Positions 1 through 64,000 of a DNA stretch of 64,000 nt are shown piece after piece. Position 1 is the stretch's first letter. Every line of letters starts with the position of its first letter. The notes under the pieces were generated by a model that was not told where the DNA came from, ran no database searches, and saw only the letters and a list, made by a program, of their open reading frames with translations. Source of the DNA: a virus. A program made the translations under genes and the position numbers. The DNA lies in the IMG/VR virus record IMGVR_UViG_3300007351_000003, positions 4,022 through 68,021 of that record. One strand, 5' to 3'.

Positions 1-422
1 AGATCAGCAATATACGATTGTTCATCGAACATATCATTCGCATTTGGGGTCGTGATCTCGTCCGTGGCGATCTGAAGGCTGTCCAGTCGGGCTTCGGCAT
101 CGCTTAATTTCCCTTGCATATCAGAGAGCAAGTCGTTTGTTTTGGCGTCCGGCGAAGGTATCTGGTCGACCGCAGTATCAGCGCTGGACAGTGCCGTATC
201 GGAATCAGTCAGTTGAGTGAATGCAGGAATCTCCACACTCGAAAAGTTTGGAGTTGTTCCTGGATACGATACGGTCCCAGGCTGAAAATAAGGGGCCGCT
301 TGAGCTGCGAGTTCGTTCAGCGTCGGCATGTACGCATTGATCGCATCGATGGCTGTTGTCGTACTATCGTCAAGAGTGTCAAGATTGCTGTCTACTGCAA
401 CTCTGATATCGCTGGTACTCAA
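1..422 (-). CDS. Partial virion-associated hypothetical protein (runs off window edge)
   Basis: TTG start at 422 with GAGGT SD just after the stop of the upstream gene; frame appears open to the edge. Confidence 0.55.
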   Translation of the reverse strand, partial: MSTSDIRVAVDSNLDTLDDSTTTAIDAINAYMPTLNELAAQAAPYFQPGTVSYPGTTPNFSSVEIPAFTQLTDSDTALSSADTAVDQIPSPDAKTNDLLSDMQGKLSDAEARLDSLQIATDEITTPNANDMFDEQSYIAD

Positions 423-426
423 TTCT

Positions 427-1926
427 CTACCTCGTTCTCTTTGGGTTTACGATGTCTGTACGGATAGTCAATGTCGTGATATCAAAATCCGCGCCATCGG
501 TATTTTCAAATTTAACCGCCACAAAACGTTCCTTATGACCCTTTGCAAACGGAATGCGTTCATCGCTTAAATTTGGCCGGTCCCCCTGAACATCATAGCC
601 AGTCATATCGGATTCATCCTCATTTTCGATAATGGTCAGAACCCCGGTGCCGTCCAGCCTCCCAGATATCCAGGCATCTACGAGCTTCTGTACCTGCGGG
701 CTGTGAATATCCATGGTCCCGGTTTTGATATGAGCGTCGATTGCCGTGCCATCGTCGTCATCTCCCTCGACAAGATGCACCCCGCTTGATGTCGCTCCGT
801 ATAGCCGATCGTTTAATATTGAAAAACTGTTGAACTCAAATCCTGTATATTTCGTAATTGCTTTATTCCGCATGTTTACCGCAATGCCAAAATACTCCGG
901 TGTCGCACGAACGGTACTACCTGCTGCATTAACGATCAACGCCGCAAGTAAGCCGTTACCTACTCCTACTGCGCCCGTTATGCCATCTGCTTCTCCGGTT
1001 ATGGCAGGGAGATCTGCTTCTCCGTCCCCGATGCTCCCGGAAACTCCCGTTCCGATCGAGTCAAGCGCAGGCAATAGCCCCTCGCCAACACCTACCGCTC
1101 CCGCCGACCCATCCCCAGCCGATGAAAGCGCCGGCAAAACACCTGCGCCTGTTCCCCCCGACCCCGTGGTCCCCGTGGCTTCAGATGTAAGAATAAGTGC
1201 CGGGAGAACCCCGGCGCCTACTGCGGGCGTTATACTCGAGCCGCTTGCATCCCCGGTCATGGCTGGCAGGACACCATACCCCCACCCGGAAACCATCGTG
1301 TTGAGCAGATACCAGTTGACCCGATTATTCCCAGCGTCTTCAACCCACAGGAAATGGCTATCAACGGCACAGTTAGTTGGATAATTTAACTCTGCCGTTG
1401 ACGGTCCATACCCAAATGATCCGAATTTGAAAATAAAGTTTCCATCATGGTCGAATATCTGGAACCGGTGGTTATTGTGGTCAACGACATAGACAAACCG
1501 TGAATCAGCAGCTATCCCCTTGGGGAAATCAAATTCCCCATCGCCATCGCCATATGCACCCCACTGTGACACATATACCCCATCCAGGGTAAACTTCTGG
1601 ATGCGATGGTTTCCGGTATCCGATACATAAACATGCTCGCCATCATTAGAAACGCCGTGCGGAGAACTAAACTCTCCATCCCCTGTTCCGTAAGATCCGA
1701 ACGAAAAGAGCACATTTCCGTCATAATCCGTGACCTGAATACGGTTGTTCCCAGAGTCGCAGATATACAGATATGGGGTGCTGGTGGCGGATCCGGACAC
1801 AACAACATCGCTGGCGCTTACATCAGGAATTAAAGCGTCTGGGGTAGCCCTTGATGGATCAACCGTCGATGATAATGCAGAACGGAACCACCATGGCCGT
1901 AACGGACCTTTGAAAAGAGGTGGCAT
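427..1926 (-). CDS. Tail/virion protein with NHL-repeat beta-propeller and Gly/Ala-rich repeats
   Basis: Repeats DSGNNRIQ, DTGNHRIQKF, DHNNHRFQIF, FGSYGTGDGEF; GAGVLPAL repeats. Confidence 0.75.
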   Translation of the reverse strand: MPPLFKGPLRPWWFRSALSSTVDPSRATPDALIPDVSASDVVVSGSATSTPYLYICDSGNNRIQVTDYDGNVLFSFGSYGTGDGEFSSPHGVSNDGEHVYVSDTGNHRIQKFTLDGVYVSQWGAYGDGDGEFDFPKGIAADSRFVYVVDHNNHRFQIFDHDGNFIFKFGSFGYGPSTAELNYPTNCAVDSHFLWVEDAGNNRVNWYLLNTMVSGWGYGVLPAMTGDASGSSITPAVGAGVLPALILTSEATGTTGSGGTGAGVLPALSSAGDGSAGAVGVGEGLLPALDSIGTGVSGSIGDGEADLPAITGEADGITGAVGVGNGLLAALIVNAAGSTVRATPEYFGIAVNMRNKAITKYTGFEFNSFSILNDRLYGATSSGVHLVEGDDDDGTAIDAHIKTGTMDIHSPQVQKLVDAWISGRLDGTGVLTIIENEDESDMTGYDVQGDRPNLSDERIPFAKGHKERFVAVKFENTDGADFDITTLTIRTDIVNPKRTR

Positions 1927-1934
1927 CGATTACC

Positions 1935-2486
1935 TTAGTTTAGTGCCACCACTTCATAGGTATGAACGGTTAGGGTATTGCCTGCATCATTTATGCTCCA
2001 TGTGCCGAAAACATTGAGTGCCTGTGCCGCAGTAGAATCAAAGCCGGTACCCACTGCCGGAGCAGAAGCAGGAGCAACCACGGTCACTGCGCCGGTTGCC
2101 GCCGCTGACACGCTTTCCGAGGTAATGCAACCCATGCCCATCAGGTTTGCGGATGTCCCGCTCCCAATTGCCCGGCAGGTCAATTCAAACTCTGCCAGAA
2201 ATGATACGTTCGTCTTTGCCGTCGCGTTCAGTTGGATCGCCTGTGTGGTGAAGGCGATCACCGCACCGAGCCGAACATCAAGGGTCAGCGTCCCGGGGGT
2301 CGTAACGATGTTTGAAATTCTCCCCCCTACTTTAATACGGAGCTTTTTACCGATTTCAAAATAGTTCGCGGGGAGCGTGATCACCGCTGCGGCTGGGATG
2401 ATGCTTGTTGGAGTGACGGATGCGCCATACGCTGTCCCGTCTGCCTGCCCTACAATTAACGTCTCCATCCATTCTCTTTTTGCCAT
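1935..2486 (-). CDS. Virion structural protein (hypothetical)
   Basis: 183 aa Ala/Thr/Gly-rich ORF with AGGAGG SD in structural operon. Confidence 0.65.
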   Translation of the reverse strand: MAKREWMETLIVGQADGTAYGASVTPTSIIPAAAVITLPANYFEIGKKLRIKVGGRISNIVTTPGTLTLDVRLGAVIAFTTQAIQLNATAKTNVSFLAEFELTCRAIGSGTSANLMGMGCITSESVSAAATGAVTVVAPASAPAVGTGFDSTAAQALNVFGTWSINDAGNTLTVHTYEVVALN

Positions 2487-2512
2487 TTCAATGTCCTCCT
2501 AAAAAATTGGTT

Positions 2513-3163
2513 TTATGTCAGTCTGAATACGATATTCCCCACATTAAGCGCAGTGCCTGCGGCCTTTGTGACTTCTGTCGTGAACTGCAGGTATCCAATA
2601 ATTACATCTGCCGTCACGTCGTAGAACATGACCCCTGGTGTAGGGCCAATGGACGCACTCACCGCATTTATGGATACTGTTGGTGCCGTTGCATCGCATC
2701 GGTTATAGGTGTTATTTTGCGTCACCGTGACGGTTCCTATGGATTTTGAGTTTTGTGTGTATCCGCCCGATGCCGTTGCCAACTCATCATCTGAGGACAG
2801 TGTTTTGACCGCTGTTGAATTCACCACGGCTTCATTAAACGTGATCTTGGAAGCCGTTACCGTAGCAACTGTGAACGGCCCAGGGTTTAGCGTGTCGTTG
2901 GACGTGCATTTGTTATCCTGGACAAACCCATCGGAAATAAAAGACCCCCCATCTGTCCGCGACACGGAATTATCTGCCGCAGCCCATACAAGATTGATTG
3001 CCCCGGTATTCGTCCTTATATTCTTGAGTTGTGCATGGTTGTCCGTACTGAACACGAATCCAGATCTCATGCAGAGCATCCGGATGGTGTCCGTAGATTC
3101 ATTCACCAGTTTCTTTTTGAGTGCATACTTGTAGTAATTAGTGGGCGTAAAAACGTCTGCCAT
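2513..3163 (-). CDS. Virion structural protein (hypothetical)
   Basis: 216 aa beta-rich ORF, tight operon spacing. Confidence 0.65.
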   Translation of the reverse strand: MADVFTPTNYYKYALKKKLVNESTDTIRMLCMRSGFVFSTDNHAQLKNIRTNTGAINLVWAAADNSVSRTDGGSFISDGFVQDNKCTSNDTLNPGPFTVATVTASKITFNEAVVNSTAVKTLSSDDELATASGGYTQNSKSIGTVTVTQNNTYNRCDATAPTVSINAVSASIGPTPGVMFYDVTADVIIGYLQFTTEVTKAAGTALNVGNIVFRLT

Positions 3164-3168
3164 AGTAA

Positions 3169-4341
3169 TTAATCCTCTCTTATGCGTACACGATCGATTT
3201 CCTGCGTGCCGTGAAGGACTGAGCAGGTTGTCGGCCGCCAGAATTTACCAAGAGCAGTGCCGAGCCCGCCGAATGTTTTGAGCAGTCCCCCGTTAACATT
3301 GTATATCTTCACCTGGTTCCCTTCAGTATCGACGATGAAATATCCTATTTGTCCCATGATGCTTTGAATGGTCGATCCCGGGGTCGAGCCCGCGGCTACT
3401 CCACTACTACCATCAAACACAATCGGAAGTGCGGTGGCAATAATCGTCATGTGATATGTATCAGAACCCTCCGCATTTGAGGCCGTGAGTTGCACGGTAT
3501 AAATGCCTGCCGAACTGAACACGTACGTCGGATTCTGCAAAACCGAAAACTCGACTCCGTTTTTTTTCCACGACCATGCCGTAGGGGTGTTTGTGGAAGT
3601 GTCAGTAAAGTTCACCGTAAGCGGGGCCTGCCCCTGATAAACATCCACAGTGAACGATGCGTCCGGAGCACCTGCCAATGTTGCCTCTCCGAGGCCCGTG
3701 GTGCAGGTAGCGGTCAAGAGTGTCGGCGCAGTGGGTGGCGGAGGCGGCTCTTCGAGGGAAACAAGCACTCCTATATTCGCCTCAACTACCTCAACGCATG
3801 TGCCAGTACCTGTATTCCCGCTGATCCCTTCCAAAAAACCATAACTTGATGAGATTGTTATGCGGCCTTGCCCATCGATAAAGTTAGTCGGGATGGTATC
3901 TGTGAATATCAGATCTCCCACAGGAATACTAGAGTTTTCCCGATGCAAAAACGCAATGACATTTGCGCTTGATAGACCTGAAAGTCCGTCAAAAATACCA
4001 CCTGCCAAAGCTGCATTTGAGCGTACTGTACTATCTATCAGCGCAGATGACGTAAATCCTGATATTCGGATCATTACGCCAGCAATGTTACTTCCTGCCG
4101 CATGTGTAAATGTATGTGATGCCGTTCCAGATGACGACACAAAACGATATGCCACTACTCCATTCAACGTTGCTCCGTTGGCTGTTTGATGAAGTTGCGT
4201 CCAACCGGCAGGTATGCCGATGGCAACATTGTCGTGAGCGGTCACAACGGCAAATTCAAAGGTGTTTAATGACGAAGCCACGGTCAAAAACGTCAGGTCT
4301 CCGCTATCTGCTGTTGCTTTTTTTAATGTAGTAATGGCCAT
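3169..4341 (-). CDS. PKD-domain virion protein
   Basis: PKD signature APLTVNFTDTSTNTPTAWSW...VQLTASN; C-terminal NHL-like repeat. Confidence 0.75.
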   Translation of the reverse strand: MAITTLKKATADSGDLTFLTVASSLNTFEFAVVTAHDNVAIGIPAGWTQLHQTANGATLNGVVAYRFVSSSGTASHTFTHAAGSNIAGVMIRISGFTSSALIDSTVRSNAALAGGIFDGLSGLSSANVIAFLHRENSSIPVGDLIFTDTIPTNFIDGQGRITISSSYGFLEGISGNTGTGTCVEVVEANIGVLVSLEEPPPPPTAPTLLTATCTTGLGEATLAGAPDASFTVDVYQGQAPLTVNFTDTSTNTPTAWSWKKNGVEFSVLQNPTYVFSSAGIYTVQLTASNAEGSDTYHMTIIATALPIVFDGSSGVAAGSTPGSTIQSIMGQIGYFIVDTEGNQVKIYNVNGGLLKTFGGLGTALGKFWRPTTCSVLHGTQEIDRVRIRED

Positions 4342-4351
4342 GCTTTACACT

Positions 4352-5233
4352 CTATACCCCGCACTGCACTGACGCTATATTAGTATATGTGGAATTACCG
4401 CCTGCGTTATATGCCCTCACCCTGAAATAATTCAAAACCGTAGGGTCTACCGCGTGGAGGTTCTTGGTGACGAGAAGGGTATTTACTCCCGCCGCCGTTG
4501 TCGCAATTTGAGACCATCCAGACACACCGTTCAATGAATGTTCGACCTTAAATCCTGTCTCGTCGCCCGAATTATCCTGCCAGGAAAGCAATACCCCTGT
4601 GTCGATCGCCACTTGCTGAGATATGCTGGTACCTTCTATAGTGAGCGTAACCGTATACACCCCAGTCGAAGGGAACAGGTGGTGTGGATTAATTTCTGTT
4701 GACGTTGTGTTGTCCCCAAAGTCCCAAAGACGCGCGCCGGGCTTGGTTGACGTATCAGTAAATTGCGCCGAGATATCACCGACCGTATACGAAAACCCGA
4801 CCGTTTCCGATTCGCTTGTCACGGCCTGCGAGATTGTGATGGCCACGGTTTTTGACGATCCCCCGCTCTCGTTTATTACCGTTAGTGTCACTTGGAAAAC
4901 ACCGGCACTATTGTACTGATGGAGTGGCGATGGGTTGTACGTAAATTCACCATCTCCAAAATTCCACCTGTATTGAGATATCAGACCTGTGGAATTATTA
5001 ATAAACCCGACAATGGCGTTGGCATACACCACGTACGTGAAATCGGCATATGGCGCCGCTACTGATGTGGGCACTACCACCCCGCCCCCAGGTATTGTCC
5101 CGGCTGTTGAACCCTCATAATTCGGGTCCAGTATCCACTGCCCGGGTTGATCCGGGTTTTCTATAAACCCTGCGAGCGGAGGCGGCCCGATGTAGCTGCT
5201 GGTTGGAGGCATAATTAACTCGCCATAAGGCAA
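4352..5233 (-). CDS. Virion protein with two PKD domains and a fibronectin type III domain
   Basis: YRWNFGDG and LWDFGD PKD motifs; LSWQDNS...YFRVRAYN FN3 motif. Confidence 0.8.
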   Translation of the reverse strand: MPYGELIMPPTSSYIGPPPLAGFIENPDQPGQWILDPNYEGSTAGTIPGGGVVVPTSVAAPYADFTYVVYANAIVGFINNSTGLISQYRWNFGDGEFTYNPSPLHQYNSAGVFQVTLTVINESGGSSKTVAITISQAVTSESETVGFSYTVGDISAQFTDTSTKPGARLWDFGDNTTSTEINPHHLFPSTGVYTVTLTIEGTSISQQVAIDTGVLLSWQDNSGDETGFKVEHSLNGVSGWSQIATTAAGVNTLLVTKNLHAVDPTVLNYFRVRAYNAGGNSTYTNIASVQCGV

Positions 5234-7194
5234 AGACCGTTTATTCTCTGCACATGCCCTCCCCCATCATCTTTTTGCGGAGGGGTGATATCATTGATTT
5301 TTATTCCCGCCGTGTTAAACAGCCACCACTTCCTGTCTGTAACATCTGGATAGCAGGCGTCTGATGAAGGTGGGAACGCAATTACTGTTTCGTCAAAATT
5401 CAGGGACAAATTATTCTGAGCGTCATAAACGAGATCATGCCGGTAATTTACCGGGAACACATCGAATCCTATTAAAAGCATCCCGCTTGCGCTGGACGTA
5501 TCAATGCGCGTTACATGATAATTTTCTTCTCCTAGTGCCGCCCCGGAAGCGTCATAGCCCACATCCGCCCATGGTATCTGGACCACGTGCGAATGAACCG
5601 CAGAAATGGGAGGGCCGACATACGCCACCTTTCTCACGGTCAAGCGGTACTCGCGGGTGTAATGTTCATACGGGATATCGGTGATCACGCCGTTTACGGC
5701 AACGTGGTACGTGGTTATCGAACGAACCATTGTTTTGCGCACCTGGCACTGAGCCCCGACTGAAACGACATTCTTCGTATACGGCAGCAACTCGTCGCTA
5801 TGGCTGTCATAAACCGTCTTGCAGTAAACAACCGCTTTAAACCCGCTATCCATGTGCGAATGTAAAATCCGGTATCTTGTATTTCTGATAATAAGCGGCC
5901 CAAAGACTTCATTGTCGTGCGCTTTCGTAACTGCTTCCCATCCAGAGGATTCGATAAGTGCGTCCGCGCAGTAAAGTTCGGTCATCATAGAATCGAAGTC
6001 GCCGTTTTTCTGCACCCGGATATACGTCTGCTTTCCGTCGCTGTAAATTGCATACGGCATGCGGATGTCATCCGCTATGGTTGACGCCCCCGAGCTTATG
6101 TCTGAGTCTATGAAATAGCAGGTTTCATCCGCTGGATCTGAGCATCGACGATAAACATCGCCAGCCAGCATCGTACCTGTCGTAATATTATACGTTTCGC
6201 GCCTTGCCGGCTCAGCCATGAGCGACCCTAACCATGTATCTGTTCTGGACCGAACAAGGTTGACTTTATGCTCATATTCATTGCTTGAGTTGAGTTGTCT
6301 GTATGCTGCCGCTCCTATTACCGTATCATTCGCCTCGCCGTAGTCGGCGACCTCTGTATAGGTTATTTCCCCATCTGCGAGTTTCACCCTGAATATTCTC
6401 CGCATCTTTGCCAGCGCGTCCCGAAAATTCTCAGACTGATACGCATCCCAAACAAATGTTGCCTCGTAACCTGTCCACGGAACTATCATGGTCAATACCG
6501 AATCCCCGAGGTACTGCGTGAAGAACGGTCGTGCTGCATAAATTGAGTACGGCGCAAACGTGAGACTGTTTATCTGCCGGACGAAATTATAAGTGTAATC
6601 ATAAGGACCGGGGCCTCCCCATACCACCTGCCACGTGTACGCTTGAAAAGTTTCATCCTCAATAGCACTGTTTAGAACATAACGGACAGCCTTTCCCCGT
6701 GACACACTCTTTGCCGAAATACCTGATCCGCAGGCTGGGATGCCAAGATGCCCGGGATTCCAAAGGTAAGTATTGTTGAACGGATTTTCCGGGTCTAGTG
6801 TTAATGGCAACCCAGTTTCCGGGTCTGTGTCCGTTAGCGCGTAAAGCCCATCATCCATAAGACTCCAGCCGGGGGGACACGCCGGGAATTCTTCCGTGTC
6901 CCGGCATATTTCCGCACCGGACATAGACAAAAACCGCTTGACTGAGTAATCGCCGGTCGTTGCGCCGGCATAACAAACAATAAGAAACTCCGGCCCGCGG
7001 GCCGTAATACGGATCTCATCTTCACAATCCACGCCGGTTTTTAAAAATATCTCGACATCGTTAAGCGGCAGTAGTTTCGTCGCCCGGTCTTTGCCGGTAT
7101 TCTCCACGTACCGTTTAAGAGCCGCCAAGCGGGCCTTTGCAAAACCCTCCATGGATGCAGCTTTTACAATGTCTCCGTACAGTTTACGGATCAA
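5215..7194 (-). CDS. Large tail-associated protein (hypothetical)
   Basis: 659 aa ORF with AGGGG SD in tail gene block. Confidence 0.65.
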   Translation of the reverse strand: MIRKLYGDIVKAASMEGFAKARLAALKRYVENTGKDRATKLLPLNDVEIFLKTGVDCEDEIRITARGPEFLIVCYAGATTGDYSVKRFLSMSGAEICRDTEEFPACPPGWSLMDDGLYALTDTDPETGLPLTLDPENPFNNTYLWNPGHLGIPACGSGISAKSVSRGKAVRYVLNSAIEDETFQAYTWQVVWGGPGPYDYTYNFVRQINSLTFAPYSIYAARPFFTQYLGDSVLTMIVPWTGYEATFVWDAYQSENFRDALAKMRRIFRVKLADGEITYTEVADYGEANDTVIGAAAYRQLNSSNEYEHKVNLVRSRTDTWLGSLMAEPARRETYNITTGTMLAGDVYRRCSDPADETCYFIDSDISSGASTIADDIRMPYAIYSDGKQTYIRVQKNGDFDSMMTELYCADALIESSGWEAVTKAHDNEVFGPLIIRNTRYRILHSHMDSGFKAVVYCKTVYDSHSDELLPYTKNVVSVGAQCQVRKTMVRSITTYHVAVNGVITDIPYEHYTREYRLTVRKVAYVGPPISAVHSHVVQIPWADVGYDASGAALGEENYHVTRIDTSSASGMLLIGFDVFPVNYRHDLVYDAQNNLSLNFDETVIAFPPSSDACYPDVTDRKWWLFNTAGIKINDITPPQKDDGGGHVQRINGLCLMAS

Positions 7195-7221
7195 AAGATT
7201 TCCCCTATGCTTGCGTGCTCC

Positions 7222-8076
7222 TTACGATTCGGTCCCTGGCCATGTCAAAGAATACGTGTTCACGAATTTAAAGTCTCCTACCACGAAGTTCGTGCCAGAT
7301 GCAAAGTTTAAATCTCCGTTCGCCGTATTCACTGTCCCCTGAACTCGTTTTTGTGTGGTCGTAAGCTGGCCATCATCGGCATCGAGAATGAGCCTGTAAT
7401 GAGTGGCTGTCCCGGCGGTCGCAACCGTACCTTTCCATTCCTGCGTGGAAAGTTTTTCAATTATCCCCTGGGAGATATCAGCGACGGGCTCAAACTGCAG
7501 ACCGTAAGCATCGGCGGTAATGACTGACGTCGCCCATGCGCCCGTACCGGCACCTGCACCCGAAATCGATGCGGAATAGTCAAACGCCGTGCCTGCAACC
7601 GTAGCTTCAATGTCCAGCGTCCCGGTGTTGTCCGTAAAAGTAAATTTCTGGTAGACATCTGGGTTATTGATCGTGCAGGCTGGGGTCGTTACTGCGATCG
7701 CTCCCGAAGCCACCCGCCAAGCATTGTAAAGACCGGTGCAAATCTCTGCCGCCGTCGGCGTGCCGTCGTCCGTGAAGGTAACAAGTGTGCCGTTGAGAGT
7801 AATACCCCAGACCCCGCCATTGGCTGTACCCGGGGTCGGGGTAAACCTGATTTTTTGGGCCGCCTTGACCGATGCGCCTGACCCCGTTATTGTGCAAAGA
7901 AGCGTCCCCGTCTCGGCAAGGTCGGCTGCCGTATACCCGGCCGCAATTTGCGCTGCTGTGGGAGAAGGAGCTGTCCCGCCATACACTTTCAGCTTTGCGC
8001 ATCCACGGTTGAAAATCGCACGAAGATCAAGCGTGTGGAGTGCATTGTTTCTAGCCCCGCTGGATAACGATATCAT
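7222..8076 (-). CDS. Virion structural protein (hypothetical)
   Basis: 284 aa Thr/Ala/Gly-rich ORF with GGAGG SD. Confidence 0.65.
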   Translation of the reverse strand: MISLSSGARNNALHTLDLRAIFNRGCAKLKVYGGTAPSPTAAQIAAGYTAADLAETGTLLCTITGSGASVKAAQKIRFTPTPGTANGGVWGITLNGTLVTFTDDGTPTAAEICTGLYNAWRVASGAIAVTTPACTINNPDVYQKFTFTDNTGTLDIEATVAGTAFDYSASISGAGAGTGAWATSVITADAYGLQFEPVADISQGIIEKLSTQEWKGTVATAGTATHYRLILDADDGQLTTTQKRVQGTVNTANGDLNFASGTNFVVGDFKFVNTYSLTWPGTES

Positions 8077-8089
8077 TGTAGTGTTCCTC

Positions 8090-8992
8090 CTATTCCTGTA
8101 TTACTGATATGGCTTGGTAAAAACCTTTTCTGTTCTTTCGTAAAACGCTTGCCCCTGTAATGCCTTCTTGTGGAACAACTTTAGTCAAGGCGAGATTAAG
8201 CATCATCCCCCCGGCAAAGCCGATGCACGGGCCTTTTTGCGACATCCAGAAAACAGCTTTCCCCTGCAGCGGCACCTTGCTGGAAACCAGCGAGGCATCG
8301 AACTTAAGCGATGTATATGGAATAGCCGCATAATCGGCTACTTCTTCAACAGCGAATTCAGACGGCTTTTTGCCGCGAATAAATACTGTCTGATTCCTCC
8401 ATGAGGCATAAATCCCATCTGCAACCGACTTCCACATCGTTATTTGCCCAGGGAACCAAAAAAATGCACTCCGTGGGACCGCTCGCCCAAAATCCAGAGC
8501 TTCCGAATAGGCTACGCGGCCACCCTGTATCGTGTAGAGCCGATCATCATAGAAATCAACAATCTGGCCTGCAGGCATTGTGGAACTCGCCATTTTGGAC
8601 ACCGTAGGCAATGTACCGCCAGTATTATGCTCAATGATCCCGAGCACGTAGCCGTTTGAGTAAGAAATCTGGTTGTTAATTTCATCGAAACTCATCTGCG
8701 CTCCGACTGTCAGGCCAGAGCGGATGATGATAGTGGGCATTGAAATATTTTGGGGATCGATAGAGACCAGTGTCCCACCGGTAACCCCAAGCATGAGATC
8801 CCGTGCGGCATTACTCCACAATGAATGGTAATCTCCCGCGATGATAGGTGCGCCAAACCCCTCACGCCTGGAAACGCGTTTTCCCTCATCATCCACGTCA
8901 ACGTTATTCCCTTCGCGGAGATATGGGGGCTTGGTGGACGTAACATCCCCTTCATCCTTAATGCCAGCCCATTTTGTGAATTTAATGGTCAT
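8090..8992 (-). CDS. Putative tail tubular/nozzle-type protein
   Basis: 300 aa; position after adaptor; podovirus-like N-terminus (GNNVDVD...VSRREG); function is inference. Confidence 0.5.
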   Translation of the reverse strand: MTIKFTKWAGIKDEGDVTSTKPPYLREGNNVDVDDEGKRVSRREGFGAPIIAGDYHSLWSNAARDLMLGVTGGTLVSIDPQNISMPTIIIRSGLTVGAQMSFDEINNQISYSNGYVLGIIEHNTGGTLPTVSKMASSTMPAGQIVDFYDDRLYTIQGGRVAYSEALDFGRAVPRSAFFWFPGQITMWKSVADGIYASWRNQTVFIRGKKPSEFAVEEVADYAAIPYTSLKFDASLVSSKVPLQGKAVFWMSQKGPCIGFAGGMMLNLALTKVVPQEGITGASVLRKNRKGFYQAISVIQE

Positions 8993-9022
8993 TTATGGTT
9001 CGACTTCCTCTGCGCGTCCCGA

Positions 9023-9262
9023 TTAATTCGCCGGTGTAAAATCGACGTAGAACTCCTGGCCCTCGGTGAACTTGCCGATGAGCGCCGGATTCGTGATCGA
9101 CATTTTCAGTTCCGCTGAAGGCGTCCATCTGGCGAACGTGTTGTTCTCGTCGCTGCCGTCTTCCGGGTATCCGTCGATTTTCGCAACGGCGCTGAACGAC
9201 AGTTCCTCGGATGATCCATAATTCTTTACGCTTAATACTTTCATCTTTGCTCTCATTTGCAT
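9023..9262 (-). CDS. Small conserved phage protein
   Basis: MQMRAKMKV start with AAAGGGG SD; ARWTPSAELKMSITNP motif. Confidence 0.6.
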   Translation of the reverse strand: MQMRAKMKVLSVKNYGSSEELSFSAVAKIDGYPEDGSDENNTFARWTPSAELKMSITNPALIGKFTEGQEFYVDFTPAN

Positions 9263-9281
9263 TGTATTTCCCCTTTCGTTC

Positions 9282-9653
9282 CTAAAATGTTCCATCGAGG
9301 ATCCAGTCCTCGAGGCGCTCCAAAACATCATTGCTTGTATGCCCGTCCCATGCGGGAGCGAACTTCTTTTCTTCGATTCCATGCAGCATGTGATACATCG
9401 ATTCCGGGAGGTGATAGGTAATATCGCCTTTCGGCGTCCGCATGCCGGCTATGAACCAGCCCTCATGAAAACTGCCATCGTTATGCCGGAGTGACCGCCA
9501 GGACATCAACGGGTGGCTTTTCATCAGCGCGATGAAGATCAGGCACCTGTGCTGATAGAGTTCGCGGAACGTATGGCATCCGTCCGAGACGTCCTGAGCA
9601 TCGCCGACGACCTTCACCTGCTCGCCGTCAGGCATGAAAATCGTGTCGTTCAT
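9282..9653 (-). CDS. WDGH-motif phage protein
   Basis: HTFRELYQHR...ITYHLP...APAWDGHT. Confidence 0.7.
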   Translation of the reverse strand: MNDTIFMPDGEQVKVVGDAQDVSDGCHTFRELYQHRCLIFIALMKSHPLMSWRSLRHNDGSFHEGWFIAGMRTPKGDITYHLPESMYHMLHGIEEKKFAPAWDGHTSNDVLERLEDWILDGTF

Positions 9654-10081
9654 TCTGCGGTTACCGTGTCGACACCGAGACCAGTGTAGAGATCAAGCCG
9701 TGAGGCGATTTCGATCGCCTGCTCTGCTGTGGCGCCCATCTCCATTGCGGCCAGCGCGTAATCGGAGCCAGAACCGATAGCCCAAAACGGTTTGTTTATC
9801 TTTATAGGGAAAAGACCCATTTCATAACGATAAATCTCTTCGTTTTCTATAATGATCCCGACAAACCCTTGGTCTTTTTCCATTGAGGGTTTCTTATCGT
9901 TAGGTCGTCCTTCCTGAATCCAGTCAAAAAATCGTTGCGTATTATCAAATCCGCCCGACCATCCGCAAAGCAATGCGCCTATCTTGTGTATCTTTATTCC
10001 AGGAACGGGAGTCCCTCCGACATCAAACAACTTGTCTCCCGCTAATATTTTTTCATCCTTGCGATACGCAATAGTCGTCAT
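9650..10081 (-). CDS. HslV/proteasome-beta-like Ntn hydrolase
   Basis: M-TTIAY...LAGD, GWSGG, AIGSGSDYALAAM, AIEIASRLDLYT match the HslV motif order. Confidence 0.75.
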   Translation of the reverse strand: MTTIAYRKDEKILAGDKLFDVGGTPVPGIKIHKIGALLCGWSGGFDNTQRFFDWIQEGRPNDKKPSMEKDQGFVGIIIENEEIYRYEMGLFPIKINKPFWAIGSGSDYALAAMEMGATAEQAIEIASRLDLYTGLGVDTVTAE

Positions 10082-10284
10082 AACAGCCACAAATCCTTTC
10101 TTGATTCAGTTTTATTGCATCGCTGGCACTTCCAAACCGACCGCATGCCGCCGCTGTACATTATTTGGTCTCCATACAGGTTGTAAGCATGCTTCCAAAC
10201 ATGCCCCTCTTGAAAACAGGTGACCCGATCAGCCAGCCATCTAAGGTTTGCCTTGACCAGATTTATCACCCTGCCCAATCGCAT
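10078..10284 (-). CDS. Small hypothetical protein (Cys/His motif)
   Basis: 68 aa, CxxxGH...CxxC, overlaps next start. Confidence 0.45.
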   Translation of the reverse strand: MRLGRVINLVKANLRWLADRVTCFQEGHVWKHAYNLYGDQIMYSGGMRSVWKCQRCNKTESRKDLWLL

Positions 10285-10294
10285 GTCTGCTCCG

Positions 10295-11257
10295 CTACAT
10301 CAGCCCCATAGGGGTCAAATTCGTTGTTTTTTCATGTGAGCGTTTTATGTGCTCACGCTTCCAGTCCTCGATCATCTTCTCATACTGAGTTTCGTGCGTA
10401 GTCGCCCGTGTAAGATCCCGAACTTCGACATCGTTCTTACGGTACGCCAGTTCCATCATCTTTTCGACCATTGTTTCATGATGTTCTGACTTGATCTCCG
10501 GCAGGCCGTCCATGGAACTTGTCGACAGGTCGGCCAGAGGGAATCTGATAACGTCCTGCTCAATCAGTTCGATGGCGCTGGACGGTGGGCGCACAATTAT
10601 TTCATTGCTTTCGTAGTCAGGAACGCCGTGGGATACCGTCCCGTTGGCTTCAGTTTCCCAGTCCGGAAACGAGGCGTCCATGTCTTCCTTGGTAAACAGA
10701 AAAAGCGATCTGGTCTGGCTGTAGGGCTTGAACCGAGTTATCCGGATAACCTTCTCGTGTAGGGTGAGATGCCGCTGCCCGATGGAAAGAACGTGCCGAC
10801 ACAGGCCGGTGAGATTCGTTACCGCTGCGGCCATCCCGCCGCTTGCCGTAGCTGTCAGGCTGTAGCCGGTCGTTGGGTATCCGGTTTGAGGGACCGCCTT
10901 GATAATGACCAATGTTCCACGTGAAACCGCGCGATAGTTCGGGGTGGAGGAATAGGCGGTGATATTCACTGCGAGGTTTGCGGCTGTGGTTGCCTCACTT
11001 GTGGCCCAGGGCACCGCTCCGGAGGTAATGGTCACGCCGGTCACGGACACGCTGTCAATCTGTCCGGCAGAGCCCGAAAGGTCGATGTACCCGATAGTGT
11101 CTGAGTCTTTAAGCAACTCGAGCCGACGCGCAATTTCACGCTCGGCACGGTTTGCATAGGAGACCAACTCCCACAACTGAAACCCTCTTTTACTGTCCGT
11201 GCCGCGCTCGTCGTCCATGCGCTTATAGAACAGATCACAAATGTCTTGTAGGTTCAT
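10295..11257 (-). CDS. Head-to-tail adaptor (tail tubular A-like) with inserted domain
   Basis: ELVSYANRAEREIARR N-terminus; PEIKSEHHETMV...AYRKND C-terminus. Confidence 0.65.
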   Translation of the reverse strand: MNLQDICDLFYKRMDDERGTDSKRGFQLWELVSYANRAEREIARRLELLKDSDTIGYIDLSGSAGQIDSVSVTGVTITSGAVPWATSEATTAANLAVNITAYSSTPNYRAVSRGTLVIIKAVPQTGYPTTGYSLTATASGGMAAAVTNLTGLCRHVLSIGQRHLTLHEKVIRITRFKPYSQTRSLFLFTKEDMDASFPDWETEANGTVSHGVPDYESNEIIVRPPSSAIELIEQDVIRFPLADLSTSSMDGLPEIKSEHHETMVEKMMELAYRKNDVEVRDLTRATTHETQYEKMIEDWKREHIKRSHEKTTNLTPMGLM

Positions 11258-11349
11258 TTATGTCTCGCAGTTATGAACATCGTTTCCAGACCGTCTCCGG
11301 TCTTCCTGCTTGTCCAGCCATCCACGGCCTGCTCGCCATGGGTCACCGT

Positions 11350-11949
11350 TTATGCGGCTTTCGGCTGCCAGTTAGGGTTGCCCTTTTTAAAATCAGCAAA
11401 GATCGATTCCCTTTCCGGTCCCTGGATGTCCATAAGCCCGGTAAGCCGTTGTAACGCCGCCACCGAGGGCATGGGGTTGACCGGCGATTTGGTCATGTCG
11501 TTGACCGTCAGGCTGCTCATGGCGGTCATGATCATGTCGTACCGCTGGCTTGGGTTAATGGTTTCCGGAGCCTTGACTTCCGGAGCGGTCGGTTGTACCA
11601 CTGTAGAAGTTGGTGCTGGCGCGACCGTCGATGCAGTCGCTTCCGACTTCGTTTCCGTTCCCGGTGTAGAAACTGCCGTAGGAGATCCTGCTTGGCTTGC
11701 CTTCCACCTCTCGAATTCTTCCCATTTGGCAATATCATCCGCCGATTTGCCCGCGCTTACGGACATCTGCTTTTGCCACTCGGCCAGATTTACCCGGCCG
11801 TTTTTGGGGATGGGCGCCGTCCAGGGGATGAATCGGTTCCGGTAACGTTCGTCTGTCTCAATGACTTCCGTTGCTGCCTTGATAAACCCGGTCTGCATGT
11901 CGAGGTAATGCGAGTGCTTGACTTTATATGGTGCTTTTTGGGTGCTCAT
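11350..11949 (-). CDS. Hypothetical head-associated protein
   Basis: 199 aa with a low-complexity linker, downstream of capsid genes. Confidence 0.6.
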   Translation of the reverse strand: MSTQKAPYKVKHSHYLDMQTGFIKAATEVIETDERYRNRFIPWTAPIPKNGRVNLAEWQKQMSVSAGKSADDIAKWEEFERWKASQAGSPTAVSTPGTETKSEATASTVAPAPTSTVVQPTAPEVKAPETINPSQRYDMIMTAMSSLTVNDMTKSPVNPMPSVAALQRLTGLMDIQGPERESIFADFKKGNPNWQPKAA

Positions 11950-11980
11950 ACTGAGGTTTTCCTTTCAGAATTAGAATTTT

Positions 11981-12010
11981 AGAAAAGAGGCCGGAATGAA
12001 AACCGGCCCC
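11981..12010 (-). terminator. Rho-independent terminator
   Basis: GGCCGG/CCGGCC stem followed by U-rich tract on the minus strand. Confidence 0.55.
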
Positions 12011-12030
12011 AGGAGGTAGATTGGTTGTTC

Positions 12031-13344
12031 CTATGCGATCGTGATGCCGGTGGCGTTTTGGTTCAGAATTCGCGCGGTGAACGCACCAGTATGGTTGTCC
12101 GCACCGGCACCGCCACGGGTGATCGCAACCTTAATGGTGAATGTATTGGGATCGCCCACGGCGCCAGCAATGGCGCTGGCCGTTACAACAACGCTGGTGA
12201 TCGCCTGACCGCCTGCGACGTTTGCAGCCGCACCGCCAATCGCCGACGAGACAGTGGCGACGGCATTGACGCCCGCCGTACGCACAACAACGATCTGGTA
12301 CTTTGAGTTGCGTGTCGCTTCACCCGCACCGATTGCGCCGCCCGCACCGAGTACCCCAAGGCAATCGACCTCGATGACTGCCGCATGCGCGGCGTTCGGG
12401 ATCGTCACGGTAAACACGTCCTTCGCCACCGTGTCGCTGAACGCCGTGATTGCCTTGGTGAGTTCTGTCTGGACTGCGGCTCCGCCGGGGACGCCGGTTC
12501 CGCCGATGGTCCGGGACGTTGTTGCGCGAAGCGTATCCACGGCCTTGTTTGCATCAGCCACGACGGTTTTGGCTGCTATGACCGTTCCGCCCGTCACGCC
12601 TGCGTTGACGTTCAGTTCTGCGGCCGTGGCTGTAACTGATGTTCCGGCACCAGCTCCGAGTTTCAGATCGGCAACGGCCAGCACGTCCACGTTCTTGTCT
12701 GCGCCGAGAGCAAGCGCTTTGCTTGCCACTGCTGTACCGGCAACCGATCCGTCGAGCAAGTTCAGTTCAGCCGCCGAAGCGGTCAGGCCGGTGATGGTGT
12801 CGGTTGCGGCTGATACATACCACAGGGTTGCAGACCGGCAGACGAATATTGCCATCTGGCCGGCGGTGATGGTGAACGCATTGCCAGCGCCGAGAGCGTT
12901 GATCTGCGTACCCGCAGCATCCGGGTAAACCGGGAGGGCATTGCTTGCGTTGGAATTGATAACCATGACGATTTTGTTTACAGCGGGAACGGGGAGAGAG
13001 ACCGCCTTGGTGCCATCTGCGCCCGTAACGACCGTGGTATCTGCCGTGATATCCGCTGCAGTTGCAAGGCTGTTACCCGTTGCCGCTAGGGTCGCCGTGG
13101 TTCCGGTTTCCGCCGACGTGAACGTGCAGGACGTAATTGAACCTGTGTTGACGTAGACATTGCCCGTTGCAGTATCGATCATCTGGCAGCCAACCGCATA
13201 ACCTGCCAATGCGCTCGGCAAGGTCGTACATGTGCCCAAAAGCACATTCTGGTACTTATCGCGTATATAAACCGATACCGTTGAGTGACCGTTCGGGAGA
13301 CCGTCAACCGTGATAACATTTCCTCTGAATTCATTTCTCTGCAT
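12031..13344 (-). CDS. Head fibre/decoration-type structural protein
   Basis: 437 aa Ala/Thr/Gly-rich; repeated TASAAELN/TATAAELN motif; AGGAGG SD. Confidence 0.65.
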   Translation of the reverse strand: MQRNEFRGNVITVDGLPNGHSTVSVYIRDKYQNVLLGTCTTLPSALAGYAVGCQMIDTATGNVYVNTGSITSCTFTSAETGTTATLAATGNSLATAADITADTTVVTGADGTKAVSLPVPAVNKIVMVINSNASNALPVYPDAAGTQINALGAGNAFTITAGQMAIFVCRSATLWYVSAATDTITGLTASAAELNLLDGSVAGTAVASKALALGADKNVDVLAVADLKLGAGAGTSVTATAAELNVNAGVTGGTVIAAKTVVADANKAVDTLRATTSRTIGGTGVPGGAAVQTELTKAITAFSDTVAKDVFTVTIPNAAHAAVIEVDCLGVLGAGGAIGAGEATRNSKYQIVVVRTAGVNAVATVSSAIGGAAANVAGGQAITSVVVTASAIAGAVGDPNTFTIKVAITRGGAGADNHTGAFTARILNQNATGITIA

Positions 13345-13440
13345 GATGTTCCTCCTGCCCCGCGATAAGCGGGATTGCTACCTGCTGGATTCGCCAGCAA
13401 ACGAAAATTGCGGCAAGGGCTTTACCCCTGCCGCATAAGA

Positions 13441-13989
13441 TTAGTCGTTGAAGTCTACGATCTCGGCAATAACGTCGATCACGACGGCACCAGCCGGGTT
13501 GGTAACCGTAACAAACGCAAGGTCGATGGTGTCGTCGGCAGCGTAATACTTGCCGCCCGAGGTAATGTACGCATCGGTTCCGTCAATGCCGTAGGTCCGG
13601 GTGCCAGCGGCGCCTTTGAGACTCATTGCGGCGTCAAAACTGGATGCGCCGTCGCCGTCGCCGATATTTGCCGTCAGAGCATCGCCGGTTGTAGGGGTTA
13701 CCATGATGATATGAACCTGTTTCACCAGCCAACCTGCCTTAACGTTCAAAATCTTCACGATATCGGAAGCAACCTGCAGGGCAAGCGGGATCGTGATACG
13801 CTTGCGGATGCGGGTAGTCTTTCCGATCGCATTGGCCGGGTAACCCGTCTGGCTGTCCGTCAGGTCCGTGGTGGTAACGCCGAACAGCCCGAACGCAAGC
13901 GCCGGGGTGAGCGCGCCGAAGCTGGCCATGACCGCGACTACCGCGACGAATGCCAGCGCAAACTTGTGTTTCAAAATGAATTTCTTCAT
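13441..13989 (-). CDS. Capsid decoration/cement-type protein with hydrophobic N-terminal leader
   Basis: Directly after MCP; GAGGAG SD; GGKYYAADDTIDL beta-sandwich motif. Confidence 0.65.
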   Translation of the reverse strand: MKKFILKHKFALAFVAVVAVMASFGALTPALAFGLFGVTTTDLTDSQTGYPANAIGKTTRIRKRITIPLALQVASDIVKILNVKAGWLVKQVHIIMVTPTTGDALTANIGDGDGASSFDAAMSLKGAAGTRTYGIDGTDAYITSGGKYYAADDTIDLAFVTVTNPAGAVVIDVIAEIVDFND

Positions 13990-14072
13990 GTCCTGGTCTC
14001 CTCTCTGCTTGAGAGATTTACCCGGCCCGGAGGCCGGGGTTAATGGTTATTGCCAAAAATCAACGGTTACGA

Positions 14073-15146
14073 TTAGCCCAGGCGAGCGTACAGGACGCCC
14101 AAGGATTCCGTCTTGATCACCTTCCAGTCGAAGACCTGGATACCGCGCATACCCTTGCCGGCCGTGTTTTCGAACTTATCGAAATAGGTCATGTCGGTCA
14201 GCTGGGCCGCAAACGTCACGCCGGACTTGTGGCCGAACGTGATGTTGTAGCAGGAGTAGGTATCCGAAACCGCGGTGTAAAGGTTTGAGATGTAAAGGTC
14301 GAAATCGTACAGGCTCTTGAAGTACCCGCCGCTCACCATGAACGAAGAGGCGGCGCCGGTCACACCGACGTCCTTCAGTTCCGAGGTGTCGAGCAGATAC
14401 TTCGCCCAGGTCGGAAGGACCATCCAGCGGCCTTCCTTGGGCCAGTTCTGCTCGTTCGCCACGGCCGCGCACTCGGCGATCTTGTCCGTGATATTGCCCT
14501 TGGTCAGGGGGATGGATGAGCCCGTGGTGCCGAGGTTGTAGGAACCGCTTTTACCGGCGGTCGTGCCCTGGTTGTCAGCATGCGCTTCGAGGTACACATC
14601 GGCCAGGAAGTCGGTATCGATGGCGATACGCATCTTCTCGCCGCCATGCTTGGTGTACTTGTCGAGGGTGCCCTTGTCGCCCAGCTGCGCGAGGGTCACA
14701 TCATCTAGGCGGAGAGCGAAATATTTCGATCGGTCGACCTTGAGTTCAACCTTCCCGCCGGCCAGCACCTGCCAGTTGATCGTGCCGTTTACCTCGTAAT
14801 TCGAGATGTCGATGTCGGGCAGGGTGTTGATGACAACGGTATCGCCCTTCTTCTTGATCATGCCCTCATAGTCGCTATTGGCCACAAACGGCGCAACGCT
14901 GACGTCGTAGAACACTTCCACGGTCTTGTCCGCGAACAGGACCGGGATCTCACCAGAGCCGGAAGCATAGGTGTAGTCCGGGGAGCCGGGGGCGCCTGCG
15001 ACAGTGCCGAACAGAAGGGGCAAGCCGAGACCGAACAGTGCGGTGGAGGCATCAGCCGTACCGCAGATACCGAGCGCATAGAGCGCAAGTACAACTCCGA
15101 GCACGACAAGGTTGATCGTGCTGATTTTTTTGATAAACTTTTTCAC
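14073..15146 (-). CDS. Major capsid protein (N4-gp56/P22-type HK97 fold) with hydrophobic N-terminal leader
   Basis: NSDYEGMIKKKGDTVVIN and GMRGIQVFDWKVIK motifs; GTG start with AGGAG SD; follows scaffold gene. Confidence 0.85.
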   Translation of the reverse strand: MKKFIKKISTINLVVLGVVLALYALGICGTADASTALFGLGLPLLFGTVAGAPGSPDYTYASGSGEIPVLFADKTVEVFYDVSVAPFVANSDYEGMIKKKGDTVVINTLPDIDISNYEVNGTINWQVLAGGKVELKVDRSKYFALRLDDVTLAQLGDKGTLDKYTKHGGEKMRIAIDTDFLADVYLEAHADNQGTTAGKSGSYNLGTTGSSIPLTKGNITDKIAECAAVANEQNWPKEGRWMVLPTWAKYLLDTSELKDVGVTGAASSFMVSGGYFKSLYDFDLYISNLYTAVSDTYSCYNITFGHKSGVTFAAQLTDMTYFDKFENTAGKGMRGIQVFDWKVIKTESLGVLYARLG

Positions 15147-15157
15147 TTTGGGTTCTC

Positions 15158-16327
15158 CTAACCCCTAATCCTCCCTTCTGCGCGTGCCAATGCGAATTCA
15201 TCAGACCAGTGCTGTTTTTCCTTCGCCAACTTTGCGGCTTCCTCCGCAGTCTTTCCGATCACGTTGTAGTAGCCGCTTCTGATCTTTTTGTTATGCGCAT
15301 CTACGTCAGCTTGGGAGTAGATGGGTTTTTTGTTGGTATTCAGGTCCCCTGCACCCGTCTGAGAAGCGGGCATCAGGTGACTTGGTTTTTTGTTTGGGTC
15401 TGCGACAGCCAGTGCTGCCTTGCCTTTCCATTCGACGAAAGACCTGTAGACTTCCGCCATTGTTACCGAATCTTTTGCCGCATGTGCTTCTTCCGCGATC
15501 TCCCGGATAGGTCTTTTGGTGCCCGCATCGATCATGGCCAGAAATTCAGGGAACTTCGGATTATTTACGATCGACAGCCTGACTGCCTCGCCTCCAACCA
15601 GTGCGTCCAGCGTTTCTATATACGAGGGGTCAACGCTTGGTGCCGCTGGTGCAGGTGGTGCTGCAGGTTGTGCCGGTGTTGCATGCACGGGAGCAGGAGC
15701 AGGTTGTTCTGCAGGCTTGGGGACCGTGGCAAGAACGGCGTCCACAATGGATTGTCTCCATGTGGCTACCTTTGCCGGGTCGGCTCCAAGTTCATCAGCC
15801 CAGTCCTTGTCGGCTTCGGTAATGGTTGCCTTCGTTACGTCTGCCTGTGCGGACTGAGGTTTCGCCTTCAACTCTGCTATCTGTTTCTCGAGGTCGGAGA
15901 CCGATGCTTTTAGCCGGTCATTCTCGGCCTTGAGTTCCCCTGTATTGGCGATTTGCCTTTTCAGGTCGGCGTTTTCCTTCATGAGCGGCTGGACTTCAGA
16001 GTTGTATTTCCCCTGAAGGATTCTGAGTGCCGCTGCCTGCCGGGTGATCGTGTCTACGGGGGATTCGCCCATCTTTGCGCCCTGGTCGTCCTTGGGAGCA
16101 GGTTCCGGGGTAATCGTGCCGCTGACCGGTGGTTTCGGTTCTGCGGGTGCCGGAGGAGCGGGTTGAGGTGCTGCCGGAGGAGTTGCCGGAGGCGGTTCTA
16201 CGGGAGCCGGGGGAGCCGGTGGGGTATTCCCTGGCGGTGTTCCTGCATTCGCTTCAGCAATCTTCTTCTCGTTTTCCTCAATGCGCTTCTTAATGTGTTG
16301 CGGTAACGCTGCTTTCGGTGCTGGCAT
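15158..16327 (-). CDS. Capsid scaffolding protein
   Basis: Pro/Ala-rich with coiled coil (LQGKYNSEV) and C-terminal ARAEGRI; ATG at 16327 with AAGGAG SD. Confidence 0.75.
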   Translation of the reverse strand: MPAPKAALPQHIKKRIEENEKKIAEANAGTPPGNTPPAPPAPVEPPPATPPAAPQPAPPAPAEPKPPVSGTITPEPAPKDDQGAKMGESPVDTITRQAAALRILQGKYNSEVQPLMKENADLKRQIANTGELKAENDRLKASVSDLEKQIAELKAKPQSAQADVTKATITEADKDWADELGADPAKVATWRQSIVDAVLATVPKPAEQPAPAPVHATPAQPAAPPAPAAPSVDPSYIETLDALVGGEAVRLSIVNNPKFPEFLAMIDAGTKRPIREIAEEAHAAKDSVTMAEVYRSFVEWKGKAALAVADPNKKPSHLMPASQTGAGDLNTNKKPIYSQADVDAHNKKIRSGYYNVIGKTAEEAAKLAKEKQHWSDEFALARAEGRIRG

Positions 16328-16451
16328 ACTGACTGTCTCCTTCTGCGATCCCTTTCGGGTGTTCGCTACGACGCAGAGCCCGTCAGGGTGTTCTGCGTTA
16401 AAATTGGTTCCCGCCGAGCCCGGAGGTCCAGGTATTCGGTCGAGAGAAAAC

Positions 16452-16505
16452 AAAAAAAGGCCGGACAGAAAGAAACCCTTTCGGGAATCCTTCCATCCGG
16501 CCTTC
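16452..16505 (-). terminator. Leader terminator 2 of head-gene transcript
   Basis: GAAGGCCGGA...TCCGGCC followed by T-tract. Confidence 0.65.
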
Positions 16506-16537
16506 GATAGTTATTATCGGTGGTGCCTTTTGTGGGC

Positions 16538-16557
16538 TATTCAGTTTTCAAAGAGCA
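16538..16557 (-). promoter_or_regulatory. boxA antitermination element
   Basis: TGCTCTTTGAAAACTGAATA, an rrn-type boxA. Confidence 0.7.
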
Positions 16558-16560
16558 AAT

Positions 16561-16599
16561 AAAAAAGGCCGCTTGATCTACTTGATCAAAGCGGCCTTC
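16561..16599 (-). terminator. Leader terminator 1 of head-gene transcript
   Basis: GAAGGCCGCTTTGATC...GATCAAGCGGCC followed by T6. Confidence 0.7.
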
Positions 16600-16782
16600 A
16601 GGACAACCTGGTGGTGCCGAGATATTCAGTTTTTGGTAGCGGGAGTGAGCGTTGATCTCACCGGTCCAGGCTTATGAGACCCAGATAGGCACCGGCCTCC
16701 CCGCAATCATTTTAAGAGGCTGGCCCGGGTCTATCCCCGGGTCGCCCAAACTCAAAAAAATCAGATTACTTCATCAGACTCA

Positions 16783-16810
16783 AGTATTGCACATTTAACA
16801 GGAAAGTCAA
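16783..16810 (-). promoter_or_regulatory. Sigma70-type promoter upstream of scaffold/capsid leader
   Basis: TTGACT-N16-AATACT with extended -10 TGn. Confidence 0.55.
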
Positions 16811-16820
16811 GAAAAAAAAT

Positions 16821-17030
16821 TCACAGTGTTAATATGGTTTCGTCATCCATCTCCCCAAACTGCCGAATTTTTTCATCACGCACTTCACTTGCCACAAGCA
16901 TGCGAAGAAGTTTAGAGGGAATGGTTATCTCTTCATCAGAACCTTCTTTCTTGATAAAAACTCCGCTTGTACCCCCACGGGAATACAACTTCCACTTCTT
17001 GTTCGGCAAATCATGTGACGTCCAACCCAT
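16821..17030 (-). CDS. Small hypothetical protein
   Basis: 69 aa, AAAGGA SD. Confidence 0.55.
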   Translation of the reverse strand: MGWTSHDLPNKKWKLYSRGGTSGVFIKKEGSDEEITIPSKLLRMLVASEVRDEKIRQFGEMDDETILTL

Positions 17031-17060
17031 ACCACGTCCTTTCTCGCCTATTCTGGCGCG

Positions 17061-17234
17061 CTACTCCACTATCTCTCGGAAAGCATGCGCCTGCTTCGAC
17101 ACATTCCCCTTGTGGAAGTTAAAGATCACGGGCCCGGTGTACTTCTTACTCCAGAGTTTATAGAACAGGACGATGACCCACTTCACGTGATCATAATATG
17201 CCAGTAAATCCATTCTTTCCTGTGCATCCGCCAT
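17061..17234 (-). CDS. Small DUF2292-like protein (57 aa, not in ORF track)
   Basis: Hand translation MADAQERMDL...KYTGPVIFNFHKGNVSK; G-x-V-x-F-N-F-H-x-G motif. Confidence 0.5.
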   Translation of the reverse strand: MADAQERMDLLAYYDHVKWVIVLFYKLWSKKYTGPVIFNFHKGNVSKQAHAFREIVE

Positions 17235-17259
17235 TCAATCCTCGCCAGTTGATAGAAAA

Positions 17260-18138
17260 TTACTGTCTCGTGTCCTGAGATATTTCGAGTTTGCCTTCCC
17301 AGCACGTCAACGGGTTTGATGTCCCATCAGCATCTCTGCGTTCGATTTCTGCATAATAGGTATCGACTACGGCCAGCTCGTTGGCGGTGAATATAATGTT
17401 CATCGCGCAGTTGGCCGCATCGGTTACGGTCATTTCACGGTTTACTATCGCAGTTGAATTAGGCGAGTTCTGAGATTCTTTCGCGCAGAAGAAGTAGCGG
17501 CCTCCGGACTTGAAGAATGTCGCCCCGAGATTGAACGATGCGGTATCGACATCGCCGCGCTTTACCCGGATCGTCGCGTTATTCGATTTCACGACAATGC
17601 GCCTGAGTACGCCCGTGCCAACCTGGAGAGGTGAGACTGTGACGCCGGCAACGAGTTTTTCCTGCAAAGCCTCGAGGCTGTCCGTCGCGGGGTCGAACGT
17701 GCCGCCGATATCGGAGACGGCCGACGCGACCTTGGATGCCAGCGCGCGGACTGCGCCGAGAACCGTGTTTACACCGGTCCCGGTGAAGGCCCCGATCCGG
17801 GTAATAATGCTTGCTACACTGGCATCAACGGGGTATTCAATGATTTGTATCGTGGTGCCGAGTGCTTCGGCGGTGTTTGCGCTCTTGTAGCGGCCCTCAA
17901 TGACGGAACGATCAGCGATATTGACCGCATCCTGAGTTAGTTCGGCGTAATACCTGCCGTTGCCAATCGCAACCAGAACGCCTATCCCTGTGTTTGCCCA
18001 GGGCGGGCCATTTACGGCGATTTGGGGCTGTCCGCCTGCCTCGAGTGTCTCAGGGGTCATGCCGTCGGTTGCATCAACACAGTGGAAATACATGCGTCTG
18101 AGTGCTGCGGTTGCTTCGTTCTTTTTTACCTGGATCAT
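17260..18138 (-). CDS. Virion protein with BppU-like C-terminal domain
   Basis: 292 aa; C-terminal GDVDT..F..G....YYAEIE..EGKLEI pattern. Confidence 0.55.
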   Translation of the reverse strand: MIQVKKNEATAALRRMYFHCVDATDGMTPETLEAGGQPQIAVNGPPWANTGIGVLVAIGNGRYYAELTQDAVNIADRSVIEGRYKSANTAEALGTTIQIIEYPVDASVASIITRIGAFTGTGVNTVLGAVRALASKVASAVSDIGGTFDPATDSLEALQEKLVAGVTVSPLQVGTGVLRRIVVKSNNATIRVKRGDVDTASFNLGATFFKSGGRYFFCAKESQNSPNSTAIVNREMTVTDAANCAMNIIFTANELAVVDTYYAEIERRDADGTSNPLTCWEGKLEISQDTRQ

Positions 18139-20045
18139 GCCGCATGCCTCCGTAAAAGGGTTTGATAGTAGCTGCGTCCGCCCTGCGACTCTTCCGGCCC
18201 GATCTCATATGTGGGCTCAACCGTGGCATATTGGCCGACGGCGAATGAATAGATCCGGATTTTATGCGTTGATGCATATGCCGCGCCGTAAAGCCCGAGC
18301 GGATTGGCGAGGTTCGGCACCTGCGCGCTCGTTTCTACCTCGCCCAAAAGTGCTCCGGCGGTGTCCCGCCAAATGGTTTTTGCATACCCGCTGCGCTTGA
18401 CCAGCTCGATAATGCGGGTCGTGTTATACCAGGAGTTATACGCGATAGCCCCGACGCTACTGTCGCTGAGGCTGGTCGTGTAGGTGCTGAGCCGGGCGTT
18501 TGCTGCGCCGTAGCGCTGCCCGGTGAGTGCCCACGGGTTCGCGCCACCGGCATTGTCCGTGCCGCACTGGCCGACCATGAGATTGGTGTTTATTTCATCG
18601 ACTAAAACCTGCGCCTTGCACAATATCCTCCAGCTGCCGCCTGCTGCCGGAGAGTAGCCGGACCGGGCGGATGAAAAATAACCGGACTTCGGCAGATATT
18701 CTAATTTACCGTGTGATTTTGTGAGCGTGCCGTAGGTGTTGGTCCACGTCTTTTCCGCACGGGCCTGCAGTAATTCCCGGCGGTTTGCGCTTGTGGCGAG
18801 GCCGATCGCTCCATTAGTGCCGTCGCTGCCGGAAAAAAGCGTGTACCACGTGCCGCCGACGAGCGCCTGGGACGGCCAGAAACACCAATAGGAATCGAAC
18901 TGGTCAATCTGTGTAACAAGCAGCGCGCCGTCTCGTGTCCACGGCCCTTCGGGCGCTGGCGCGCTCGCCAGGTTTACAAACTCGTCGCTGGCAAAATAGG
19001 TGATGTAGTAGGTCGAGCCCTCTTTCCAGAATTCCGATGGAGAGATGTAGTTTGCTGCGTTGGTCCAGACATAATTGTTGCTGTACCGAGTCCACGGACC
19101 CTCGGGCGCGGGTGCCGTGGCATACATCATATTGTACTGCCCGCCGGCATTGTGACCGGTGTAGAGCATACGCCAGACAGCTCCGTCCTTGAGCACGGCG
19201 CAGGCATACAGGTCGAGCGAATCGTCGGCAGAGCCTTGTGAGAGAATCGGAGATACATCGCATGTCCACGGCCCGGTAACGACCGAGGCAGAAGCATGCC
19301 CGATGGTTACGAAATCCGTTGCGGGGGGGTTGTCGCGGTTTGCCTCGAAAAATGCGTGGAATGTCGCGGTATCCGGATCATAGACGGCGGTGATGACCAC
19401 ATGGTCGGCAGCATAATATGTTGCAGGCACAACAGGCATTACTGGATTGCTGCCGTAGCGCGTCCATGTTATTAAATCAGTTGACCACATGAGGCCGGTC
19501 TGGTCCTGGCTCCCGGATGATTGAACAGCGCCCCCGGCATAAAACGCCCAGTATTTACCGGAACCATCTTGGTATGCCGTGCCGTCGGCGTTTTTGATGA
19601 TGCGCGGGACATACACCACATCCTTTTCCCAACCTGAGCCGGTTTTTGACAGAATGGGGTTTCCGCTGTAGCGGTCGAGCCCGCCGGTCCAGAGTATCCG
19701 ATCATCAAACCACTCCCATACGAGGTCTCCGTCGGTCGTATTGTCGTGCGCGACTGAGGGGTTGCCGTAATACAGATAGATTGTGGATTCGCCTGCGGGG
19801 ATGGACGGGACTTTGACCGTGAGCCGGGTGGTTGCGGAGTTTGCTCCCCAGTCGAGCGTGTGCGGCAGGATTGTGGTGCCGTCGGCACCGGTGAACCGGA
19901 TGTCGCCGCAGTCCGCGCGGAGCTTGCCTGCGGCAACGAGGGCGGCAGTGTTCATCTCGGTGAAATACTGGTAATTGGTCAAGAGCACATCAGTATTGGT
20001 GATGACTATCGGCTTTCTGTATGTCCAACCTGTGAGCCAGCCCAT
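18135..20045 (-). CDS. DUF2341-domain protein with glycoside-hydrolase-like five-bladed propeller
   Basis: GWTYRKPIVI...CGDIRFT...VKVPSIP...YLYYGNP (DUF2341); repeated WTRYGSNPV, GPWTR blades. Confidence 0.7.
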   Translation of the reverse strand: MGWLTGWTYRKPIVITNTDVLLTNYQYFTEMNTAALVAAGKLRADCGDIRFTGADGTTILPHTLDWGANSATTRLTVKVPSIPAGESTIYLYYGNPSVAHDNTTDGDLVWEWFDDRILWTGGLDRYSGNPILSKTGSGWEKDVVYVPRIIKNADGTAYQDGSGKYWAFYAGGAVQSSGSQDQTGLMWSTDLITWTRYGSNPVMPVVPATYYAADHVVITAVYDPDTATFHAFFEANRDNPPATDFVTIGHASASVVTGPWTCDVSPILSQGSADDSLDLYACAVLKDGAVWRMLYTGHNAGGQYNMMYATAPAPEGPWTRYSNNYVWTNAANYISPSEFWKEGSTYYITYFASDEFVNLASAPAPEGPWTRDGALLVTQIDQFDSYWCFWPSQALVGGTWYTLFSGSDGTNGAIGLATSANRRELLQARAEKTWTNTYGTLTKSHGKLEYLPKSGYFSSARSGYSPAAGGSWRILCKAQVLVDEINTNLMVGQCGTDNAGGANPWALTGQRYGAANARLSTYTTSLSDSSVGAIAYNSWYNTTRIIELVKRSGYAKTIWRDTAGALLGEVETSAQVPNLANPLGLYGAAYASTHKIRIYSFAVGQYATVEPTYEIGPEESQGGRSYYQTLLRRHAA

Positions 20046-20462
20046 CTATTCCCCTTTAGTCACAATGTCAGATTGCTTTGACGACATATCGTGCGTTCGC
20101 CACCAATTAAACCCGCCAACAAGCAGTGCGGCAACTACTATTGCCGCTACGCCTGCCAGAAATCCCTTATAGCCCCTCACCCATTTCACGTCTGCGTGAT
20201 CTGATATTCGAGCATCTAAACCGTATGCACCGATTTCTGTTTTGATGGCAACCATGTCTTGTTCCACTTTATTGAGCCGAGGGTGTATGATATCGGCTTG
20301 ATCTTTTACGGCTTGCCGTATTTCCATGATTCTGTTGTCGAGGGCGTCGTAATGGCTCTGCATCAAGTCCTTGATATTATGTATGCCTTGCTCTTGCGAC
20401 CTGAGCATAGATGCTTCTACTTGTTTCGCAAAACATGAGACAGATCCGCATTCTGAAGCCAT
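20046..20462 (-). CDS. Membrane protein with coiled coil and C-terminal TM helix (holin-like candidate)
   Basis: FLAGVAAIVVAALLVGGF TM segment; function is inference. Confidence 0.55.
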   Translation of the reverse strand: MASECGSVSCFAKQVEASMLRSQEQGIHNIKDLMQSHYDALDNRIMEIRQAVKDQADIIHPRLNKVEQDMVAIKTEIGAYGLDARISDHADVKWVRGYKGFLAGVAAIVVAALLVGGFNWWRTHDMSSKQSDIVTKGE

Positions 20463-20486
20463 GCCATACCCCCTTACTGTAAAAAA

Positions 20487-21212
20487 TTAGCCGTTCTTCC
20501 TCAGAAGGATTGCAAATCCTCCTTCGGCAACCGTGTTGTTAGCCGTTGCGGTGAACTTGAGCTTTACGTCAGACTTCGCCGGGATCTCTTTGCCGAGGAT
20601 CGGCAAAGGCTGCGGCAGGTGCTCCTGGAAGAGGTACATATCCCGGTACTTGATGAAAGCCCCGCCGAATTCCCGAACGTCTAGCGTCATGGTGCCGTCA
20701 AACGCTTTCTGCGTGTTGCCGAACCAGTCGGTCAGGATCCCAATATAGCCGTCAGGGATTGAATAGAACCCCTGCTTTGCAATCCCGCTTGCGGCAATAA
20801 TTTTCGCCCTCACCTTGGCTGCGTCTCCGGGAACACCTGCAACGGGTACGAGGTCTTCATAGACATACACATCTCCGGCAGGGTTGGACGCGCTGGTGTT
20901 TTTCACCTCGTTTATCCTGATCCACGTGCCCGATATGGCCGTTTTCGTCTGCCCGACCAGGGTAACGGTAGTGGTTTGCACGTCCCAGTTTGCATCGAGC
21001 CCGGTGACTCTGATCACCATGTCGTCGGCATTGTTTGAGCTTGATATATAAAGTGCCGCAGCAGCAGCCATGAACGTATGATCGCCGCCGAAATCCCACA
21101 CGTCTTCGGTCCCTGTGTCAACATCCGGGTTGATGCCTATTATTTCCACCCGTGAATACTGAGAGTCCCGCCCGAGAGCAATATCAACCATTTTTTCCTG
21201 TAGCATGTTCAT
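20487..21212 (-). CDS. Conserved phage structural/hypothetical protein
   Basis: 241 aa; GINPDVDTGTEDVW motif; AGGAGG SD. Confidence 0.6.
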   Translation of the reverse strand: MNMLQEKMVDIALGRDSQYSRVEIIGINPDVDTGTEDVWDFGGDHTFMAAAAALYISSSNNADDMVIRVTGLDANWDVQTTTVTLVGQTKTAISGTWIRINEVKNTSASNPAGDVYVYEDLVPVAGVPGDAAKVRAKIIAASGIAKQGFYSIPDGYIGILTDWFGNTQKAFDGTMTLDVREFGGAFIKYRDMYLFQEHLPQPLPILGKEIPAKSDVKLKFTATANNTVAEGGFAILLRKNG

Positions 21213-21223
21213 GTCGTTTCCTC

Positions 21224-21451
21224 CTAAGAATTTCGCGATTCGATGAATTGTTTTTTCAGATACAGATACCCGAGGGATTCACCCTGCAGCCACCTGGATG
21301 TTACGTTTTCGATCGCCGCTCTGCTCTGCTTGAGCGAGTCAATCTCCATTGCGTCCAGCAGTTCAACGAGTTTTTGCCCATCCCCCCGGTTTGGAGAGTC
21401 AACCATGATCCGGGAGAGCAGTTTTCTCTGATCGTCCTTGAGTGTCATCAT
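21224..21451 (-). CDS. Small portal-adjacent protein
   Basis: 75 aa coupled to portal stop; RWLQGES motif. Confidence 0.55.
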   Translation of the reverse strand: MMTLKDDQRKLLSRIMVDSPNRGDGQKLVELLDAMEIDSLKQSRAAIENVTSRWLQGESLGYLYLKKQFIESRNS

Positions 21452-23649
21452 TATGCGGCTACCCCTTTCTTTTGCTGCATTGTAGAATAATCACGTCCTG
21501 CTACACGCTCACCAGATGGAGAAAGCGGCTGCATTGGTTTCATGGGGCGCTGCTCACCGCTCTGCGGCGTCATCTCGCCGTTTTCTCCGGTCAGTTGATC
21601 AATCTGTTCTTGTTCCTCGGGGAGGATTTTGTCACGGTCCAGCCCGGGGAGGCTTTTCATTGCATCCCTGAGCATGTGACGGCGCCCGGTCATGCCGATG
21701 ATTGCCATGTCGACAGGGTTATTTGTATTCCGGAGCATTTCATTCATGCGGATAATCGTCTGCTCACGCACGATCAGCGCAGATGATCCTTTTGCGACCG
21801 GCTTCATGTCCCCTGCGGGAGGCTCCGCAGAATCATCGTTATCCATGATGTAATAGGATTCGGCTTCAACCGAGGGTTCCGTCAGTCCGCGGTCAATGTG
21901 CTCAATCACAGCCTTAATACCCCTCGACGACTGCGACAGGAGCATGGATGTTGCCGAGGCTGTGTCTATGTTCGCCGGGGTTGATCCCCCGTGCGCGAAC
22001 TTTGGCACTCCGGAGTCAAAATCAGCGAGGTTCATGAGGAAATCGTAGAAATCGGCGAGAGGGCCGACTATCAGCTGTACTTGGTAGAACCGGAGGGCCG
22101 GCGCATTGGCCTGCATTTGGTTTGTCGTGACGTAGAACCGCTTGTACGGATGGAGCGGGCTTTTGTCCGGGCATCTTTCCTGGTCCTGTTCAATAATAGG
22201 ACCGGATGCCATGGCCGCATTGATGCCGCATGCCCGGAATACCGCGTTTGCCGTGACCTGATGCGCCCAGAGAACGTCGGGAATAGCCTGACCCCAGAAC
22301 TTGTCGGGATCTTCAATGAATGATGCCTTATAATAATTGATCTTTCCGTCTGCGTTCGGGTTGAGACGGGCCATAATGACATGATTGCCGATGAGGATGC
22401 AGTAAACGCGATACCATTTGTCGAGGTCGGTAATAATCTCACCGCTTTTATTCATCCCCCACTCGACCAGTATGCTGCCCGGCGCCGTGCCCCAGTAAAT
22501 GAGCGCGTCGACATTATCACCCATATACATCGTGTTCGTGGACTTGTTGTCCAGTGCGGCAACGCGGGAATCGATCGCCGTCCATTCCCGGAGGGCTCCA
22601 TTCCCAGCTTCGCGCAGTACCGCTCGGATCTCGTTGTCGTCAAACCCGTCTACTCCAAGCATTCCTTGCAGGTCCAGCGGGGAGTACTGAGTTTTTTCAA
22701 TCAGTCCGTCCTGACAACTTCTGGCTCCTACCAACGGATAAACGTTGATTGGGGAAACGCGCGAGAACTTCTCATGCACCACATTTTCAAATGCGAACTT
22801 ACGCTTCCCGGTTGCCGGATCGAACGGTCTGGTGCGCTTCACAACCATACGTTCTTCCGGTCCCTTGACGAAACAGGCCGGGAATGTCACGATATCATGG
22901 ATAATCTCACGGATAGCGTTATACCACCCTCCCTCTTTCAGTTTGTCGTCTACCTTGACTTCAAACTTTTCCGTTAATTCCTTGGCCATCTGGAGCGTTT
23001 GGCGGTGTATTTCGTCAACTTTGGCCTTGAGCGCAGCCGCAACTTGTTGGGCCACCAACTCTTCTACCTCGGCGTCCATGGCCTCGACGTCATAATTGCC
23101 CCGCGCCGTGTGCTTTTGGGCGACCATCTGGGCAACCTGACGGCCGAATGTCTGACGGACCTCTTGCTCGATCTGTTGTCCATATGCCATCTGGACCGTT
23201 TGTTCGATTTCTGGAGGGAGGTCGGGGTCCGGGGTGTTCTCAATGCCGAACGGTCGGGTACCGGCTTGGAAATATACGTCCATGATCCAGTCTTCCCCCG
23301 CACGGCACTTGGTTTCGATCACCGGCATGTACGGAGGCTCCCAGTCTTTCCCGTGCAGAATTGCGATTTCTGCCAGCTTCTTCGCATCGTACTCCAATGC
23401 TCTCGCCTGTTTTGCCCGGATCATCCGTTCTTCGATGCCAGAGGAAATTCGTTCCTGCTTGGCTCGATCGAATTGACCGCGGACAAACGACGCCAAACTG
23501 TTGATCAGGCCGGCATTGGTCTGAGGTGTCGGCACCGGGACGGGTGCTGCCTGAGCGTTTACGGCCGGCAACGTTGGGAGCGGTGCGCTCCCTGCCATCA
23601 CCGGGATGATTCCTTTCTGCATTTCTGCGGGAGATATTGGAGTTATCAT
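21451..23649 (-). CDS. Portal protein
   Basis: About 730 aa downstream of terL; FSRVSPINVYP, KFWGQAIPD, DFDSGVP motifs; ATG at 23649 preferred over the track start 23679. Confidence 0.85.
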   Translation of the reverse strand: MITPISPAEMQKGIIPVMAGSAPLPTLPAVNAQAAPVPVPTPQTNAGLINSLASFVRGQFDRAKQERISSGIEERMIRAKQARALEYDAKKLAEIAILHGKDWEPPYMPVIETKCRAGEDWIMDVYFQAGTRPFGIENTPDPDLPPEIEQTVQMAYGQQIEQEVRQTFGRQVAQMVAQKHTARGNYDVEAMDAEVEELVAQQVAAALKAKVDEIHRQTLQMAKELTEKFEVKVDDKLKEGGWYNAIREIIHDIVTFPACFVKGPEERMVVKRTRPFDPATGKRKFAFENVVHEKFSRVSPINVYPLVGARSCQDGLIEKTQYSPLDLQGMLGVDGFDDNEIRAVLREAGNGALREWTAIDSRVAALDNKSTNTMYMGDNVDALIYWGTAPGSILVEWGMNKSGEIITDLDKWYRVYCILIGNHVIMARLNPNADGKINYYKASFIEDPDKFWGQAIPDVLWAHQVTANAVFRACGINAAMASGPIIEQDQERCPDKSPLHPYKRFYVTTNQMQANAPALRFYQVQLIVGPLADFYDFLMNLADFDSGVPKFAHGGSTPANIDTASATSMLLSQSSRGIKAVIEHIDRGLTEPSVEAESYYIMDNDDSAEPPAGDMKPVAKGSSALIVREQTIIRMNEMLRNTNNPVDMAIIGMTGRRHMLRDAMKSLPGLDRDKILPEEQEQIDQLTGENGEMTPQSGEQRPMKPMQPLSPSGERVAGRDYSTMQQKKGVAA

Positions 23650-23669
23650 ATAGCCCTCAAGTACTTCAG

Positions 23670-23900
23670 TTAAACCCAAACGATATTTATTCCCAAAACG
23701 GTTGTAATGCCTGCCTCAAACTGCTCGCGAAAATGCCGTTTTGATAATTTGACATACCTTCCTGCGCGAGGCATGCCTTTGCTATCGGCGTGTTTTACCC
23801 GTGGTAACATAATTTCAACCAGCGGCATTACAAGACGCACTTTCTCGTCGATCTCGCAAAGGGTACGCTCTAAGATTTCCATCCGGTCAAGAGTTGTCAT
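23670..23900 (-). CDS. Small hypothetical protein
   Basis: 76 aa, ATGA-coupled. Confidence 0.55.
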   Translation of the reverse strand: MTTLDRMEILERTLCEIDEKVRLVMPLVEIMLPRVKHADSKGMPRAGRYVKLSKRHFREQFEAGITTVLGINIVWV

Positions 23901-24208
23901 GCGTTCCCCTCATACTTCATCTTGAAACGAATTCGTGCATGTTCCGCAACTAACTCTCTCCAATTTGCAGGCGGTTCTGGCATTTCGTGCTTTAAAGCAA
24001 AGTAACAGGATTCGCCGTTCTTGTGCGTTGCCAGTCCACGGGTACCGTAACCGAAAGTCTCGAGTCTGAACGTTTCTACATAAAACACTGTAAACTCTTC
24101 AGGCTTTTCCTCTCTCCACCCAAGGGCTGGGACAGTGGGAACAGTAACCGCAACGACTGCACCTATCATTGCTTTCAGGAAGCCACGTCTTGAAATGTCA
24201 TTCATCAT
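23897..24208 (-). CDS. Small protein with twin-arginine (Tat) signal
   Basis: MMNDISRRGFLKAMIGAVVAV; ATG 24208 with AAGGGG SD. Confidence 0.65.
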   Translation of the reverse strand: MMNDISRRGFLKAMIGAVVAVTVPTVPALGWREEKPEEFTVFYVETFRLETFGYGTRGLATHKNGESCYFALKHEMPEPPANWRELVAEHARIRFKMKYEGNA

Positions 24209-24666
24209 GCGTTCCCCTTGATATGTTTTGAGCTGATGACGATGTTCGACGTCTGCAGCGGTATCATCATCTGCGGCAGCAACTGCCCGTTCTTCATCTT
24301 CCGATCCGGGAACGATACCAGCGGCTGATACTCCGGTTTCTTTCTCGGATCCGGGTTGTGGAGCACTTTCATGATCCATGTGCCGGTCAGTTCCGGTTTC
24401 TTCCGAACGTTCACATGCAGGACCACGATGTTCATGAACTGCATGCGGCGCTTGAGGTCTTCCATGGGGAGGTTTAAGTCCCGGGCTCCGATCACCCCGC
24501 AGTGCTCCTCGAGGAATAACCTAACGTTGCCTTCTAAGTCCGCATGCGCCTTCGAAATCATCTTCTGCAACTTGGGACTGGCTAGGATGATCTGCTTCCC
24601 CTGCTCCCCGCGCAGTTCTTCGGGCAGGATCTCGACGCCGGTTAAAAGTCCGTTCTTGGCGGCCAT
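24205..24666 (-). CDS. Hypothetical protein
   Basis: 153 aa, stop overlaps next start. Confidence 0.6.
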   Translation of the reverse strand: MAAKNGLLTGVEILPEELRGEQGKQIILASPKLQKMISKAHADLEGNVRLFLEEHCGVIGARDLNLPMEDLKRRMQFMNIVVLHVNVRKKPELTGTWIMKVLHNPDPRKKPEYQPLVSFPDRKMKNGQLLPQMMIPLQTSNIVISSKHIKGNA

Positions 24667-24748
24667 GGCTATACCCCAATCCCAAACAGGCCCGTCGGTT
24701 TTCCGTTATTCATCGTTGTATTTGCTGTTAATGTGATCAAGAACTTTT

Positions 24749-25666
24749 TCATTGCGCCTTCCTTTCTGTGGAGGTCGACCCGGATGCTTTCTCTGCGCTC
24801 GGAGTGCATTCGGCACATTTCCCAACCGTCTCGTTTGTGCTGCATGAGCATGGTACCGGCTCTGTCTTTCGAATGATACTGGACGGATTGTCAAAGGGGT
24901 AATGCTTGAACGGTGTAGGGTCTTTAAATTCCATTGGCCGCCCCGGTTTCAAGTTCCCCAGATCGATCTTCGGAGCGCACCCTTGTTTTTCTCTGACTTG
25001 ATTACGAGCATACAGTGCCCGCTCGATTGCATATTTCGTTCGTTCTGCCGTTGATCTCCCTTGGTTACGCTCACATATTTTTTTGAATGTGGCATCCAGA
25101 TCTCCAAGTCCATCGTAATAATCTCGCAATTCCTTCTCGTGCTCTTCACGAATAATGTCATCAAGGATTGCAACTGTTTCGGTTGATATAATGTTTCCTT
25201 CTGTCGCTGTCGGTTGCGGCGCGCAGGACTTGCAGTAGTAGGGAGTGACGATACGCTCCTCTCTGGTGGGTTCAAACGTACCTGAAAGTGTCATAAATCC
25301 CGTCTTTTCCTCAATGAACGATTTACCCCTGACCGCCTTCTCTTGCTTCACCATGCAGCCGCAGGTGGCGCAGTCGATGGTATTGGTTGCGCCACTCTTA
25401 AATAATTCTTTTAGGAATTCAATCTCCTCTCTGGTCATCGGAGTCGGTTTCTCGGGAGTTGCAGCGCATGCGTCGGTAGCTGCACGTGCGAGGTTCGGAA
25501 TACCAGACATACTTTCTGCCACGTCGTGCAGCATGCTCACTGTTTTCGCAAAATACTTTGCGGCCTGCATATGCTGTATCCGCATGTACTGAATAAAATT
25601 AGTCGCCACTAACGTAGCCAGCAACACCCCCAATATCACGAGTACAACAATCGGTAATGTAATCAT
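24749..25666 (-). CDS. Membrane-anchored hypothetical protein with CxxC motifs
   Basis: N-terminal TM helix; CATC, CKSC, CAEC. Confidence 0.6.
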   Translation of the reverse strand: MITLPIVVLVILGVLLATLVATNFIQYMRIQHMQAAKYFAKTVSMLHDVAESMSGIPNLARAATDACAATPEKPTPMTREEIEFLKELFKSGATNTIDCATCGCMVKQEKAVRGKSFIEEKTGFMTLSGTFEPTREERIVTPYYCKSCAPQPTATEGNIISTETVAILDDIIREEHEKELRDYYDGLGDLDATFKKICERNQGRSTAERTKYAIERALYARNQVREKQGCAPKIDLGNLKPGRPMEFKDPTPFKHYPFDNPSSIIRKTEPVPCSCSTNETVGKCAECTPSAEKASGSTSTERKAQ

Positions 25667-25686
25667 CTCAACTTCCTTTCCGCGCG

Positions 25687-25854
25687 TCAGCGCACTCGGT
25701 ATCTTCCCAGGATTGTCTTTCTATAAAAATCTTCCAGCATCTTCCTTGATTTGATTTTTGGGTCCGGGTCAGGCGTTTTAATAAGCACTACTGCAACTGT
25801 GAATAACGTTGTTAGCGTTACTATAATGCACCATACTATTTCGAAAACATTCAT
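25687..25854 (-). CDS. Small membrane protein (55 aa, not in ORF track)
   Basis: Hand translation MNVFEIVWCIIVTLTTLFTVAVVLIK... Confidence 0.4.
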   Translation of the reverse strand: MNVFEIVWCIIVTLTTLFTVAVVLIKTPDPDPKIKSRKMLEDFYRKTILGRYRVR

Positions 25855-25867
25855 CTCTTATCCTTTC

Positions 25868-26200
25868 TCAGCGCACCGGCACCCCGGTATTGGTTTTTAC
25901 CTGCACGCAGCGGTCGTCCCAAATTTCATCAAACCGCATGCTTTTCTCGTTCGTGACCTCGAGATGCCCGATCCCCTGCTTGGACAGCCAGTCCTTGACA
26001 AACGGAACGGCATCAGGATTATCAGCGCGCGCCGTGAAAATAACGACCTCATGACCATGCTTGAGCCAGGCCTTAACTCTCCTGAGCATCCCCGGGACCG
26101 GAGCCCCGATGTGCTCAATGCCCATCCACCCGCCATATTTGGCGAGCGTACCGTCCAGGTCGACGGCATAAACTTTACGGTCTGAAAACAGGCTTTTCAT
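25868..26200 (-). CDS. HAD-superfamily phosphatase
   Basis: AVDLDGTLA motif I, IFTAR motif II, WDDR motif IV; ATGA overlap with terL stop. Confidence 0.8.
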   Translation of the reverse strand: MKSLFSDRKVYAVDLDGTLAKYGGWMGIEHIGAPVPGMLRRVKAWLKHGHEVVIFTARADNPDAVPFVKDWLSKQGIGHLEVTNEKSMRFDEIWDDRCVQVKTNTGVPVR

Positions 26201-27954
26201 ACCAGTGCTCCAGCCGGCACCGTCGGGCCCATCGTGCTCCCGGACATCACTGCCCTGATCACGCTGGGGAGAGGTAGCCGCTTCCGAACCCACTGCCCGA
26301 TCGCGTAGGATATCACCCGGTCGTCGAAACAACCGGACTCGGCGCCTATCGTCCCGTCATCGTTGTGCTTCATGGACATCATTTCCCAGTACGTTTCTGG
26401 GCAGACGATGCCCTCGGCACCCTGATTAAAAAGCTCTACTAGGCCGTCAATAACGAGTGACTTCGCGTCTCCGTACTTCCCGCCCTTAGTCACCCATCCA
26501 TAACGCTTAACGGGCATATGCGGAGGATTCGGCTGGGTTTCTGCGTAAATGTTCGGGTACGCCATCTCTACCAGCTTCCCGACCACGGCTGTACCATGAT
26601 TGTTTCTCTCGGGCACCAACCAGGCTGTGTTATACCTGTACCCCAGATGTGCGAGCAAAATACCGAATTGCACGGCGTCAATACGTCCATGCCATTGAGC
26701 AACCTGTTTCCCTGTCAGTTGTTCAATCACATCGGCGTTTGAAAAATCCGCATGCTTGCTGGTGATCATGATGCCTTCGGCAACGTCTGCGGAAATCAAA
26801 TAGGGCACCCCGGGCTTCGGTTCTTCCCACACCTGCAGCAGTTTATCGGTATCGCCGGCAAGCGGGTTCTTCGCTATGAACTGGCCGATAGAGGTTAAAC
26901 ACTCGTAATATGCAACGGGCTTTTTGCATGCCTTCCGCCGGTCGTCGGCTTTTTCTGCGTCTACAATCGGACGCCCAGAGGCAAGGAAAGCCTCTTTCGC
27001 ATTACTCGGATACTCCTGGCGGAAAATTCTTTCATCGCCGCGGCATTTGTTCTGGATCGCCCAGCGACGATATTGTAGATGGCAATCGTTGATGCCGTAT
27101 CTAACAACCATCTCCTGTTCATACGGCGTTCTGGTAAACCCGGGCTCGGGATCCATCTGGTATTTCGGGAACACGAACCACGGGATAAACACGCTCGAGA
27201 ATTCATTGTCTTTGTCGGCGTCGGGGTTGACTGTGCAGCGGAAGTCGGGGTTGCCGTCTCTGCCGATGAAAACCTCATACCGGTACCGGGCCGCCCAGTA
27301 GTTGTCGTGGAACTCGCCGCCGGTCCCGGCTGCGGTGCTTTCTCCGATGATCTCAGTGTCTGGCTCGTCAGGAACGCACTGAATAAGCGAAGTCAGCAGG
27401 GCTGAAACCGTGTGCTTCGGCCACTTGGCCAATTCGCTCAAATGCAGATAATGAATCAACTGGCCGGAACCGAGGTGTAGTTTCCCCGCCGTGCCCACGC
27501 GGATCGCGGAGTCGAGGCCGGTGCCTTCTTTGGTGTTGAATTCGAGGATTGATGTGTTATTGAATCGGGTCTTTGGTTTCAGAGGAGCATGGTCGTAATA
27601 CCGCTTGACCATGCCGAAAATAAAATCAGTGGCGTCCGGCTCGTGGGTCACATGCATTGCATACCGGTTTCGTGCGTGGGTTGTTTTGTGATAGAAGCAT
27701 CCCGTTGTGTCTGTAGATATTCCTTCGCGCCGGGCTTTCAATACCCACATGCGCAACAGCCTACCGTTATTAACAATGTCGCGCTTGATTTTGTGGAGAA
27801 CCAACTGGACGGGGTTGAAAGTAAAGTCAATCAGGTCGCCTTCTGGGGTCTGAATCTTCAGGTTGGCGGGCGCATACTTTTCGAAATCAAGTCCAACCTC
27901 GATCATTTCGTCGGTGATTTCGAATTTACTATGTTGAGTTTCGGTATCGATCAA
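26197..27954 (-). CDS. terL: Terminase large subunit
   Basis: LKARREGIST (Walker A), LHLSE (Walker B), GESTA motif C, ISADVAEG and FDDRVIS nuclease motifs. Confidence 0.93.
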   Translation of the reverse strand: MIDTETQHSKFEITDEMIEVGLDFEKYAPANLKIQTPEGDLIDFTFNPVQLVLHKIKRDIVNNGRLLRMWVLKARREGISTDTTGCFYHKTTHARNRYAMHVTHEPDATDFIFGMVKRYYDHAPLKPKTRFNNTSILEFNTKEGTGLDSAIRVGTAGKLHLGSGQLIHYLHLSELAKWPKHTVSALLTSLIQCVPDEPDTEIIGESTAAGTGGEFHDNYWAARYRYEVFIGRDGNPDFRCTVNPDADKDNEFSSVFIPWFVFPKYQMDPEPGFTRTPYEQEMVVRYGINDCHLQYRRWAIQNKCRGDERIFRQEYPSNAKEAFLASGRPIVDAEKADDRRKACKKPVAYYECLTSIGQFIAKNPLAGDTDKLLQVWEEPKPGVPYLISADVAEGIMITSKHADFSNADVIEQLTGKQVAQWHGRIDAVQFGILLAHLGYRYNTAWLVPERNNHGTAVVGKLVEMAYPNIYAETQPNPPHMPVKRYGWVTKGGKYGDAKSLVIDGLVELFNQGAEGIVCPETYWEMMSMKHNDDGTIGAESGCFDDRVISYAIGQWVRKRLPLPSVIRAVMSGSTMGPTVPAGALV

Positions 27955-28535
27955 CTCTTTTTCCCCTGTGACTCTTTCCGCTTTTGCTCCAGCCGGTCGA
28001 TGTACGCTGAGAAAGGATCCTCGACTACCACGGTGGAACGATAAATCCCCAGACGCTTGCCTTTCATGTCTAGGGCTTTCAGTTTGTCATAAACCTTCAG
28101 GTTGGTGACTTTGATGAGCGGCTTACTGCCATTACCCCCGCCGACCTGCGTATGCTCAATTTCGTGAATTATGGCCAGTTGCTCGTCAGTAAGCTCGCTG
28201 ATGTCTTTGAGAGTTCCATCGGGCTTATAGAAATCATGATGCCCGCGGTAGAAAGCGATCATGTCAATTTCTCGGTCCCAATCTTCCGCAGTTTTAATGG
28301 CCTTATTTTCCACTTTGGCCATAAGCTCTTGAATTCGCTTCTGAACCTTTGCTAAAGCTAACCATTTGGCTGCGACCACATCTGGGTTTTTAGCCTTACT
28401 CCCCGCCCGCCTTGCGGCCTCGGCGCCTTTCCCCTTCATGCCGCCCAACTCCACGTATTTAAAGCAGAAAAACTCTTGAGCCTGAGTTAGTTTGTCACGC
28501 TTGGGGGTCTTCCTTTTCTCCCTAGCTTTTGCCAT
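27951..28535 (-). CDS. terS: Terminase small subunit
   Basis: LTQAQEFFC...AEAARRAG HTH; KVYDKLKALDMKGKRLG; directly upstream of terL. Confidence 0.85.
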   Translation of the reverse strand: MAKAREKRKTPKRDKLTQAQEFFCFKYVELGGMKGKGAEAARRAGSKAKNPDVVAAKWLALAKVQKRIQELMAKVENKAIKTAEDWDREIDMIAFYRGHHDFYKPDGTLKDISELTDEQLAIIHEIEHTQVGGGNGSKPLIKVTNLKVYDKLKALDMKGKRLGIYRSTVVVEDPFSAYIDRLEQKRKESQGKKS

Positions 28536-28558
28536 AACCTATTGCGTTCCTTTCGCCC

Positions 28559-28765
28559 TCAACCCCAACCCCTGCCCAGGTATTCCGGTTTTTCCGTAAA
28601 CATTCGCGGCTCGTAAACAGGTACCTGTATGTCTGCAAGTGCCTGTATATCTTTCTTGAATTCACTGACCATATAAAGAGATCGCTCGATGATCCCTCGC
28701 AGTTCTATTGCCCTGCTTCTCCGTTTCCGGGTCTTTACCCGTCTGATGTTTAACTGGTTACTCAC
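28559..28765 (-). CDS. Small hypothetical protein
   Basis: 68 aa, coupled to upstream ORF. Confidence 0.45.
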   Translation of the reverse strand: MSNQLNIRRVKTRKRRSRAIELRGIIERSLYMVSEFKKDIQALADIQVPVYEPRMFTEKPEYLGRGWG

Positions 28766-28962
28766 GCCTTCCGTCCCCTTGCCCCCACATGCTTCACGCT
28801 ACCTTCTGCTGGAATTTGCCGTAGCAACCGCTTTGCCTGCATCAGTCCTGAAATAAATCCCTTCCTCCAACTCTCGGATTTGGTAGGTGCCATATTCTTA
28901 TTTGCTCGGCACCACTCTATTTCATCCTGCAGCACCCGTTTGGCGTTTTTTTTATTGATCAT
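28762..28962 (-). CDS. Small hypothetical protein
   Basis: 66 aa with AAAGGTG SD. Confidence 0.45.
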   Translation of the reverse strand: MINKKNAKRVLQDEIEWCRANKNMAPTKSESWRKGFISGLMQAKRLLRQIPAEGSVKHVGARGRKA

Positions 28963-29127
28963 CAGTACCCCACCTTTCCCGGAATATTTCCCGCCTCCTC
29001 TGCCTTCGTTCTTTCCGGTGAGTGAGATGCTTTCCGTATCTTCCCCAGGACCATGCTCCCCTGAGTCTGCGGCTCCAATACTCCCGGCCTAGATGACCTG
29101 CCCGCTCTGCTCGTTCGCCGTGTGTCA

Positions 29128-29478
29128 TTACGGGCTGTTTCTTCGGCTGCGGATATATGCCTTCCTTGCTCCGCCCATCAGCCCCTGTTTAACCGCTTGC
29201 TCTCTGACTAATGACATCCATCCCCTGTGAGTTCTCAGACCATTAAGGTTATGGGCCGCCCATCGCGGCAAAACTGCCCAGAGATCCTTTATTTCAATTC
29301 TGCATGTGATAGTGGATATCTCTGGCCCGCTGACCATGATTGATTCACGATGTGTTCGGTCGATCTCGTCCGCTGTCATGATGACCATTGGAATATGCCC
29401 GGAGGCGATTTCTTCGAGGTATTGCCGGTCTATAGCATCACGCAGTCCTTGGGCTGCTGCATCAATTGCCTTGGCCAT
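29128..29478 (-). CDS. Hypothetical protein
   Basis: 116 aa ORF at the head of the late operon. Confidence 0.5.
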   Translation of the reverse strand: MAKAIDAAAQGLRDAIDRQYLEEIASGHIPMVIMTADEIDRTHRESIMVSGPEISTITCRIEIKDLWAVLPRWAAHNLNGLRTHRGWMSLVREQAVKQGLMGGARKAYIRSRRNSP

Positions 29479-29781
29479 CTAAGGGCTGAGGTAGATGATC
29501 TCTGCCATAGAAAGACAACACCTCTCCTGTTGGATCGGTGATACGTGAAATCAAGATGTTACGTTACGCCGATTGTGATAAAACCCTTTCGCACTGCTTC
29601 CGCGTCTCTTCGTCCAGCGGCTGCGCAGTACGCAGGATTTGTAGGGCGTGCTCCCTGCTCTCTATTTGCTCCGTGCGGTCCATAACTTATGAATAAATTC
29701 ATTGAATAATTCCTCAAAACGGACCTTGTGCAACATATCTATACAGCCTCTATTATTTCATATACTTTGGAAAAACGTGAG

Positions 29782-29826
29782 TGGAATCACTGGAATATGT
29801 GGAATATTTGGAATACGTGGAATAAA
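29782..29826. repeat. Five tandem 9-bp repeats TGGAATnnn
   Basis: tggaatcac tggaatatg tggaatatt tggaatacg tggaataaa in the intergenic region upstream of late genes. Confidence 0.9.
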
Positions 29827-29883
29827 AACAGGCGTAATTACCCGTTTTAGTGGGTGGGTGTCTTGCTGGTGAGAATAATGTTG

Positions 29884-30069
29884 TCACGCATAAGGCTTGC
29901 CGTACTTCTTTTCATACCGAGTGATGTTCAGTCTCCATTTGCCGCCTGGGGTTTTACGGAAAATTTCTTTGTCGGAGATCCGATCAAGGAATTTCCGCTT
30001 CGCTACTTTGAAACAGCATTCGAAATACTTTTCAATTGGATCATTCCCGGTACGGATATCTTCTGCCAC
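29884..30069 (-). CDS. Small winged-HTH-like DNA-binding protein (candidate late regulator)
   Basis: 61 aa; FRKTPGGKWRL wing; AAAGGGGGAG SD; function is inference. Confidence 0.5.
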   Translation of the reverse strand: MAEDIRTGNDPIEKYFECCFKVAKRKFLDRISDKEIFRKTPGGKWRLNITRYEKKYGKPYA

Positions 30070-30146
30070 ATTCTCCCCCTTTCAACTTAAGCCCGGGGAT
30101 TTCCACCCCGGGCTCTCGTAACAAATGATCCGGCCGTGGCCGGCGC

Positions 30147-30239
30147 CTACATCATCTTTTTACCGCATTCAGGACAACCCTTCTTACCCTTCATGCCCTT
30201 CCCACTGCATGTGCTGCACTTCTTTTTCGGAACTGCCAT
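30147..30239 (-). CDS. 30-aa zinc-finger-like micropeptide (not in ORF track)
   Basis: MAVPKKKCSTCSGKGMKGKKGCPECGKKMM; SD AAGGAGGTGA. Confidence 0.55.
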   Translation of the reverse strand: MAVPKKKCSTCSGKGMKGKKGCPECGKKMM

Positions 30240-30277
30240 TAATGATCACCTCCTTTCAACTTGTCGCTTATTAGAAA

Positions 30278-30703
30278 TTACGGCACTTCAAAAAATCCAA
30301 GTGCCCCCTTGAACTTTTGAAACGGCAGTGGTTTGGTATCACGGAGAAGTAATGCGTAATCTCCCATAAACCAGTTCGACAGCGATTCTTTTACGCAGTC
30401 GTATATCACCGACTGCCCGACTATGCCGCCCCGCGGCAGTTCATCGAATGTCGGTAGTTTGATGTTGGTAAATTCGGAAATGAACCGTTGACAGAAATCA
30501 TATTCGCTTTTTGTCATGCCGATGGATGCGTGAATTTTGAACGGTCCTCGAAATTGACGCCATCCGGGACAGCCTTCCCAATCGCGGTTTTCAAGCGGCT
30601 TTATTTCCTCGGCAGCAAAGGCCCGTGCTCTTTCTGACGGATCGGTAATATCAGGCCGGACAATCAGCCACGCCCACGGTTGCCGTATGGATAATGCTTT
30701 CAT
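30278..30703 (-). CDS. ASCH-domain protein
   Basis: MKALSIRQPWAWLI, ENRDW, PRGGIVG, KGALGFFEV. Confidence 0.9.
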   Translation of the reverse strand: MKALSIRQPWAWLIVRPDITDPSERARAFAAEEIKPLENRDWEGCPGWRQFRGPFKIHASIGMTKSEYDFCQRFISEFTNIKLPTFDELPRGGIVGQSVIYDCVKESLSNWFMGDYALLLRDTKPLPFQKFKGALGFFEVP

Positions 30704-30736
30704 AATTTTTATCTCCCCGTAAATTCCAACTAAGCG

Positions 30737-31060
30737 TTATAACCCATACCATGTACTCATCGACCTTTGAAATTCGATTTCATCCTGTTCGGTCCATCTC
30801 CCTTTCTTTGCTTCATGCTGTCGAATCAGGCGATACACCTGTGGATAATACGGTTCATCTATCGCAACACAGATAAATGGCTTTCCTTTTTTCAGGAGCT
30901 TTCCGGCACGAGTGGTATCAATAAGATGCTCCGCATTAAAAAGACGATCCATCATCTGCTTGTTTTGATCGGCCAAAATACGCTTCAAATCGGACTCGTC
31001 CTTCTTTGTCATTTTACCGAATGTCGGTTCTGGTCCACCTCTTGGCATATAGTCCTCCAC
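30737..31060 (-). CDS. Hypothetical protein
   Basis: 107 aa, GGAGG SD; stop TAA lies in a TAAC half-site. Confidence 0.6.
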   Translation of the reverse strand: MEDYMPRGGPEPTFGKMTKKDESDLKRILADQNKQMMDRLFNAEHLIDTTRAGKLLKKGKPFICVAIDEPYYPQVYRLIRQHEAKKGRWTEQDEIEFQRSMSTWYGL

Positions 31061-31319
31061 AAAAAACGGATACGTTGTTCAACTGTTCGAGACAAAAATC
31101 ATAAAATGGCCGAAACCGAGCGGCGTTATATGGATTCTCTTTGCCACTTAAAGGGTCGATTTCTCCGATGCTTTCCTGAACGTGTACGCCGCGATTACCA
31201 TCCTTATCCGCATAAGGGATAACTGACCGAATCGTATATATTTCTCCCATCACGGTCGGAGGAGAATGTCTTTGAATATTTCGATCATCTATGCAAATTA
31301 CCTTATCTCCTATTTTCAT
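31014..31319 (-). CDS. Hypothetical protein (SH3-like MKIGDKVICID family)
   Basis: MKIGDKVICIDD...GEIYTI...YNAARFRP. Confidence 0.6.
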   Translation of the reverse strand: MKIGDKVICIDDRNIQRHSPPTVMGEIYTIRSVIPYADKDGNRGVHVQESIGEIDPLSGKENPYNAARFRPFYDFCLEQLNNVSVFCGGLYAKRWTRTDIR

Positions 31320-31338
31320 ATCGTCTCCCGAAAAGAAG

Positions 31339-31394
31339 GCCCAACCAGTCAGTCCTGCCGTCCAAAAGGACGGCAGCTGACTTCCCCGTTCCTG
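31339..31394. repeat. attC-like site
   Basis: GCCCAAC...GCCGTCC-AAAA-GGACGGC...GTTCCTG; near-copy of 48059-48115. Confidence 0.7.
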
Positions 31395-31484
31395 CCGTCG
31401 CTACGTAGAGGTGAAGTTGCGAAATTGCAATCGTTCCAACGCGGGCCATAAACTCTTTAGGCAAATCGCTTGCCTTATACGCCC

Positions 31485-31937
31485 TCACTGGTATTCGAGA
31501 ATAATTAGATTCCGTTTTTTAGTTCGTCCGACCTCGCGCCATCCACATTTTTTGAAACAACAACCCGGATTCGTGGATCGTATCTTTTTCTGATTAATGA
31601 ACGTGTATAGCCGCTCTCCGGGCCATCGGCTCCCAGCTCGTGACATTGCCTCCCGGATCAGGCCGGACGATAGGCGCGGCCCCTCGTTTCGGAAGACGGC
31701 ACAGTTGATTCCCTTGTTGCCTGATGCGTCGACGAATTTTCGCCAAATGAATATTGCATCGGCCTCCGGTGTGATGAGTGCCATATACTGCCCCGGTCCT
31801 GCCGTCTTTTTCGGCTGTCTGCCGTCCCGATATTGGTACGCCGAATAGTGCCGATTGTAGAGCGTCCGAAGGCGCGGATCACCGTCCCTGATTTCTATCC
31901 ATGAATCCACGCTTATCGGCATTTCAGTTTGAAGCAT
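31485..31937 (-). CDS. GNAT/Mom-like hypothetical protein
   Basis: LYNRHYS, CAVFRNEG..LSS.LIREA, STNPGCCFKKCGW; family assignment is inference; start uncertain (track gives 31973). Confidence 0.55.
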   Translation of the reverse strand: MLQTEMPISVDSWIEIRDGDPRLRTLYNRHYSAYQYRDGRQPKKTAGPGQYMALITPEADAIFIWRKFVDASGNKGINCAVFRNEGPRLSSGLIREAMSRAGSRWPGERLYTFINQKKIRSTNPGCCFKKCGWREVGRTKKRNLIILEYQ

Positions 31938-32328
31938 AGAACCTCGCCCAACCATCGTATCGACGGGTCGCAAGAACCACGCCCGTCATCCGGGTGTTCT
32001 CTGCCCGCAAGGTGCATGCGGCTAATAGCTACAAAATATAATCATGCCGTGATCGAAATCTGCTTTTAGCGCATCGAGCAAGCTACACTTACGACACGCG
32101 CCGCATGGTTCGGGATAAAAGCGATTCGAGCGGGCAGAGAACGGGGGCGAGTTGAGAACCTGTCCCCTCGGCTCAGGATTATGAGCTGGACATGTTTCTG
32201 GTTCAAGGCCGTCTATGCATCCAGAAAATAATAGTTTCCCGCAGTTTATATTATGGCATTCGCTCATACTCCCGATCCTCTTCGCCCCGATCCACCGCAA
32301 CTTTTACATTTCACCCAAACACTCATGG

Positions 32329-32790
32329 TTATTCCTCCTTATTCTCAGCGGCAAACTGTTCTTTCGTTTTTCCAAAGTGCTTTTCTGCGCACGGAAGGCA
32401 AAACCAGAAGGAGCAATACAAGCACTTGTACGCATTCGCCATTGAAACTTTACGACCGCATTGTTGGTGATCTTTACCGCTCAACCTTGCGGGGTGCGTT
32501 CCCTGGCAGGTCACATAGTCAGTAAATTCCGTGTCCATTCCGGTCCCGGTGATGGACTTGGTGCGCAGCTTCTCGACCTCGATGCACTGAACTTGATAGC
32601 GTTTTAGTACGGTCTGCTGTGATATTGGCAAGTTGCCTCCCTGACTAACCAGTCGTTCGTGTGGGATGCTTCGCACCCCACAACTCAGCGTTATCGTCCT
32701 ACTATCTCGCCCAAATTGGTCATTTCTTCGATTGACCATGCCGATTTTATAGTCGGCTGCATTGATGATTTCTTTGTGTATGAGGACCAT
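32329..32790 (-). CDS. Hypothetical protein with C-terminal zinc finger
   Basis: CGRKV...YKCLYCSFWFCLPCAEKHF. Confidence 0.5.
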   Translation of the reverse strand: MVLIHKEIINAADYKIGMVNRRNDQFGRDSRTITLSCGVRSIPHERLVSQGGNLPISQQTVLKRYQVQCIEVEKLRTKSITGTGMDTEFTDYVTCQGTHPARLSGKDHQQCGRKVSMANAYKCLYCSFWFCLPCAEKHFGKTKEQFAAENKEE

Positions 32791-32906
32791 TTTTTGACGG
32801 CCTCACTTGCATTCCGAGCAATAATTATGCCTGTTGTCCAAGAGCTTCTTATCTGCCATGCAAACATGATTTTCTCCTTTCCCGGGCGCGAATCAGAGCG
32901 CACGGA

Positions 32907-33374
32907 CTACCCTGTTGCCGCCGGCAATAGGTTTTTTGAATTAACAAAATCTATAACGCGCTGCCCAGATCCCAAAAGAATATGCGGCATAAACACAGCA
33001 TCAAAACTCATTGCGCCCATCTCGGCCGCTGTTATCTGCGCTTTGAGCATATCCCTGAGCATGGAACATACCGCGATTTTACCCTGTTCAAGGGCCATGG
33101 CATCATAATCTGCTTTTTTCATGCGTCGATGGCCGTTAAAAGGGTGTCTTTGCAGGTACATGGCCGCATACCCACGCCAGGACATGACGATAGAAACCGG
33201 CCGATCCCGGTGACGGAACTGTAGAATGGTTTCACCCTTGACGGTATCCTGCATGGTCCCGAACTGGGAGCAGCCAAAATCGGAAAGAATTTTTTCAAGG
33301 TCTGCAATTGCCTCTTTCCCACTTCTGGCGTGCTCATACGGCAAACTTTTAACCTTCTTTTTACGCTGTATCAT
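32907..33374 (-). CDS. Conserved phage hypothetical protein
   Basis: YEHARSG..A...LEKILSDFGC..FG...SWRGYAA motif; AAGGAG SD. Confidence 0.65.
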   Translation of the reverse strand: MIQRKKKVKSLPYEHARSGKEAIADLEKILSDFGCSQFGTMQDTVKGETILQFRHRDRPVSIVMSWRGYAAMYLQRHPFNGHRRMKKADYDAMALEQGKIAVCSMLRDMLKAQITAAEMGAMSFDAVFMPHILLGSGQRVIDFVNSKNLLPAATG

Positions 33375-33386
33375 GATTCTCCTTTC

Positions 33387-33584
33387 TTAAATTCCAGATC
33401 CCGCATCAGTCCTTGCCGTGTCTACTACAGTTTTTCTATCTACTGCCCGGATTATTCTCAATAACGGCTTCCGTAGTGGATTTTCGTGAATATGGGAAAG
33501 TCCGACACACAAACTCTCCCGCTTCTCCTTGGGGAGTTTAATGCGACTGATGAGTAAATAAACATGATGGCCGAAGATCTTCAC
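33387..33584 (-). CDS. Small hypothetical protein
   Basis: 65 aa, GTGA-coupled. Confidence 0.4.
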   Translation of the reverse strand: MKIFGHHVYLLISRIKLPKEKRESLCVGLSHIHENPLRKPLLRIIRAVDRKTVVDTARTDAGSGI

Positions 33585-33805
33585 GGGTGGAATCTCCTTT
33601 CCCTCCTGAGCACACCATCAATCCCGGCCTCCGGGTATTTCCGGTGCAACTCCTCGTACCCTTCCCTCTCCCGGCAAAGCTTCTCCTGGTCGCTGTGTGT
33701 TGAACAGTACCGCAACACATGGGAGGTAAAGTCCCTAGCCTTCTGTATGTCACGGGGTACAGCCGGTTGATTGTATCCGAGGTCTTCGTGAGGTGATGTA
33801 GACAT
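33581..33805 (-). CDS. Small hypothetical protein
   Basis: 74 aa directly after dnaB stop. Confidence 0.5.
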   Translation of the reverse strand: MSTSPHEDLGYNQPAVPRDIQKARDFTSHVLRYCSTHSDQEKLCREREGYEELHRKYPEAGIDGVLRRERRFHP

Positions 33806-33806
33806 A

Positions 33807-35195
33807 TCAATGCCCTCCGTATTTTTTTTCTGCGTTTTCGAACCGTGTGAACCTGTTCAGGAAAGTGAGATCCACCTTCCCAATGGGCCCGTTTCTCTGC
33901 TTCCCAATGATAACTTCTGCCCGGCCGCGCCTTTCACAAAGGCATTCACCGTCAATAGGACATTCACACTTGTTGTATACTTCGGCCCGGTAAATAAACA
34001 GGATCACGTCTGCGTCTTGCTCTATGGCTCCGGATTCTCTCAGGTCGGCAAGCATGGGCCGCTTTTCCTTCCCCGGCCTGTTTTCCACTGCTCGGTTCAA
34101 CTGGGAGAGCGCTATCACCGGTGTTTTCAGTTCCTTTGCCAGCGCCTTGAGTGATCGTGATATGTTTGATATTTCCTGTTCTCGGCTGCCCTCATTCCCC
34201 TTCCCGCGCATCAGCTGCAGGTAATCCACAATAACCAAGTCCAGCCCCTGATCCGCTTTTAATCTCCTTGCTTTTGCGCGCAGTTCGAGGGAGGAAATAG
34301 CTGCCGTATCATCGATATAAATTTCCGCATCCGACATTGTGCCGGCTGCATGGGAAAGGGGAGACCAGTCGCGTTCTGCCAATTGCCCGGTCCGGATTCG
34401 GTGCGCGTCCACCCTTGCCTGTGACCCCAGCATGCGAAGCACCAACTGCTCTTTCGACATTTCCAAACTGAACACTGCTACCTTCTGCCTTTTCTCGATT
34501 GCTGCATATTCAGCAATATTGAGAGCGAATGCGGTCTTTCCCATGGACGGTCGGCCAGCAATAATAATCAAATCGCTCGGCTGGAGGCCAGACAGCATGT
34601 CATCAAGATCCACAAACCCGGTTGCCACCCCAGTGATCTTCTCTTTTCTTTCATACAACCTCTCAATCATCCCAAAGCTATCCCCCACGATCTGGCGCAT
34701 GGGGGAAAATGAATCCTGAGTCTTCTTTTGGGCTATTGTGAATATCTTCTCTTCTGCTTGATCCAGAAGTTCGTCAATACTCATTGTGCGGGCATCGTCG
34801 TAACTCTGGGTGATGATGTCGGTAGCGGAGTGGATCAGTTGGCGCAGGACCGATTTTTCGCGTACAATCCGGGCGTGGTTTTTAATGTTCGCGGCAGTTG
34901 GGACCAAACTGACTAGAAACGCAAGATATGAGGCTCCGTCCACCTGTTCAAGGCCCACCTTGCCGCGGATCGCATCCGGGAGTGTAACCAGGTCAATTAC
35001 TTCCCCACCCTCATACATTTCCGCCATGACACTATAGATTCTACGATGGGAGTCTTTATAAAAATCATCGGCGGTCAGAAGGTCGACAACATTTTCTATT
35101 GCGGAATTTTCAATGAGTATGGCGCCCAGCACCATCTGTTCGGCTTCAAGGTTTTGCGGCGGCAGTTTCTGAAGGCTGATTTCACTTTGCGACAT
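33807..35195 (-). CDS. dnaB: Replicative DNA helicase
   Basis: LPPQNLEAEQ; AGRPSMGKT Walker A; VIVDYLQLM; LSQLNR; DLRESGAIEQDAD; IIGKQRNGP. Confidence 0.97.
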   Translation of the reverse strand: MSQSEISLQKLPPQNLEAEQMVLGAILIENSAIENVVDLLTADDFYKDSHRRIYSVMAEMYEGGEVIDLVTLPDAIRGKVGLEQVDGASYLAFLVSLVPTAANIKNHARIVREKSVLRQLIHSATDIITQSYDDARTMSIDELLDQAEEKIFTIAQKKTQDSFSPMRQIVGDSFGMIERLYERKEKITGVATGFVDLDDMLSGLQPSDLIIIAGRPSMGKTAFALNIAEYAAIEKRQKVAVFSLEMSKEQLVLRMLGSQARVDAHRIRTGQLAERDWSPLSHAAGTMSDAEIYIDDTAAISSLELRAKARRLKADQGLDLVIVDYLQLMRGKGNEGSREQEISNISRSLKALAKELKTPVIALSQLNRAVENRPGKEKRPMLADLRESGAIEQDADVILFIYRAEVYNKCECPIDGECLCERRGRAEVIIGKQRNGPIGKVDLTFLNRFTRFENAEKKYGGH

Positions 35196-36327
35196 TGAAT
35201 ATCTCCATTTCTTTTGCTTTATATAATCGCTGTAGTTCCGTCCACTTCATGCCGAATTTTTTAAATTCTGTGTTTGCCTCATCCGACATAACTGGTTGGC
35301 TGGTGTAGTTTACATTGTCCAATTCTTTGGCGAGTTCTTCTTGTGCGGCATTATATGTATTGCCCTCGGGCTTTTTGGGCTCCTGCCATTCCACCCAATC
35401 CTGCCAGTTATTGAACCAAGTGGATCCGTTTTTTGGTTTCTTCCATGCATTTTCCTTCATGGCAAGGTGCGTGATGTAGTTGTCAAGTGCCTTATCAATC
35501 TTGGCCAATTCATCCAGGGTGTTTACTGTAGCCTTAAAATGGCGTAATGCCTCTTTTTTACCATCCTTGTTGGGGTACCGGTTCCATCGGACCATAAATT
35601 CATTTTCATGATTAATCGACTTTTCTTTTGTAGTTTCTTTTGTAGAGTTTTCTTTTGTATGTCCTGTTTTCGGTAATGACTCTTTACCTTTTTCGGTAAC
35701 ACTCATTTCCTTTTTCGGTAAGGCCGTGCTTTTTCTTTTTTCGGTAATCATACTTCGCAAAAAAGTTGACATGGCTGTCCTATTAGTGTGTGACTTCCCG
35801 TGACAACTTTTACATAATGTGATTAAATTATCATCCGTGTTATTTGTCTGATTAAAATCAATATGATGGACAGGTAAAAATTCTTTCGTAATATGCCCTT
35901 CATATCCACAAACCATACACGCGTTACCATCGGTCACCCTTATCTTGTTTTTTATTTCTGTTATACTTACACGTCCTTTTAATATTTCCTTTTTCGGTAA
36001 TGGTTTCCATGTATGAAAATCTTTATTGAAACAGTATGTTGAACACCATCCGTTTCCTTTTTCGGTAACGTTGTTTCCTTTTTTGGTAATAAGATTCATC
36101 GAAGTCAATTTATTGATGGCTTGGCACACCCGTGTCTTTGACATGCCCGTACCATCTACAAATTGAGAAAGGGAAATATCATCTTCCTTTTTGTGCCATC
36201 CATATGTTTTCCTGAAAATGAAATCGAGAACTTGACGCGCTTCTCCAGGTATTCTTGTTTTGGCGAGCGCATCCATTATTTCATTTGCAATATCTGTATG
36301 GCCGTTTTCTGCTTGTGGATTTGCCAA
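35182..36327 (-). CDS. Replication initiator (lambda O-like N-terminus) with internal HNH domain
   Basis: QAENGHTDIANE...FIFRKTYGWHKKED; CxxC...VHHID...NLITLCKSCH; C-terminal RWNRYPNKDGK. Confidence 0.85.
   Translation of the reverse strand: MANPQAENGHTDIANEIMDALAKTRIPGEARQVLDFIFRKTYGWHKKEDDISLSQFVDGTGMSKTRVCQAINKLTSMNLITKKGNNVTEKGNGWCSTYCFNKDFHTWKPLPKKEILKGRVSITEIKNKIRVTDGNACMVCGYEGHITKEFLPVHHIDFNQTNNTDDNLITLCKSCHGKSHTNRTAMSTFLRSMITEKRKSTALPKKEMSVTEKGKESLPKTGHTKENSTKETTKEKSINHENEFMVRWNRYPNKDGKKEALRHFKATVNTLDELAKIDKALDNYITHLAMKENAWKKPKNGSTWFNNWQDWVEWQEPKKPEGNTYNAAQEELAKELDNVNYTSQPVMSDEANTEFKKFGMKWTELQRLYKAKEMEIFNVAK
35667..36089. repeat. Replication origin iterons (core TTTTCGGTAA)
   Basis: Copies at 35667, 35690, 35712, 35738, 35991, 36059 and a variant at 36081, inside the initiator gene. 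Confidence 0.85.
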
Positions 36328-36370
36328 AAATTTCTACCTCTCCAAGCCCCTCATCAGGCAGTGCATTACA

Positions 36371-37126
36371 CTACGACAGGTTCACCCCTGCCGCCTCGAG
36401 CAGGTCTTTTTTGAACATGTGCTTCTTCCCCAAATGCTCCATGAGGTTCTTGGCGTCCTGGTAGAACTTTCCCCAGTCGATTTCTTCCGCCCGAGGATCG
36501 TGGTTCCACTTGCCGATTTTGAATTCATCGACATACGGCGCCGCGAAGTACATGGCCCTCAGTGATTCCTTGGGACTAATTACGGGCTCTATAGAGGCCC
36601 ACGTCGATATACCGGCGTCCTTTGCCCGGGAAAGCATCTGTAATCGGTCGTCAGGTAATGCGGCTTTTGGTTCCCATTTTCTGGATAGGTCGTTATCCAT
36701 GAAAGTCAGGGTGGCGCCGATTTTGTTCCGGGGATCCTTCACCAGGAGGTCGAAGTCCTTTACCGCCCGGGTGCCGCCCTTGGTTAGAATGTTCACGGCG
36801 TTGCCGGAATCGGTTATGATCTTGAGTATGGACCGGGTGAGGCCATGGACATCGTGGTTGGCCGGGTAGACGTCGCATAGAAAGCAGAGAAATATCGGGT
36901 CCGGTATTTTCTCCGCGCAGTCTTTTGACATCCGAGCGAAAAGGTCAGGGACGGCCGTTACTGAAGCATGAAATTTTACTTTTCCTTCTGGGCCCTTCAT
37001 CCACTTGGCTGCCGGCGCATAGCAGTAACGGCATCCGTGATCGCATCCCGAGAAGATGTTCGCAGCATAGCCTTTATCCTGGTATTCTCCTGCCCTTCCT
37101 GATGGCGTGTAAAGTATCGGTCTCAA
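36371..37126 (-). CDS. Radical SAM protein (SPL-like family)
   Basis: CDHGCRYC CxxxCxxC; ILTKG; IGATLT; WASIEPV. Confidence 0.85.
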   Translation of the reverse strand: MRPILYTPSGRAGEYQDKGYAANIFSGCDHGCRYCYAPAAKWMKGPEGKVKFHASVTAVPDLFARMSKDCAEKIPDPIFLCFLCDVYPANHDVHGLTRSILKIITDSGNAVNILTKGGTRAVKDFDLLVKDPRNKIGATLTFMDNDLSRKWEPKAALPDDRLQMLSRAKDAGISTWASIEPVISPKESLRAMYFAAPYVDEFKIGKWNHDPRAEEIDWGKFYQDAKNLMEHLGKKHMFKKDLLEAAGVNLS

Positions 37127-37141
37127 GGTGTGGCTCCTTCC

Positions 37142-38320
37142 CTATAAAAGCAATCCTACTTGTGCTGTTCTCTCTTTCTGTAGGGGCTCATACGCCCGCT
37201 GGATCTCGCAGCCGATCCATTGCCGCCCCAGCTGCTCGGCAACTTGGCCGGCGGTCCCGCTTCCGAAAAACGGATCAAGAACAATGTCGCCCGCCCGGGA
37301 CCCTGCGAGGATGCAAGGTTCGATTAATTTTTCTGGGAACGTCGCAAAGTGTGATCCGCTATACGGTTGCGTCGCCACTTTCCAAACGGATCTTTTATTT
37401 CTCATCTCAACTACGTCTCGGACTGCGTTAGAAAAACTTGCATTCTGTTTACTTCCCTTGGCATTCATTGCGGCTTTCGGGTTGACACCCGCTTTTACCA
37501 TGTGATCTAAAGAACGCGCTATCGTCTGGCCTCCGGGCCCTCCGTCGGCATATTTGTGGCTGTCGCTTCGGCCCCGAGCATACCGGGCGTGCGTGTCAAG
37601 GGAGGCTGGTTCCATAATCGCCGCCGCATCGTAGTAGTAGCGTTCCGTCTTGGAAAGAAGAAAAATATATTCATGCGACTTCGTTGGGCGATCCTTTACG
37701 GACTCTGGCATACACTGCGCCTTCTCCCATACAATGTCACACCTGAGATACCAGCCGTCAGCACGCAGGGCAAAGGCCACCATCCACGGAATGCCGACGA
37801 GGTCTTTCTGTTTCAGCCCAGGCGGTACGGTATGCCCGAGCGTGTTCCCGACGTCCTTATACTTGTTGTCCGGCACTTGGTATGATCTCGCGGCCGCGTA
37901 TGTATCCCCAAGATTCAACCACAGCGTTCCGTCATCGGCCAAAAGATCCCGCACAAATCTGAAAATCTCAACTGAGTGCTCAACGTAAAGTTGCGGAGTA
38001 GGCTCAAGCCCGAAGCAGCCGAGCCATGCACCGCATTTCTGGCACCACGTATGACTTGAATCAAAGCGTGACCCGAGCGTATGGTTCGGATCGCTGGCCG
38101 TAGTGCTTCCAGCGTTTCCCTTTGTGGAGTTTTTGAAACCCGTTTCCTGCGGACCCCATTCGTGGTCACACTCAGTATCTCCACCCCACACTGTCGGGTT
38201 ATTCCCATAATCCCGCAGCCCCCAATATGGCGGACTCGTGACGCAGGTTTGTACCTTCACGCCGTCCACTATCAGGCGCTTCATTGTTTCCCTGCAATCT
38301 CCGAAAAAGCACTTATTCAC
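37142..38320 (-). CDS. Beta-class amino (N4-C/N6-A) DNA methyltransferase
   Basis: TSPPYW motif IV before DPFFGSGT motif I; HFATFP. Confidence 0.92.
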   Translation of the reverse strand: MNKCFFGDCRETMKRLIVDGVKVQTCVTSPPYWGLRDYGNNPTVWGGDTECDHEWGPQETGFKNSTKGNAGSTTASDPNHTLGSRFDSSHTWCQKCGAWLGCFGLEPTPQLYVEHSVEIFRFVRDLLADDGTLWLNLGDTYAAARSYQVPDNKYKDVGNTLGHTVPPGLKQKDLVGIPWMVAFALRADGWYLRCDIVWEKAQCMPESVKDRPTKSHEYIFLLSKTERYYYDAAAIMEPASLDTHARYARGRSDSHKYADGGPGGQTIARSLDHMVKAGVNPKAAMNAKGSKQNASFSNAVRDVVEMRNKRSVWKVATQPYSGSHFATFPEKLIEPCILAGSRAGDIVLDPFFGSGTAGQVAEQLGRQWIGCEIQRAYEPLQKERTAQVGLLL

Positions 38321-38340
38321 CCTTCAAACTCCTTCAGCCA

Positions 38341-38802
38341 TTATTTATTCTGCGCTTCTCTAAGTTTCATGTATTCACTGTTTGCCGGTATCTTGATATC
38401 GCAGCCAATGCTCTGGGCCCAGTCAAGTATTTCCGTGGTGTATTGGTATGCCTCTCCGACATCAAGTGCGGCAGTCGGTCTCAATACTTCATGGACTGTC
38501 TTTTTGCCGGTTACAACATCGGTGAATTCTCTCTGCACCCAGCCGAGAAATTTATTTTTCAACATATCTTTTACCCACTCAGGCGAACAATCAGTCCTGC
38601 CTTTGTTGATCAGGTATTTACTAATCTCCTGGTATATGACATGCTGAAATGCGTTTTGCGAAAGGGACCTATGCTCTCTCCATGGGGTAAAGGTGATGCG
38701 CCATCCTTCTTTCGGGATGCTCACTTTTAGCAACCGGGAGCATTCATCTATTTGCTCTGCGGTTGTTGCTCTGTATGATTGAGGAGTTGACATATTGACC
38801 AA
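38341..38802 (-). CDS. NinB/YbcN-like recombination protein
   Basis: RSLSQNA...EISKYL...VKDMLKNKFLG...TAALD. Confidence 0.75.
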   Translation of the reverse strand: MVNMSTPQSYRATTAEQIDECSRLLKVSIPKEGWRITFTPWREHRSLSQNAFQHVIYQEISKYLINKGRTDCSPEWVKDMLKNKFLGWVQREFTDVVTGKKTVHEVLRPTAALDVGEAYQYTTEILDWAQSIGCDIKIPANSEYMKLREAQNK

Positions 38803-39741
38803 CTATCCGCACAACCCGTATGCCGATTGACATTCCGATGAATCTATCAAAGCCATCATGTCCTGCTGCTTGCCTCCGTGCGTTGTCCGGGACCAGCGCA
38901 CTACATCGCGTATGCCCCGGCCCATGAGATCGCCCCGGCTGTCGTCCGGCGACGGGAAAAAAGAAGATTCCTGACGCTTGCTCGCCAGCGCAACCATGCT
39001 TTCCCATTCGGCTATACGTTCAATCTGCTCTGGAAACCGTTTTGAAATTTCCCGGATTTCCCCCTTCGCGGCATTGATGCAAGGCATGCAGCCCACTCGA
39101 TTCATTCCCATCGAATAAAGCGGGTTTGGCTTTATGCCGTGCCGAGCGTGTATCTTGAAACAGTCCTCGGCGGTCCAGTCCAATATCGGTCGGTAATTAT
39201 ACAGTCTGCCGTCGTCCACGCGCTCAAGAGGAAGGAGACGAGCCCGGCTCTCTGATTCGCTTGCTCGCACTCCCTGCCACGAGAAAACCATAAACGCCTC
39301 GTTGTCCAGTAGGTCAATATTGTATTCAAGTAGCGGCATGGTCTTCAAGAACTGTGTACAGAACTGGGCCTTTCGTGACGGGAAGCGCCCTTTCCAGATG
39401 CAAAGATCAAGGTACGGGTTCCCGGTCGGGACCAGTGCTTTTGCGGCCCGCTCGATCACGCCTTGCGGCACACCCTTATCCGCCCACTTCGACAGCACGT
39501 ACTCTTTCTTTCCCGCGATCTGCAGGATAAAATCCCGTTTCAGCCGGTCGATCTTGATTCCCAACTTGTACTCTAAATATTCCAGGTACTCGTAAACGAT
39601 AGGATGCTCGTTCCCTGTGTCGGCAAAGACAAACCGGCACTCATCCATGTTGTACTGCTCAATGGCAAGCAGTGCCGTTGCCGTTGAATCCTTCCCACTA
39701 CTCATCGATACCACGCGCAAAACTTTCAACATGAAAATCAC
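38803..39741 (-). CDS. PAPS-reductase-family (adenine nucleotide alpha hydrolase) protein
   Basis: SMSSGKDS PP-loop; FADTGNEH; QGVRASES; RVGCMPC. Confidence 0.88.
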   Translation of the reverse strand: MIFMLKVLRVVSMSSGKDSTATALLAIEQYNMDECRFVFADTGNEHPIVYEYLEYLEYKLGIKIDRLKRDFILQIAGKKEYVLSKWADKGVPQGVIERAAKALVPTGNPYLDLCIWKGRFPSRKAQFCTQFLKTMPLLEYNIDLLDNEAFMVFSWQGVRASESESRARLLPLERVDDGRLYNYRPILDWTAEDCFKIHARHGIKPNPLYSMGMNRVGCMPCINAAKGEIREISKRFPEQIERIAEWESMVALASKRQESSFFPSPDDSRGDLMGRGIRDVVRWSRTTHGGKQQDMMALIDSSECQSAYGLCG

Positions 39742-39848
39742 CCCTATCTAACTACACATTTTAAAATGATTCGATCCATTGGTTTCCCCCGGCTGCCATA
39801 CTGCGGTACGTGACCTACCGGCTTATTTGTGGGCTGGCCGGGGAAGAT

Positions 39849-40190
39849 TTATTTACTCAAACTCAATTTCAATAATCGTTTGGTCTTCCGCTCCTCTTTC
39901 TTGCGAGTACGATACTTCTTTGATGATGCTGGCGTTATCGTCTGCAAGTATTCCTGCTTTTGTAATCCCGTCCAAGACAGCTTTAATACTCGCTCCGTCG
40001 GGATCTGTGAGATGTTTTCTGATGCTATGCACTCTGATACGGCATGGTGTATGGCATCCCGTACTTTCTTTCTTTGCCATGGGCTCATGGCGAGAAGCGC
40101 GTTCCATGTCGGCAGCCTGAACGGGAGTGCCAACACTATTTTTTTGACAGGCACCACAGATGAGCTTATTTCCTTTCCATTTACATCCAT
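39849..40190 (-). CDS. Overlapping ORF carrying the RusA-like N-terminal segment
   Basis: TAATG coupling to upstream gene; LALPFRLPTWN...RKKVRDAIHHAV resembles the RusA N-terminus. Confidence 0.5.
   Translation of the reverse strand: MDVNGKEISSSVVPVKKIVLALPFRLPTWNALLAMSPWQRKKVRDAIHHAVSECIASENISQIPTERVLKLSWTGLQKQEYLQTITPASSKKYRTRKKEERKTKRLLKLSLSK
39853..40080 (-). CDS. rusA: RusA-like Holliday junction resolvase catalytic core
   Basis: TDPDGASIKAVLDGITKAGILADD matches RusA DxD...D...DD; start uncertain. Confidence 0.7.
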   Translation of the reverse strand: MAKKESTGCHTPCRIRVHSIRKHLTDPDGASIKAVLDGITKAGILADDNASIIKEVSYSQERGAEDQTIIEIEFE

Positions 40191-40627
40191 TAATGCAAGC
40201 CATCTCTCTTTGCCTTTTCTTCAAGTTTTTCTTTATATTCGATCAATAACTGTTCATACACATCCTCGAAATCCAACATACATATCGCCCGGGCCAGCTG
40301 CCAAAGCCTGTCATAAAGCCCCGGAGATCTCTTCTCAATCCATGCCTTGAAAGCATTCTCGTTCGAGTGTGCTTCTGCATGGCATCCTACACACAGAGGG
40401 ATCAAGTTTTCTTTCAAAGTGCAGGTGTTTCCATATTTCCGGTGAACAATATGGTGCGGGTGCAGCGCCATGGACGGGCTGTCCGGCCGGTTGCACTTCG
40501 CACACCGGGCATCCAGGAGTACGATCTTGCAGGCGACGGCAATGGCTTTATCCTGCCATTCCTTCTGGGGTGTCTGTCGTTCTGGTTTCGGGACCGGCTT
40601 TGTAAAAACGCTCACGCCACCCTCCAA
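40190..40627 (-). CDS. NinG-like HNH nuclease
   Basis: CAKC...LHPHHIV...NLIPLCVGCH. Confidence 0.75.
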   Translation of the reverse strand: MEGGVSVFTKPVPKPERQTPQKEWQDKAIAVACKIVLLDARCAKCNRPDSPSMALHPHHIVHRKYGNTCTLKENLIPLCVGCHAEAHSNENAFKAWIEKRSPGLYDRLWQLARAICMLDFEDVYEQLLIEYKEKLEEKAKRDGLH

Positions 40628-40896
40628 TAGAGGTATTTATTAGGACCTGCGCTCGGCACAGCCTTCCTGTCCAATAACCCCATATCCCGCATTTCCCGGA
40701 GCGCCTGGGCCGCTGTTGTCTGTATCATGTCGTGCTGACTCGCCAGTTCGCGGGATGAGATGCAAGGGACTTTACGGAGTAGGTTGAAAATTCTCTTCTG
40801 CGTAGGTGACAGTCCTCGGATAAGCACGGCATTCATGTCCGGGGCTATCTGCGGGTGCTTCTTTTTCAGGCGTATGAGGTCTTTGAGGGAAATCAC
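40612..40896 (-). CDS. Winged-HTH (MarR-like) DNA-binding protein
   Basis: LSPTQKRIF...ISSRELA...AQALREMRDMGLL; GTGA-coupled start. Confidence 0.7.
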   Translation of the reverse strand: MISLKDLIRLKKKHPQIAPDMNAVLIRGLSPTQKRIFNLLRKVPCISSRELASQHDMIQTTAAQALREMRDMGLLDRKAVPSAGPNKYLYWRVA

Positions 40897-41261
40897 GCCT
40901 TCACCGCCTTGAAATAGGATATGAGGTCCTCCAGTGAATGAAACACCGGTATCCCGAGAGAATATGCGCGTTCCAGTTCCTTCTGTGCCCCGCGGCTGTT
41001 TTCCCAACCTTCCACGAGTAAAATTGCGTCACTTACTTCCATCCACGCTAACGACTGCGCCTGTATCATCTCAATCGGGATAGACTCGCCTTCGCGGAGT
41101 TGGAAAAATAAACTGTAATCAATAAACGGGGAAAATACCGCAAAACCTTCTAGGAGCAGCTGGGTGGATATCCGCATGCCCTTCCGGAGATTGTCGAGGA
41201 ACTTGATAGGGTTGGGGTCGCTCATCGCGCCAGCACAATAGATACGCTTCTTGGTATTCAA
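40893..41261 (-). CDS. Nucleoside 2-deoxyribosyltransferase-like (DUF1937/DUF4406) protein
   Basis: RIYCAGAMS...FSPF...WENSRGAQKE...LGIPV; TTG start with GGGAGG SD. Confidence 0.75.
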   Translation of the reverse strand: MNTKKRIYCAGAMSDPNPIKFLDNLRKGMRISTQLLLEGFAVFSPFIDYSLFFQLREGESIPIEMIQAQSLAWMEVSDAILLVEGWENSRGAQKELERAYSLGIPVFHSLEDLISYFKAVKA

Positions 41262-41271
41262 TGATTCCTCC

Positions 41272-44262
41272 CTATGCGTGGGCATAAACCGCATGATTGG
41301 CGTAATTTGCCTTCACCAGTGCTGCCGCGATCCCTGGGCATACCGAATTACCGCACAGTCTTACCTGTGCTGTTTTGGTGAATGGCTTACCGTGCATATC
41401 GTGCTCGATAATATAGGTGTCGTAGAATCCCTGAGCACGGAATATTTCGCGTGGCGCGAGCATGCGGAGACCTATATCAATGATTTGGTAGTCTTCCCCG
41501 TGGACCTTTACTAAACCGAAACGATCTCTTGTTGAAATTGTATTAATTGGCTTCCGTATGTCATGGGATTCACTGGCTGCATGGTATTGCAAGAGGAATG
41601 CCCGGACTTCTCCGAAGTGAAGGCCGCCAGCCGTGATTGTCTGCAGCGGTTCACGTGAGTCCTGACCGATATTCGTACCCTTGAGCTTAACCAAGTGTGA
41701 CGTTACAAGGCTGTCTTTGTCACGTTGAGTAACCGTCCGCACTGGTTCGTCGGCAGCATATCCTATGCTCGATCCCATGTATCGAACAAGACTCGCGGCT
41801 ACCAGGGAATGATGGTCTACTGACGTGACCGTGCCGAGCGGCATTTCAACCTGCGAGCCCACGACTCCGCCGTAGTGTTTGGCGAGGAAGGCAGAAACGA
41901 GGGCATGCCTTTGAGTTGCGGTAATTGTTGGTAGTGGATCATCGACAGGATGGCAACGGTCCTCGTCACCTTTTGAAGAATAGAGTGAAGACAAAACAGG
42001 AGATACCAGCGCCAGCTCTCCCCGGTGCGCAGCGGTTATCGTCGGAAATGGGTCTTTAATATCATTGGTCCTATCGCCTCCCTGATGGGTCAGTGGAATA
42101 AGATGTGGCATGACGAGTGCGCTGTCTGCCTTTGCCGTAACCGTTGCAACAGGTTCCTCTATATGCCTCGGCCTTGACTGTCCTGCCCGTCCGCCAACTC
42201 CTATTATATGGGGCGCAACGAGCGCAAAGTGTCCGCCCTTTGTCTCCGCACAGATAGTTCTGAGCGGTTCATCAATGGGCATAGAACGCGGCGATGATCC
42301 GTTGGCGTGCTCAGTAATATACGGGACTACCAGTCCGTGCCGGTTCTCCGTAGTTTGCGTTGCCAGCGGATCGCCAACAGATTGCCCGCGGAACTCTCCG
42401 CCCTTATCGCCATAGTACGTCACGATAAACGGCTCAGTCGAATCTGTGACATACCGCTTAATACCCATGGCAATGCGGCGTTGCGTGGCTTCGGCCAGCG
42501 GTTTCTTGCGCTCGAATATAGACGGCGCGGGAATATCCCATTGGATGCACTCGGCCGCAGTTCTCCAAGGCAGGAGTTTTCCACTCTTTACGGCTGCGCT
42601 TTTCGGGTCACCATGTGTCGGCTCGGGCCACACAATAGGCTGTCCGTCTGAGCGGGCAATGAGAAAGAGACGCTTCCGGATGGTCGGGTCGCCATAATCA
42701 CAAGCCCTGAGCATTTTATGGTCAACTTCGTAACCATTTTTACGGAGGGCATTGAGAAACGAACGGAAGGTTCGGCCCTTGCGTTTCGGACACGGGTACT
42801 GCTTGCCGTCCGTTTTGGTGATCAGCGGTCCCCAAGTGATGAATTCCTCGACGTTCTCGAGCATGATTACCCGTGGTTTTACCGTAGCAGCCCAGCGGAG
42901 AACTACCCAGGCAAGCCCACGGATCTTCTTACTGACAGGTTTCGTGCCCTTGGCCTTAGAGAAATGTTTGCAATTATGAACGACAATACCTTCAACAATG
43001 TAGCTTTCATCGTCCTCGACGCCAATATTAAAAACATCGGTTTCAACAACTGCGGGTTCCTGGCTACGAATAGGACACCACTCAAGGCCACTCTCGGCAA
43101 TAGTTTGACTATGACCATCAACAATATTTTCTCGCCATCGAAGCAGGTAAATTGGCCTCGCGTTGACAATTCGGCCTTGAATTTCATTGCTGTTTTGTAA
43201 AAGATGAACTGTGACTGTTTTCCCAAGAGAATTCAGGAGGGCTTTGATTCCGAAAGCGAGGTGTTTGGATACCGTGCGGCATTCGGTAAATTGTTTTCCT
43301 GCCCATCCATCCGCAGAAAGGTATCCGTCAAGCAAAGACTGTTTAAAGGCTGGTCCGATACCGAGTGCCCAAGCTGGAATTCGTTTTGACTCGGCCCTGT
43401 GCCCAAAGTGTTCTCGTAACCATTCCACTAAACCACGGTGGTTTGTACTGAATTGATATGCTGTACCAGTCTCCCGCTCGTGCCACGCCAACTCATTAAA
43501 ACCGGCACGTTCTCCTTCACGCATCCATGTGTTGATTGTCTGGCGAAGTTTTTCTACCTCATGCTTACCGCAGGTGAGAACCAATTCAGCGCGTGTATCT
43601 GTGAGGCGTGTCCAGCCGTCTCCAAGGTAACGACCAACAAGCCACATAAAGCGGTTGTCTGCAACCATGCCGCGACCCAACACAGGAGGTATTGTTGACG
43701 CCGGGAAGGTCGTAGGAGTTGCCCAATACCACCCTTTTGTGAGAAGCGATGCTGGTGCCCAGCCAGCGTCTCCCAGAACACGCCCATATCCTCGAGGTTC
43801 GGTACACCATACGCTTTTACGATGACGAACATAGAATGGATGCTCAGGACTCACAAGTAACCCGGGATGCCCATGTCCCTTAATTGACATCAACGGCTTG
43901 CGTGTATGAGATACCTCTGTTACCCGTCCCCAACGCAGTTTATGTGTGAGTACTTCATCGCCAACTTCGATTTCTTCAATGGCTTGATAGCCCCGGCGCG
44001 TGAGTACCAGTGTTCCTGCCGGGAAACAGTCCGGGCTGAACCATGCCAGGCCGACGGGCCTGCCGGCGCATTCAACCATCGGGTTGACTTTCCACACGTC
44101 TTCCCGGAGATGCTTTGTGAACGGGTGATTTACCTGATGCATCCGGATCGCGTCCGCATCGTGGTTTACAGCGATATCGATCGGGCGCCCAAGGGCCCGC
44201 TCTATCCCCGTTGATGCTCCGCCGCCGCCCGCAAAATTATCGACTACGATTTCTCCTGTCAT
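41272..44262 (-). CDS. C5 cytosine DNA methyltransferase interrupted by an intein
   Basis: DNFAGGGG motif I; SPD|C motif IV; LENVEEF; RKRLFLIAR; CGNSV; EPLxTIT repeats. Confidence 0.93.
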   Translation of the reverse strand: MTGEIVVDNFAGGGGASTGIERALGRPIDIAVNHDADAIRMHQVNHPFTKHLREDVWKVNPMVECAGRPVGLAWFSPDCFPAGTLVLTRRGYQAIEEIEVGDEVLTHKLRWGRVTEVSHTRKPLMSIKGHGHPGLLVSPEHPFYVRHRKSVWCTEPRGYGRVLGDAGWAPASLLTKGWYWATPTTFPASTIPPVLGRGMVADNRFMWLVGRYLGDGWTRLTDTRAELVLTCGKHEVEKLRQTINTWMREGERAGFNELAWHERETGTAYQFSTNHRGLVEWLREHFGHRAESKRIPAWALGIGPAFKQSLLDGYLSADGWAGKQFTECRTVSKHLAFGIKALLNSLGKTVTVHLLQNSNEIQGRIVNARPIYLLRWRENIVDGHSQTIAESGLEWCPIRSQEPAVVETDVFNIGVEDDESYIVEGIVVHNCKHFSKAKGTKPVSKKIRGLAWVVLRWAATVKPRVIMLENVEEFITWGPLITKTDGKQYPCPKRKGRTFRSFLNALRKNGYEVDHKMLRACDYGDPTIRKRLFLIARSDGQPIVWPEPTHGDPKSAAVKSGKLLPWRTAAECIQWDIPAPSIFERKKPLAEATQRRIAMGIKRYVTDSTEPFIVTYYGDKGGEFRGQSVGDPLATQTTENRHGLVVPYITEHANGSSPRSMPIDEPLRTICAETKGGHFALVAPHIIGVGGRAGQSRPRHIEEPVATVTAKADSALVMPHLIPLTHQGGDRTNDIKDPFPTITAAHRGELALVSPVLSSLYSSKGDEDRCHPVDDPLPTITATQRHALVSAFLAKHYGGVVGSQVEMPLGTVTSVDHHSLVAASLVRYMGSSIGYAADEPVRTVTQRDKDSLVTSHLVKLKGTNIGQDSREPLQTITAGGLHFGEVRAFLLQYHAASESHDIRKPINTISTRDRFGLVKVHGEDYQIIDIGLRMLAPREIFRAQGFYDTYIIEHDMHGKPFTKTAQVRLCGNSVCPGIAAALVKANYANHAVYAHA
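42973..44028 (-). mobile_element. Intein (352 aa) with LAGLIDADG homing endonuclease
   Basis: CFPAGTLV start, IVVHN end, +1 Cys; GRYLGDG and DGYLSADG motifs. Confidence 0.92.
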
Positions 44263-44274
44263 GCCATACCTTTC

Positions 44275-44589
44275 TTAAAACGGCAATTCCATTTCCTTCC
44301 CGAACTTCACGCGCCACCAGGAGCGCAACCTGTACCCCCAGATTTTCCACCGGTACAGCGCACGCTTGATGCTTTGCCAGATCGGGTGCGTCAGATAGCG
44401 CATGAACATCCCGACATCAAATAAGGCCATCAGGATAACGACCGCTTCCCATGCCTTTTCGTTGTCAACAGCCTCGTGCTTGATCAGGCTGTTGTACTGG
44501 GTCACCGGGGGATGGATCAGGATCGGCAGTGTGTGTGTCGGTGTAAGTTTTTTCTTGATATTTATAAAACCATGCCCGCCCCGTTCCAT
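44275..44589 (-). CDS. Hypothetical protein
   Basis: 104 aa; start uncertain. Confidence 0.4.
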   Translation of the reverse strand: MERGGHGFINIKKKLTPTHTLPILIHPPVTQYNSLIKHEAVDNEKAWEAVVILMALFDVGMFMRYLTHPIWQSIKRALYRWKIWGYRLRSWWRVKFGKEMELPF

Positions 44590-44749
44590 CGCACGACCAA
44601 CAAGGCTTGGTTATCACCTGCTTATCATACCCATCCTGCACCCCGTACCTGCGGAGGATCTTGTCCTTGAGCTGGTAGAACCATCCCTCTTTCCGGGATA
44701 GGTGCCGTTATTGGCAAGGATGAGCAGATTGAGGATGGACGGGTGCATG

Positions 44750-45280
44750 TTATGGCCTCTCCCCAATGATTTCCTCGATACACCTGATAAGTTTCTCAAC
44801 ATCCCCACTCTCGGCCCGGATGGTGTAATCGCAATCGATGGAATCAACAAACCGTTCGCTGTCATGGGTGGTCCCGGCCGTTTCATCTGTGTACCCGATG
44901 CGCTCCACCTTGATCAGGACACCGCCGAGGTCGCGGATGCGCTTGGCCTCTTCGGGGAAACGGACATCATCGACAACAACGTGCTTCTTTTCTTCGCCCA
45001 TGATCCTGCAGATTTCGTCCTCGCAGCGGTTGACCCAATAAAGCGGGTCTACCTGCTTCCGGAATATCTCGGTTCCGACCTTCTGCATCAGCCATCTGGA
45101 ACGTTCGGTTTTTGCTCCGTAACATTCTTCATGCGTACACATGCCGGCGGTAATGAGCATCTTCTTTAGCGGGTCCGCGAAGGCCACACGTGCGTAATCG
45201 AAATTAGCAGTGAGATGATCGCCGATGGTTGTCTTGCCGACATATGCCTTGCCTACTATGCCGAAGAGATGGAGTTTCAT
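44750..45280 (-). CDS. Deoxynucleoside monophosphate kinase
   Basis: GKAYVGKTT P-loop; FADPLK; MQKVGTE; DDVRFPEE; THDSE. Confidence 0.9.
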   Translation of the reverse strand: MKLHLFGIVGKAYVGKTTIGDHLTANFDYARVAFADPLKKMLITAGMCTHEECYGAKTERSRWLMQKVGTEIFRKQVDPLYWVNRCEDEICRIMGEEKKHVVVDDVRFPEEAKRIRDLGGVLIKVERIGYTDETAGTTHDSERFVDSIDCDYTIRAESGDVEKLIRCIEEIIGERP

Positions 45281-45555
45281 GCCGTTACCGCCGCATTCCG
45301 GTACTCGTTCATCAGGCTTTTCGGGATGTTTATAATCTGCTTCTTGATCTCCCTTTCCACCCCTCCGCAATCAGCCAGACACCAAGCATGTTGCTTTCCC
45401 GGAGTTACCCTGAGCACCCGGAGCACAACCGCCTTGGGCTTCGGCCTTGACGGTGATCCTGCGAACGCAAATGCTCTCTTCGCCACAGCCACGGCAACGG
45501 CCATCATCGAAGCCAGCCGATAATATTTATTGCTCACCAGATTTACCTTGCTCAT
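45277..45555 (-). CDS. Hypothetical protein
   Basis: 92 aa, GGAGG SD, ATGA overlap. Confidence 0.5.
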   Translation of the reverse strand: MSKVNLVSNKYYRLASMMAVAVAVAKRAFAFAGSPSRPKPKAVVLRVLRVTPGKQHAWCLADCGGVEREIKKQIINIPKSLMNEYRNAAVTA

Positions 45556-45638
45556 GCTTCCTCCCTTGAAATCTCCCGCCCTTCCCCGGGCCAGTGCTTC
45601 CCGACACTGGTTGTTCCGGGGTCAGGGGGAAGGTTTGA

Positions 45639-46472
45639 TTACTGATTATTGCTGCTGAATTTCCCGTTCAGAAATACCCATCCGGGCAGTTTGGTTTTCA
45701 GTGTTGCGATTTCCTGGGCGAGAGCATCGCGCTCGGTCCGCTCGTGCTTGACGTTGATGATCTTGAACACGGGCTTTTCGTCCTGGCTCTTGGGCATCTC
45801 GACCTCAAAGTCCGCTTCGATCCTGATTTTGTTTTCCGACCCTTCATAGAACGGCAGCGTCAGCGTAAGTTTCTTGGGCAGATTGCTTATCTGCGCCCCG
45901 TTCTTATCTGCAAACATTAAGGTCGTATTGTCCGGATCAAGGTCGCTCTCGAATTTCAATTCGCGGTCCATCTTGATCAGGGCAATGTTGCCGCGCAGGA
46001 GTCCGGAATTCTGGAAGCATTCCGGGTAGGTATCAAACAGTTTGAGCAGGGATTTTTGGTCAAATTCGCCGATACCGGGTTCCCCCCTCCTGTTTAAGAA
46101 GATCGCTTTCATTTCGAGAGAGATGGCCAAGGGGAGGGCGATTCTCTCCTGCCGCGTTTTTTCGTCGAAGAACATGGTGATCTTGGTGTTGTTTCTGCCA
46201 TACTCCCCGACGTAAAAAATCACTCCCTCTTCAGGCTTGGCGCCGCACTTATTGATCGCATTGACGAACGCCTCGGAATCATTCGCCGTGTAAAGCCGGT
46301 CGTTGTGCCGACGGATCGGAGTGATCGGATCCTTGGTGACTTCTGTGTACCCCACTCCACCCCGCAAAAAATGCCGCTCCTGATTGGTGGTGGTGTCTTT
46401 AAAACTGATGTGGTCGTCAGGCAGTGCGGTTTTGCCGACGGTCAGTTGTACTTCCTGCGTGTTTTTTTCCAT
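45639..46472 (-). CDS. DUF2303/YfdQ-like protein
   Basis: 277 aa; LPKKLTLTLPFYEG C-terminal motif; paired with a small upstream ORF. Confidence 0.55.
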   Translation of the reverse strand: MEKNTQEVQLTVGKTALPDDHISFKDTTTNQERHFLRGGVGYTEVTKDPITPIRRHNDRLYTANDSEAFVNAINKCGAKPEEGVIFYVGEYGRNNTKITMFFDEKTRQERIALPLAISLEMKAIFLNRRGEPGIGEFDQKSLLKLFDTYPECFQNSGLLRGNIALIKMDRELKFESDLDPDNTTLMFADKNGAQISNLPKKLTLTLPFYEGSENKIRIEADFEVEMPKSQDEKPVFKIINVKHERTERDALAQEIATLKTKLPGWVFLNGKFSSNNQ

Positions 46473-46822
46473 TACGATGCCGCTCCTTCCCTGTGTGCCG
46501 TTGTGATTGACCGAACCTTGTCGGAATCTGTGAATTCAAATCCCGGCTGCTTGGCGTTGTCGGACGTGGTTTCGATCTTGATCTTTTCGTCCTCGATGAC
46601 CGCTATCGCCTTAGACGATCTTTTCGGGACTTTTGCCTCGCAATCGAACGTGATAATTACGCTTCCACCGTCCAGATCAACCGTGATGTCGATCGAGATT
46701 TTCCGCTTTCCTGGGATGTCGTTCTCAAAAATAACGGATTGCAGCACTTTCGCCATCTCGTTATTATAAAGCGGAAGTAATTTTGTATCCTTCAGGTTTG
46801 CCAATGACAATTCTTTCAGCAT
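46472..46822 (-). CDS. YfdP-like partner protein
   Basis: KRKISIDITV motif; GAGGAGGTG SD; TAATG coupling. Confidence 0.55.
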   Translation of the reverse strand: MLKELSLANLKDTKLLPLYNNEMAKVLQSVIFENDIPGKRKISIDITVDLDGGSVIITFDCEAKVPKRSSKAIAVIEDEKIKIETTSDNAKQPGFEFTDSDKVRSITTAHREGAAS

Positions 46823-46852
46823 ATGTCTCACCTCCTCTCTCTACTGCTGTTG

Positions 46853-47269
46853 TTATTTTTCTTTTGCCATCTGCATGAGTCGCGCAGCTACAACGACCTC
46901 ATCAACTTGGTATCGTTTCGCAAAAAATGACACAACATCCGGTCGATCCTTGTATTTTTCCCAGTCGGGAAGAAACAGGCTATCCGGCATCAGTAAGTGC
47001 AGCGCAAATTCATTCGCTTCTTTCTCGTCTCGATCTTCTAGTATCGTGGTCATATTTACCCTTGTTATCGTGTCTTGCGCTCGCTTATTCCATAGCCCAA
47101 TCGCGCCTCTGCGTGATTTCTTCGGATAAGTACGAACTAGGCATTTTAGGCATTCGATCTGCCACCATTTATGATTGACCATCGTGCTTTCATAGTTATC
47201 AACCCGCGCTTTACCGCCGCAGAATGGACACGATAACAAAACGGTCGAATCAGATTTCGCTTTGCTCAA
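46853..47269 (-). CDS. Lar-family zinc finger fused to an ImmA/IrrE-like C-terminal fragment
   Basis: CPFCGG...CLKC...AIGLWNKR, then EKEANEFALHLLMP. Confidence 0.7.
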   Translation of the reverse strand: MSKAKSDSTVLLSCPFCGGKARVDNYESTMVNHKWWQIECLKCLVRTYPKKSRRGAIGLWNKRAQDTITRVNMTTILEDRDEKEANEFALHLLMPDSLFLPDWEKYKDRPDVVSFFAKRYQVDEVVVAARLMQMAKEK

Positions 47270-47290
47270 CTGTTCACCTCCACGTTGGTG
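47231..47290. repeat. attC-like site
   Basis: CGATAAC...GGT[C]GAA/TTCACC...GTTGGTG, 60 bp. Confidence 0.8.
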
Positions 47291-47310
47291 CGGCGCTTCG
47301 CGCCGGAAAC

Positions 47311-47456
47311 CTTTTACGTCTGGGCGGGCTGGTAGGGACTTTCGGTTCTGCCACCATCACCCGACGATCGGGAGTCCTCCCGGCGAAGGGATTCTCATCC
47401 ACGGTACGGTATCGTTTTAGCGACAGCCGCCGCCAGTTCCCGCCCAGACGTAAAAG
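47311..47456 (-). ncRNA. 146-nt structured RNA candidate, copy 1 (strand assumed from operon direction)
   Basis: 18-bp closing stem and internal hairpins; 139/146 identical to 63489-63634. Confidence 0.65.
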
Positions 47457-47539
47457 CTTTTTATATTAAGCGCCGCACCAATGGGGCCGTTAAGTCGTGA
47501 CCGGCAAGCATTGGTTGATGCGTCGCACACTACGCGCCG

Positions 47540-47604
47540 CACCAACCAAGCCGTTCAAGACCGACCGCCCCTAACGGGGCGGCGACTTAACGGCCCCATT
47601 AAAT
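47540..47604. repeat. attC-like site (ATT variant)
   Basis: GCACCAAC...GTT[C]AAG/CTTAAC...ATTAAAT. Confidence 0.8.
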
Positions 47605-48045
47605 TTCTTCATGCCTCACGAAGACGGCGGTTGATAGTTCCAACCTCCGCAAAACTGAGACAAGCATCACTACTTCGGCGCTCTTGTTCGCAGCGGTATA
47701 CGTTGCCTCTTTTGCCGTTCGCACTTGTTTATCGTATAACTCAAGCAAGCCCCACGAGTCAGGCAATTCATCGGGCTTGACGAGTTTCGCGGGAACTAGA
47801 AAATAACGGTGATCCCCCATACCGCGCTCTTGTTCCCGGCGAAATATTTTATTCTTATCCGAGAGAAAATCTGCTCTCGATGCCTTGCACTCCACAAGGA
47901 TGCTAGCTCCACCAGAAGCATAGAAGCCTATCGCGTCTGGAGTTTCGGTGTTGTGTGTAGTGGCAAGTTCGGCCAAAATGATTGTGCAACGCCGATTATT
48001 TGCAAGCCATGCCTGAGCTTTTTTGACCAACTCTTTATGAGTCAA
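47599..48045 (-). CDS. PD-(D/E)XK nuclease-like (MmcB-related) cassette gene
   Basis: ETPDAIGF...LVECKASRADF. Confidence 0.7.
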   Translation of the reverse strand: MTHKELVKKAQAWLANNRRCTIILAELATTHNTETPDAIGFYASGGASILVECKASRADFLSDKNKIFRREQERGMGDHRYFLVPAKLVKPDELPDSWGLLELYDKQVRTAKEATYTAANKSAEVVMLVSVLRRLELSTAVFVRHEEI

Positions 48046-48058
48046 ACCGACCTCTGAA

Positions 48059-48115
48059 ATTTAACCAGTCAGTCCAGCCGTCCAAAAAGGACGGCAGCTG
48101 ACTTCTGCGTTATGG
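48059..48115. repeat. attC-like site
   Basis: ATTTAAC...AGT[C]CAG/CTGACT...GTTATGG, 57 bp. Confidence 0.8.
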
Positions 48116-48322
48116 TTCCAACCTCTTCATGAATTCTGCATTGCCATCCTCATGGCACCTGCTGCAGATATATCTTTTTGTCTTGATCGTCTTGTATGCC
48201 CTCGGTGCCTTATCTCGTGGCGGGTATGTGGTGCGGTTATCTGTATTGAATGCCTCTATGCCGAGGAATATCAATCCAAGAGTGAGAGCGATGCTGACTA
48301 TTGTGAGTCCGGGATTGGCCAT
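48110..48322 (-). CDS. Small membrane-anchored protein
   Basis: N-terminal TM, CSRCH; stop lies in the attC TAAC. Confidence 0.55.
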   Translation of the reverse strand: MANPGLTIVSIALTLGLIFLGIEAFNTDNRTTYPPRDKAPRAYKTIKTKRYICSRCHEDGNAEFMKRLEP

Positions 48323-48325
48323 GTT

Positions 48326-48475
48326 CTAATCTCCACTGTCGTCGGTCTGGTTTATGTCTTTCGGAGTAACCGCCATTTGTATCCTGTGCAATGCGCTGTA
48401 TACCGCTTCCCGGTTCTTCGGGTCGTTGTAGTTCTCAATTGCAAAATCAATATCTTTCTTTATCGTTTCGATCAT
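48326..48475 (-). CDS. Small hypothetical protein (49 aa, not in ORF track)
   Basis: Hand translation MIETIKKDIDFAIENY... Confidence 0.45.
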   Translation of the reverse strand: MIETIKKDIDFAIENYNDPKNREAVYSALHRIQMAVTPKDINQTDDSGD

Positions 48476-48614
48476 TCGTCACCACCTTGGTTAAGTTTGC
48501 AGGGCGACCCCGGACCAGGAGCCGCCCTGCATATGTAAAGGAGGTCCACTCCCCATGAGTGGCAAAAGAAACCCTGCCAGTAAGGAGAACCAGAAACCCG
48601 GCAGGGCAAATCAT

Positions 48615-48833
48615 TTATTCGTCTCCGTCTTGAGTGGGGTAAAGTATGTCATACGGTTTAAATGTTGCCTCGTGGATCGCCCTCGCTACTTCAACTCGCA
48701 TACGCTCGTAGGCCCTGATACGAATTTCTTTCGGGAGGCTGTCGAATTGTTTTTTTACGTCCGGGTGGACACGAAAGGAAACTGGGGGGCCTGTTTTTTC
48801 ATACTGCTGCAGATCGTCGCAATCTTTAGCCAT
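48615..48833 (-). CDS. Small regulator in cII position (ribbon-helix-helix-like)
   Basis: PVSFRVHPDVKKQF; AAAGGA SD; follows cro. Confidence 0.55.
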   Translation of the reverse strand: MAKDCDDLQQYEKTGPPVSFRVHPDVKKQFDSLPKEIRIRAYERMRVEVARAIHEATFKPYDILYPTQDGDE

Positions 48834-48900
48834 ATGTGTCATTCCTTTCGTAAATAGTGAACCAATGTAGACAGTGACAAAGAAAAAAATATATGTATAC

Positions 48901-49122
48901 TCAGGACGCTTTCCCCATGCGCTTGCCGAGTGACGGATTTTCAGCGAGGTGATATTTTCGAAAACCTTTTCGCTTGCTGAGAAAATAAATCGGTTTTTTA
49001 CCGGCGAAGATGGCAAGGTCGATCGCAAGGGGGATGATGGTAGTTTTTTTATCCCCCCGCAGGAGTGGGGTTAGGAAGCTCGGCTCGACGCCGTGCTTAT
49101 TGGCAATCTCAATCTTTTTCAT
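48901..49122 (-). CDS. cro: Cro-like HTH protein
   Basis: EIANKHGVEPSFLTPLLRG; divergent from repressor. Confidence 0.75.
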   Translation of the reverse strand: MKKIEIANKHGVEPSFLTPLLRGDKKTTIIPLAIDLAIFAGKKPIYFLSKRKGFRKYHLAENPSLGKRMGKAS

Positions 49123-49130
49123 TAGGCTTA

Positions 49131-49209
49131 ATTGTACTTTAGTACAAGTTAAAAGTCAACATAAAATTGTACTATAGTTTATTGACGTAGCTTTGAGGAT
49201 GCATATAAT
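49131..49209. promoter_or_regulatory. OR region: PR (minus), PRM (plus) and two operators
   Basis: PR TTGACT-N17-TACAAT (49159 to 49131); PRM TTGACG-N16-TATAAT (49182-49209); operators 49132-49147 and 49167-49182. Confidence 0.85.
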
Positions 49210-49215
49210 GAATGG

Positions 49216-49506
49216 ATGGAGAACTCCATGAAGGTTTTAGGGCGGCATATAAGAGCTTTGCGTAAATCCAGAGGATTAAAGGCAAAAGACATTGCAGAAC
49301 GTGCCAATTTGACACCTACTTATATAAGCAGGGTAGAAAACGGGAGAGTTGATGGCGTTTCGGTCGAGGTAATCATGAGGATCGCCCAAGCCATGTCTGT
49401 ACCCACGGCAGCTTTGTTTAAAGACGATGAGATCGTGGAAGAATTAATAAAACATGCGGAACTAATGAAGAAATTTTTTAAGGAAGAAGGCAAAAAAGAC
49501 AAATAA
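49216..49506 (+). CDS. XRE-family HTH repressor (cI position, no peptidase domain)
   Basis: IRALRKSRGL..KDIAERANLTPTYISRVENG. Confidence 0.85.
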   Translation: MENSMKVLGRHIRALRKSRGLKAKDIAERANLTPTYISRVENGRVDGVSVEVIMRIAQAMSVPTAALFKDDEIVEELIKHAELMKKFFKEEGKKDK

Positions 49507-49542
49507 TACCCTGAAAATACCCTGAAAGTATTAGATATGAGG

Positions 49543-49571
49543 TTGACAAATAATCCTTTCTTATGTTTAAT
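49543..49571 (+). promoter_or_regulatory. Sigma70-type promoter for a small lysogeny-region gene
   Basis: TTGACA-N17-TTTAAT with extended TG. Confidence 0.55.
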
Positions 49572-49600
49572 TGGCTTATTAAATCAAGGAGGATTAAGGA

Positions 49601-49777
49601 ATGAAAAAAGAAGAACCCTGCAACAATCTGAGGAACAACCTGTGCAAGCGATGCAGATCCAGCCGTATTGTTGTGGTGCCACGGGCCGCATTTGTGAAAT
49701 ATCTGAAACAAGGAAACGCCCTGCTATCGAAGTCGTTTTGCCCTCCCAACTCCATCCATAAACTACCGAAACAATAA
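49601..49777 (+). CDS. Small Cys-containing protein (58 aa, not in ORF track)
   Basis: MKKEEPCNNLRNNLCKRC...; AAGGAGG SD; own promoter and terminator. Confidence 0.5.
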   Translation: MKKEEPCNNLRNNLCKRCRSSRIVVVPRAAFVKYLKQGNALLSKSFCPPNSIHKLPKQ

Positions 49778-49798
49778 AAAATAATAATACTTTGACTT

Positions 49799-49826
49799 AA
49801 AAAAGGCACCCTTGGGTGCCTTTTTT
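49799..49826. terminator. Bidirectional Rho-independent terminator
   Basis: A6-GGCACC-CTTG-GGTGCC-T6. Confidence 0.85.
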
Positions 49827-49842
49827 ATTGTCCGAAAAATAA

Positions 49843-49895
49843 TTGTACTATAGATATATTTTTTACTTGCATTGTTAGTTGTACTATGGTACAAT
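49843..49895 (+). promoter_or_regulatory. OL region: PL and two operators
   Basis: TTGCAT-N17-TACAAT (49867-49895); operators 49843-49858 and 49879-49894. Confidence 0.8.
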
Positions 49896-50060
49896 TCAAC
49901 CATGCTTAATTTGCTGCGTTAGTTTCACCCTCTGCCCCTTCTTACGAAGCAGGGCGTGAGGGTTCTAATAGCAACATGGTACATCCACCAGCATCGGGAT
50001 GGTTTCAAAGGCGGATTACAATCGGCCAAAGGTAATTGAGCTTCTTACCGCACCGCAGTA

Positions 50061-50262
50061 CCAGTAGGTAGTTCTTGGAGGGGGTTGAGCTACGGAGGGC
50101 CAAACCGGTAGCGCAAATCGAAAACGACACAGTGCGTACCCTGATCCCGGGGTCTGAAGCGCACGAGAGATACAGGAAGGGGCCGCTTGCTGGTCGTCGA
50201 AGCAACGCGTTGGTCTGCAGGCAACAGACACTCTTCCTGCCTCGCCAAGAACTACTTACTGG
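50061..50262 (+). ncRNA. Structured RNA candidate in the PL leader
   Basis: 17/18-bp closing stem 50061-50078/50245-50262 enclosing several hairpins. Confidence 0.45.
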
Positions 50263-50326
50263 ACACCACGAGCGCAGCACCAGCGATTTTAAGAATCGCG
50301 CCATTCTCCAAGAAAGGAGGGGCACT

Positions 50327-50560
50327 GTGAGCGCATTAGCGGAAACACTCAGCAAAGCCAGAACGCGCCGTAAGTTGTCGATGAACGACGTATCCAGGCA
50401 GTCCAGCATCGCCAAAGATCACCGCGGCAGGATCACTCAGGGCTACATCTCCCGCCTTGAGTCTGGCAAAGAAACAAACCCATCATTCCTGAAACTGCAG
50501 ACGCTGTGCAATATTTACCGGATCAATCCGGGGACACTCTTTAAGCAAACGGTGAGATAG
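50327..50560 (+). CDS. XRE-family HTH protein
   Basis: GTG start with AAGGAGG SD; ITQGYISRLESG..NPSF. Confidence 0.8.
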   Translation: MSALAETLSKARTRRKLSMNDVSRQSSIAKDHRGRITQGYISRLESGKETNPSFLKLQTLCNIYRINPGTLFKQTVR

Positions 50561-50634
50561 ACTTGTACGGCGCAAGAGCGGACTGTAAATCCGATCCGAA
50601 AGGCCAGGAGGTTCGATTCCTTCTCTCACCACCA
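50551..50634 (+). tRNA. tRNA-Tyr(GTA) with encoded CCA and atypical D-arm
   Basis: GGTGAGA/TCTCACC acceptor stem, A73-CCA, CT-GTA-AA loop, GGTTCGATTCC T-arm, long variable arm. Confidence 0.8.
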
Positions 50635-50651
50635 TCACGCTCGATCATGAT

Positions 50652-50667
50652 AGTTCCACGTGAAACA
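50652..50667. promoter_or_regulatory. parS: parS-like ParB loading site
   Basis: AGTTCCACGTGAAACA, 15/16 to TGTTCCACGTGAAACA. Confidence 0.7.
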
Positions 50668-50767
50668 TCGGTGCAAAATCCTCAACCGGAGGTGATTGCC
50701 CTATGAAGTAGGAAAAACACTTATTTTATCACTGTTCCTTATTGAGAGTACCAAAAGCAAAGTTTTA

Positions 50768-50779
50768 CGTTCTTTCACA
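50768..50779 (+). promoter_or_regulatory. boxA-like element
   Basis: CGTTCTTTCACA in the PL leader. Confidence 0.4.
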
Positions 50780-51017
50780 TCAAGATCCACATCCAGAATT
50801 ACATCAAGTTAAAAAGGGCGGGCAGAGCCTCTTGCACCCGTGAGATAGGGTTCAGCTCCAATAAAACTTCGCGGCTTTCAGATACTCTGAGCCGCACACT
50901 AATCGAGCGATGGGGAGAAATAAAAAATTACCCGACGCAAAGCTCTGCCGCCCTCACCTACGAGCATCCTATATCGGAATCATATTTTTATTTTATTCAA
51001 CGTCGAAAGGTGAACCC

Positions 51018-51209
51018 ATGTCAGAATCAAAATATGAGTCATTTTCGTCAATCAGCGAACTGAAGCCGGGAATGATCGTTCGCGGAAAGTCAACCGGACA
51101 AACGTTTATGGTCCTCGTAAGCTTTGGGGACCGCGTGACTGCCGTAAGCACGGCAGACATAACGAATCCCGATGAGTGGGAAGTTTTAAAAAAAATAACG
51201 CCAAGCTGA
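51018..51209 (+). CDS. Small hypothetical protein
   Basis: 63 aa from MSESKY, AAAGGTG SD; LKPGMIVR SH3-like. Confidence 0.55.
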   Translation: MSESKYESFSSISELKPGMIVRGKSTGQTFMVLVSFGDRVTAVSTADITNPDEWEVLKKITPS

Positions 51210-51434
51210 CCCGCAGCCGAGGAGGAGAAGCATGAGCATGTGTCGAATACCAGACTGTGGATATTATTTCAAGGGATGCTGTAAAAAGAAAGATGGAACT
51301 ATTTGCACTGCTCAGGCTTCGCCGTCTCGAACGAGTGGTTCTCCGACCGCGTCGCGGTCGGACTCGGTCGAGGCGGCTGCCTCTCAACTCGCCGCCATTC
51401 CAGCGGTCACAATCGAAAGTTGAGGAGCGAGTCT

Positions 51435-51599
51435 ATGCAAAAACTTACAGTAAAGGAACTCAGAGACGCACTGCAAAAGGCAGACGATAATGCAGATATC
51501 ATTATTCATACTGCCAAAGAGATTTCGACAGCGAGGCAAGTAGTGATAGGCAGAGAACCGTTCATCATGATAATCGCAAGCGACGAAACTTGTCCTTAG
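51435..51599 (+). CDS. Small hypothetical protein
   Basis: MQKLTVKELRDAL, GAGGAG SD. Confidence 0.55.
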   Translation: MQKLTVKELRDALQKADDNADIIIHTAKEISTARQVVIGREPFIMIIASDETCP

Positions 51600-51668
51600 A
51601 AGCGTGACCGCTGGAATGCTTGCGTAACTCGCAGGCGTAGCCAGTCGAAGTTGACGCGATTGTTACGA
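51594..51668. repeat. Degenerate attC-like site
   Basis: Imperfect hairpin ending TTGACGCGATT-GTT; left AAC lost. Confidence 0.45.
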
Positions 51669-51702
51669 TTGTTATGATTGCGTCTAAAGGTGGTAATTGA
51701 AA

Positions 51703-51840
51703 ATGGACGAAAAAGTTTACGATCTTTCATTAGAAGATATCAGACCATTGATTGACCTACCTGCCGAATATGAATTGGTTCGCGCAGATAGCAACGGAAA
51801 CGGAACAGGCGTGATTGTCAAACTGGTCAAGCGATCATAA
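51703..51840 (+). CDS. 45-aa cassette-like ORF (not in ORF track)
   Basis: MDEKVYDLSLEDIRPL...; flanks GTTATGATT / GATCATAAT pair. Confidence 0.5.
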   Translation: MDEKVYDLSLEDIRPLIDLPAEYELVRADSNGNGTGVIVKLVKRS

Positions 51841-51894
51841 TGCGGCGGTAAGCCTCGGCACGCGAAGCGACGGGTTCGACCCGTTTGGTTAAGA
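51835..51894. repeat. Degenerate attC-like site
   Basis: TCATAAT-GCGGCGGTAAGCCTCGGC...GTTAAGA; left arm resembles 62609. Confidence 0.55.
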
Positions 51895-51915
51895 CTTTTT
51901 GGAGGGCTGATATAT

Positions 51916-52224
51916 ATGCCAAGAAAATTATCTGAACCCGTTATGCGATACGCGAATGCCATGCAATTGAAATTGAACAAAAACGCGCACAAAGGCGGCT
52001 GGATTCGCTATGACAATCGGGGCCGACGAATATGGGCTCCTGAAGACGTGCGTTTTTTGCTCAACAAACTTAAAGAAGAGCACGACGAACTGATTGCAGA
52101 GGTGGAAAAGTATTTGTCTAATCCATGCATGTATCAAGGGAACAATCTGCTGAAAGAAGCTGCGGATAATGGAAATATTTCGATGATGCTTGCGGATGTA
52201 TGTAGGCAATTGAAAAAAGTATAA
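51916..52224 (+). CDS. MazG-like nucleotide pyrophosphatase-fold protein
   Basis: KLKEEHDEL...EAADNGNISMML; stop in TAAC. Confidence 0.55.
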   Translation: MPRKLSEPVMRYANAMQLKLNKNAHKGGWIRYDNRGRRIWAPEDVRFLLNKLKEEHDELIAEVEKYLSNPCMYQGNNLLKEAADNGNISMMLADVCRQLKKV

Positions 52225-52276
52225 CGCGCCGGATGAACGGCGCAGCGGAAGCGGAATGTCGGTCCGCTGGTTGAAA
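52219..52276. repeat. Degenerate attC-like site
   Basis: GTATAAC...CTG-GTTGAAA, 58 bp. Confidence 0.5.
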
Positions 52277-52299
52277 ACGGCGATATCAGGAGGCCCACC

Positions 52300-52548
52300 A
52301 TGAAGAAACAGAAATTGCTCTGCGGAAAGTGCAAAACGGAACTGGACGAAAGCATGCTCTGCTCGGTAACTGATACTGTCGGCGAGGTTTACCGGGAAAG
52401 AAAGGCTTTGTGCTGCAATAATCCAGATTGCTCGGCACCGATCCATGTAATTTCTATGACCGAGGGGCCGATTGAGAAACCCAAAACGTTTTTTGGCCGC
52501 TCCTGGCTCCTCGCTCCTATTGGCCGGCTGCTCATGGGGAGGACATAG
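52300..52548 (+). CDS. Zinc-finger hypothetical protein
   Basis: CGKC...CCNNPDC; AGGAGG SD. Confidence 0.55.
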   Translation: MKKQKLLCGKCKTELDESMLCSVTDTVGEVYRERKALCCNNPDCSAPIHVISMTEGPIEKPKTFFGRSWLLAPIGRLLMGRT

Positions 52549-52660
52549 TCATGGAGATAACCTATTGCTCCTGGATTCGCGTGATCGAACAGGCACAGCG
52601 GGAAGCCCCTGTCTGGCTGGAAGAAGCATTCGCTCGGATCAAGCAGAAAGAAGTTGCGTA

Positions 52661-52858
52661 ATGACCGAAACCGCACCCATACACAACTTGGCCGACGCCC
52701 TGCCATATCTGCAGGAACTGATGAAAGTCACCTGCACCTGTCAGCACAAGCACACAAATCCGAAATATCATAAAGCCGGGTGCCCCTACCCGGAAGAAGC
52801 ATATAAACTTTGTCCAATGTTGAAGGAGACCACCGATGAACCCGAACGCAACAGTTGA
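52661..52858 (+). CDS. Small hypothetical protein
   Basis: TAATG-coupled MTETAPIH... Confidence 0.45.
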   Translation: MTETAPIHNLADALPYLQELMKVTCTCQHKHTNPKYHKAGCPYPEEAYKLCPMLKETTDEPERNS

Positions 52859-53008
52859 TCAGCAGTGCAGCAATGCCCATGGAACCAATACCTGTGGAGC
52901 TGGCTGGAAGCAGTGCCCCTGCCCTCAGTCGATCGACCACATCAAAAAGGTACGGCGCCGGGGAGATCCCGGGCCCCTGCCGCCGAGAGAAGAAAGCGAG
53001 GAATACCG

Positions 53009-54988
53009 ATGAAAAAGATCAGCCTGAAGAAACTGGTGCTCAAGGACTTCCAGGGCGGGAATTTCACGCTCGAATCGAACGGACAGGATGTTCATATCAG
53101 CGGGGATAACGGGGTAGGCAAAACGAGGCTTATCAGCGCCTTCACGTGGCTCCTGTTCAATAAAGACTCCCTCGGCCGCAACGACTTCCAGATTAAGAAC
53201 CTTGACGCGACCGGCGAAGCCGCGCACGGGCTCGAGCATACCGTCGAAGCGGTACTGGATGTAAACGGCGACCTCGTAACACTCAAGAAGGTCTACGTGG
53301 AAAGATGGACCAAACAGCGCGGCCGAGCGCACGCGGAATTCTCCGGCCATACCACGAACCATTTTATCGATGAGATACCCGTATCCGAAAAAGACTACAA
53401 GGCCCGAATCGCCGAGATCACCGGGGATGAGGCACGGTTCCGCCTTCTGACCTCCCCTACCACATTCCCCGCCCTACACTGGAAGGAAATGCGGTCCATC
53501 CTGCTTTCGGTCTGCGGAGATATCAGCGACCAGGATGTGATCAACTCCGACGAGAAGCTTTTCGCCCTTACCGCAATCCTCGGGAAGAGAAAACTGGACG
53601 ACCACAAGAAGGTCGTTGCAGCCAGAAAAGCTGAGATCAATGGGGAACTCGGGAAGATCCCCGTCCGGATAGACGAGGTGCGCCGGTCCCTGCCTGACAT
53701 CGCTGGATTGGACAAGGACGCGCTTTGGAACGAGCAGTTGCGGCTCGAGGGCGCCATCTCTGACGCCAAACTCCGGAAGCAGGGTGTGGACACCGGAGGG
53801 GCCATTGCGGACCTGACCAAACAACTGAAAGCCATCGACTCCGACCTGTACCGGATGGAGCGCGCGCACAGCGACGAGATCGGAAAAACAGTGGGCAGAC
53901 TGAGCGGAGAAGTCACGGAAGCCTATGAAAAACTTCGTGCCAGCCGCAACCGTCTGGATGCCATTGACGGGGAAATAAATCGCAAGAAGTCCTCTGTAAG
54001 CGCCCTTGAAAACGATCTGGACCGATACCGGTCCCAGTGGGGCGGCATTGAAGCCGAACGGTTCCAGGACACAACAGCCGAAGCATGCGCTGCCTGCGGC
54101 CTGTCCCTTCCCGCTGGTCGTGTTCAGGAAGCTCGGAATAAAGCCCTGAAATTATTCAACGATACCAAGGCGAACCGACTGGCAGAGATCACAAGGAAGG
54201 GCGTACAACTTAGTGACGAGCGGGACGGGCTGCAGTCCCAGATTGCAGCACTTGAAACAGAAAAACAAGGTCTTACCGTGACCATTCCGGAGGCAGAAAA
54301 GCGGCACCAGGAACTTACCGCCGAGCGCGATGCGGTCAAGAAGCAAGCAGAGGACTATTCCGCGATACCGGGCAGGGCCGCACTGCTCGCCCAGAAGACC
54401 GATATCGAACAGAAGATTACGGCCGCCAAGGGCTCGGTAGCCCAGGACACCGCCAAGATCGAGCAGGAAATCGACGGCATGGAAACTACCCTGAAGGGCG
54501 TCAAGGAGAAGCACGGCCGGTTCGAAACACGCGAAAAGGCAGAGAAGCGGATCGAAGAACTGAAAGCCGAGGAAAAGAAACTGGCGTCCGAGTTTGAACA
54601 GCTCGAATCCGAACTCTTCCTGTGTGAACAGTTCATCAGGACCAAGGTGAGCATGCTGACCGACCGGATCAATTCCCGGTTCGAGATCGTGCGCTTCAAA
54701 CTGTTCAATGTTCAGGTCAATGGCGGACTGGATGAGTGCTGCGAGATCACCGTCAATGGGGTGCCTTATAACGGCGGTCTGAACAATGCGGCCCGGATCA
54801 ATTCCGGCCTTGACATTTGCCGGACCCTCTCCCAGCACTACGGCCTTCTGGCGCCGGTCTTTGTAGACAATGCCGAATCCGTGACCAGTTTGGTAAAAAT
54901 GGACGCCCAGGTTATCCGGCTGGTCGTGAGCGCGCTGGACAAGACGCTCCGGGTGGAGATGGCAAACAGGAAAATGGTGGCAGCATGA
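53009..54988 (+). CDS. SbcC/RecF-like ABC ATPase with long coiled coil
   Basis: GDNGVGKT Walker A; CAACG zinc hook; LNNAARIN signature; VFVDNAES Walker B. Confidence 0.88.
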   Translation: MKKISLKKLVLKDFQGGNFTLESNGQDVHISGDNGVGKTRLISAFTWLLFNKDSLGRNDFQIKNLDATGEAAHGLEHTVEAVLDVNGDLVTLKKVYVERWTKQRGRAHAEFSGHTTNHFIDEIPVSEKDYKARIAEITGDEARFRLLTSPTTFPALHWKEMRSILLSVCGDISDQDVINSDEKLFALTAILGKRKLDDHKKVVAARKAEINGELGKIPVRIDEVRRSLPDIAGLDKDALWNEQLRLEGAISDAKLRKQGVDTGGAIADLTKQLKAIDSDLYRMERAHSDEIGKTVGRLSGEVTEAYEKLRASRNRLDAIDGEINRKKSSVSALENDLDRYRSQWGGIEAERFQDTTAEACAACGLSLPAGRVQEARNKALKLFNDTKANRLAEITRKGVQLSDERDGLQSQIAALETEKQGLTVTIPEAEKRHQELTAERDAVKKQAEDYSAIPGRAALLAQKTDIEQKITAAKGSVAQDTAKIEQEIDGMETTLKGVKEKHGRFETREKAEKRIEELKAEEKKLASEFEQLESELFLCEQFIRTKVSMLTDRINSRFEIVRFKLFNVQVNGGLDECCEITVNGVPYNGGLNNAARINSGLDICRTLSQHYGLLAPVFVDNAESVTSLVKMDAQVIRLVVSALDKTLRVEMANRKMVAA

Positions 54989-55233
54989 CACAGAACAACG
55001 ATACCAAAATCCCTTTGATGCAGGAAGTCGAATCCAGCAACATTGCCTCCATCGGACACGATGAGGAAGAAAACGCACTGCACGTTCAGTTTAAGAACGG
55101 CGGGCACTATGTCTATTCCGGCATCGCGCGTGATGCATTCAATGAAATCCTAAAGGCCAAAAGCGTGGGCGGCTATATCCACAAGCACGTGAAAGGCCAG
55201 TGTGCCTGCAGGAAGATCGAGATCAAGAAATAG
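54985..55233 (+). CDS. KTSC-domain protein
   Basis: VESSNIASIGHD...LHVQFKNGGHYVY...AKSVGGY. Confidence 0.88.
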   Translation: MTQNNDTKIPLMQEVESSNIASIGHDEEENALHVQFKNGGHYVYSGIARDAFNEILKAKSVGGYIHKHVKGQCACRKIEIKK

Positions 55234-55259
55234 GAAGATAGTAAATAGAAAGGCGAAAC

Positions 55260-55565
55260 ATGAAAACAGTATCGATTTGCAAAGCTCAGGGTATTCCACG
55301 GGTGAACAGCATCGAACCCGTGACAATAGTGATTGAACGGGAATTCCCGGAGTACAAGGCCCTGAGCCAATCTGCCGAGCATTTTGAAAAGGATGCAGAT
55401 GCCCTTGTGGGCGCCATCTTAACCACTCTACCGGGTGGGACGATTGACAGATTGATATGCAAACTTCTTCAGAAGAAGGCGTCACTTTTCGTTGTACCGT
55501 TATTTAATGAAAAAAAACCAGACGAAGGAGGCATCACCCATGGCAACACAGACAGCAACAGATAA
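55260..55565 (+). CDS. Hypothetical protein
   Basis: 101 aa; LPGGTIDRL motif. Confidence 0.55.
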   Translation: MKTVSICKAQGIPRVNSIEPVTIVIEREFPEYKALSQSAEHFEKDADALVGAILTTLPGGTIDRLICKLLQKKASLFVVPLFNEKKPDEGGITHGNTDSNR

Positions 55566-56538
55566 GGCCCCGGCAAAGCCCGGGAACGTACCGGCAACAC
55601 AAAAGGCAGCAGCCCCGACAATTTCGGGCACATCCAAGAGCATCACCGATATGGTTGAGTCCAGCATCAGCCAGATGGTCATGGCCGGGAAACTCGTTCT
55701 CCCTCCCGATTACGCAGTGGCGAACGCCCTCAAATCGGCCTACCTGATGCTCCAGACGGTGGAAAATCGGGATCACAAGAAGGCCCTTGAGGTTTGCACC
55801 AGGGAGAGCGTGGCAAACGCTCTACTGGATATGGTGGTGCAGGGCCTGAACGTCGGCAAGGACCAGGGATATTTTATCGTCTTCGGCAACCAACTGGTGT
55901 TTATGCGCTCTTACATGGGCGCCATGGCCGTCGTAAAGATGGTCAACCCGGCCGTTAAGGACTTCGCCTTTGCCGTGGTATATGAGGGAGACGTGTTTAA
56001 ATACTCCCTCAAGAACGGTCAAAAAACCGTCGTGCAGCACGAGCAGGAACTGGCAAATATCGACAAGGCCAATATTCTCGCGGCCTATGCCATCGCCCTA
56101 GACAAAGACAACAACCCGATCAGGACCGAGATTTCCACGATCGACGAGATCCATCAGGCATGGAAGCAGTCCAGAAACAACCCGTTTGATGATAAGGGCG
56201 ATGTTAAGGAATCGAGCACGCACGGCAAATTCGCGTCAGACATGGCCCAAAAAACCGTGATCAATAAACTGTGCAAGTTCATTATCAACTCATCATCCGA
56301 CAACACCCTGCTGAAAGAAACAGTCAACAAGACGTATGAAGTCGTGGATGCCGCCGCGGTAAAGGCGGAAATCAGCGATGCGGCAAACGCTGGTCCGGTG
56401 CTGGAAATCCCCGCGGAGACCATCACCGAGACTGCCCAGGCAGCCGAGCAGTCAACCCAGCCCGAGAAGTCCCCGCCGCCGGCAGGAGACGGGCAGCTTC
56501 CGCTTACGGGAGCAACGGCAAGGAAACCGGGATTTTAA
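55540..56538 (+). CDS. recT: RecT-family single-strand annealing protein
   Basis: PPDYAVANAL, SVANALLDMVVQGL, YFIVFGNQL..RSYMG, MAQKTVI. Confidence 0.9.
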   Translation: MATQTATDKAPAKPGNVPATQKAAAPTISGTSKSITDMVESSISQMVMAGKLVLPPDYAVANALKSAYLMLQTVENRDHKKALEVCTRESVANALLDMVVQGLNVGKDQGYFIVFGNQLVFMRSYMGAMAVVKMVNPAVKDFAFAVVYEGDVFKYSLKNGQKTVVQHEQELANIDKANILAAYAIALDKDNNPIRTEISTIDEIHQAWKQSRNNPFDDKGDVKESSTHGKFASDMAQKTVINKLCKFIINSSSDNTLLKETVNKTYEVVDAAAVKAEISDAANAGPVLEIPAETITETAQAAEQSTQPEKSPPPAGDGQLPLTGATARKPGF

Positions 56539-56633
56539 ACCTTCGGCGAAGGGCTGCCTGACAGAAATGCAGGACAGCAGCCGATCACTCCCGGTACCGG
56601 TGTAATCCGGACCGGGAGTTTAATAAAAAAATT

Positions 56634-57206
56634 ATGAATGAAATTTGGAAAGACATACCTGAGTTTGAAGGTGTTTATCAAATCTCAAATCATGGTAGAT
56701 TGAAAAAACTAAAATGCGAAAGAAGACCGCATTCCTATCCTCGGATTGTATCGGTTAAAAACGGGAATGGGTGGTATCTCACGATTATTTTGCAGTTCGA
56801 AGGGAAAAAGAAAACTGCGAGAATACACCGTCTTGTGGCAGAGGCATTCATTCCTAATCCAGAAAATAAGCTAGAGGTAAACCACAAAGATACGAATAAA
56901 CAAAACAACCACTGGAGCAATTTAGAGTGGGTCAGCCGAAAAGAAAATCATGCTCATGCGGTCAAGAATACAGATATCGTAAAGGGCATGAATCATTACA
57001 ACAAGTTTGTCAGGCCAAATATCATAGTGCAAGTTTCTCCTGAAGGAGATGTAATTAAAGAATTCCCAAACGCATGCGAAGCTGCGCGAACTACAGGCGT
57101 ATGTAACAGAAATATTCTCCAAGTTGCTCATAAGACGCAATATAAGCCTGGGAAAATCAGGAAGCAAGCGGGTGGTTTTATCTGGAGGTTTAAGGATGCA
57201 GTTTGA
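56634..57206 (+). CDS. NUMOD4-HNH homing endonuclease
   Basis: EIWKDIPEFEGVYQISNHGR; IHRLVAEAFI; VNHKDTNKQNN..SNLEW. Confidence 0.9.
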   Translation: MNEIWKDIPEFEGVYQISNHGRLKKLKCERRPHSYPRIVSVKNGNGWYLTIILQFEGKKKTARIHRLVAEAFIPNPENKLEVNHKDTNKQNNHWSNLEWVSRKENHAHAVKNTDIVKGMNHYNKFVRPNIIVQVSPEGDVIKEFPNACEAARTTGVCNRNILQVAHKTQYKPGKIRKQAGGFIWRFKDAV

Positions 57207-57901
57207 GTCATTGGCGTCATCCAGTAAAGGAAATGCTTATATCGTTACAGCGGAAGGGGCAGCGCCGTTGCTCATCGAAGCAGGTATGCCAATCCGCACT
57301 TTGAGAGAACGCCTAGGTTTTGGCGTTACGGGTCTCGCGGGGTGCCTTGTATCCCACGAGCATCTTTGACCACGCCAAAGGCGTCAAGGACTTGCTTAAA
57401 GCAGGCGTAGACTGCTGGATGAGCGCAGGGACCGCCGAGGCACTTGGAGTATTCGGCCATCACCGGCATTGCCTGCTTTTGCCTGACGATACTGCGACAC
57501 TAGGAAATGGATGGACGGTAAAGCCTTTTGATCTACAACACGACGCCTCAGAGCCGCTCGGCTTCCTCATAGGCCACAAAGATGAAAGGCTTCTGTTCGT
57601 TCCAGATACCGCATACGTCGAGAACCGCTTCGCAGGTGTCACCCTGGCCGCGATCGAATGTAACCACGTGGAGTCCATCCTGTCGCAGAATATCGTAAGC
57701 GGCCGGGTGGATCCTTCTCTCGGGAAGCGGATACGCAGGAATCACATGAGCCTGGAAACCGCAATCGCCATGCTCAAAGCCAATGATCTGAGCAAGTGCC
57801 GGAAGATTTTTTTGCTTCATCTCTCAGACGCTAACTCGGATGAGCAGCGCATGAAACTTGAGATCCAGCAGGCCACAGGAATACCGACTGAAATATGCTG
57901 A
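57196..57901 (+). CDS. MBL-fold exonuclease requiring a +1 frameshift at 57364-57370 (or a pseudogene)
   Basis: LASSSKGN...SHEHL in one frame, DHAKG...HDA...DT...IECNH...LLHLS in the +1 frame; junction CTT TGA C. Confidence 0.85.
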
Positions 57902-58146
57902 AACTTGAATTCAACAAACCATCCATTAATTGTATGTATTTCCGGGAGAAACTTTCCGGGGTTGGGGAGAATGTCTGCATCCATAAATTCGATACTTGTA
58001 CACCAGTAGACTGTGAAGATAAGGCGCCATATCCTGCAGCGGAAGATATCCGACAAGAAAATTGGAAGCGCAACTACGAAGAATGCCCAAGCATGGACTG
58101 TGAGCTATGCGAGGATAGAGAAATCTGTGAAGGAAGTGAAGTGTAG
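57895..58146 (+). CDS. Cys-rich hypothetical protein
   Basis: 83 aa overlapping the upstream stop. Confidence 0.45.
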   Translation: MLKLEFNKPSINCMYFREKLSGVGENVCIHKFDTCTPVDCEDKAPYPAAEDIRQENWKRNYEECPSMDCELCEDREICEGSEV

Positions 58147-58223
58147 AGCAGCCCGCACCACGCGGGCAGAGAACGCCAAGCTGACCCGCAGCCGAGGAGA
58201 AGCTATCGGAAAGGAGAAATATC

Positions 58224-58625
58224 ATGGGCATGCCTGACAGAACGGTTGATCCGAACGGAATTGAAGAAGACGACGCATATATGACCATCTTCGAAGAGGC
58301 ACGCAAGGAGAAAATGGCCGATATGGACGTATGGGTTGCCTGGAAGATGGGTCTTGCAGCATATCAGCAGGCGCGGAAACTCGACGTGAAGTTTCCACAC
58401 GACACACCGGAACCGATTGATACCCCGGACCACATGACCATCGCGGATATGAAAGTTGAAGTTGCCGACTACGAACCGCATTATAACATGATTGATGCCG
58501 AAACCATCCGCGAATCATCATGTCCGGCTTGCAAGGGCCCGCTTATGTACCGTGGATTCAAGCATGGTGACTCATACCGTGCGTTTGCCGTATGCAAGAA
58601 ATGCAATCGAGCGGACGAATTTTAA
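58224..58625 (+). CDS. Hypothetical protein with C-terminal zinc ribbon
   Basis: CPACKG...CKKC; AAAGGAG SD after an attC half-site. Confidence 0.6.
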   Translation: MGMPDRTVDPNGIEEDDAYMTIFEEARKEKMADMDVWVAWKMGLAAYQQARKLDVKFPHDTPEPIDTPDHMTIADMKVEVADYEPHYNMIDAETIRESSCPACKGPLMYRGFKHGDSYRAFAVCKKCNRADEF

Positions 58626-58771
58626 AGCGTCCAACGCGGTCGATAGGATAGATGGCGCTGAAATCGTACTGGAAAATAAAATAGCCCAGGCAATCCCCGG
58701 CCCGGACGGGAAGTCAAGATGGACTGCCAACCCTTATGTATGGAGCATTTACTTTAAGAGAATACCTAACC

Positions 58772-59113
58772 ATGACACATTTTGAAGACGGACCCGCAAA
58801 AGGGGAAACCCTGATGCTGAAACGTTCTCCCATCTTTCTCCGTGTGGTAGAAGTTAACGGACAATGGGACGCTCTTGATCAGTTGGATGACGAACCAGCC
58901 CCCCATGAGAAGATATACGCCTATGAACGCATAGGCGAGCCCGGCATGGTGCATATCAATGCAGGGCGTAAGGGCAACAGTGGGTGGTATCCGATGGCAG
59001 CTTACCGGTTCATAACTGATCAACCAACCGATTCTGCAATGCTCGACAGCGAAGCCTGGCGGCAGTGGTGCCGGAATAGAGTAAAACCGAAATCTACAGA
59101 GGTCTTAAAATAA
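58772..59113 (+). CDS. Conserved phage hypothetical protein
   Basis: FEDGPAKG...WDALDQLDDEP motif. Confidence 0.6.
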   Translation: MTHFEDGPAKGETLMLKRSPIFLRVVEVNGQWDALDQLDDEPAPHEKIYAYERIGEPGMVHINAGRKGNSGWYPMAAYRFITDQPTDSAMLDSEAWRQWCRNRVKPKSTEVLK

Positions 59114-59574
59114 TGGTCATCCTTGCCTTTCTGCAAAACATGTGGGTTCGGGAGCCCGAGAAGGTCCGGGCTTGGCTGGACAAGAATCCGCATCTCTGGA
59201 ACCGTGCCGTAACCGGCTTTTTGTTCTCGGGCTGTCTGACCGGCCGGAGGATTAAAGCCTGCTTCGGTGACCTGGTCGAGAAGATGACATTCGAGGAATG
59301 TACAAGGGAGATCGCCGGCGATTCCCGAACCATCTGCCCACCGAACACCGCACACATCGAGGCTTGTATCGAGAAGTACAAACCGACGGTTGTGGTCACG
59401 TTCGGGAGGATCGCAGCTGAGGCGGTACGACCGATCTGGCATGCCTGGTCCACATTGACGCCTGAATATTTTATCGCATTGCCTCACCCAGCAGCCAGGC
59501 AGGTCGACACGATCAGCAAACTGAAGTCTGCAGCCAATAAGATCAGGAGGCTCTGTGGAAACTACATCAGTTAG
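59113..59574 (+). CDS. Uracil-DNA glycosylase-like superfamily protein
   Basis: PTVVVTFGRIA and IALPHPAAR motifs. Confidence 0.6.
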   Translation: MVILAFLQNMWVREPEKVRAWLDKNPHLWNRAVTGFLFSGCLTGRRIKACFGDLVEKMTFEECTREIAGDSRTICPPNTAHIEACIEKYKPTVVVTFGRIAAEAVRPIWHAWSTLTPEYFIALPHPAARQVDTISKLKSAANKIRRLCGNYIS

Positions 59575-59734
59575 CGGCGAAATCAAAAAAGAAACCGACC
59601 TCGCCATACTGTTCTTTGACGGGGAAAAGGAAGTCTGGATACCGAAATCACAGATCGAATCCCGGGTGAATTACAGCGATAGCGTGGAGATTGAGATTCC
59701 GGCCTGGTTAGCAGAAGAAAAGGAGTTGGTATGA
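59555..59734 (+). CDS. Small conserved phage protein (59 aa, not in ORF track)
   Basis: GTG with AGGAGG SD; WIPKSQI...IPAWLAEEKEL. Confidence 0.6.
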   Translation: METTSVSGEIKKETDLAILFFDGEKEVWIPKSQIESRVNYSDSVEIEIPAWLAEEKELV

Positions 59735-60129
59735 GCGACGTTATTAGAGACATTACAGATTACTCCATGAGCGAAGACTATGAACTGCTTTGGGACTTGG
59801 CACAAAAGCAGTCAGTCGTGTGCGAGGTGGACTATGATTCCAGAAACAATGATCCATCCAAACCTATCCGGGACATAGCAGCCACTCGATCTCACAAGCA
59901 TCGTGATGAAATAGTGGTCGAGGTTGAAGTCAGAGGGTACGGGTATATCTATGCCACTGATAAAGAAGATTTCCTGATGCAGTGCCGGAGATCGCGGCTG
60001 AAGTTCATATTGCCCCACATCAGAAAAAAAGAGAGATGCATACACTACTCGTGCAGACTGTGCTTATTGGGCAGTGGTATATGCTCAGGATGCGAGGGCT
60101 GTAAAGAATATGAACCTGACGGGTTGTAA
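59731..60129 (+). CDS. Hypothetical protein
   Basis: 132 aa, ATGA-coupled. Confidence 0.55.
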   Translation: MSDVIRDITDYSMSEDYELLWDLAQKQSVVCEVDYDSRNNDPSKPIRDIAATRSHKHRDEIVVEVEVRGYGYIYATDKEDFLMQCRRSRLKFILPHIRKKERCIHYSCRLCLLGSGICSGCEGCKEYEPDGL

Positions 60130-60132
60130 TTA

Positions 60133-60402
60133 ATGGCCGCCTTCTCCAAAGATGGCTGGGTTAACCGCTTCTGGCACTGTGACGGTTGCGGGAAAGAAGG
60201 ATCATGGGAAGAAGGCTGGTCATGGTACGGGTCAATCTTACATCTCGACACATGCCCGAACGATGTCCCGGTTGCCTGTTCAGATGCTTGCGCGAAGATC
60301 GTTCAGGAGAGGATCGACAGCGGCCAGTACGTTTTACCGAAACCGAAGCTGAGGAATAAGAAATACTACTCGGCAGTGGTGACGAAGAGAAAGGGGTACT
60401 GA
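60133..60402 (+). CDS. Zinc-binding hypothetical protein
   Basis: CDGCG...W...ACSDAC. Confidence 0.55.
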   Translation: MAAFSKDGWVNRFWHCDGCGKEGSWEEGWSWYGSILHLDTCPNDVPVACSDACAKIVQERIDSGQYVLPKPKLRNKKYYSAVVTKRKGY

Positions 60403-60591
60403 ATGAGCGAAGAACTTAATCCAATCCCCTGCCCGTCATGCGGCGAAGATCTGGTAAAAAAAGATGACCATCACGGAGACTGGTGGGCTCACAAGAATGA
60501 TCTGTCAAGCTGCATTTTTTCATTCATTCAATTGATGGATCAATCTGATGTTAAACGGTGGAATATTCGACCGACTATCCCCGGGCTCTAA
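60403..60591 (+). CDS. Lar-like zinc ribbon protein
   Basis: PCPSCG...KRWNIR. Confidence 0.55.
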   Translation: MSEELNPIPCPSCGEDLVKKDDHHGDWWAHKNDLSSCIFSFIQLMDQSDVKRWNIRPTIPGL

Positions 60592-60821
60592 GTAACCCAC
60601 ATCCCAGAACACGATGGGGCCACAGGATTCACCCGGGGGCTCACGCTGGCCGAAGGTATGGAGTTGCTGCCGAAGTTGGTTGAATACATCCTTACCGCCG
60701 AGGGGATGCAGTGTATAAGCGGACTGTCTGTCAATCTAGTGCTTACCCTGCCCTGCGGGGATCGCGTAGAGGTCCAGAAAGATGATATTGCAGAAAGTAC
60801 CAAGAGATAAGAGGAGTCATT

Positions 60822-61073
60822 ATGAGTAACGAGCAGCCGCAAAAAGTAGTGAATACTCTCCCGGCCGAGGGCCTTTGTCGACTCAGGCAGATCATAGGAT
60901 ACAGGGATAAAGATTCTGGTGAATGGGTGCCAGGCTTCCTTGCTATCAAAAAAAGTGCATGGTATCGGGGGATCATAGAAGGCAAATACCCGAAGCCTGC
61001 AAAGAAGTTTGGCACTCGCTGCACTTTATGGGATGTTGATGATATCAGGAAGCTGAAAGAAAAGGCATCGTAA
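60822..61073 (+). CDS. alpA: AlpA-family excisionase/regulator
   Basis: LCRLRQII...IKKSAWYRGI.EGKYPKP.KFG.RCTLW. Confidence 0.85.
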   Translation: MSNEQPQKVVNTLPAEGLCRLRQIIGYRDKDSGEWVPGFLAIKKSAWYRGIIEGKYPKPAKKFGTRCTLWDVDDIRKLKEKAS

Positions 61074-61126
61074 TGCGATACTGACCCCTGCTACTTTAGC
61101 GTGGGTGTCGAGCACTCTGGTTAGTT
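61068..61126. repeat. attC-like site (AAT variant)
   Basis: CT-GAC-CCC pairs with GGG-[T]-GTC-[G]-AG; ends GTTAGTT. Confidence 0.75.
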
Positions 61127-61148
61127 TTCCAGAGTGCGGAAAGGCAGC

Positions 61149-61391
61149 ATGATAAAGATTACAGACAGACGGTCAATTTTAAAACAGGTCATCAGCGGGA
61201 TTTGCTGGTCTCCGGTGGCTCTCATCGGCTTATTTATTGCTGCGCTCGTGGGCCTGATGGCATACGGTATTACAATTACCATTCTTGGCGGCGGGCTGCT
61301 TAAAGTCATTATTGGATTAGCGAAGTCTGCCGGTATTATGGCCGTGGTTTTCGGATACATCATTGCATTTATATGGTCGAACCAAAACTAA
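61149..61391 (+). CDS. Cassette gene: two-TM membrane protein
   Basis: Hydrophobic 80 aa; stop in TAAC. Confidence 0.65.
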   Translation: MIKITDRRSILKQVISGICWSPVALIGLFIAALVGLMAYGITITILGGGLLKVIIGLAKSAGIMAVVFGYIIAFIWSNQN

Positions 61392-61489
61392 CGCGAGCAT
61401 GAGCCGCGTACACATTGGAGGGCAAATGAAGCATTTTATTAAAACCACAACGGAGCAGATCGGGCGACGGCTCGATGCTCTGGTTAGAA
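61386..61489. repeat. Long attC-like site (104 bp)
   Basis: GAGCAT-GAGCCG pairs with CGGCTC-[G]-ATGCTC; ends GTTAGAA. Confidence 0.85.
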
Positions 61490-61614
61490 TTTGTCATGTT
61501 CATTGGCATTCTAAGTTTGCGAGATCGTGGATATGTCACTCATACCCATGCTATTATCCTGTTTCTGATTATCGCTGCCGATGTGGGCACATTAAGACAT
61601 ATCGCACAAATTGA
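61426..61614 (+). CDS. Cassette ORF initiating inside the attC loop (62 aa, Cys/His-rich)
   Basis: GGAGGG SD and ATG within the attC variable loop. Confidence 0.45.
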   Translation: MKHFIKTTTEQIGRRLDALVRICHVHWHSKFARSWICHSYPCYYPVSDYRCRCGHIKTYRTN

Positions 61615-61677
61615 TTTTAACGCGGCGCTGACCTGCCGCAGCGAAGCGGAGGCCAGTGTCGAGCGTCCTGGTTAGAA
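61615..61677. repeat. attC-like site
   Basis: GCT-GAC-CTG pairs with CAG-[T]-GTC-[G]-AGC. Confidence 0.85.
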
Positions 61678-61680
61678 TTT

Positions 61681-62304
61681 ATGCCAATGATCGCAGCACT
61701 ATATGTTATGAAAAACGGCGTCTATTATGGGTTGCCCGACGTGGACCCATGGGACGCTCACCGCGACGCCCGGAAGTACGCAGGGCCTTTCCCGGTTGTC
61801 GCACATCCGCCCTGTGAACGATGGGGCCGCTATTGGAGCGGAGGGCCGATGTTGGCAAGGACGCCGAAGGCCAAAAAAAAGGGCGACGATCAGGGATGTT
61901 TTGAGGCGGCGATAAATGCAGTACGCCGATTCGGCGGAGTCATTGAACATCCCGAGGGCAGCCACGCATGGACGGCATTCGGTTTGAACAAGCCACCGCG
62001 AACCGGGGGATGGGTGACGGCAGACTTTGAGGGCGGCTGGACATGTTGTGTCGAACAGGGACATTACGGGCACAGAGCTCGCAAGGCAACCTGGTTATAT
62101 GCGCACAGCGTAGAATTGCCGGATTTGAAGTGGGGTTCGTGCGGTAAAAAGGAACGGCTGGAAGACGGATACCATTCAACGGAAGAGCGGCGGCGGGCAG
62201 TTCGTACCGGGATTTGCCAGAGGTTATCGAAAAACCAGCGCACCGCGACGCCGCAGGAGTTCCGGGATTTGTTGATTGGAATTGCAAAGACGGTACGGAA
62301 TTAA
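61681..62304 (+). CDS. Cassette gene: minimal C5-methyltransferase-like protein
   Basis: AHPPC (motif IV-like), VIEHP (VI-like), QGHYGHRARKATW (VIII-like); no FxGxG. Confidence 0.65.
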   Translation: MPMIAALYVMKNGVYYGLPDVDPWDAHRDARKYAGPFPVVAHPPCERWGRYWSGGPMLARTPKAKKKGDDQGCFEAAINAVRRFGGVIEHPEGSHAWTAFGLNKPPRTGGWVTADFEGGWTCCVEQGHYGHRARKATWLYAHSVELPDLKWGSCGKKERLEDGYHSTEERRRAVRTGICQRLSKNQRTATPQEFRDLLIGIAKTVRN

Positions 62305-62306
62305 AA

Positions 62307-62365
62307 TTCCAACGCTTGCGTCAACCGCGAGCGAAGCGTAGACGGTTTGGACGCAATTGTTATGC
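62307..62365. repeat. attC-like site (59 bp)
   Basis: TTGCGT-C-AACCG pairs with CGGTT-[T]-G-[G]-ACGCAA. Confidence 0.85.
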
Positions 62366-62387
62366 GCCATCACGGAAAAGGAGAACA

Positions 62388-62606
62388 GTGAAAACTATTA
62401 TCACGAAACAACAGTTCACAGAGTTAGTGGGGATTCTGGCACTCGCAGATCATGAAATGAAAATCCTCAACACCCTAAACGATGCGGCACACGCTATCAC
62501 AGGTGAAAAAGATGATTGGGGACATACGGCAGATGCGATCTGGGACGACAACCTACGAGACGCGAAAAAATTGTTGAGGAAGCTCAAAATCATCGTTAAA
62601 AAGTAA
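62388..62606 (+). CDS. Cassette gene: 72-aa hypothetical protein
   Basis: GTG with AAGGAG SD. Confidence 0.6.
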   Translation: MKTIITKQQFTELVGILALADHEMKILNTLNDAAHAITGEKDDWGHTADAIWDDNLRDAKKLLRKLKIIVKK

Positions 62607-62608
62607 GC

Positions 62609-62672
62609 GCATAATGCGGCAGTTAAGCCTCGGCCCCGTCAGGGGCCGAAGGTCTTGAACTCCTGGTTCTCT
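62609..62672. repeat. attC-like site (AAT variant)
   Basis: GTT-AAG-CC pairs with GG-[T]-CTT-[G]-AAC. Confidence 0.85.
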
Positions 62673-62776
62673 CAGCGCTGATTTATAGCGCGTTTTGAGA
62701 AGGAGTTCAGGCTTAACTGCCGCATTCCCTCAGCGCGGCTCATGTAAAAGGCTTTAAGCTGAAAGGAGATTACACA

Positions 62777-62923
62777 ATGGCAACGAAAATCGAAAAGGTG
62801 CTTCAAGATACAGAAAAATGGCTTGAAAAAGAAAAAACGTGGGAAGACGATTTAGACGGATTAGATGCCATAGATATAGCGAAGGCTGTAATTCATCGGA
62901 TCAGAGAGCGGCTTTCAGCTTAA
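62777..62923 (+). CDS. Cassette gene: 48-aa protein (not in ORF track)
   Basis: MATKIEKVLQDTEKW...; AAAGGAG SD. Confidence 0.55.
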   Translation: MATKIEKVLQDTEKWLEKEKTWEDDLDGLDAIDIAKAVIHRIRERLSA

Positions 62924-62945
62924 AGCCTACCTCTAATCAGCGCTG

Positions 62946-63002
62946 AGGGAACCCGACAAAATGAGGGGTGCGGAGCATCCCGCTCGATTTTAATGGTTAG
63001 CC
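62946..63002. repeat. attC-like site
   Basis: AAAAT-GAG-GGG pairs with CCC-[G]-CTC-[G]-ATTTT. Confidence 0.8.
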
Positions 63003-63035
63003 GCTTTCATCGGTTTAGCCAGAAAGGATACTATT

Positions 63036-63350
63036 ATGAGTTGGGGAGAAAGAAGCTGCAAGCGGCCTTGTCGTTGTCCTCAGAAATGTAAAATGGAAAC
63101 GTGTAATGTTGATTGTTCCTCGTATGAATGGGATGGTGTGACAAAACCAGATTCGGCGTCAAAAATAATGAAATATTGGCCTTGTGAATGTCCTTTTATC
63201 GTGGGGCAGAATAGGTGTCAAGTTCATGATGCTGAAGCTACATGGATAATGTTCGATACGCCATTACGGGGTTATGACAACCAGAGAGTACAGGAGGCCC
63301 TTAAATCACTGGAAGAGCTGTGCAGGTCGGGCAAGAAGTTAAGCGGCTAA
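63036..63350 (+). CDS. Cassette gene: Cys-rich hypothetical protein
   Basis: 104 aa; stop in TAAC. Confidence 0.6.
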   Translation: MSWGERSCKRPCRCPQKCKMETCNVDCSSYEWDGVTKPDSASKIMKYWPCECPFIVGQNRCQVHDAEATWIMFDTPLRGYDNQRVQEALKSLEELCRSGKKLSG

Positions 63351-63405
63351 CCCCGGGGCTAAGCCATCGCCCGTAGGGCGATTGGTTTTGAACTCCTGGT
63401 TGATA
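63345..63405. repeat. attC-like site
   Basis: GGCTAAC...ATCGCCC-GTA-GGGCGAT...TT[G]AACTCCTG-GTT. Confidence 0.8.
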
Positions 63406-63488
63406 CGGCGCGTAGCTTGCGCCGTGCCAACCGATTAGAGACTTCAGCGGCTCAAGGCCCCCATTGGTGCGGCGCTTAATATAAAAAG

Positions 63489-63634
63489 CTTTTACGTCTG
63501 GTCGGGAACTGGCGGCGGCTGTCGCTAAAACGATACCGTACCGTGAATGCGAATCCCTTCGCCGGGAGGACTTCCGATCGTCGGGTGATGGTGACAGAAC
63601 CGAAAGTCCCTACCAGCCAGACCAGACGTAAAAG
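63489..63634 (+). ncRNA. 146-nt structured RNA candidate, copy 2
   Basis: Inverted copy of 47311-47456 with a compensatory G-C to U-A change in the closing stem. Confidence 0.65.
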
Positions 63635-63654
63635 GTTTCCGGCGCGAAGCGCCG

Positions 63655-63712
63655 GGAGAACGTCAAAATGACGCGCAAGCGTAGCGCGTCGCTATCGATT
63701 TTATGGTTAGGC
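63655..63712. repeat. attC-like site
   Basis: AAAAT-GA pairs with TC-[G]-ATTTT; ends GTTAGGC. Confidence 0.8.
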
Positions 63713-63724
63713 CACGGAGGGGAA

Positions 63725-63964
63725 ATGAAAAAGCCATTAGACATAGCCAACAAATGGAGAGATGAAAACGGGTACATCGGCAAGGGTGGCGTCATTGTTA
63801 TTTTAAATGGTGAGGTCAACAGTTGGGTGAATGAGTTACGCAATCCTGAGCATTGGGTGCCGGGATGTATCGCAGTAGATGAACGCGGCAACGAGTGGCG
63901 CACTGTCGGAGGAACCGAACAGGCCGGGGCTGATCGTTGGGAGCCGATAAAGATAGTGGCCTAA
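63725..63964 (+). CDS. Cassette gene: 79-aa conserved hypothetical protein
   Basis: GGAGGGG SD; stop in TAAT of the next, truncated attC. Confidence 0.65.
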   Translation: MKKPLDIANKWRDENGYIGKGGVIVILNGEVNSWVNELRNPEHWVPGCIAVDERGNEWRTVGGTEQAGADRWEPIKIVA

Positions 63965-64000
63965 TGGGGCCAGCTGACCCATATTCCAGATAAGGACATC

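Follow-up and report, generated by a model that had tools for sequence, protein, structure and literature searches.

Small genes and hairpins in the right arm

The 64,000-nucleotide stretch analysed here (the window) is part of an 83-kb phage record (IMG/VR IMGVR_UViG_3300007351_000003, positions 4,022 to 68,021). Near its right end the small genes of an early operon are separated by imperfect hairpins. The nine reported in the initial annotation were all re-found by reading and folding the sequence, and each has the described AAC or AAT ... GTT ends. The ninth is indeed cut by the window end and finishes beyond it at GTTAC (window-equivalent 64037-64041). The early-operon setting was likewise read correctly, with Cro/CI-type HTH genes at 49.2-50.6 kb from which the operons diverge. 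The first right-arm site starts at the TAA stop of an upstream 83-aa ORF. Features are listed below with scores from two covariance models: R1, built from 20 attC bottom strands adjoining IntI1-type genes, which contains no phage sites and is not IntegronFinder's model, and R2, which is phage-trained. A slash separates AA from the last base of a triplet.

61068..61126, +, s1, attC-like, AAT...GTT; R2 12.5 bits; extrahelical G 9 nt before GTT
61149..61391, +, cassette ORF, 80 aa, hydrophobic, no match in Pfam or PHROG; TAA stop ends exactly at AA/C of s2
61386..61489, +, s2, attC-like, 104 nt; R1 12.3, R2 33.7 bits; GGCTC[G]ATG CTCTG GTT layout
61426..61614, +, cassette ORF, 62 aa, Cys/His-rich; starts inside s2, GGAGGGCAA preceding the ATG at 61426
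61615..61677, +, s3, attC-like; R1 23.7 bits, E 9e-4; R2 58 bits
61681..62304, +, cassette ORF, 207 aa, phrog_12600 (PHROG E 3.5e-66)
62307..62365, +, s4, attC-like; R1 15.7 bits, E 0.1; R2 54.2 bits
62388..62606, +, cassette ORF, 72 aa, no known family (Pfam, PHROG)
62609..62672, +, s5, attC-like, AAT...GTT; recognised by anatomy, missed by R1 and R2
62690..62726, +, inverted, internally deleted copy of the s5 arms; makes a palindrome of about 120 nt with s5
62777..62923, +, cassette ORF, 48 aa; flanked by a perfect 17-bp inverted repeat (62749-62765 / 62912-62928)
62946..63002, +, s6, attC-like; R2 23.8 bits, E 2e-4, outside the R2 training set
63036..63350, +, cassette ORF, 104 aa, Cys-rich; TAA stop ends at AA/C of s7
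63345..63405, +, s7, attC-like, s5 subfamily; recognised by fold and subfamily likeness
63466..63655, +, ORF-less cargo, candidate structured RNA, duplicated in the left arm
63655..63712, +, s8, attC-like; R1 11.5, R2 48.4 bits
63725..63964, +, cassette ORF, 79 aa; TAA stop ends at AA/T of s9
63959..64000, +, s9, attC-like, cut by the window end; ends GTTAC

The cargo is of phage type and includes Lar-like restriction alleviation, NADAR and phrog_12600 proteins, small zinc-finger ORFans and a non-coding RNA. The phrog_12600 protein is very widespread in phages (at least 8000 homologues, function not assigned); in other phages its gene belongs to compact early operons that lack attC. Where other phages have homologues of cargo genes, these too are free of attC sites. 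The 104-aa protein shares only a 40-residue domain with small phage proteins. A search for close relatives, metagenome contigs and sequencing runs of this phage found none.

Extent of the arrays

Arrays of attC-like sites are present in this temperate, lambdoid-style phage, and their extent exceeds the original claim. The array placed at 61068-63965 is there, but it runs on for about 4.3 kb beyond the window, to about window-equivalent 68340, enclosing the P4-type integrase of the phage and its attP. Sites recur in four other places (31.3-32.7, 47.1-48.1, 51.6-51.9 and about 70.4 kb), giving a total of about 19-20 attC-like sites in five clusters across the record. The initial annotation had neither the five clusters nor the continuation around integrase and attP, nor did it mention that the sites are reversed relative to the genes. 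Features of the other clusters are as follows.

51611..51668, +, e1, in the rightward early operon; R2 19.3 bits, E 4e-3
51835..51894, +, e2; R2 22.4 bits, E 5e-4
48059..48115, -, m0, left arm, bottom strand on the minus (coding) strand; R1 23.8 bits, E 8e-4
47540..47604, -, m1, left arm, s5/s7 subfamily; precedes the second RNA-cargo copy
47231..47290, -, m2, left arm; R1 20.0 bits, E 8e-3; R2 56.1 bits
47064..47074, -, terminal half-site GACACGATAA/C, hairpin absent; 11/11 complementary to the right flank of m2
32643..32696, -, c1, the best match of the genome to canonical attC; R1 26.9 bits, E 1e-4
31946..32002, -, c2; R2 14.9 bits
31339..31394, -, c3; R1 10.9, R2 23.2 bits

Resemblance to integron attC sites

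With filters off, R1 scores six phage sites at 15.7-26.9 bits (E 1e-4 to 0.1): 32643-32695(-) at 26.9, 48062-48112(-) at 23.8, 61615-61677(+) at 23.7, 67893-67978(+) at 23.0, 47234-47287(-) at 20.0 and 62307-62365(+) at 15.7. Under the default filters five matches of at least 15.7 bits remain in this phage, compared with one in 1.13 Mb of other phage DNA, so the sites stand well above the empirical background. In the controls, the true attC_aadA1 of R100 reaches 74 bits while the R100 background (50 kb) peaks at 12.9, and the real attCs of 20 held-out IntI loci score 24.8-74 bits. The remaining phage sites fall in the background range of R1 or are missed by it; s1, s9 and the subfamily formed by s5, s7 and m1 were called on anatomy alone. 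BLAST of the phage sites against class 1 attCs found no similarity.

The anatomy is that of attC. The R' and R'' box triplets, AAC and GTT, are present in all 19 listed sites, with AAT for AAC at the cleavage triplet in seven, which gives a T-G wobble with GTT. An extrahelical G precedes GTT by 8 nt, the canonical distance, in 13 sites and by 9 nt in six. Central spacers of 4-6 nt are unpaired, and the sites measure 40-113 nt from triplet to triplet. The L box of s5, AGTTAAGCC / GG[T]CTT[G]AACT, is nearly identical to that of the attC_aadA1 bottom strand. In an alignment fitted to the model, 94.7% of cells are paired (73.9% in shuffles) and 7 of 9 L-box pairs show compensatory changes. The retention of full anatomy with compensatory changes in most sites thus points to selection on the fold.

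Neighbouring sites are linked by their flanks. The pairs quoted in the initial annotation all hold on re-reading (9/9, 7/8, 9/10, 8/9, 17/18, 11/11 and 9/10 matches); the pair left out, 63401/63650, is weak (4/8). Watson-Crick matches were counted over the 8 positions beyond the triplets for 14 adjacent pairs in four clusters. Adjacent pairs average 5.3/8 matches and 328 non-adjacent pairs 2.3/8 (Mann-Whitney p = 3e-6). No reassignment out of 100,000 in the permutation test attained the observed sum, and the complementarity is thus far beyond chance. The 31-33 kb cluster is the one exception to the rule (0/8, 1/8). Taken on fold, sequence and flanks, the hairpins are probably genuine integron-type attC sites that IntI would recombine.

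Several observations count against the attC explanation. In R1, E falls below 0.1 for only 6 of about 19 sites, seven sites carry AAT, the 31-33 kb cluster lacks chain complementarity, and homologues of the cargo occur elsewhere without attC.

Polarity and the cassette unit

The attC bottom strand coincides with the coding strand of the genes in each of the five clusters, the opposite of canonical integrons. The aadA1 gene of R100 illustrates the usual arrangement: its coding strand reads GTT[C]AAGCC and the bottom strand GGCTT[G]AAC GAATT GTTAGAC, and R1 gives this site 74 bits on the bottom strand and 9.9 bits on the top strand. In held-out integrons 27 of 27 R1 matches lie on the intI strand. 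The phage matches all lie on the local coding strand, save one weak opposite-strand match at s13 (9.4 bits). Because sense strand and bottom strand coincide, the mobile unit would consist of an attC body and its downstream cargo. The unit is 'C + attC body + GTT + cargo + ...AA', the reverse complement of a canonical cassette. The ORF that follows s2 has its Shine-Dalgarno sequence and start codon (ATG) within the variable loop of that site, so that there too attC body and downstream gene belong to a single unit.

Each arm has a copy of one non-coding RNA cassette. The RNA cargo of the right arm aligns with its minus-strand left-arm copy over 190 columns without a gap, at 96% identity. Segment by segment, the identity is 30% upstream, 61% in the attC body, then 64%, 96% in the RNA, 43% in the next site and 33% downstream. 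The attC body and its cargo are present in both arms, and in this single genome the homology is bounded by the AAC points. The RNA folds with a z of -3.1 and has no family in Rfam. At the end of the left array the half-site GACACGATAA/C leads directly into the backbone, where an M78/ImmA-like ORF begins with its Shine-Dalgarno sequence and start codon (ATG). This looks like a clean insertion footprint, and the rebuilt empty site reads CCATAA/CAAGGG; by analogy, the two look like the outcome of IntI secondary-site (attG-type) insertion.

These features also bear on a different reading, in which the hairpins are intergenic repeats of a phage-specific family with a role in mRNA, resemble attC only outwardly and are not recombined by any integrase. 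Such repeats could serve RNase III-type processing, act as stabilisers or form ORF-enclosing stems that tune translation. Every site in all five clusters does lie on the transcribed sense strand, and the genome lacks IntI. Flank pairing and the 17-bp repeat around the 48-aa ORF would place ORFs in long-range RNA stems, which would overlap a Shine-Dalgarno sequence. Repeats of this kind would not, however, be expected to conserve the AAC/GTT triplets or an extrahelical G spaced as in canonical sites (8 nt), to score significantly with a model of integron attC DNA, to leave a half-site footprint at an array end or to have a whole unit of attC and cargo duplicated in the other arm. Early regions of other phages, about 1.1 Mb in all, contain no such sites. 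A purely mRNA-level role is thus quite unlikely.

Signs of decay and of recent change

At window-equivalent about 66105 and 67529 two sites beyond the 19 listed have lost GTT, and part of the array has thus decayed. An 18-nt perfect inverted repeat (62613-62630 / 62709-62726) links s5 to its inverted copy. Sites m0 and c3 have bodies with 95% identity but differ in both flanks, a combination that the single-crossover model does not predict; their identity points to a recent event. The arrays could in principle be fossils, their cassettes having reached an ancestor through IntI or through illegitimate recombination involving a host integron and having since become fixed and immobile while the sites decay. 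The two sites without GTT, the inverted deleted remnant, AAT in one third of the sites and the lack of an IntI fit this account. So does the divergence of the RNA cassettes, only 61-64% identical outside the RNA core, which makes that duplication old. Immobile relics would not be expected to keep full anatomy with compensatory changes in most sites, to preserve flank complementarity of 9-18 bp, to hold a single polarity in five separate clusters or to include bodies as alike as those of m0 and c3. Complete fossilisation is therefore unlikely.

Recombinase and proposed mechanism

A TIGR02249 profile search found no IntI in the 83-kb record, and Y1_Tnp and Resolvase searches found no Y1 transposase or serine recombinase. 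No attI or Pc was recognised. The sole tyrosine recombinase (PF00589) is the P4-type integrase, with Arm-DNA-bind_3, Phage_int_M and Phage_integrase domains, an adjoining tRNA-type attP and no similarity to IntI1. Its gene lies within the array on the minus strand, and its stop codon overlaps the GTTAC of s9. This position invites the idea that the integrase, or an unrecognised recombinase among the ORFans, moves the cassettes with no need for IntI. The integrase is an ordinary one, however, and 1.0 Mb of loci with related integrases contain no such hairpin sites. With Y1 and serine recombinases also missing from the record, a phage enzyme is very improbable.

The initial annotation had placed an IntI in the host or outside the window. 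No IntI lies anywhere in the 83-kb record, and host IntI acting in trans would be the enzyme. The CALIN-like reading stands, since the record combines attC sites and no IntI with a P4-type enzyme as its only tyrosine recombinase. IntegronFinder defines a CALIN as at least two attC within about 4 kb with no intI nearby; here nine sites lie within 3 kb (61068-64043), as called by our own models and by anatomy. The locus departs from a complete integron in that intI is absent and the ORFs are on the bottom, not the top, attC strand.

It is thus likely that accessory early genes of the phage are divided by attC sites into cassettes, forming several integrase-less CALIN-type arrays. In single-stranded or extruded DNA, each site would fold into an attC hairpin with AAC/GTT R boxes, an unpaired spacer, an L box, a variable loop and an extrahelical G 8-9 nt from GTT. 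Host IntI, presumably SOS-induced like the prophage itself, would cleave the 5' AAC of the folded bottom strand at its A-C step and join two sites, so that a circle is excised or inserted. Cassettes may have entered by secondary-site (attG-type) insertion, their cargo would be transcribed by read-through from phage early promoters, and the arrays may still be active today, with cassettes being gained and shuffled.

Comparison with known systems

The PeSL (promoter-early stem-loop) cassettes of T4-type phages, which Arbiol et al. reportedly described in 2010, are said to be mobile and regulatory. Like the sites here, these stem-loops lie between small early genes and have reportedly been proposed to shuffle accessory genes modularly. 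They are said to bear promoters and probably use homologous or illegitimate recombination; unlike the present sites, they reportedly have no AAC/GTT boxes, extrahelical bases or link to a tyrosine recombinase.

Classical integrons share with this phage the R and L boxes, unpaired spacer, extrahelical G and variable loop, site sequences that vary around a conserved fold, one ORF per cassette, stops within the R-box TAAC and complementary ends of each cassette. They carry IntI, attI and Pc, whether as mobile class 1 or sedentary chromosomal elements, whereas the phage has no intI and no recognisable attI or Pc. Its genes are antisense to the canonical polarity, AAT often replaces AAC, flank complementarity covers 9-18 bp instead of 7, and the cargo is of phage type, expressed from phage early promoters.

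IntI-catalysed insertion of cassettes outside att sites, at attG, is established (Loot et al., bioRxiv 10.1101/2022.09.11.507474). It is a demonstrated route into DNA without att sites, and the left-array end resembles such an event. The passages of that preprint considered here concern E. coli chromosomes and class 1 cassettes and describe neither a phage target nor a multi-cassette build-up.

Small phage CALINs have already been published (Qi, Rajabal, Ghaly, Tetu and Gillings 2023, Front Microbiol, PMC9892861). In that study 10,705 phage genomes yielded 17 CALINs, each with at least two predicted attC sites (three in the figured example, TJE1), and 5 of 6 tested phage sites recombined with IntI1. 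The present arrays resemble them in having attC between small genes, a phage without IntI and cargo related to countering host defences. The arrays of phages TJE1 and PH101 were described as having the typical structure of bacterial cassette arrays, whereas every gene here lies on the attC bottom strand. This phage also differs from the published CALINs in its five clusters of about 19-20 sites, in an array that encloses the phage's own integrase and attP, and in an RNA cassette duplicated in both early arms.

Phage and gene layout

The window covers bases 4022-68021 of an 83,217-bp IMG/VR virus record whose completeness is estimated at 93%. The virus is a tailed, temperate phage whose genes are arranged in lambdoid style. 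It carries a real and extensive integron-type cassette system that lacks an IntI and has reversed gene polarity. Genes lie on the minus strand to the left of ~48 kb and on the plus strand to the right, so the array of sites at 61068-64000 (s1-s9) belongs to the rightward early operon.

Main genes of the phage
14-28 kb, minus: major head protein, portal-type adaptor and large terminase
33.8-35.2 kb: DnaB helicase
35182-36327, minus: replication protein O homologue
49.2-50.6 kb: Cro/CI-type HTH genes
52.9-57.9 kb, plus: SbcC-like protein, RecT and metallo-beta-lactamase-fold (Lactamase_B_2) protein
Past the window end: P4-type integrase with tRNA-type attP, then ssb, then RtcB

The O homologue contains an internal HNH endonuclease domain (residues 137-181). 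The phage also bears a heavy counter-defence load, located at 37142-44262 (minus) and, in the continued record (L001, whose position 4037 is window-equivalent 64037), at 5647-6102 and 9192-10427 (plus). It comprises an N6/N4 methylase, a 996-aa multi-domain DNA methyltransferase, a PAPS-reductase-domain protein, a radical SAM protein, NADAR and the RtcB RNA ligase.

Hairpins and complementary flanks

The initial annotation placed nine hairpins in the right early operon. Each is found where it was described, running from AAC or AAT to GTT, and the flank pairs quoted with them are correct on re-reading. The further claim that the right flank of each site is complementary to the left flank of the next goes well beyond chance, the observed total being reached in 0 of 100,000 reassignments in a permutation test. 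Among 14 adjacent pairs, the flank past GTT matches the flank preceding AAC of the next site at 5.3 of 8 positions, compared with 2.3 of 8 for 328 non-adjacent control pairs. The two flanks of one and the same site are not complementary. Because complementarity joins neighbours rather than a site's own flanks, the pattern is the chain left by circular cassettes and not a simple palindrome. It is absent at the 31-33 kb sites, and two sites with a 95% identical body differ in both flanks, a pair for which a single-crossover model does not account.

In the stretch 62609-62730, site s5 has, 40 nt on, an inverted and internally deleted copy of its own arms, with an 18-nt perfect repeat at 62613-62630 and 62709-62726. 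A second flank copy, CCCTCAGCGC, near this site pairs with the left flank of s6; together, the inverted copy and the duplicated flank look like the trace of a rearrangement at an attC site. Within its cassette, a 48-aa ORF lies between the arms of a 17-bp perfect inverted repeat (62749-62765 and 62912-62928), which overlaps the Shine-Dalgarno region of the ORF. In the circular cassette this repeat would lengthen the R-box stem; in the mRNA it would instead form a stem around the ORF.

Independent test with an attC model

Site scans of our own gave no discrimination: the loose version returned 606 plus-strand matches and a far larger number from the minus strand, and the strict version 7 matches versus 4.9 in shuffles. 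Both were dropped and covariance models used in their place. A MAFFT alignment of the raw sites was unusable, and a search of the window against Rfam at gathering scores found no family.

For an independent model, 80 loci coding IntI1-type integrases were fetched and attC sites were taken from the arrays upstream of intI. Twenty attC bottom strands were aligned to give a covariance model (R1) containing the R-box and L-box pairs only. On 50 kb of plasmid R100 this model scores the true attC_aadA1 at 74 bits and the top background match at 12.9 bits. With filters off, it scores six phage sites at 15.7-26.9 bits, above that background, and two further sites at 11.5-12.3 bits; all eight lie at positions foreseen by eye, and only the six pass this canonical model. 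Twenty held-out integron loci yielded 27 sites at 24.8-74 bits, and the best phage sites therefore score like weaker genuine attCs. With default filters the present phage gives five matches that reach 15.7 bits; 1.13 Mb of DNA from other phages and prophages gives one, and none there reaches 20 bits. The sole control match (18 bits; 19727-19781, minus) is on a Logan contig, L167, that also carries a phrog_12600 homologue, and could be a lone attC or chance.

In an alignment of eight phage sites to the model, 94.7% of the cells are paired and compensatory changes occur in 7 of 9 L-box pairs. The phage sites also have an extrahelical G 8 or 9 nt before GTT, as in canonical sites: attC_aadA1 reads GGCTT[G]AAC GAATT GTT, and the phage site at 62609 reads GG[T]CTT[G]AACT CCTG GTT.

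Extent of the arrays

A second covariance model (R2), trained on the eight phage matches, adds sites at 62948-63002, 31339-31391, 51835-51894, 51611-51668 and 31946-31999, one after RtcB (window-equivalent 70422-70542) and a weak extra match at 61070-61126. The same model finds no match over 1.0 Mb of phage loci with related integrases. The total comes to ~19-20 sites in five clusters, plus remnants, part of the sites being decayed. The right array continues past the window end.

Right array beyond s8 (window-equivalent positions)
End of s9: GTTAC, overlapping the integrase stop codon
After s9: integrase (minus), attP, NADAR gene
~66105 and ~67529: two decayed sites, GTT lost
67893-67978: good site
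68159-68205: short site
Just before the phrog_2293 gene, then ssb: end of the array

The P4-type integrase (minus; L001 4037-5480 block) terminates within the GTTA of s9, and attP is marked by a 23-nt tRNA 3′-end look-alike, TTCGAATCACCCCAGGGGCACCA (minus; attP core at L001 5457-5480), ~190 nt upstream of the integrase start. The entire int-attP-NADAR block has an attC-type site on either side and so resembles a cassette of 2 kb. At the downstream end of the right array, directly before the Shine-Dalgarno sequence of the phrog_2293 gene, a 15-nt direct repeat, GTTAAACCACAAGGA (L001 8201-8215 and 8325-8339; window-equivalent 68201 and 68325), brackets a 124-nt ORF-less element that has GACAAAATGAGGGGTGCGG in common with s6. 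This element may be an empty cassette or an attI-like junction.

Reversed polarity

The coding strand of aadA1 in R100 has an extra C in the 5′ arm (GTT[C]AAGCC), and the bottom strand has the extrahelical G near the 3′ end; R1 separates the two strands at this site by 64 bits. In the held-out integrons 27 of 27 matches are on the intI strand, opposite to the cassette genes. Phage matches share the strand of the genes around them, plus with plus and minus with minus, the one exception being a weak 9.4-bit opposite-strand match at the short site s13 past the window end. Since the matches follow the local gene strand, the gene-sense strand is the attC bottom strand in all five clusters.

A general rule that the bottom strand always lies on the lagging-strand template was considered and rejected. 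Judging by the O protein and DnaB, replication probably starts near 36 kb; the array at 47-48 kb is then on the leading-strand template, so the rule does not fit every cluster. Transcription direction is the sole orientation that fits all five. This co-orientation may arise from the way heavy transcription exposes the non-template strand of these operons, or it may be that, after a founding site was fixed, only cassettes of such polarity are expressed. On either account, phage and bacterial cassettes would be silent in each other's arrays.

Cassette unit, cargo and putative insertion footprint

Crossover would occur between A and C of the 5′ AAC (AA^C, the caret marking the predicted cleavage point), that is, at the left end of each site. 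With the crossover placed there and the sense strand as bottom strand, the expected mobile unit is an attC body with its downstream cargo. ORF-less RNA cargo is present in both arms, each copy in the sense of its own arm. Segment by segment, the two arms share 30% identity ahead of the site, 61% in the attC body before the RNA, 64% between GTT and the RNA, 96% over 190 nt of the RNA, 43% in the site that follows and 33% past it. A long closing stem marks the fold of the RNA (z -3.1), for which Rfam has no matching family; the ~190-nt segment probably represents a non-coding RNA of the phage, with the cassette as its carrier. For the ORF at 61426, both the Shine-Dalgarno sequence and the ATG lie within the loop of site 2, and no ORF crosses an AA^C point, a TAA stop ending exactly there in five cases. 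A unit of attC body and downstream cargo should thus hold, in agreement with the RNA copies, ORF 61426 and the ORF ends.

Cassette cargo
61681-62304 (+): phrog_12600 protein, 207 aa, at least 8000 homologues
63466-63655 (+) and ~47311-47500 (-): RNA cargo copies
Two Lar-like restriction-alleviation ORFs, a NADAR protein and a phrog_2293 protein
Several small Cys-rich or hydrophobic ORFans

The cargo is phage-type and not bacterial-integron-type. In other phages, homologues of the phrog_12600 protein and of a domain from the 104-aa cassette ORF are found in tight operons without attC sites, those of phrog_12600 being early operons. The phrog_12600 family is very large, 70-77% identical across metagenomes, with the motifs HPPCERW and IEHPEGS.

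The left array ends in a half-site, GACACGATAA^C, with no hairpin after it, that is complementary at 11 of 11 positions to the right flank of the last site. It is directly followed by AAGGGTAAATATG, the start of an M78/ImmA-like ORF. Taking out the three left cassettes restores a plain gene junction, CCATAA^CAAGGGTAAATATG. In E. coli, IntI is known to catalyse insertion at GTT sites that are not att sites (bioRxiv 10.1101/2022.09.11.507474), and by analogy the left-array footprint would match such an event. At 46853-47182 (minus), a Lar-like zinc-finger ORF reads in frame and without a stop into the M78/ImmA-like ORF, the join falling exactly on the terminal half-site. Its M78 part covers the profile only from position 63 of 123 and shows NEFALH in place of the expected HExxH.

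Recombinase

The only tyrosine recombinase in the 83-kb record is a P4-type integrase (NF007246, E 5e-81) with Arm-DNA-bind_3, Phage_int_M and Phage_integrase domains, unrelated to IntI1; its look-alikes are mostly from Pseudomonadota. The proposal of a CALIN-like system without IntI in the phage is thus supported. The record contains no Y1 transposase or serine recombinase, so a host IntI acting in trans would be the most economical enzyme. The intI promoters are reportedly LexA-controlled, so that IntI would be made at the time of prophage induction. In a published study, IntI1 was able to recombine attC sites from phages (PMC9892861).

Relatives

Relatives of the P4-type integrase in IMG/VR do not exceed 55% identity, and no such sites occur in 1.0 Mb of their DNA or in three loci of RecT kin. 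Searches with TerL in IMG/VR, with the SbcC-like protein in JGI metagenomes and by Megablast against cultured phages gave no match, and TerL is only ~30% identical to that of Stx/933W-type phages. Exact words of the RNA cassette are absent from IMG/VR and metagenomes, the site-arm pattern TCGAGCNNNCTGGTTAGNNT returned 11 chance loci with no sites there, and no sequencing runs with the array or the structural region were listed. No close relatives, metagenome contigs or runs were found; gain, loss and shuffling of cassettes between genomes would be predicted.

Implications

A broader reading, offered tentatively and as somewhat improbable, is that phages keep their own reversed-polarity cassette pool, in which the sense strand is the bottom strand and the cargo consists of anti-defence genes, host-takeover genes and ncRNAs. 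Co-infecting or resident phages would exchange these cassettes at prophage induction through SOS-induced host IntI. Reversal would keep the phage and bacterial pools functionally separate, each being silent in the other's array, and would make the foldable strand the non-template one in early operons that are heavily transcribed. That the polarity is uniformly reversed is a concrete anomaly, open to test, that bears on the interplay of attC strand choice, transcription and single-stranded DNA availability, and on the old open question of cassette origins. Sites with an AAT triplet, those with a long R-box extension and the site with a gene start in its loop are ready assay substrates.

If the system is as described, with ~20 attC sites structuring a large part of the accessory early genes across the two early operons, integron recombination would be a genuine driving force behind phage mosaicism and the anti-defence arms race. 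Integrons are usually regarded as bacterial gene-capture platforms, and the one survey of phage attC clusters describes them as small and rare (Qi et al. 2023, PMC9892861).
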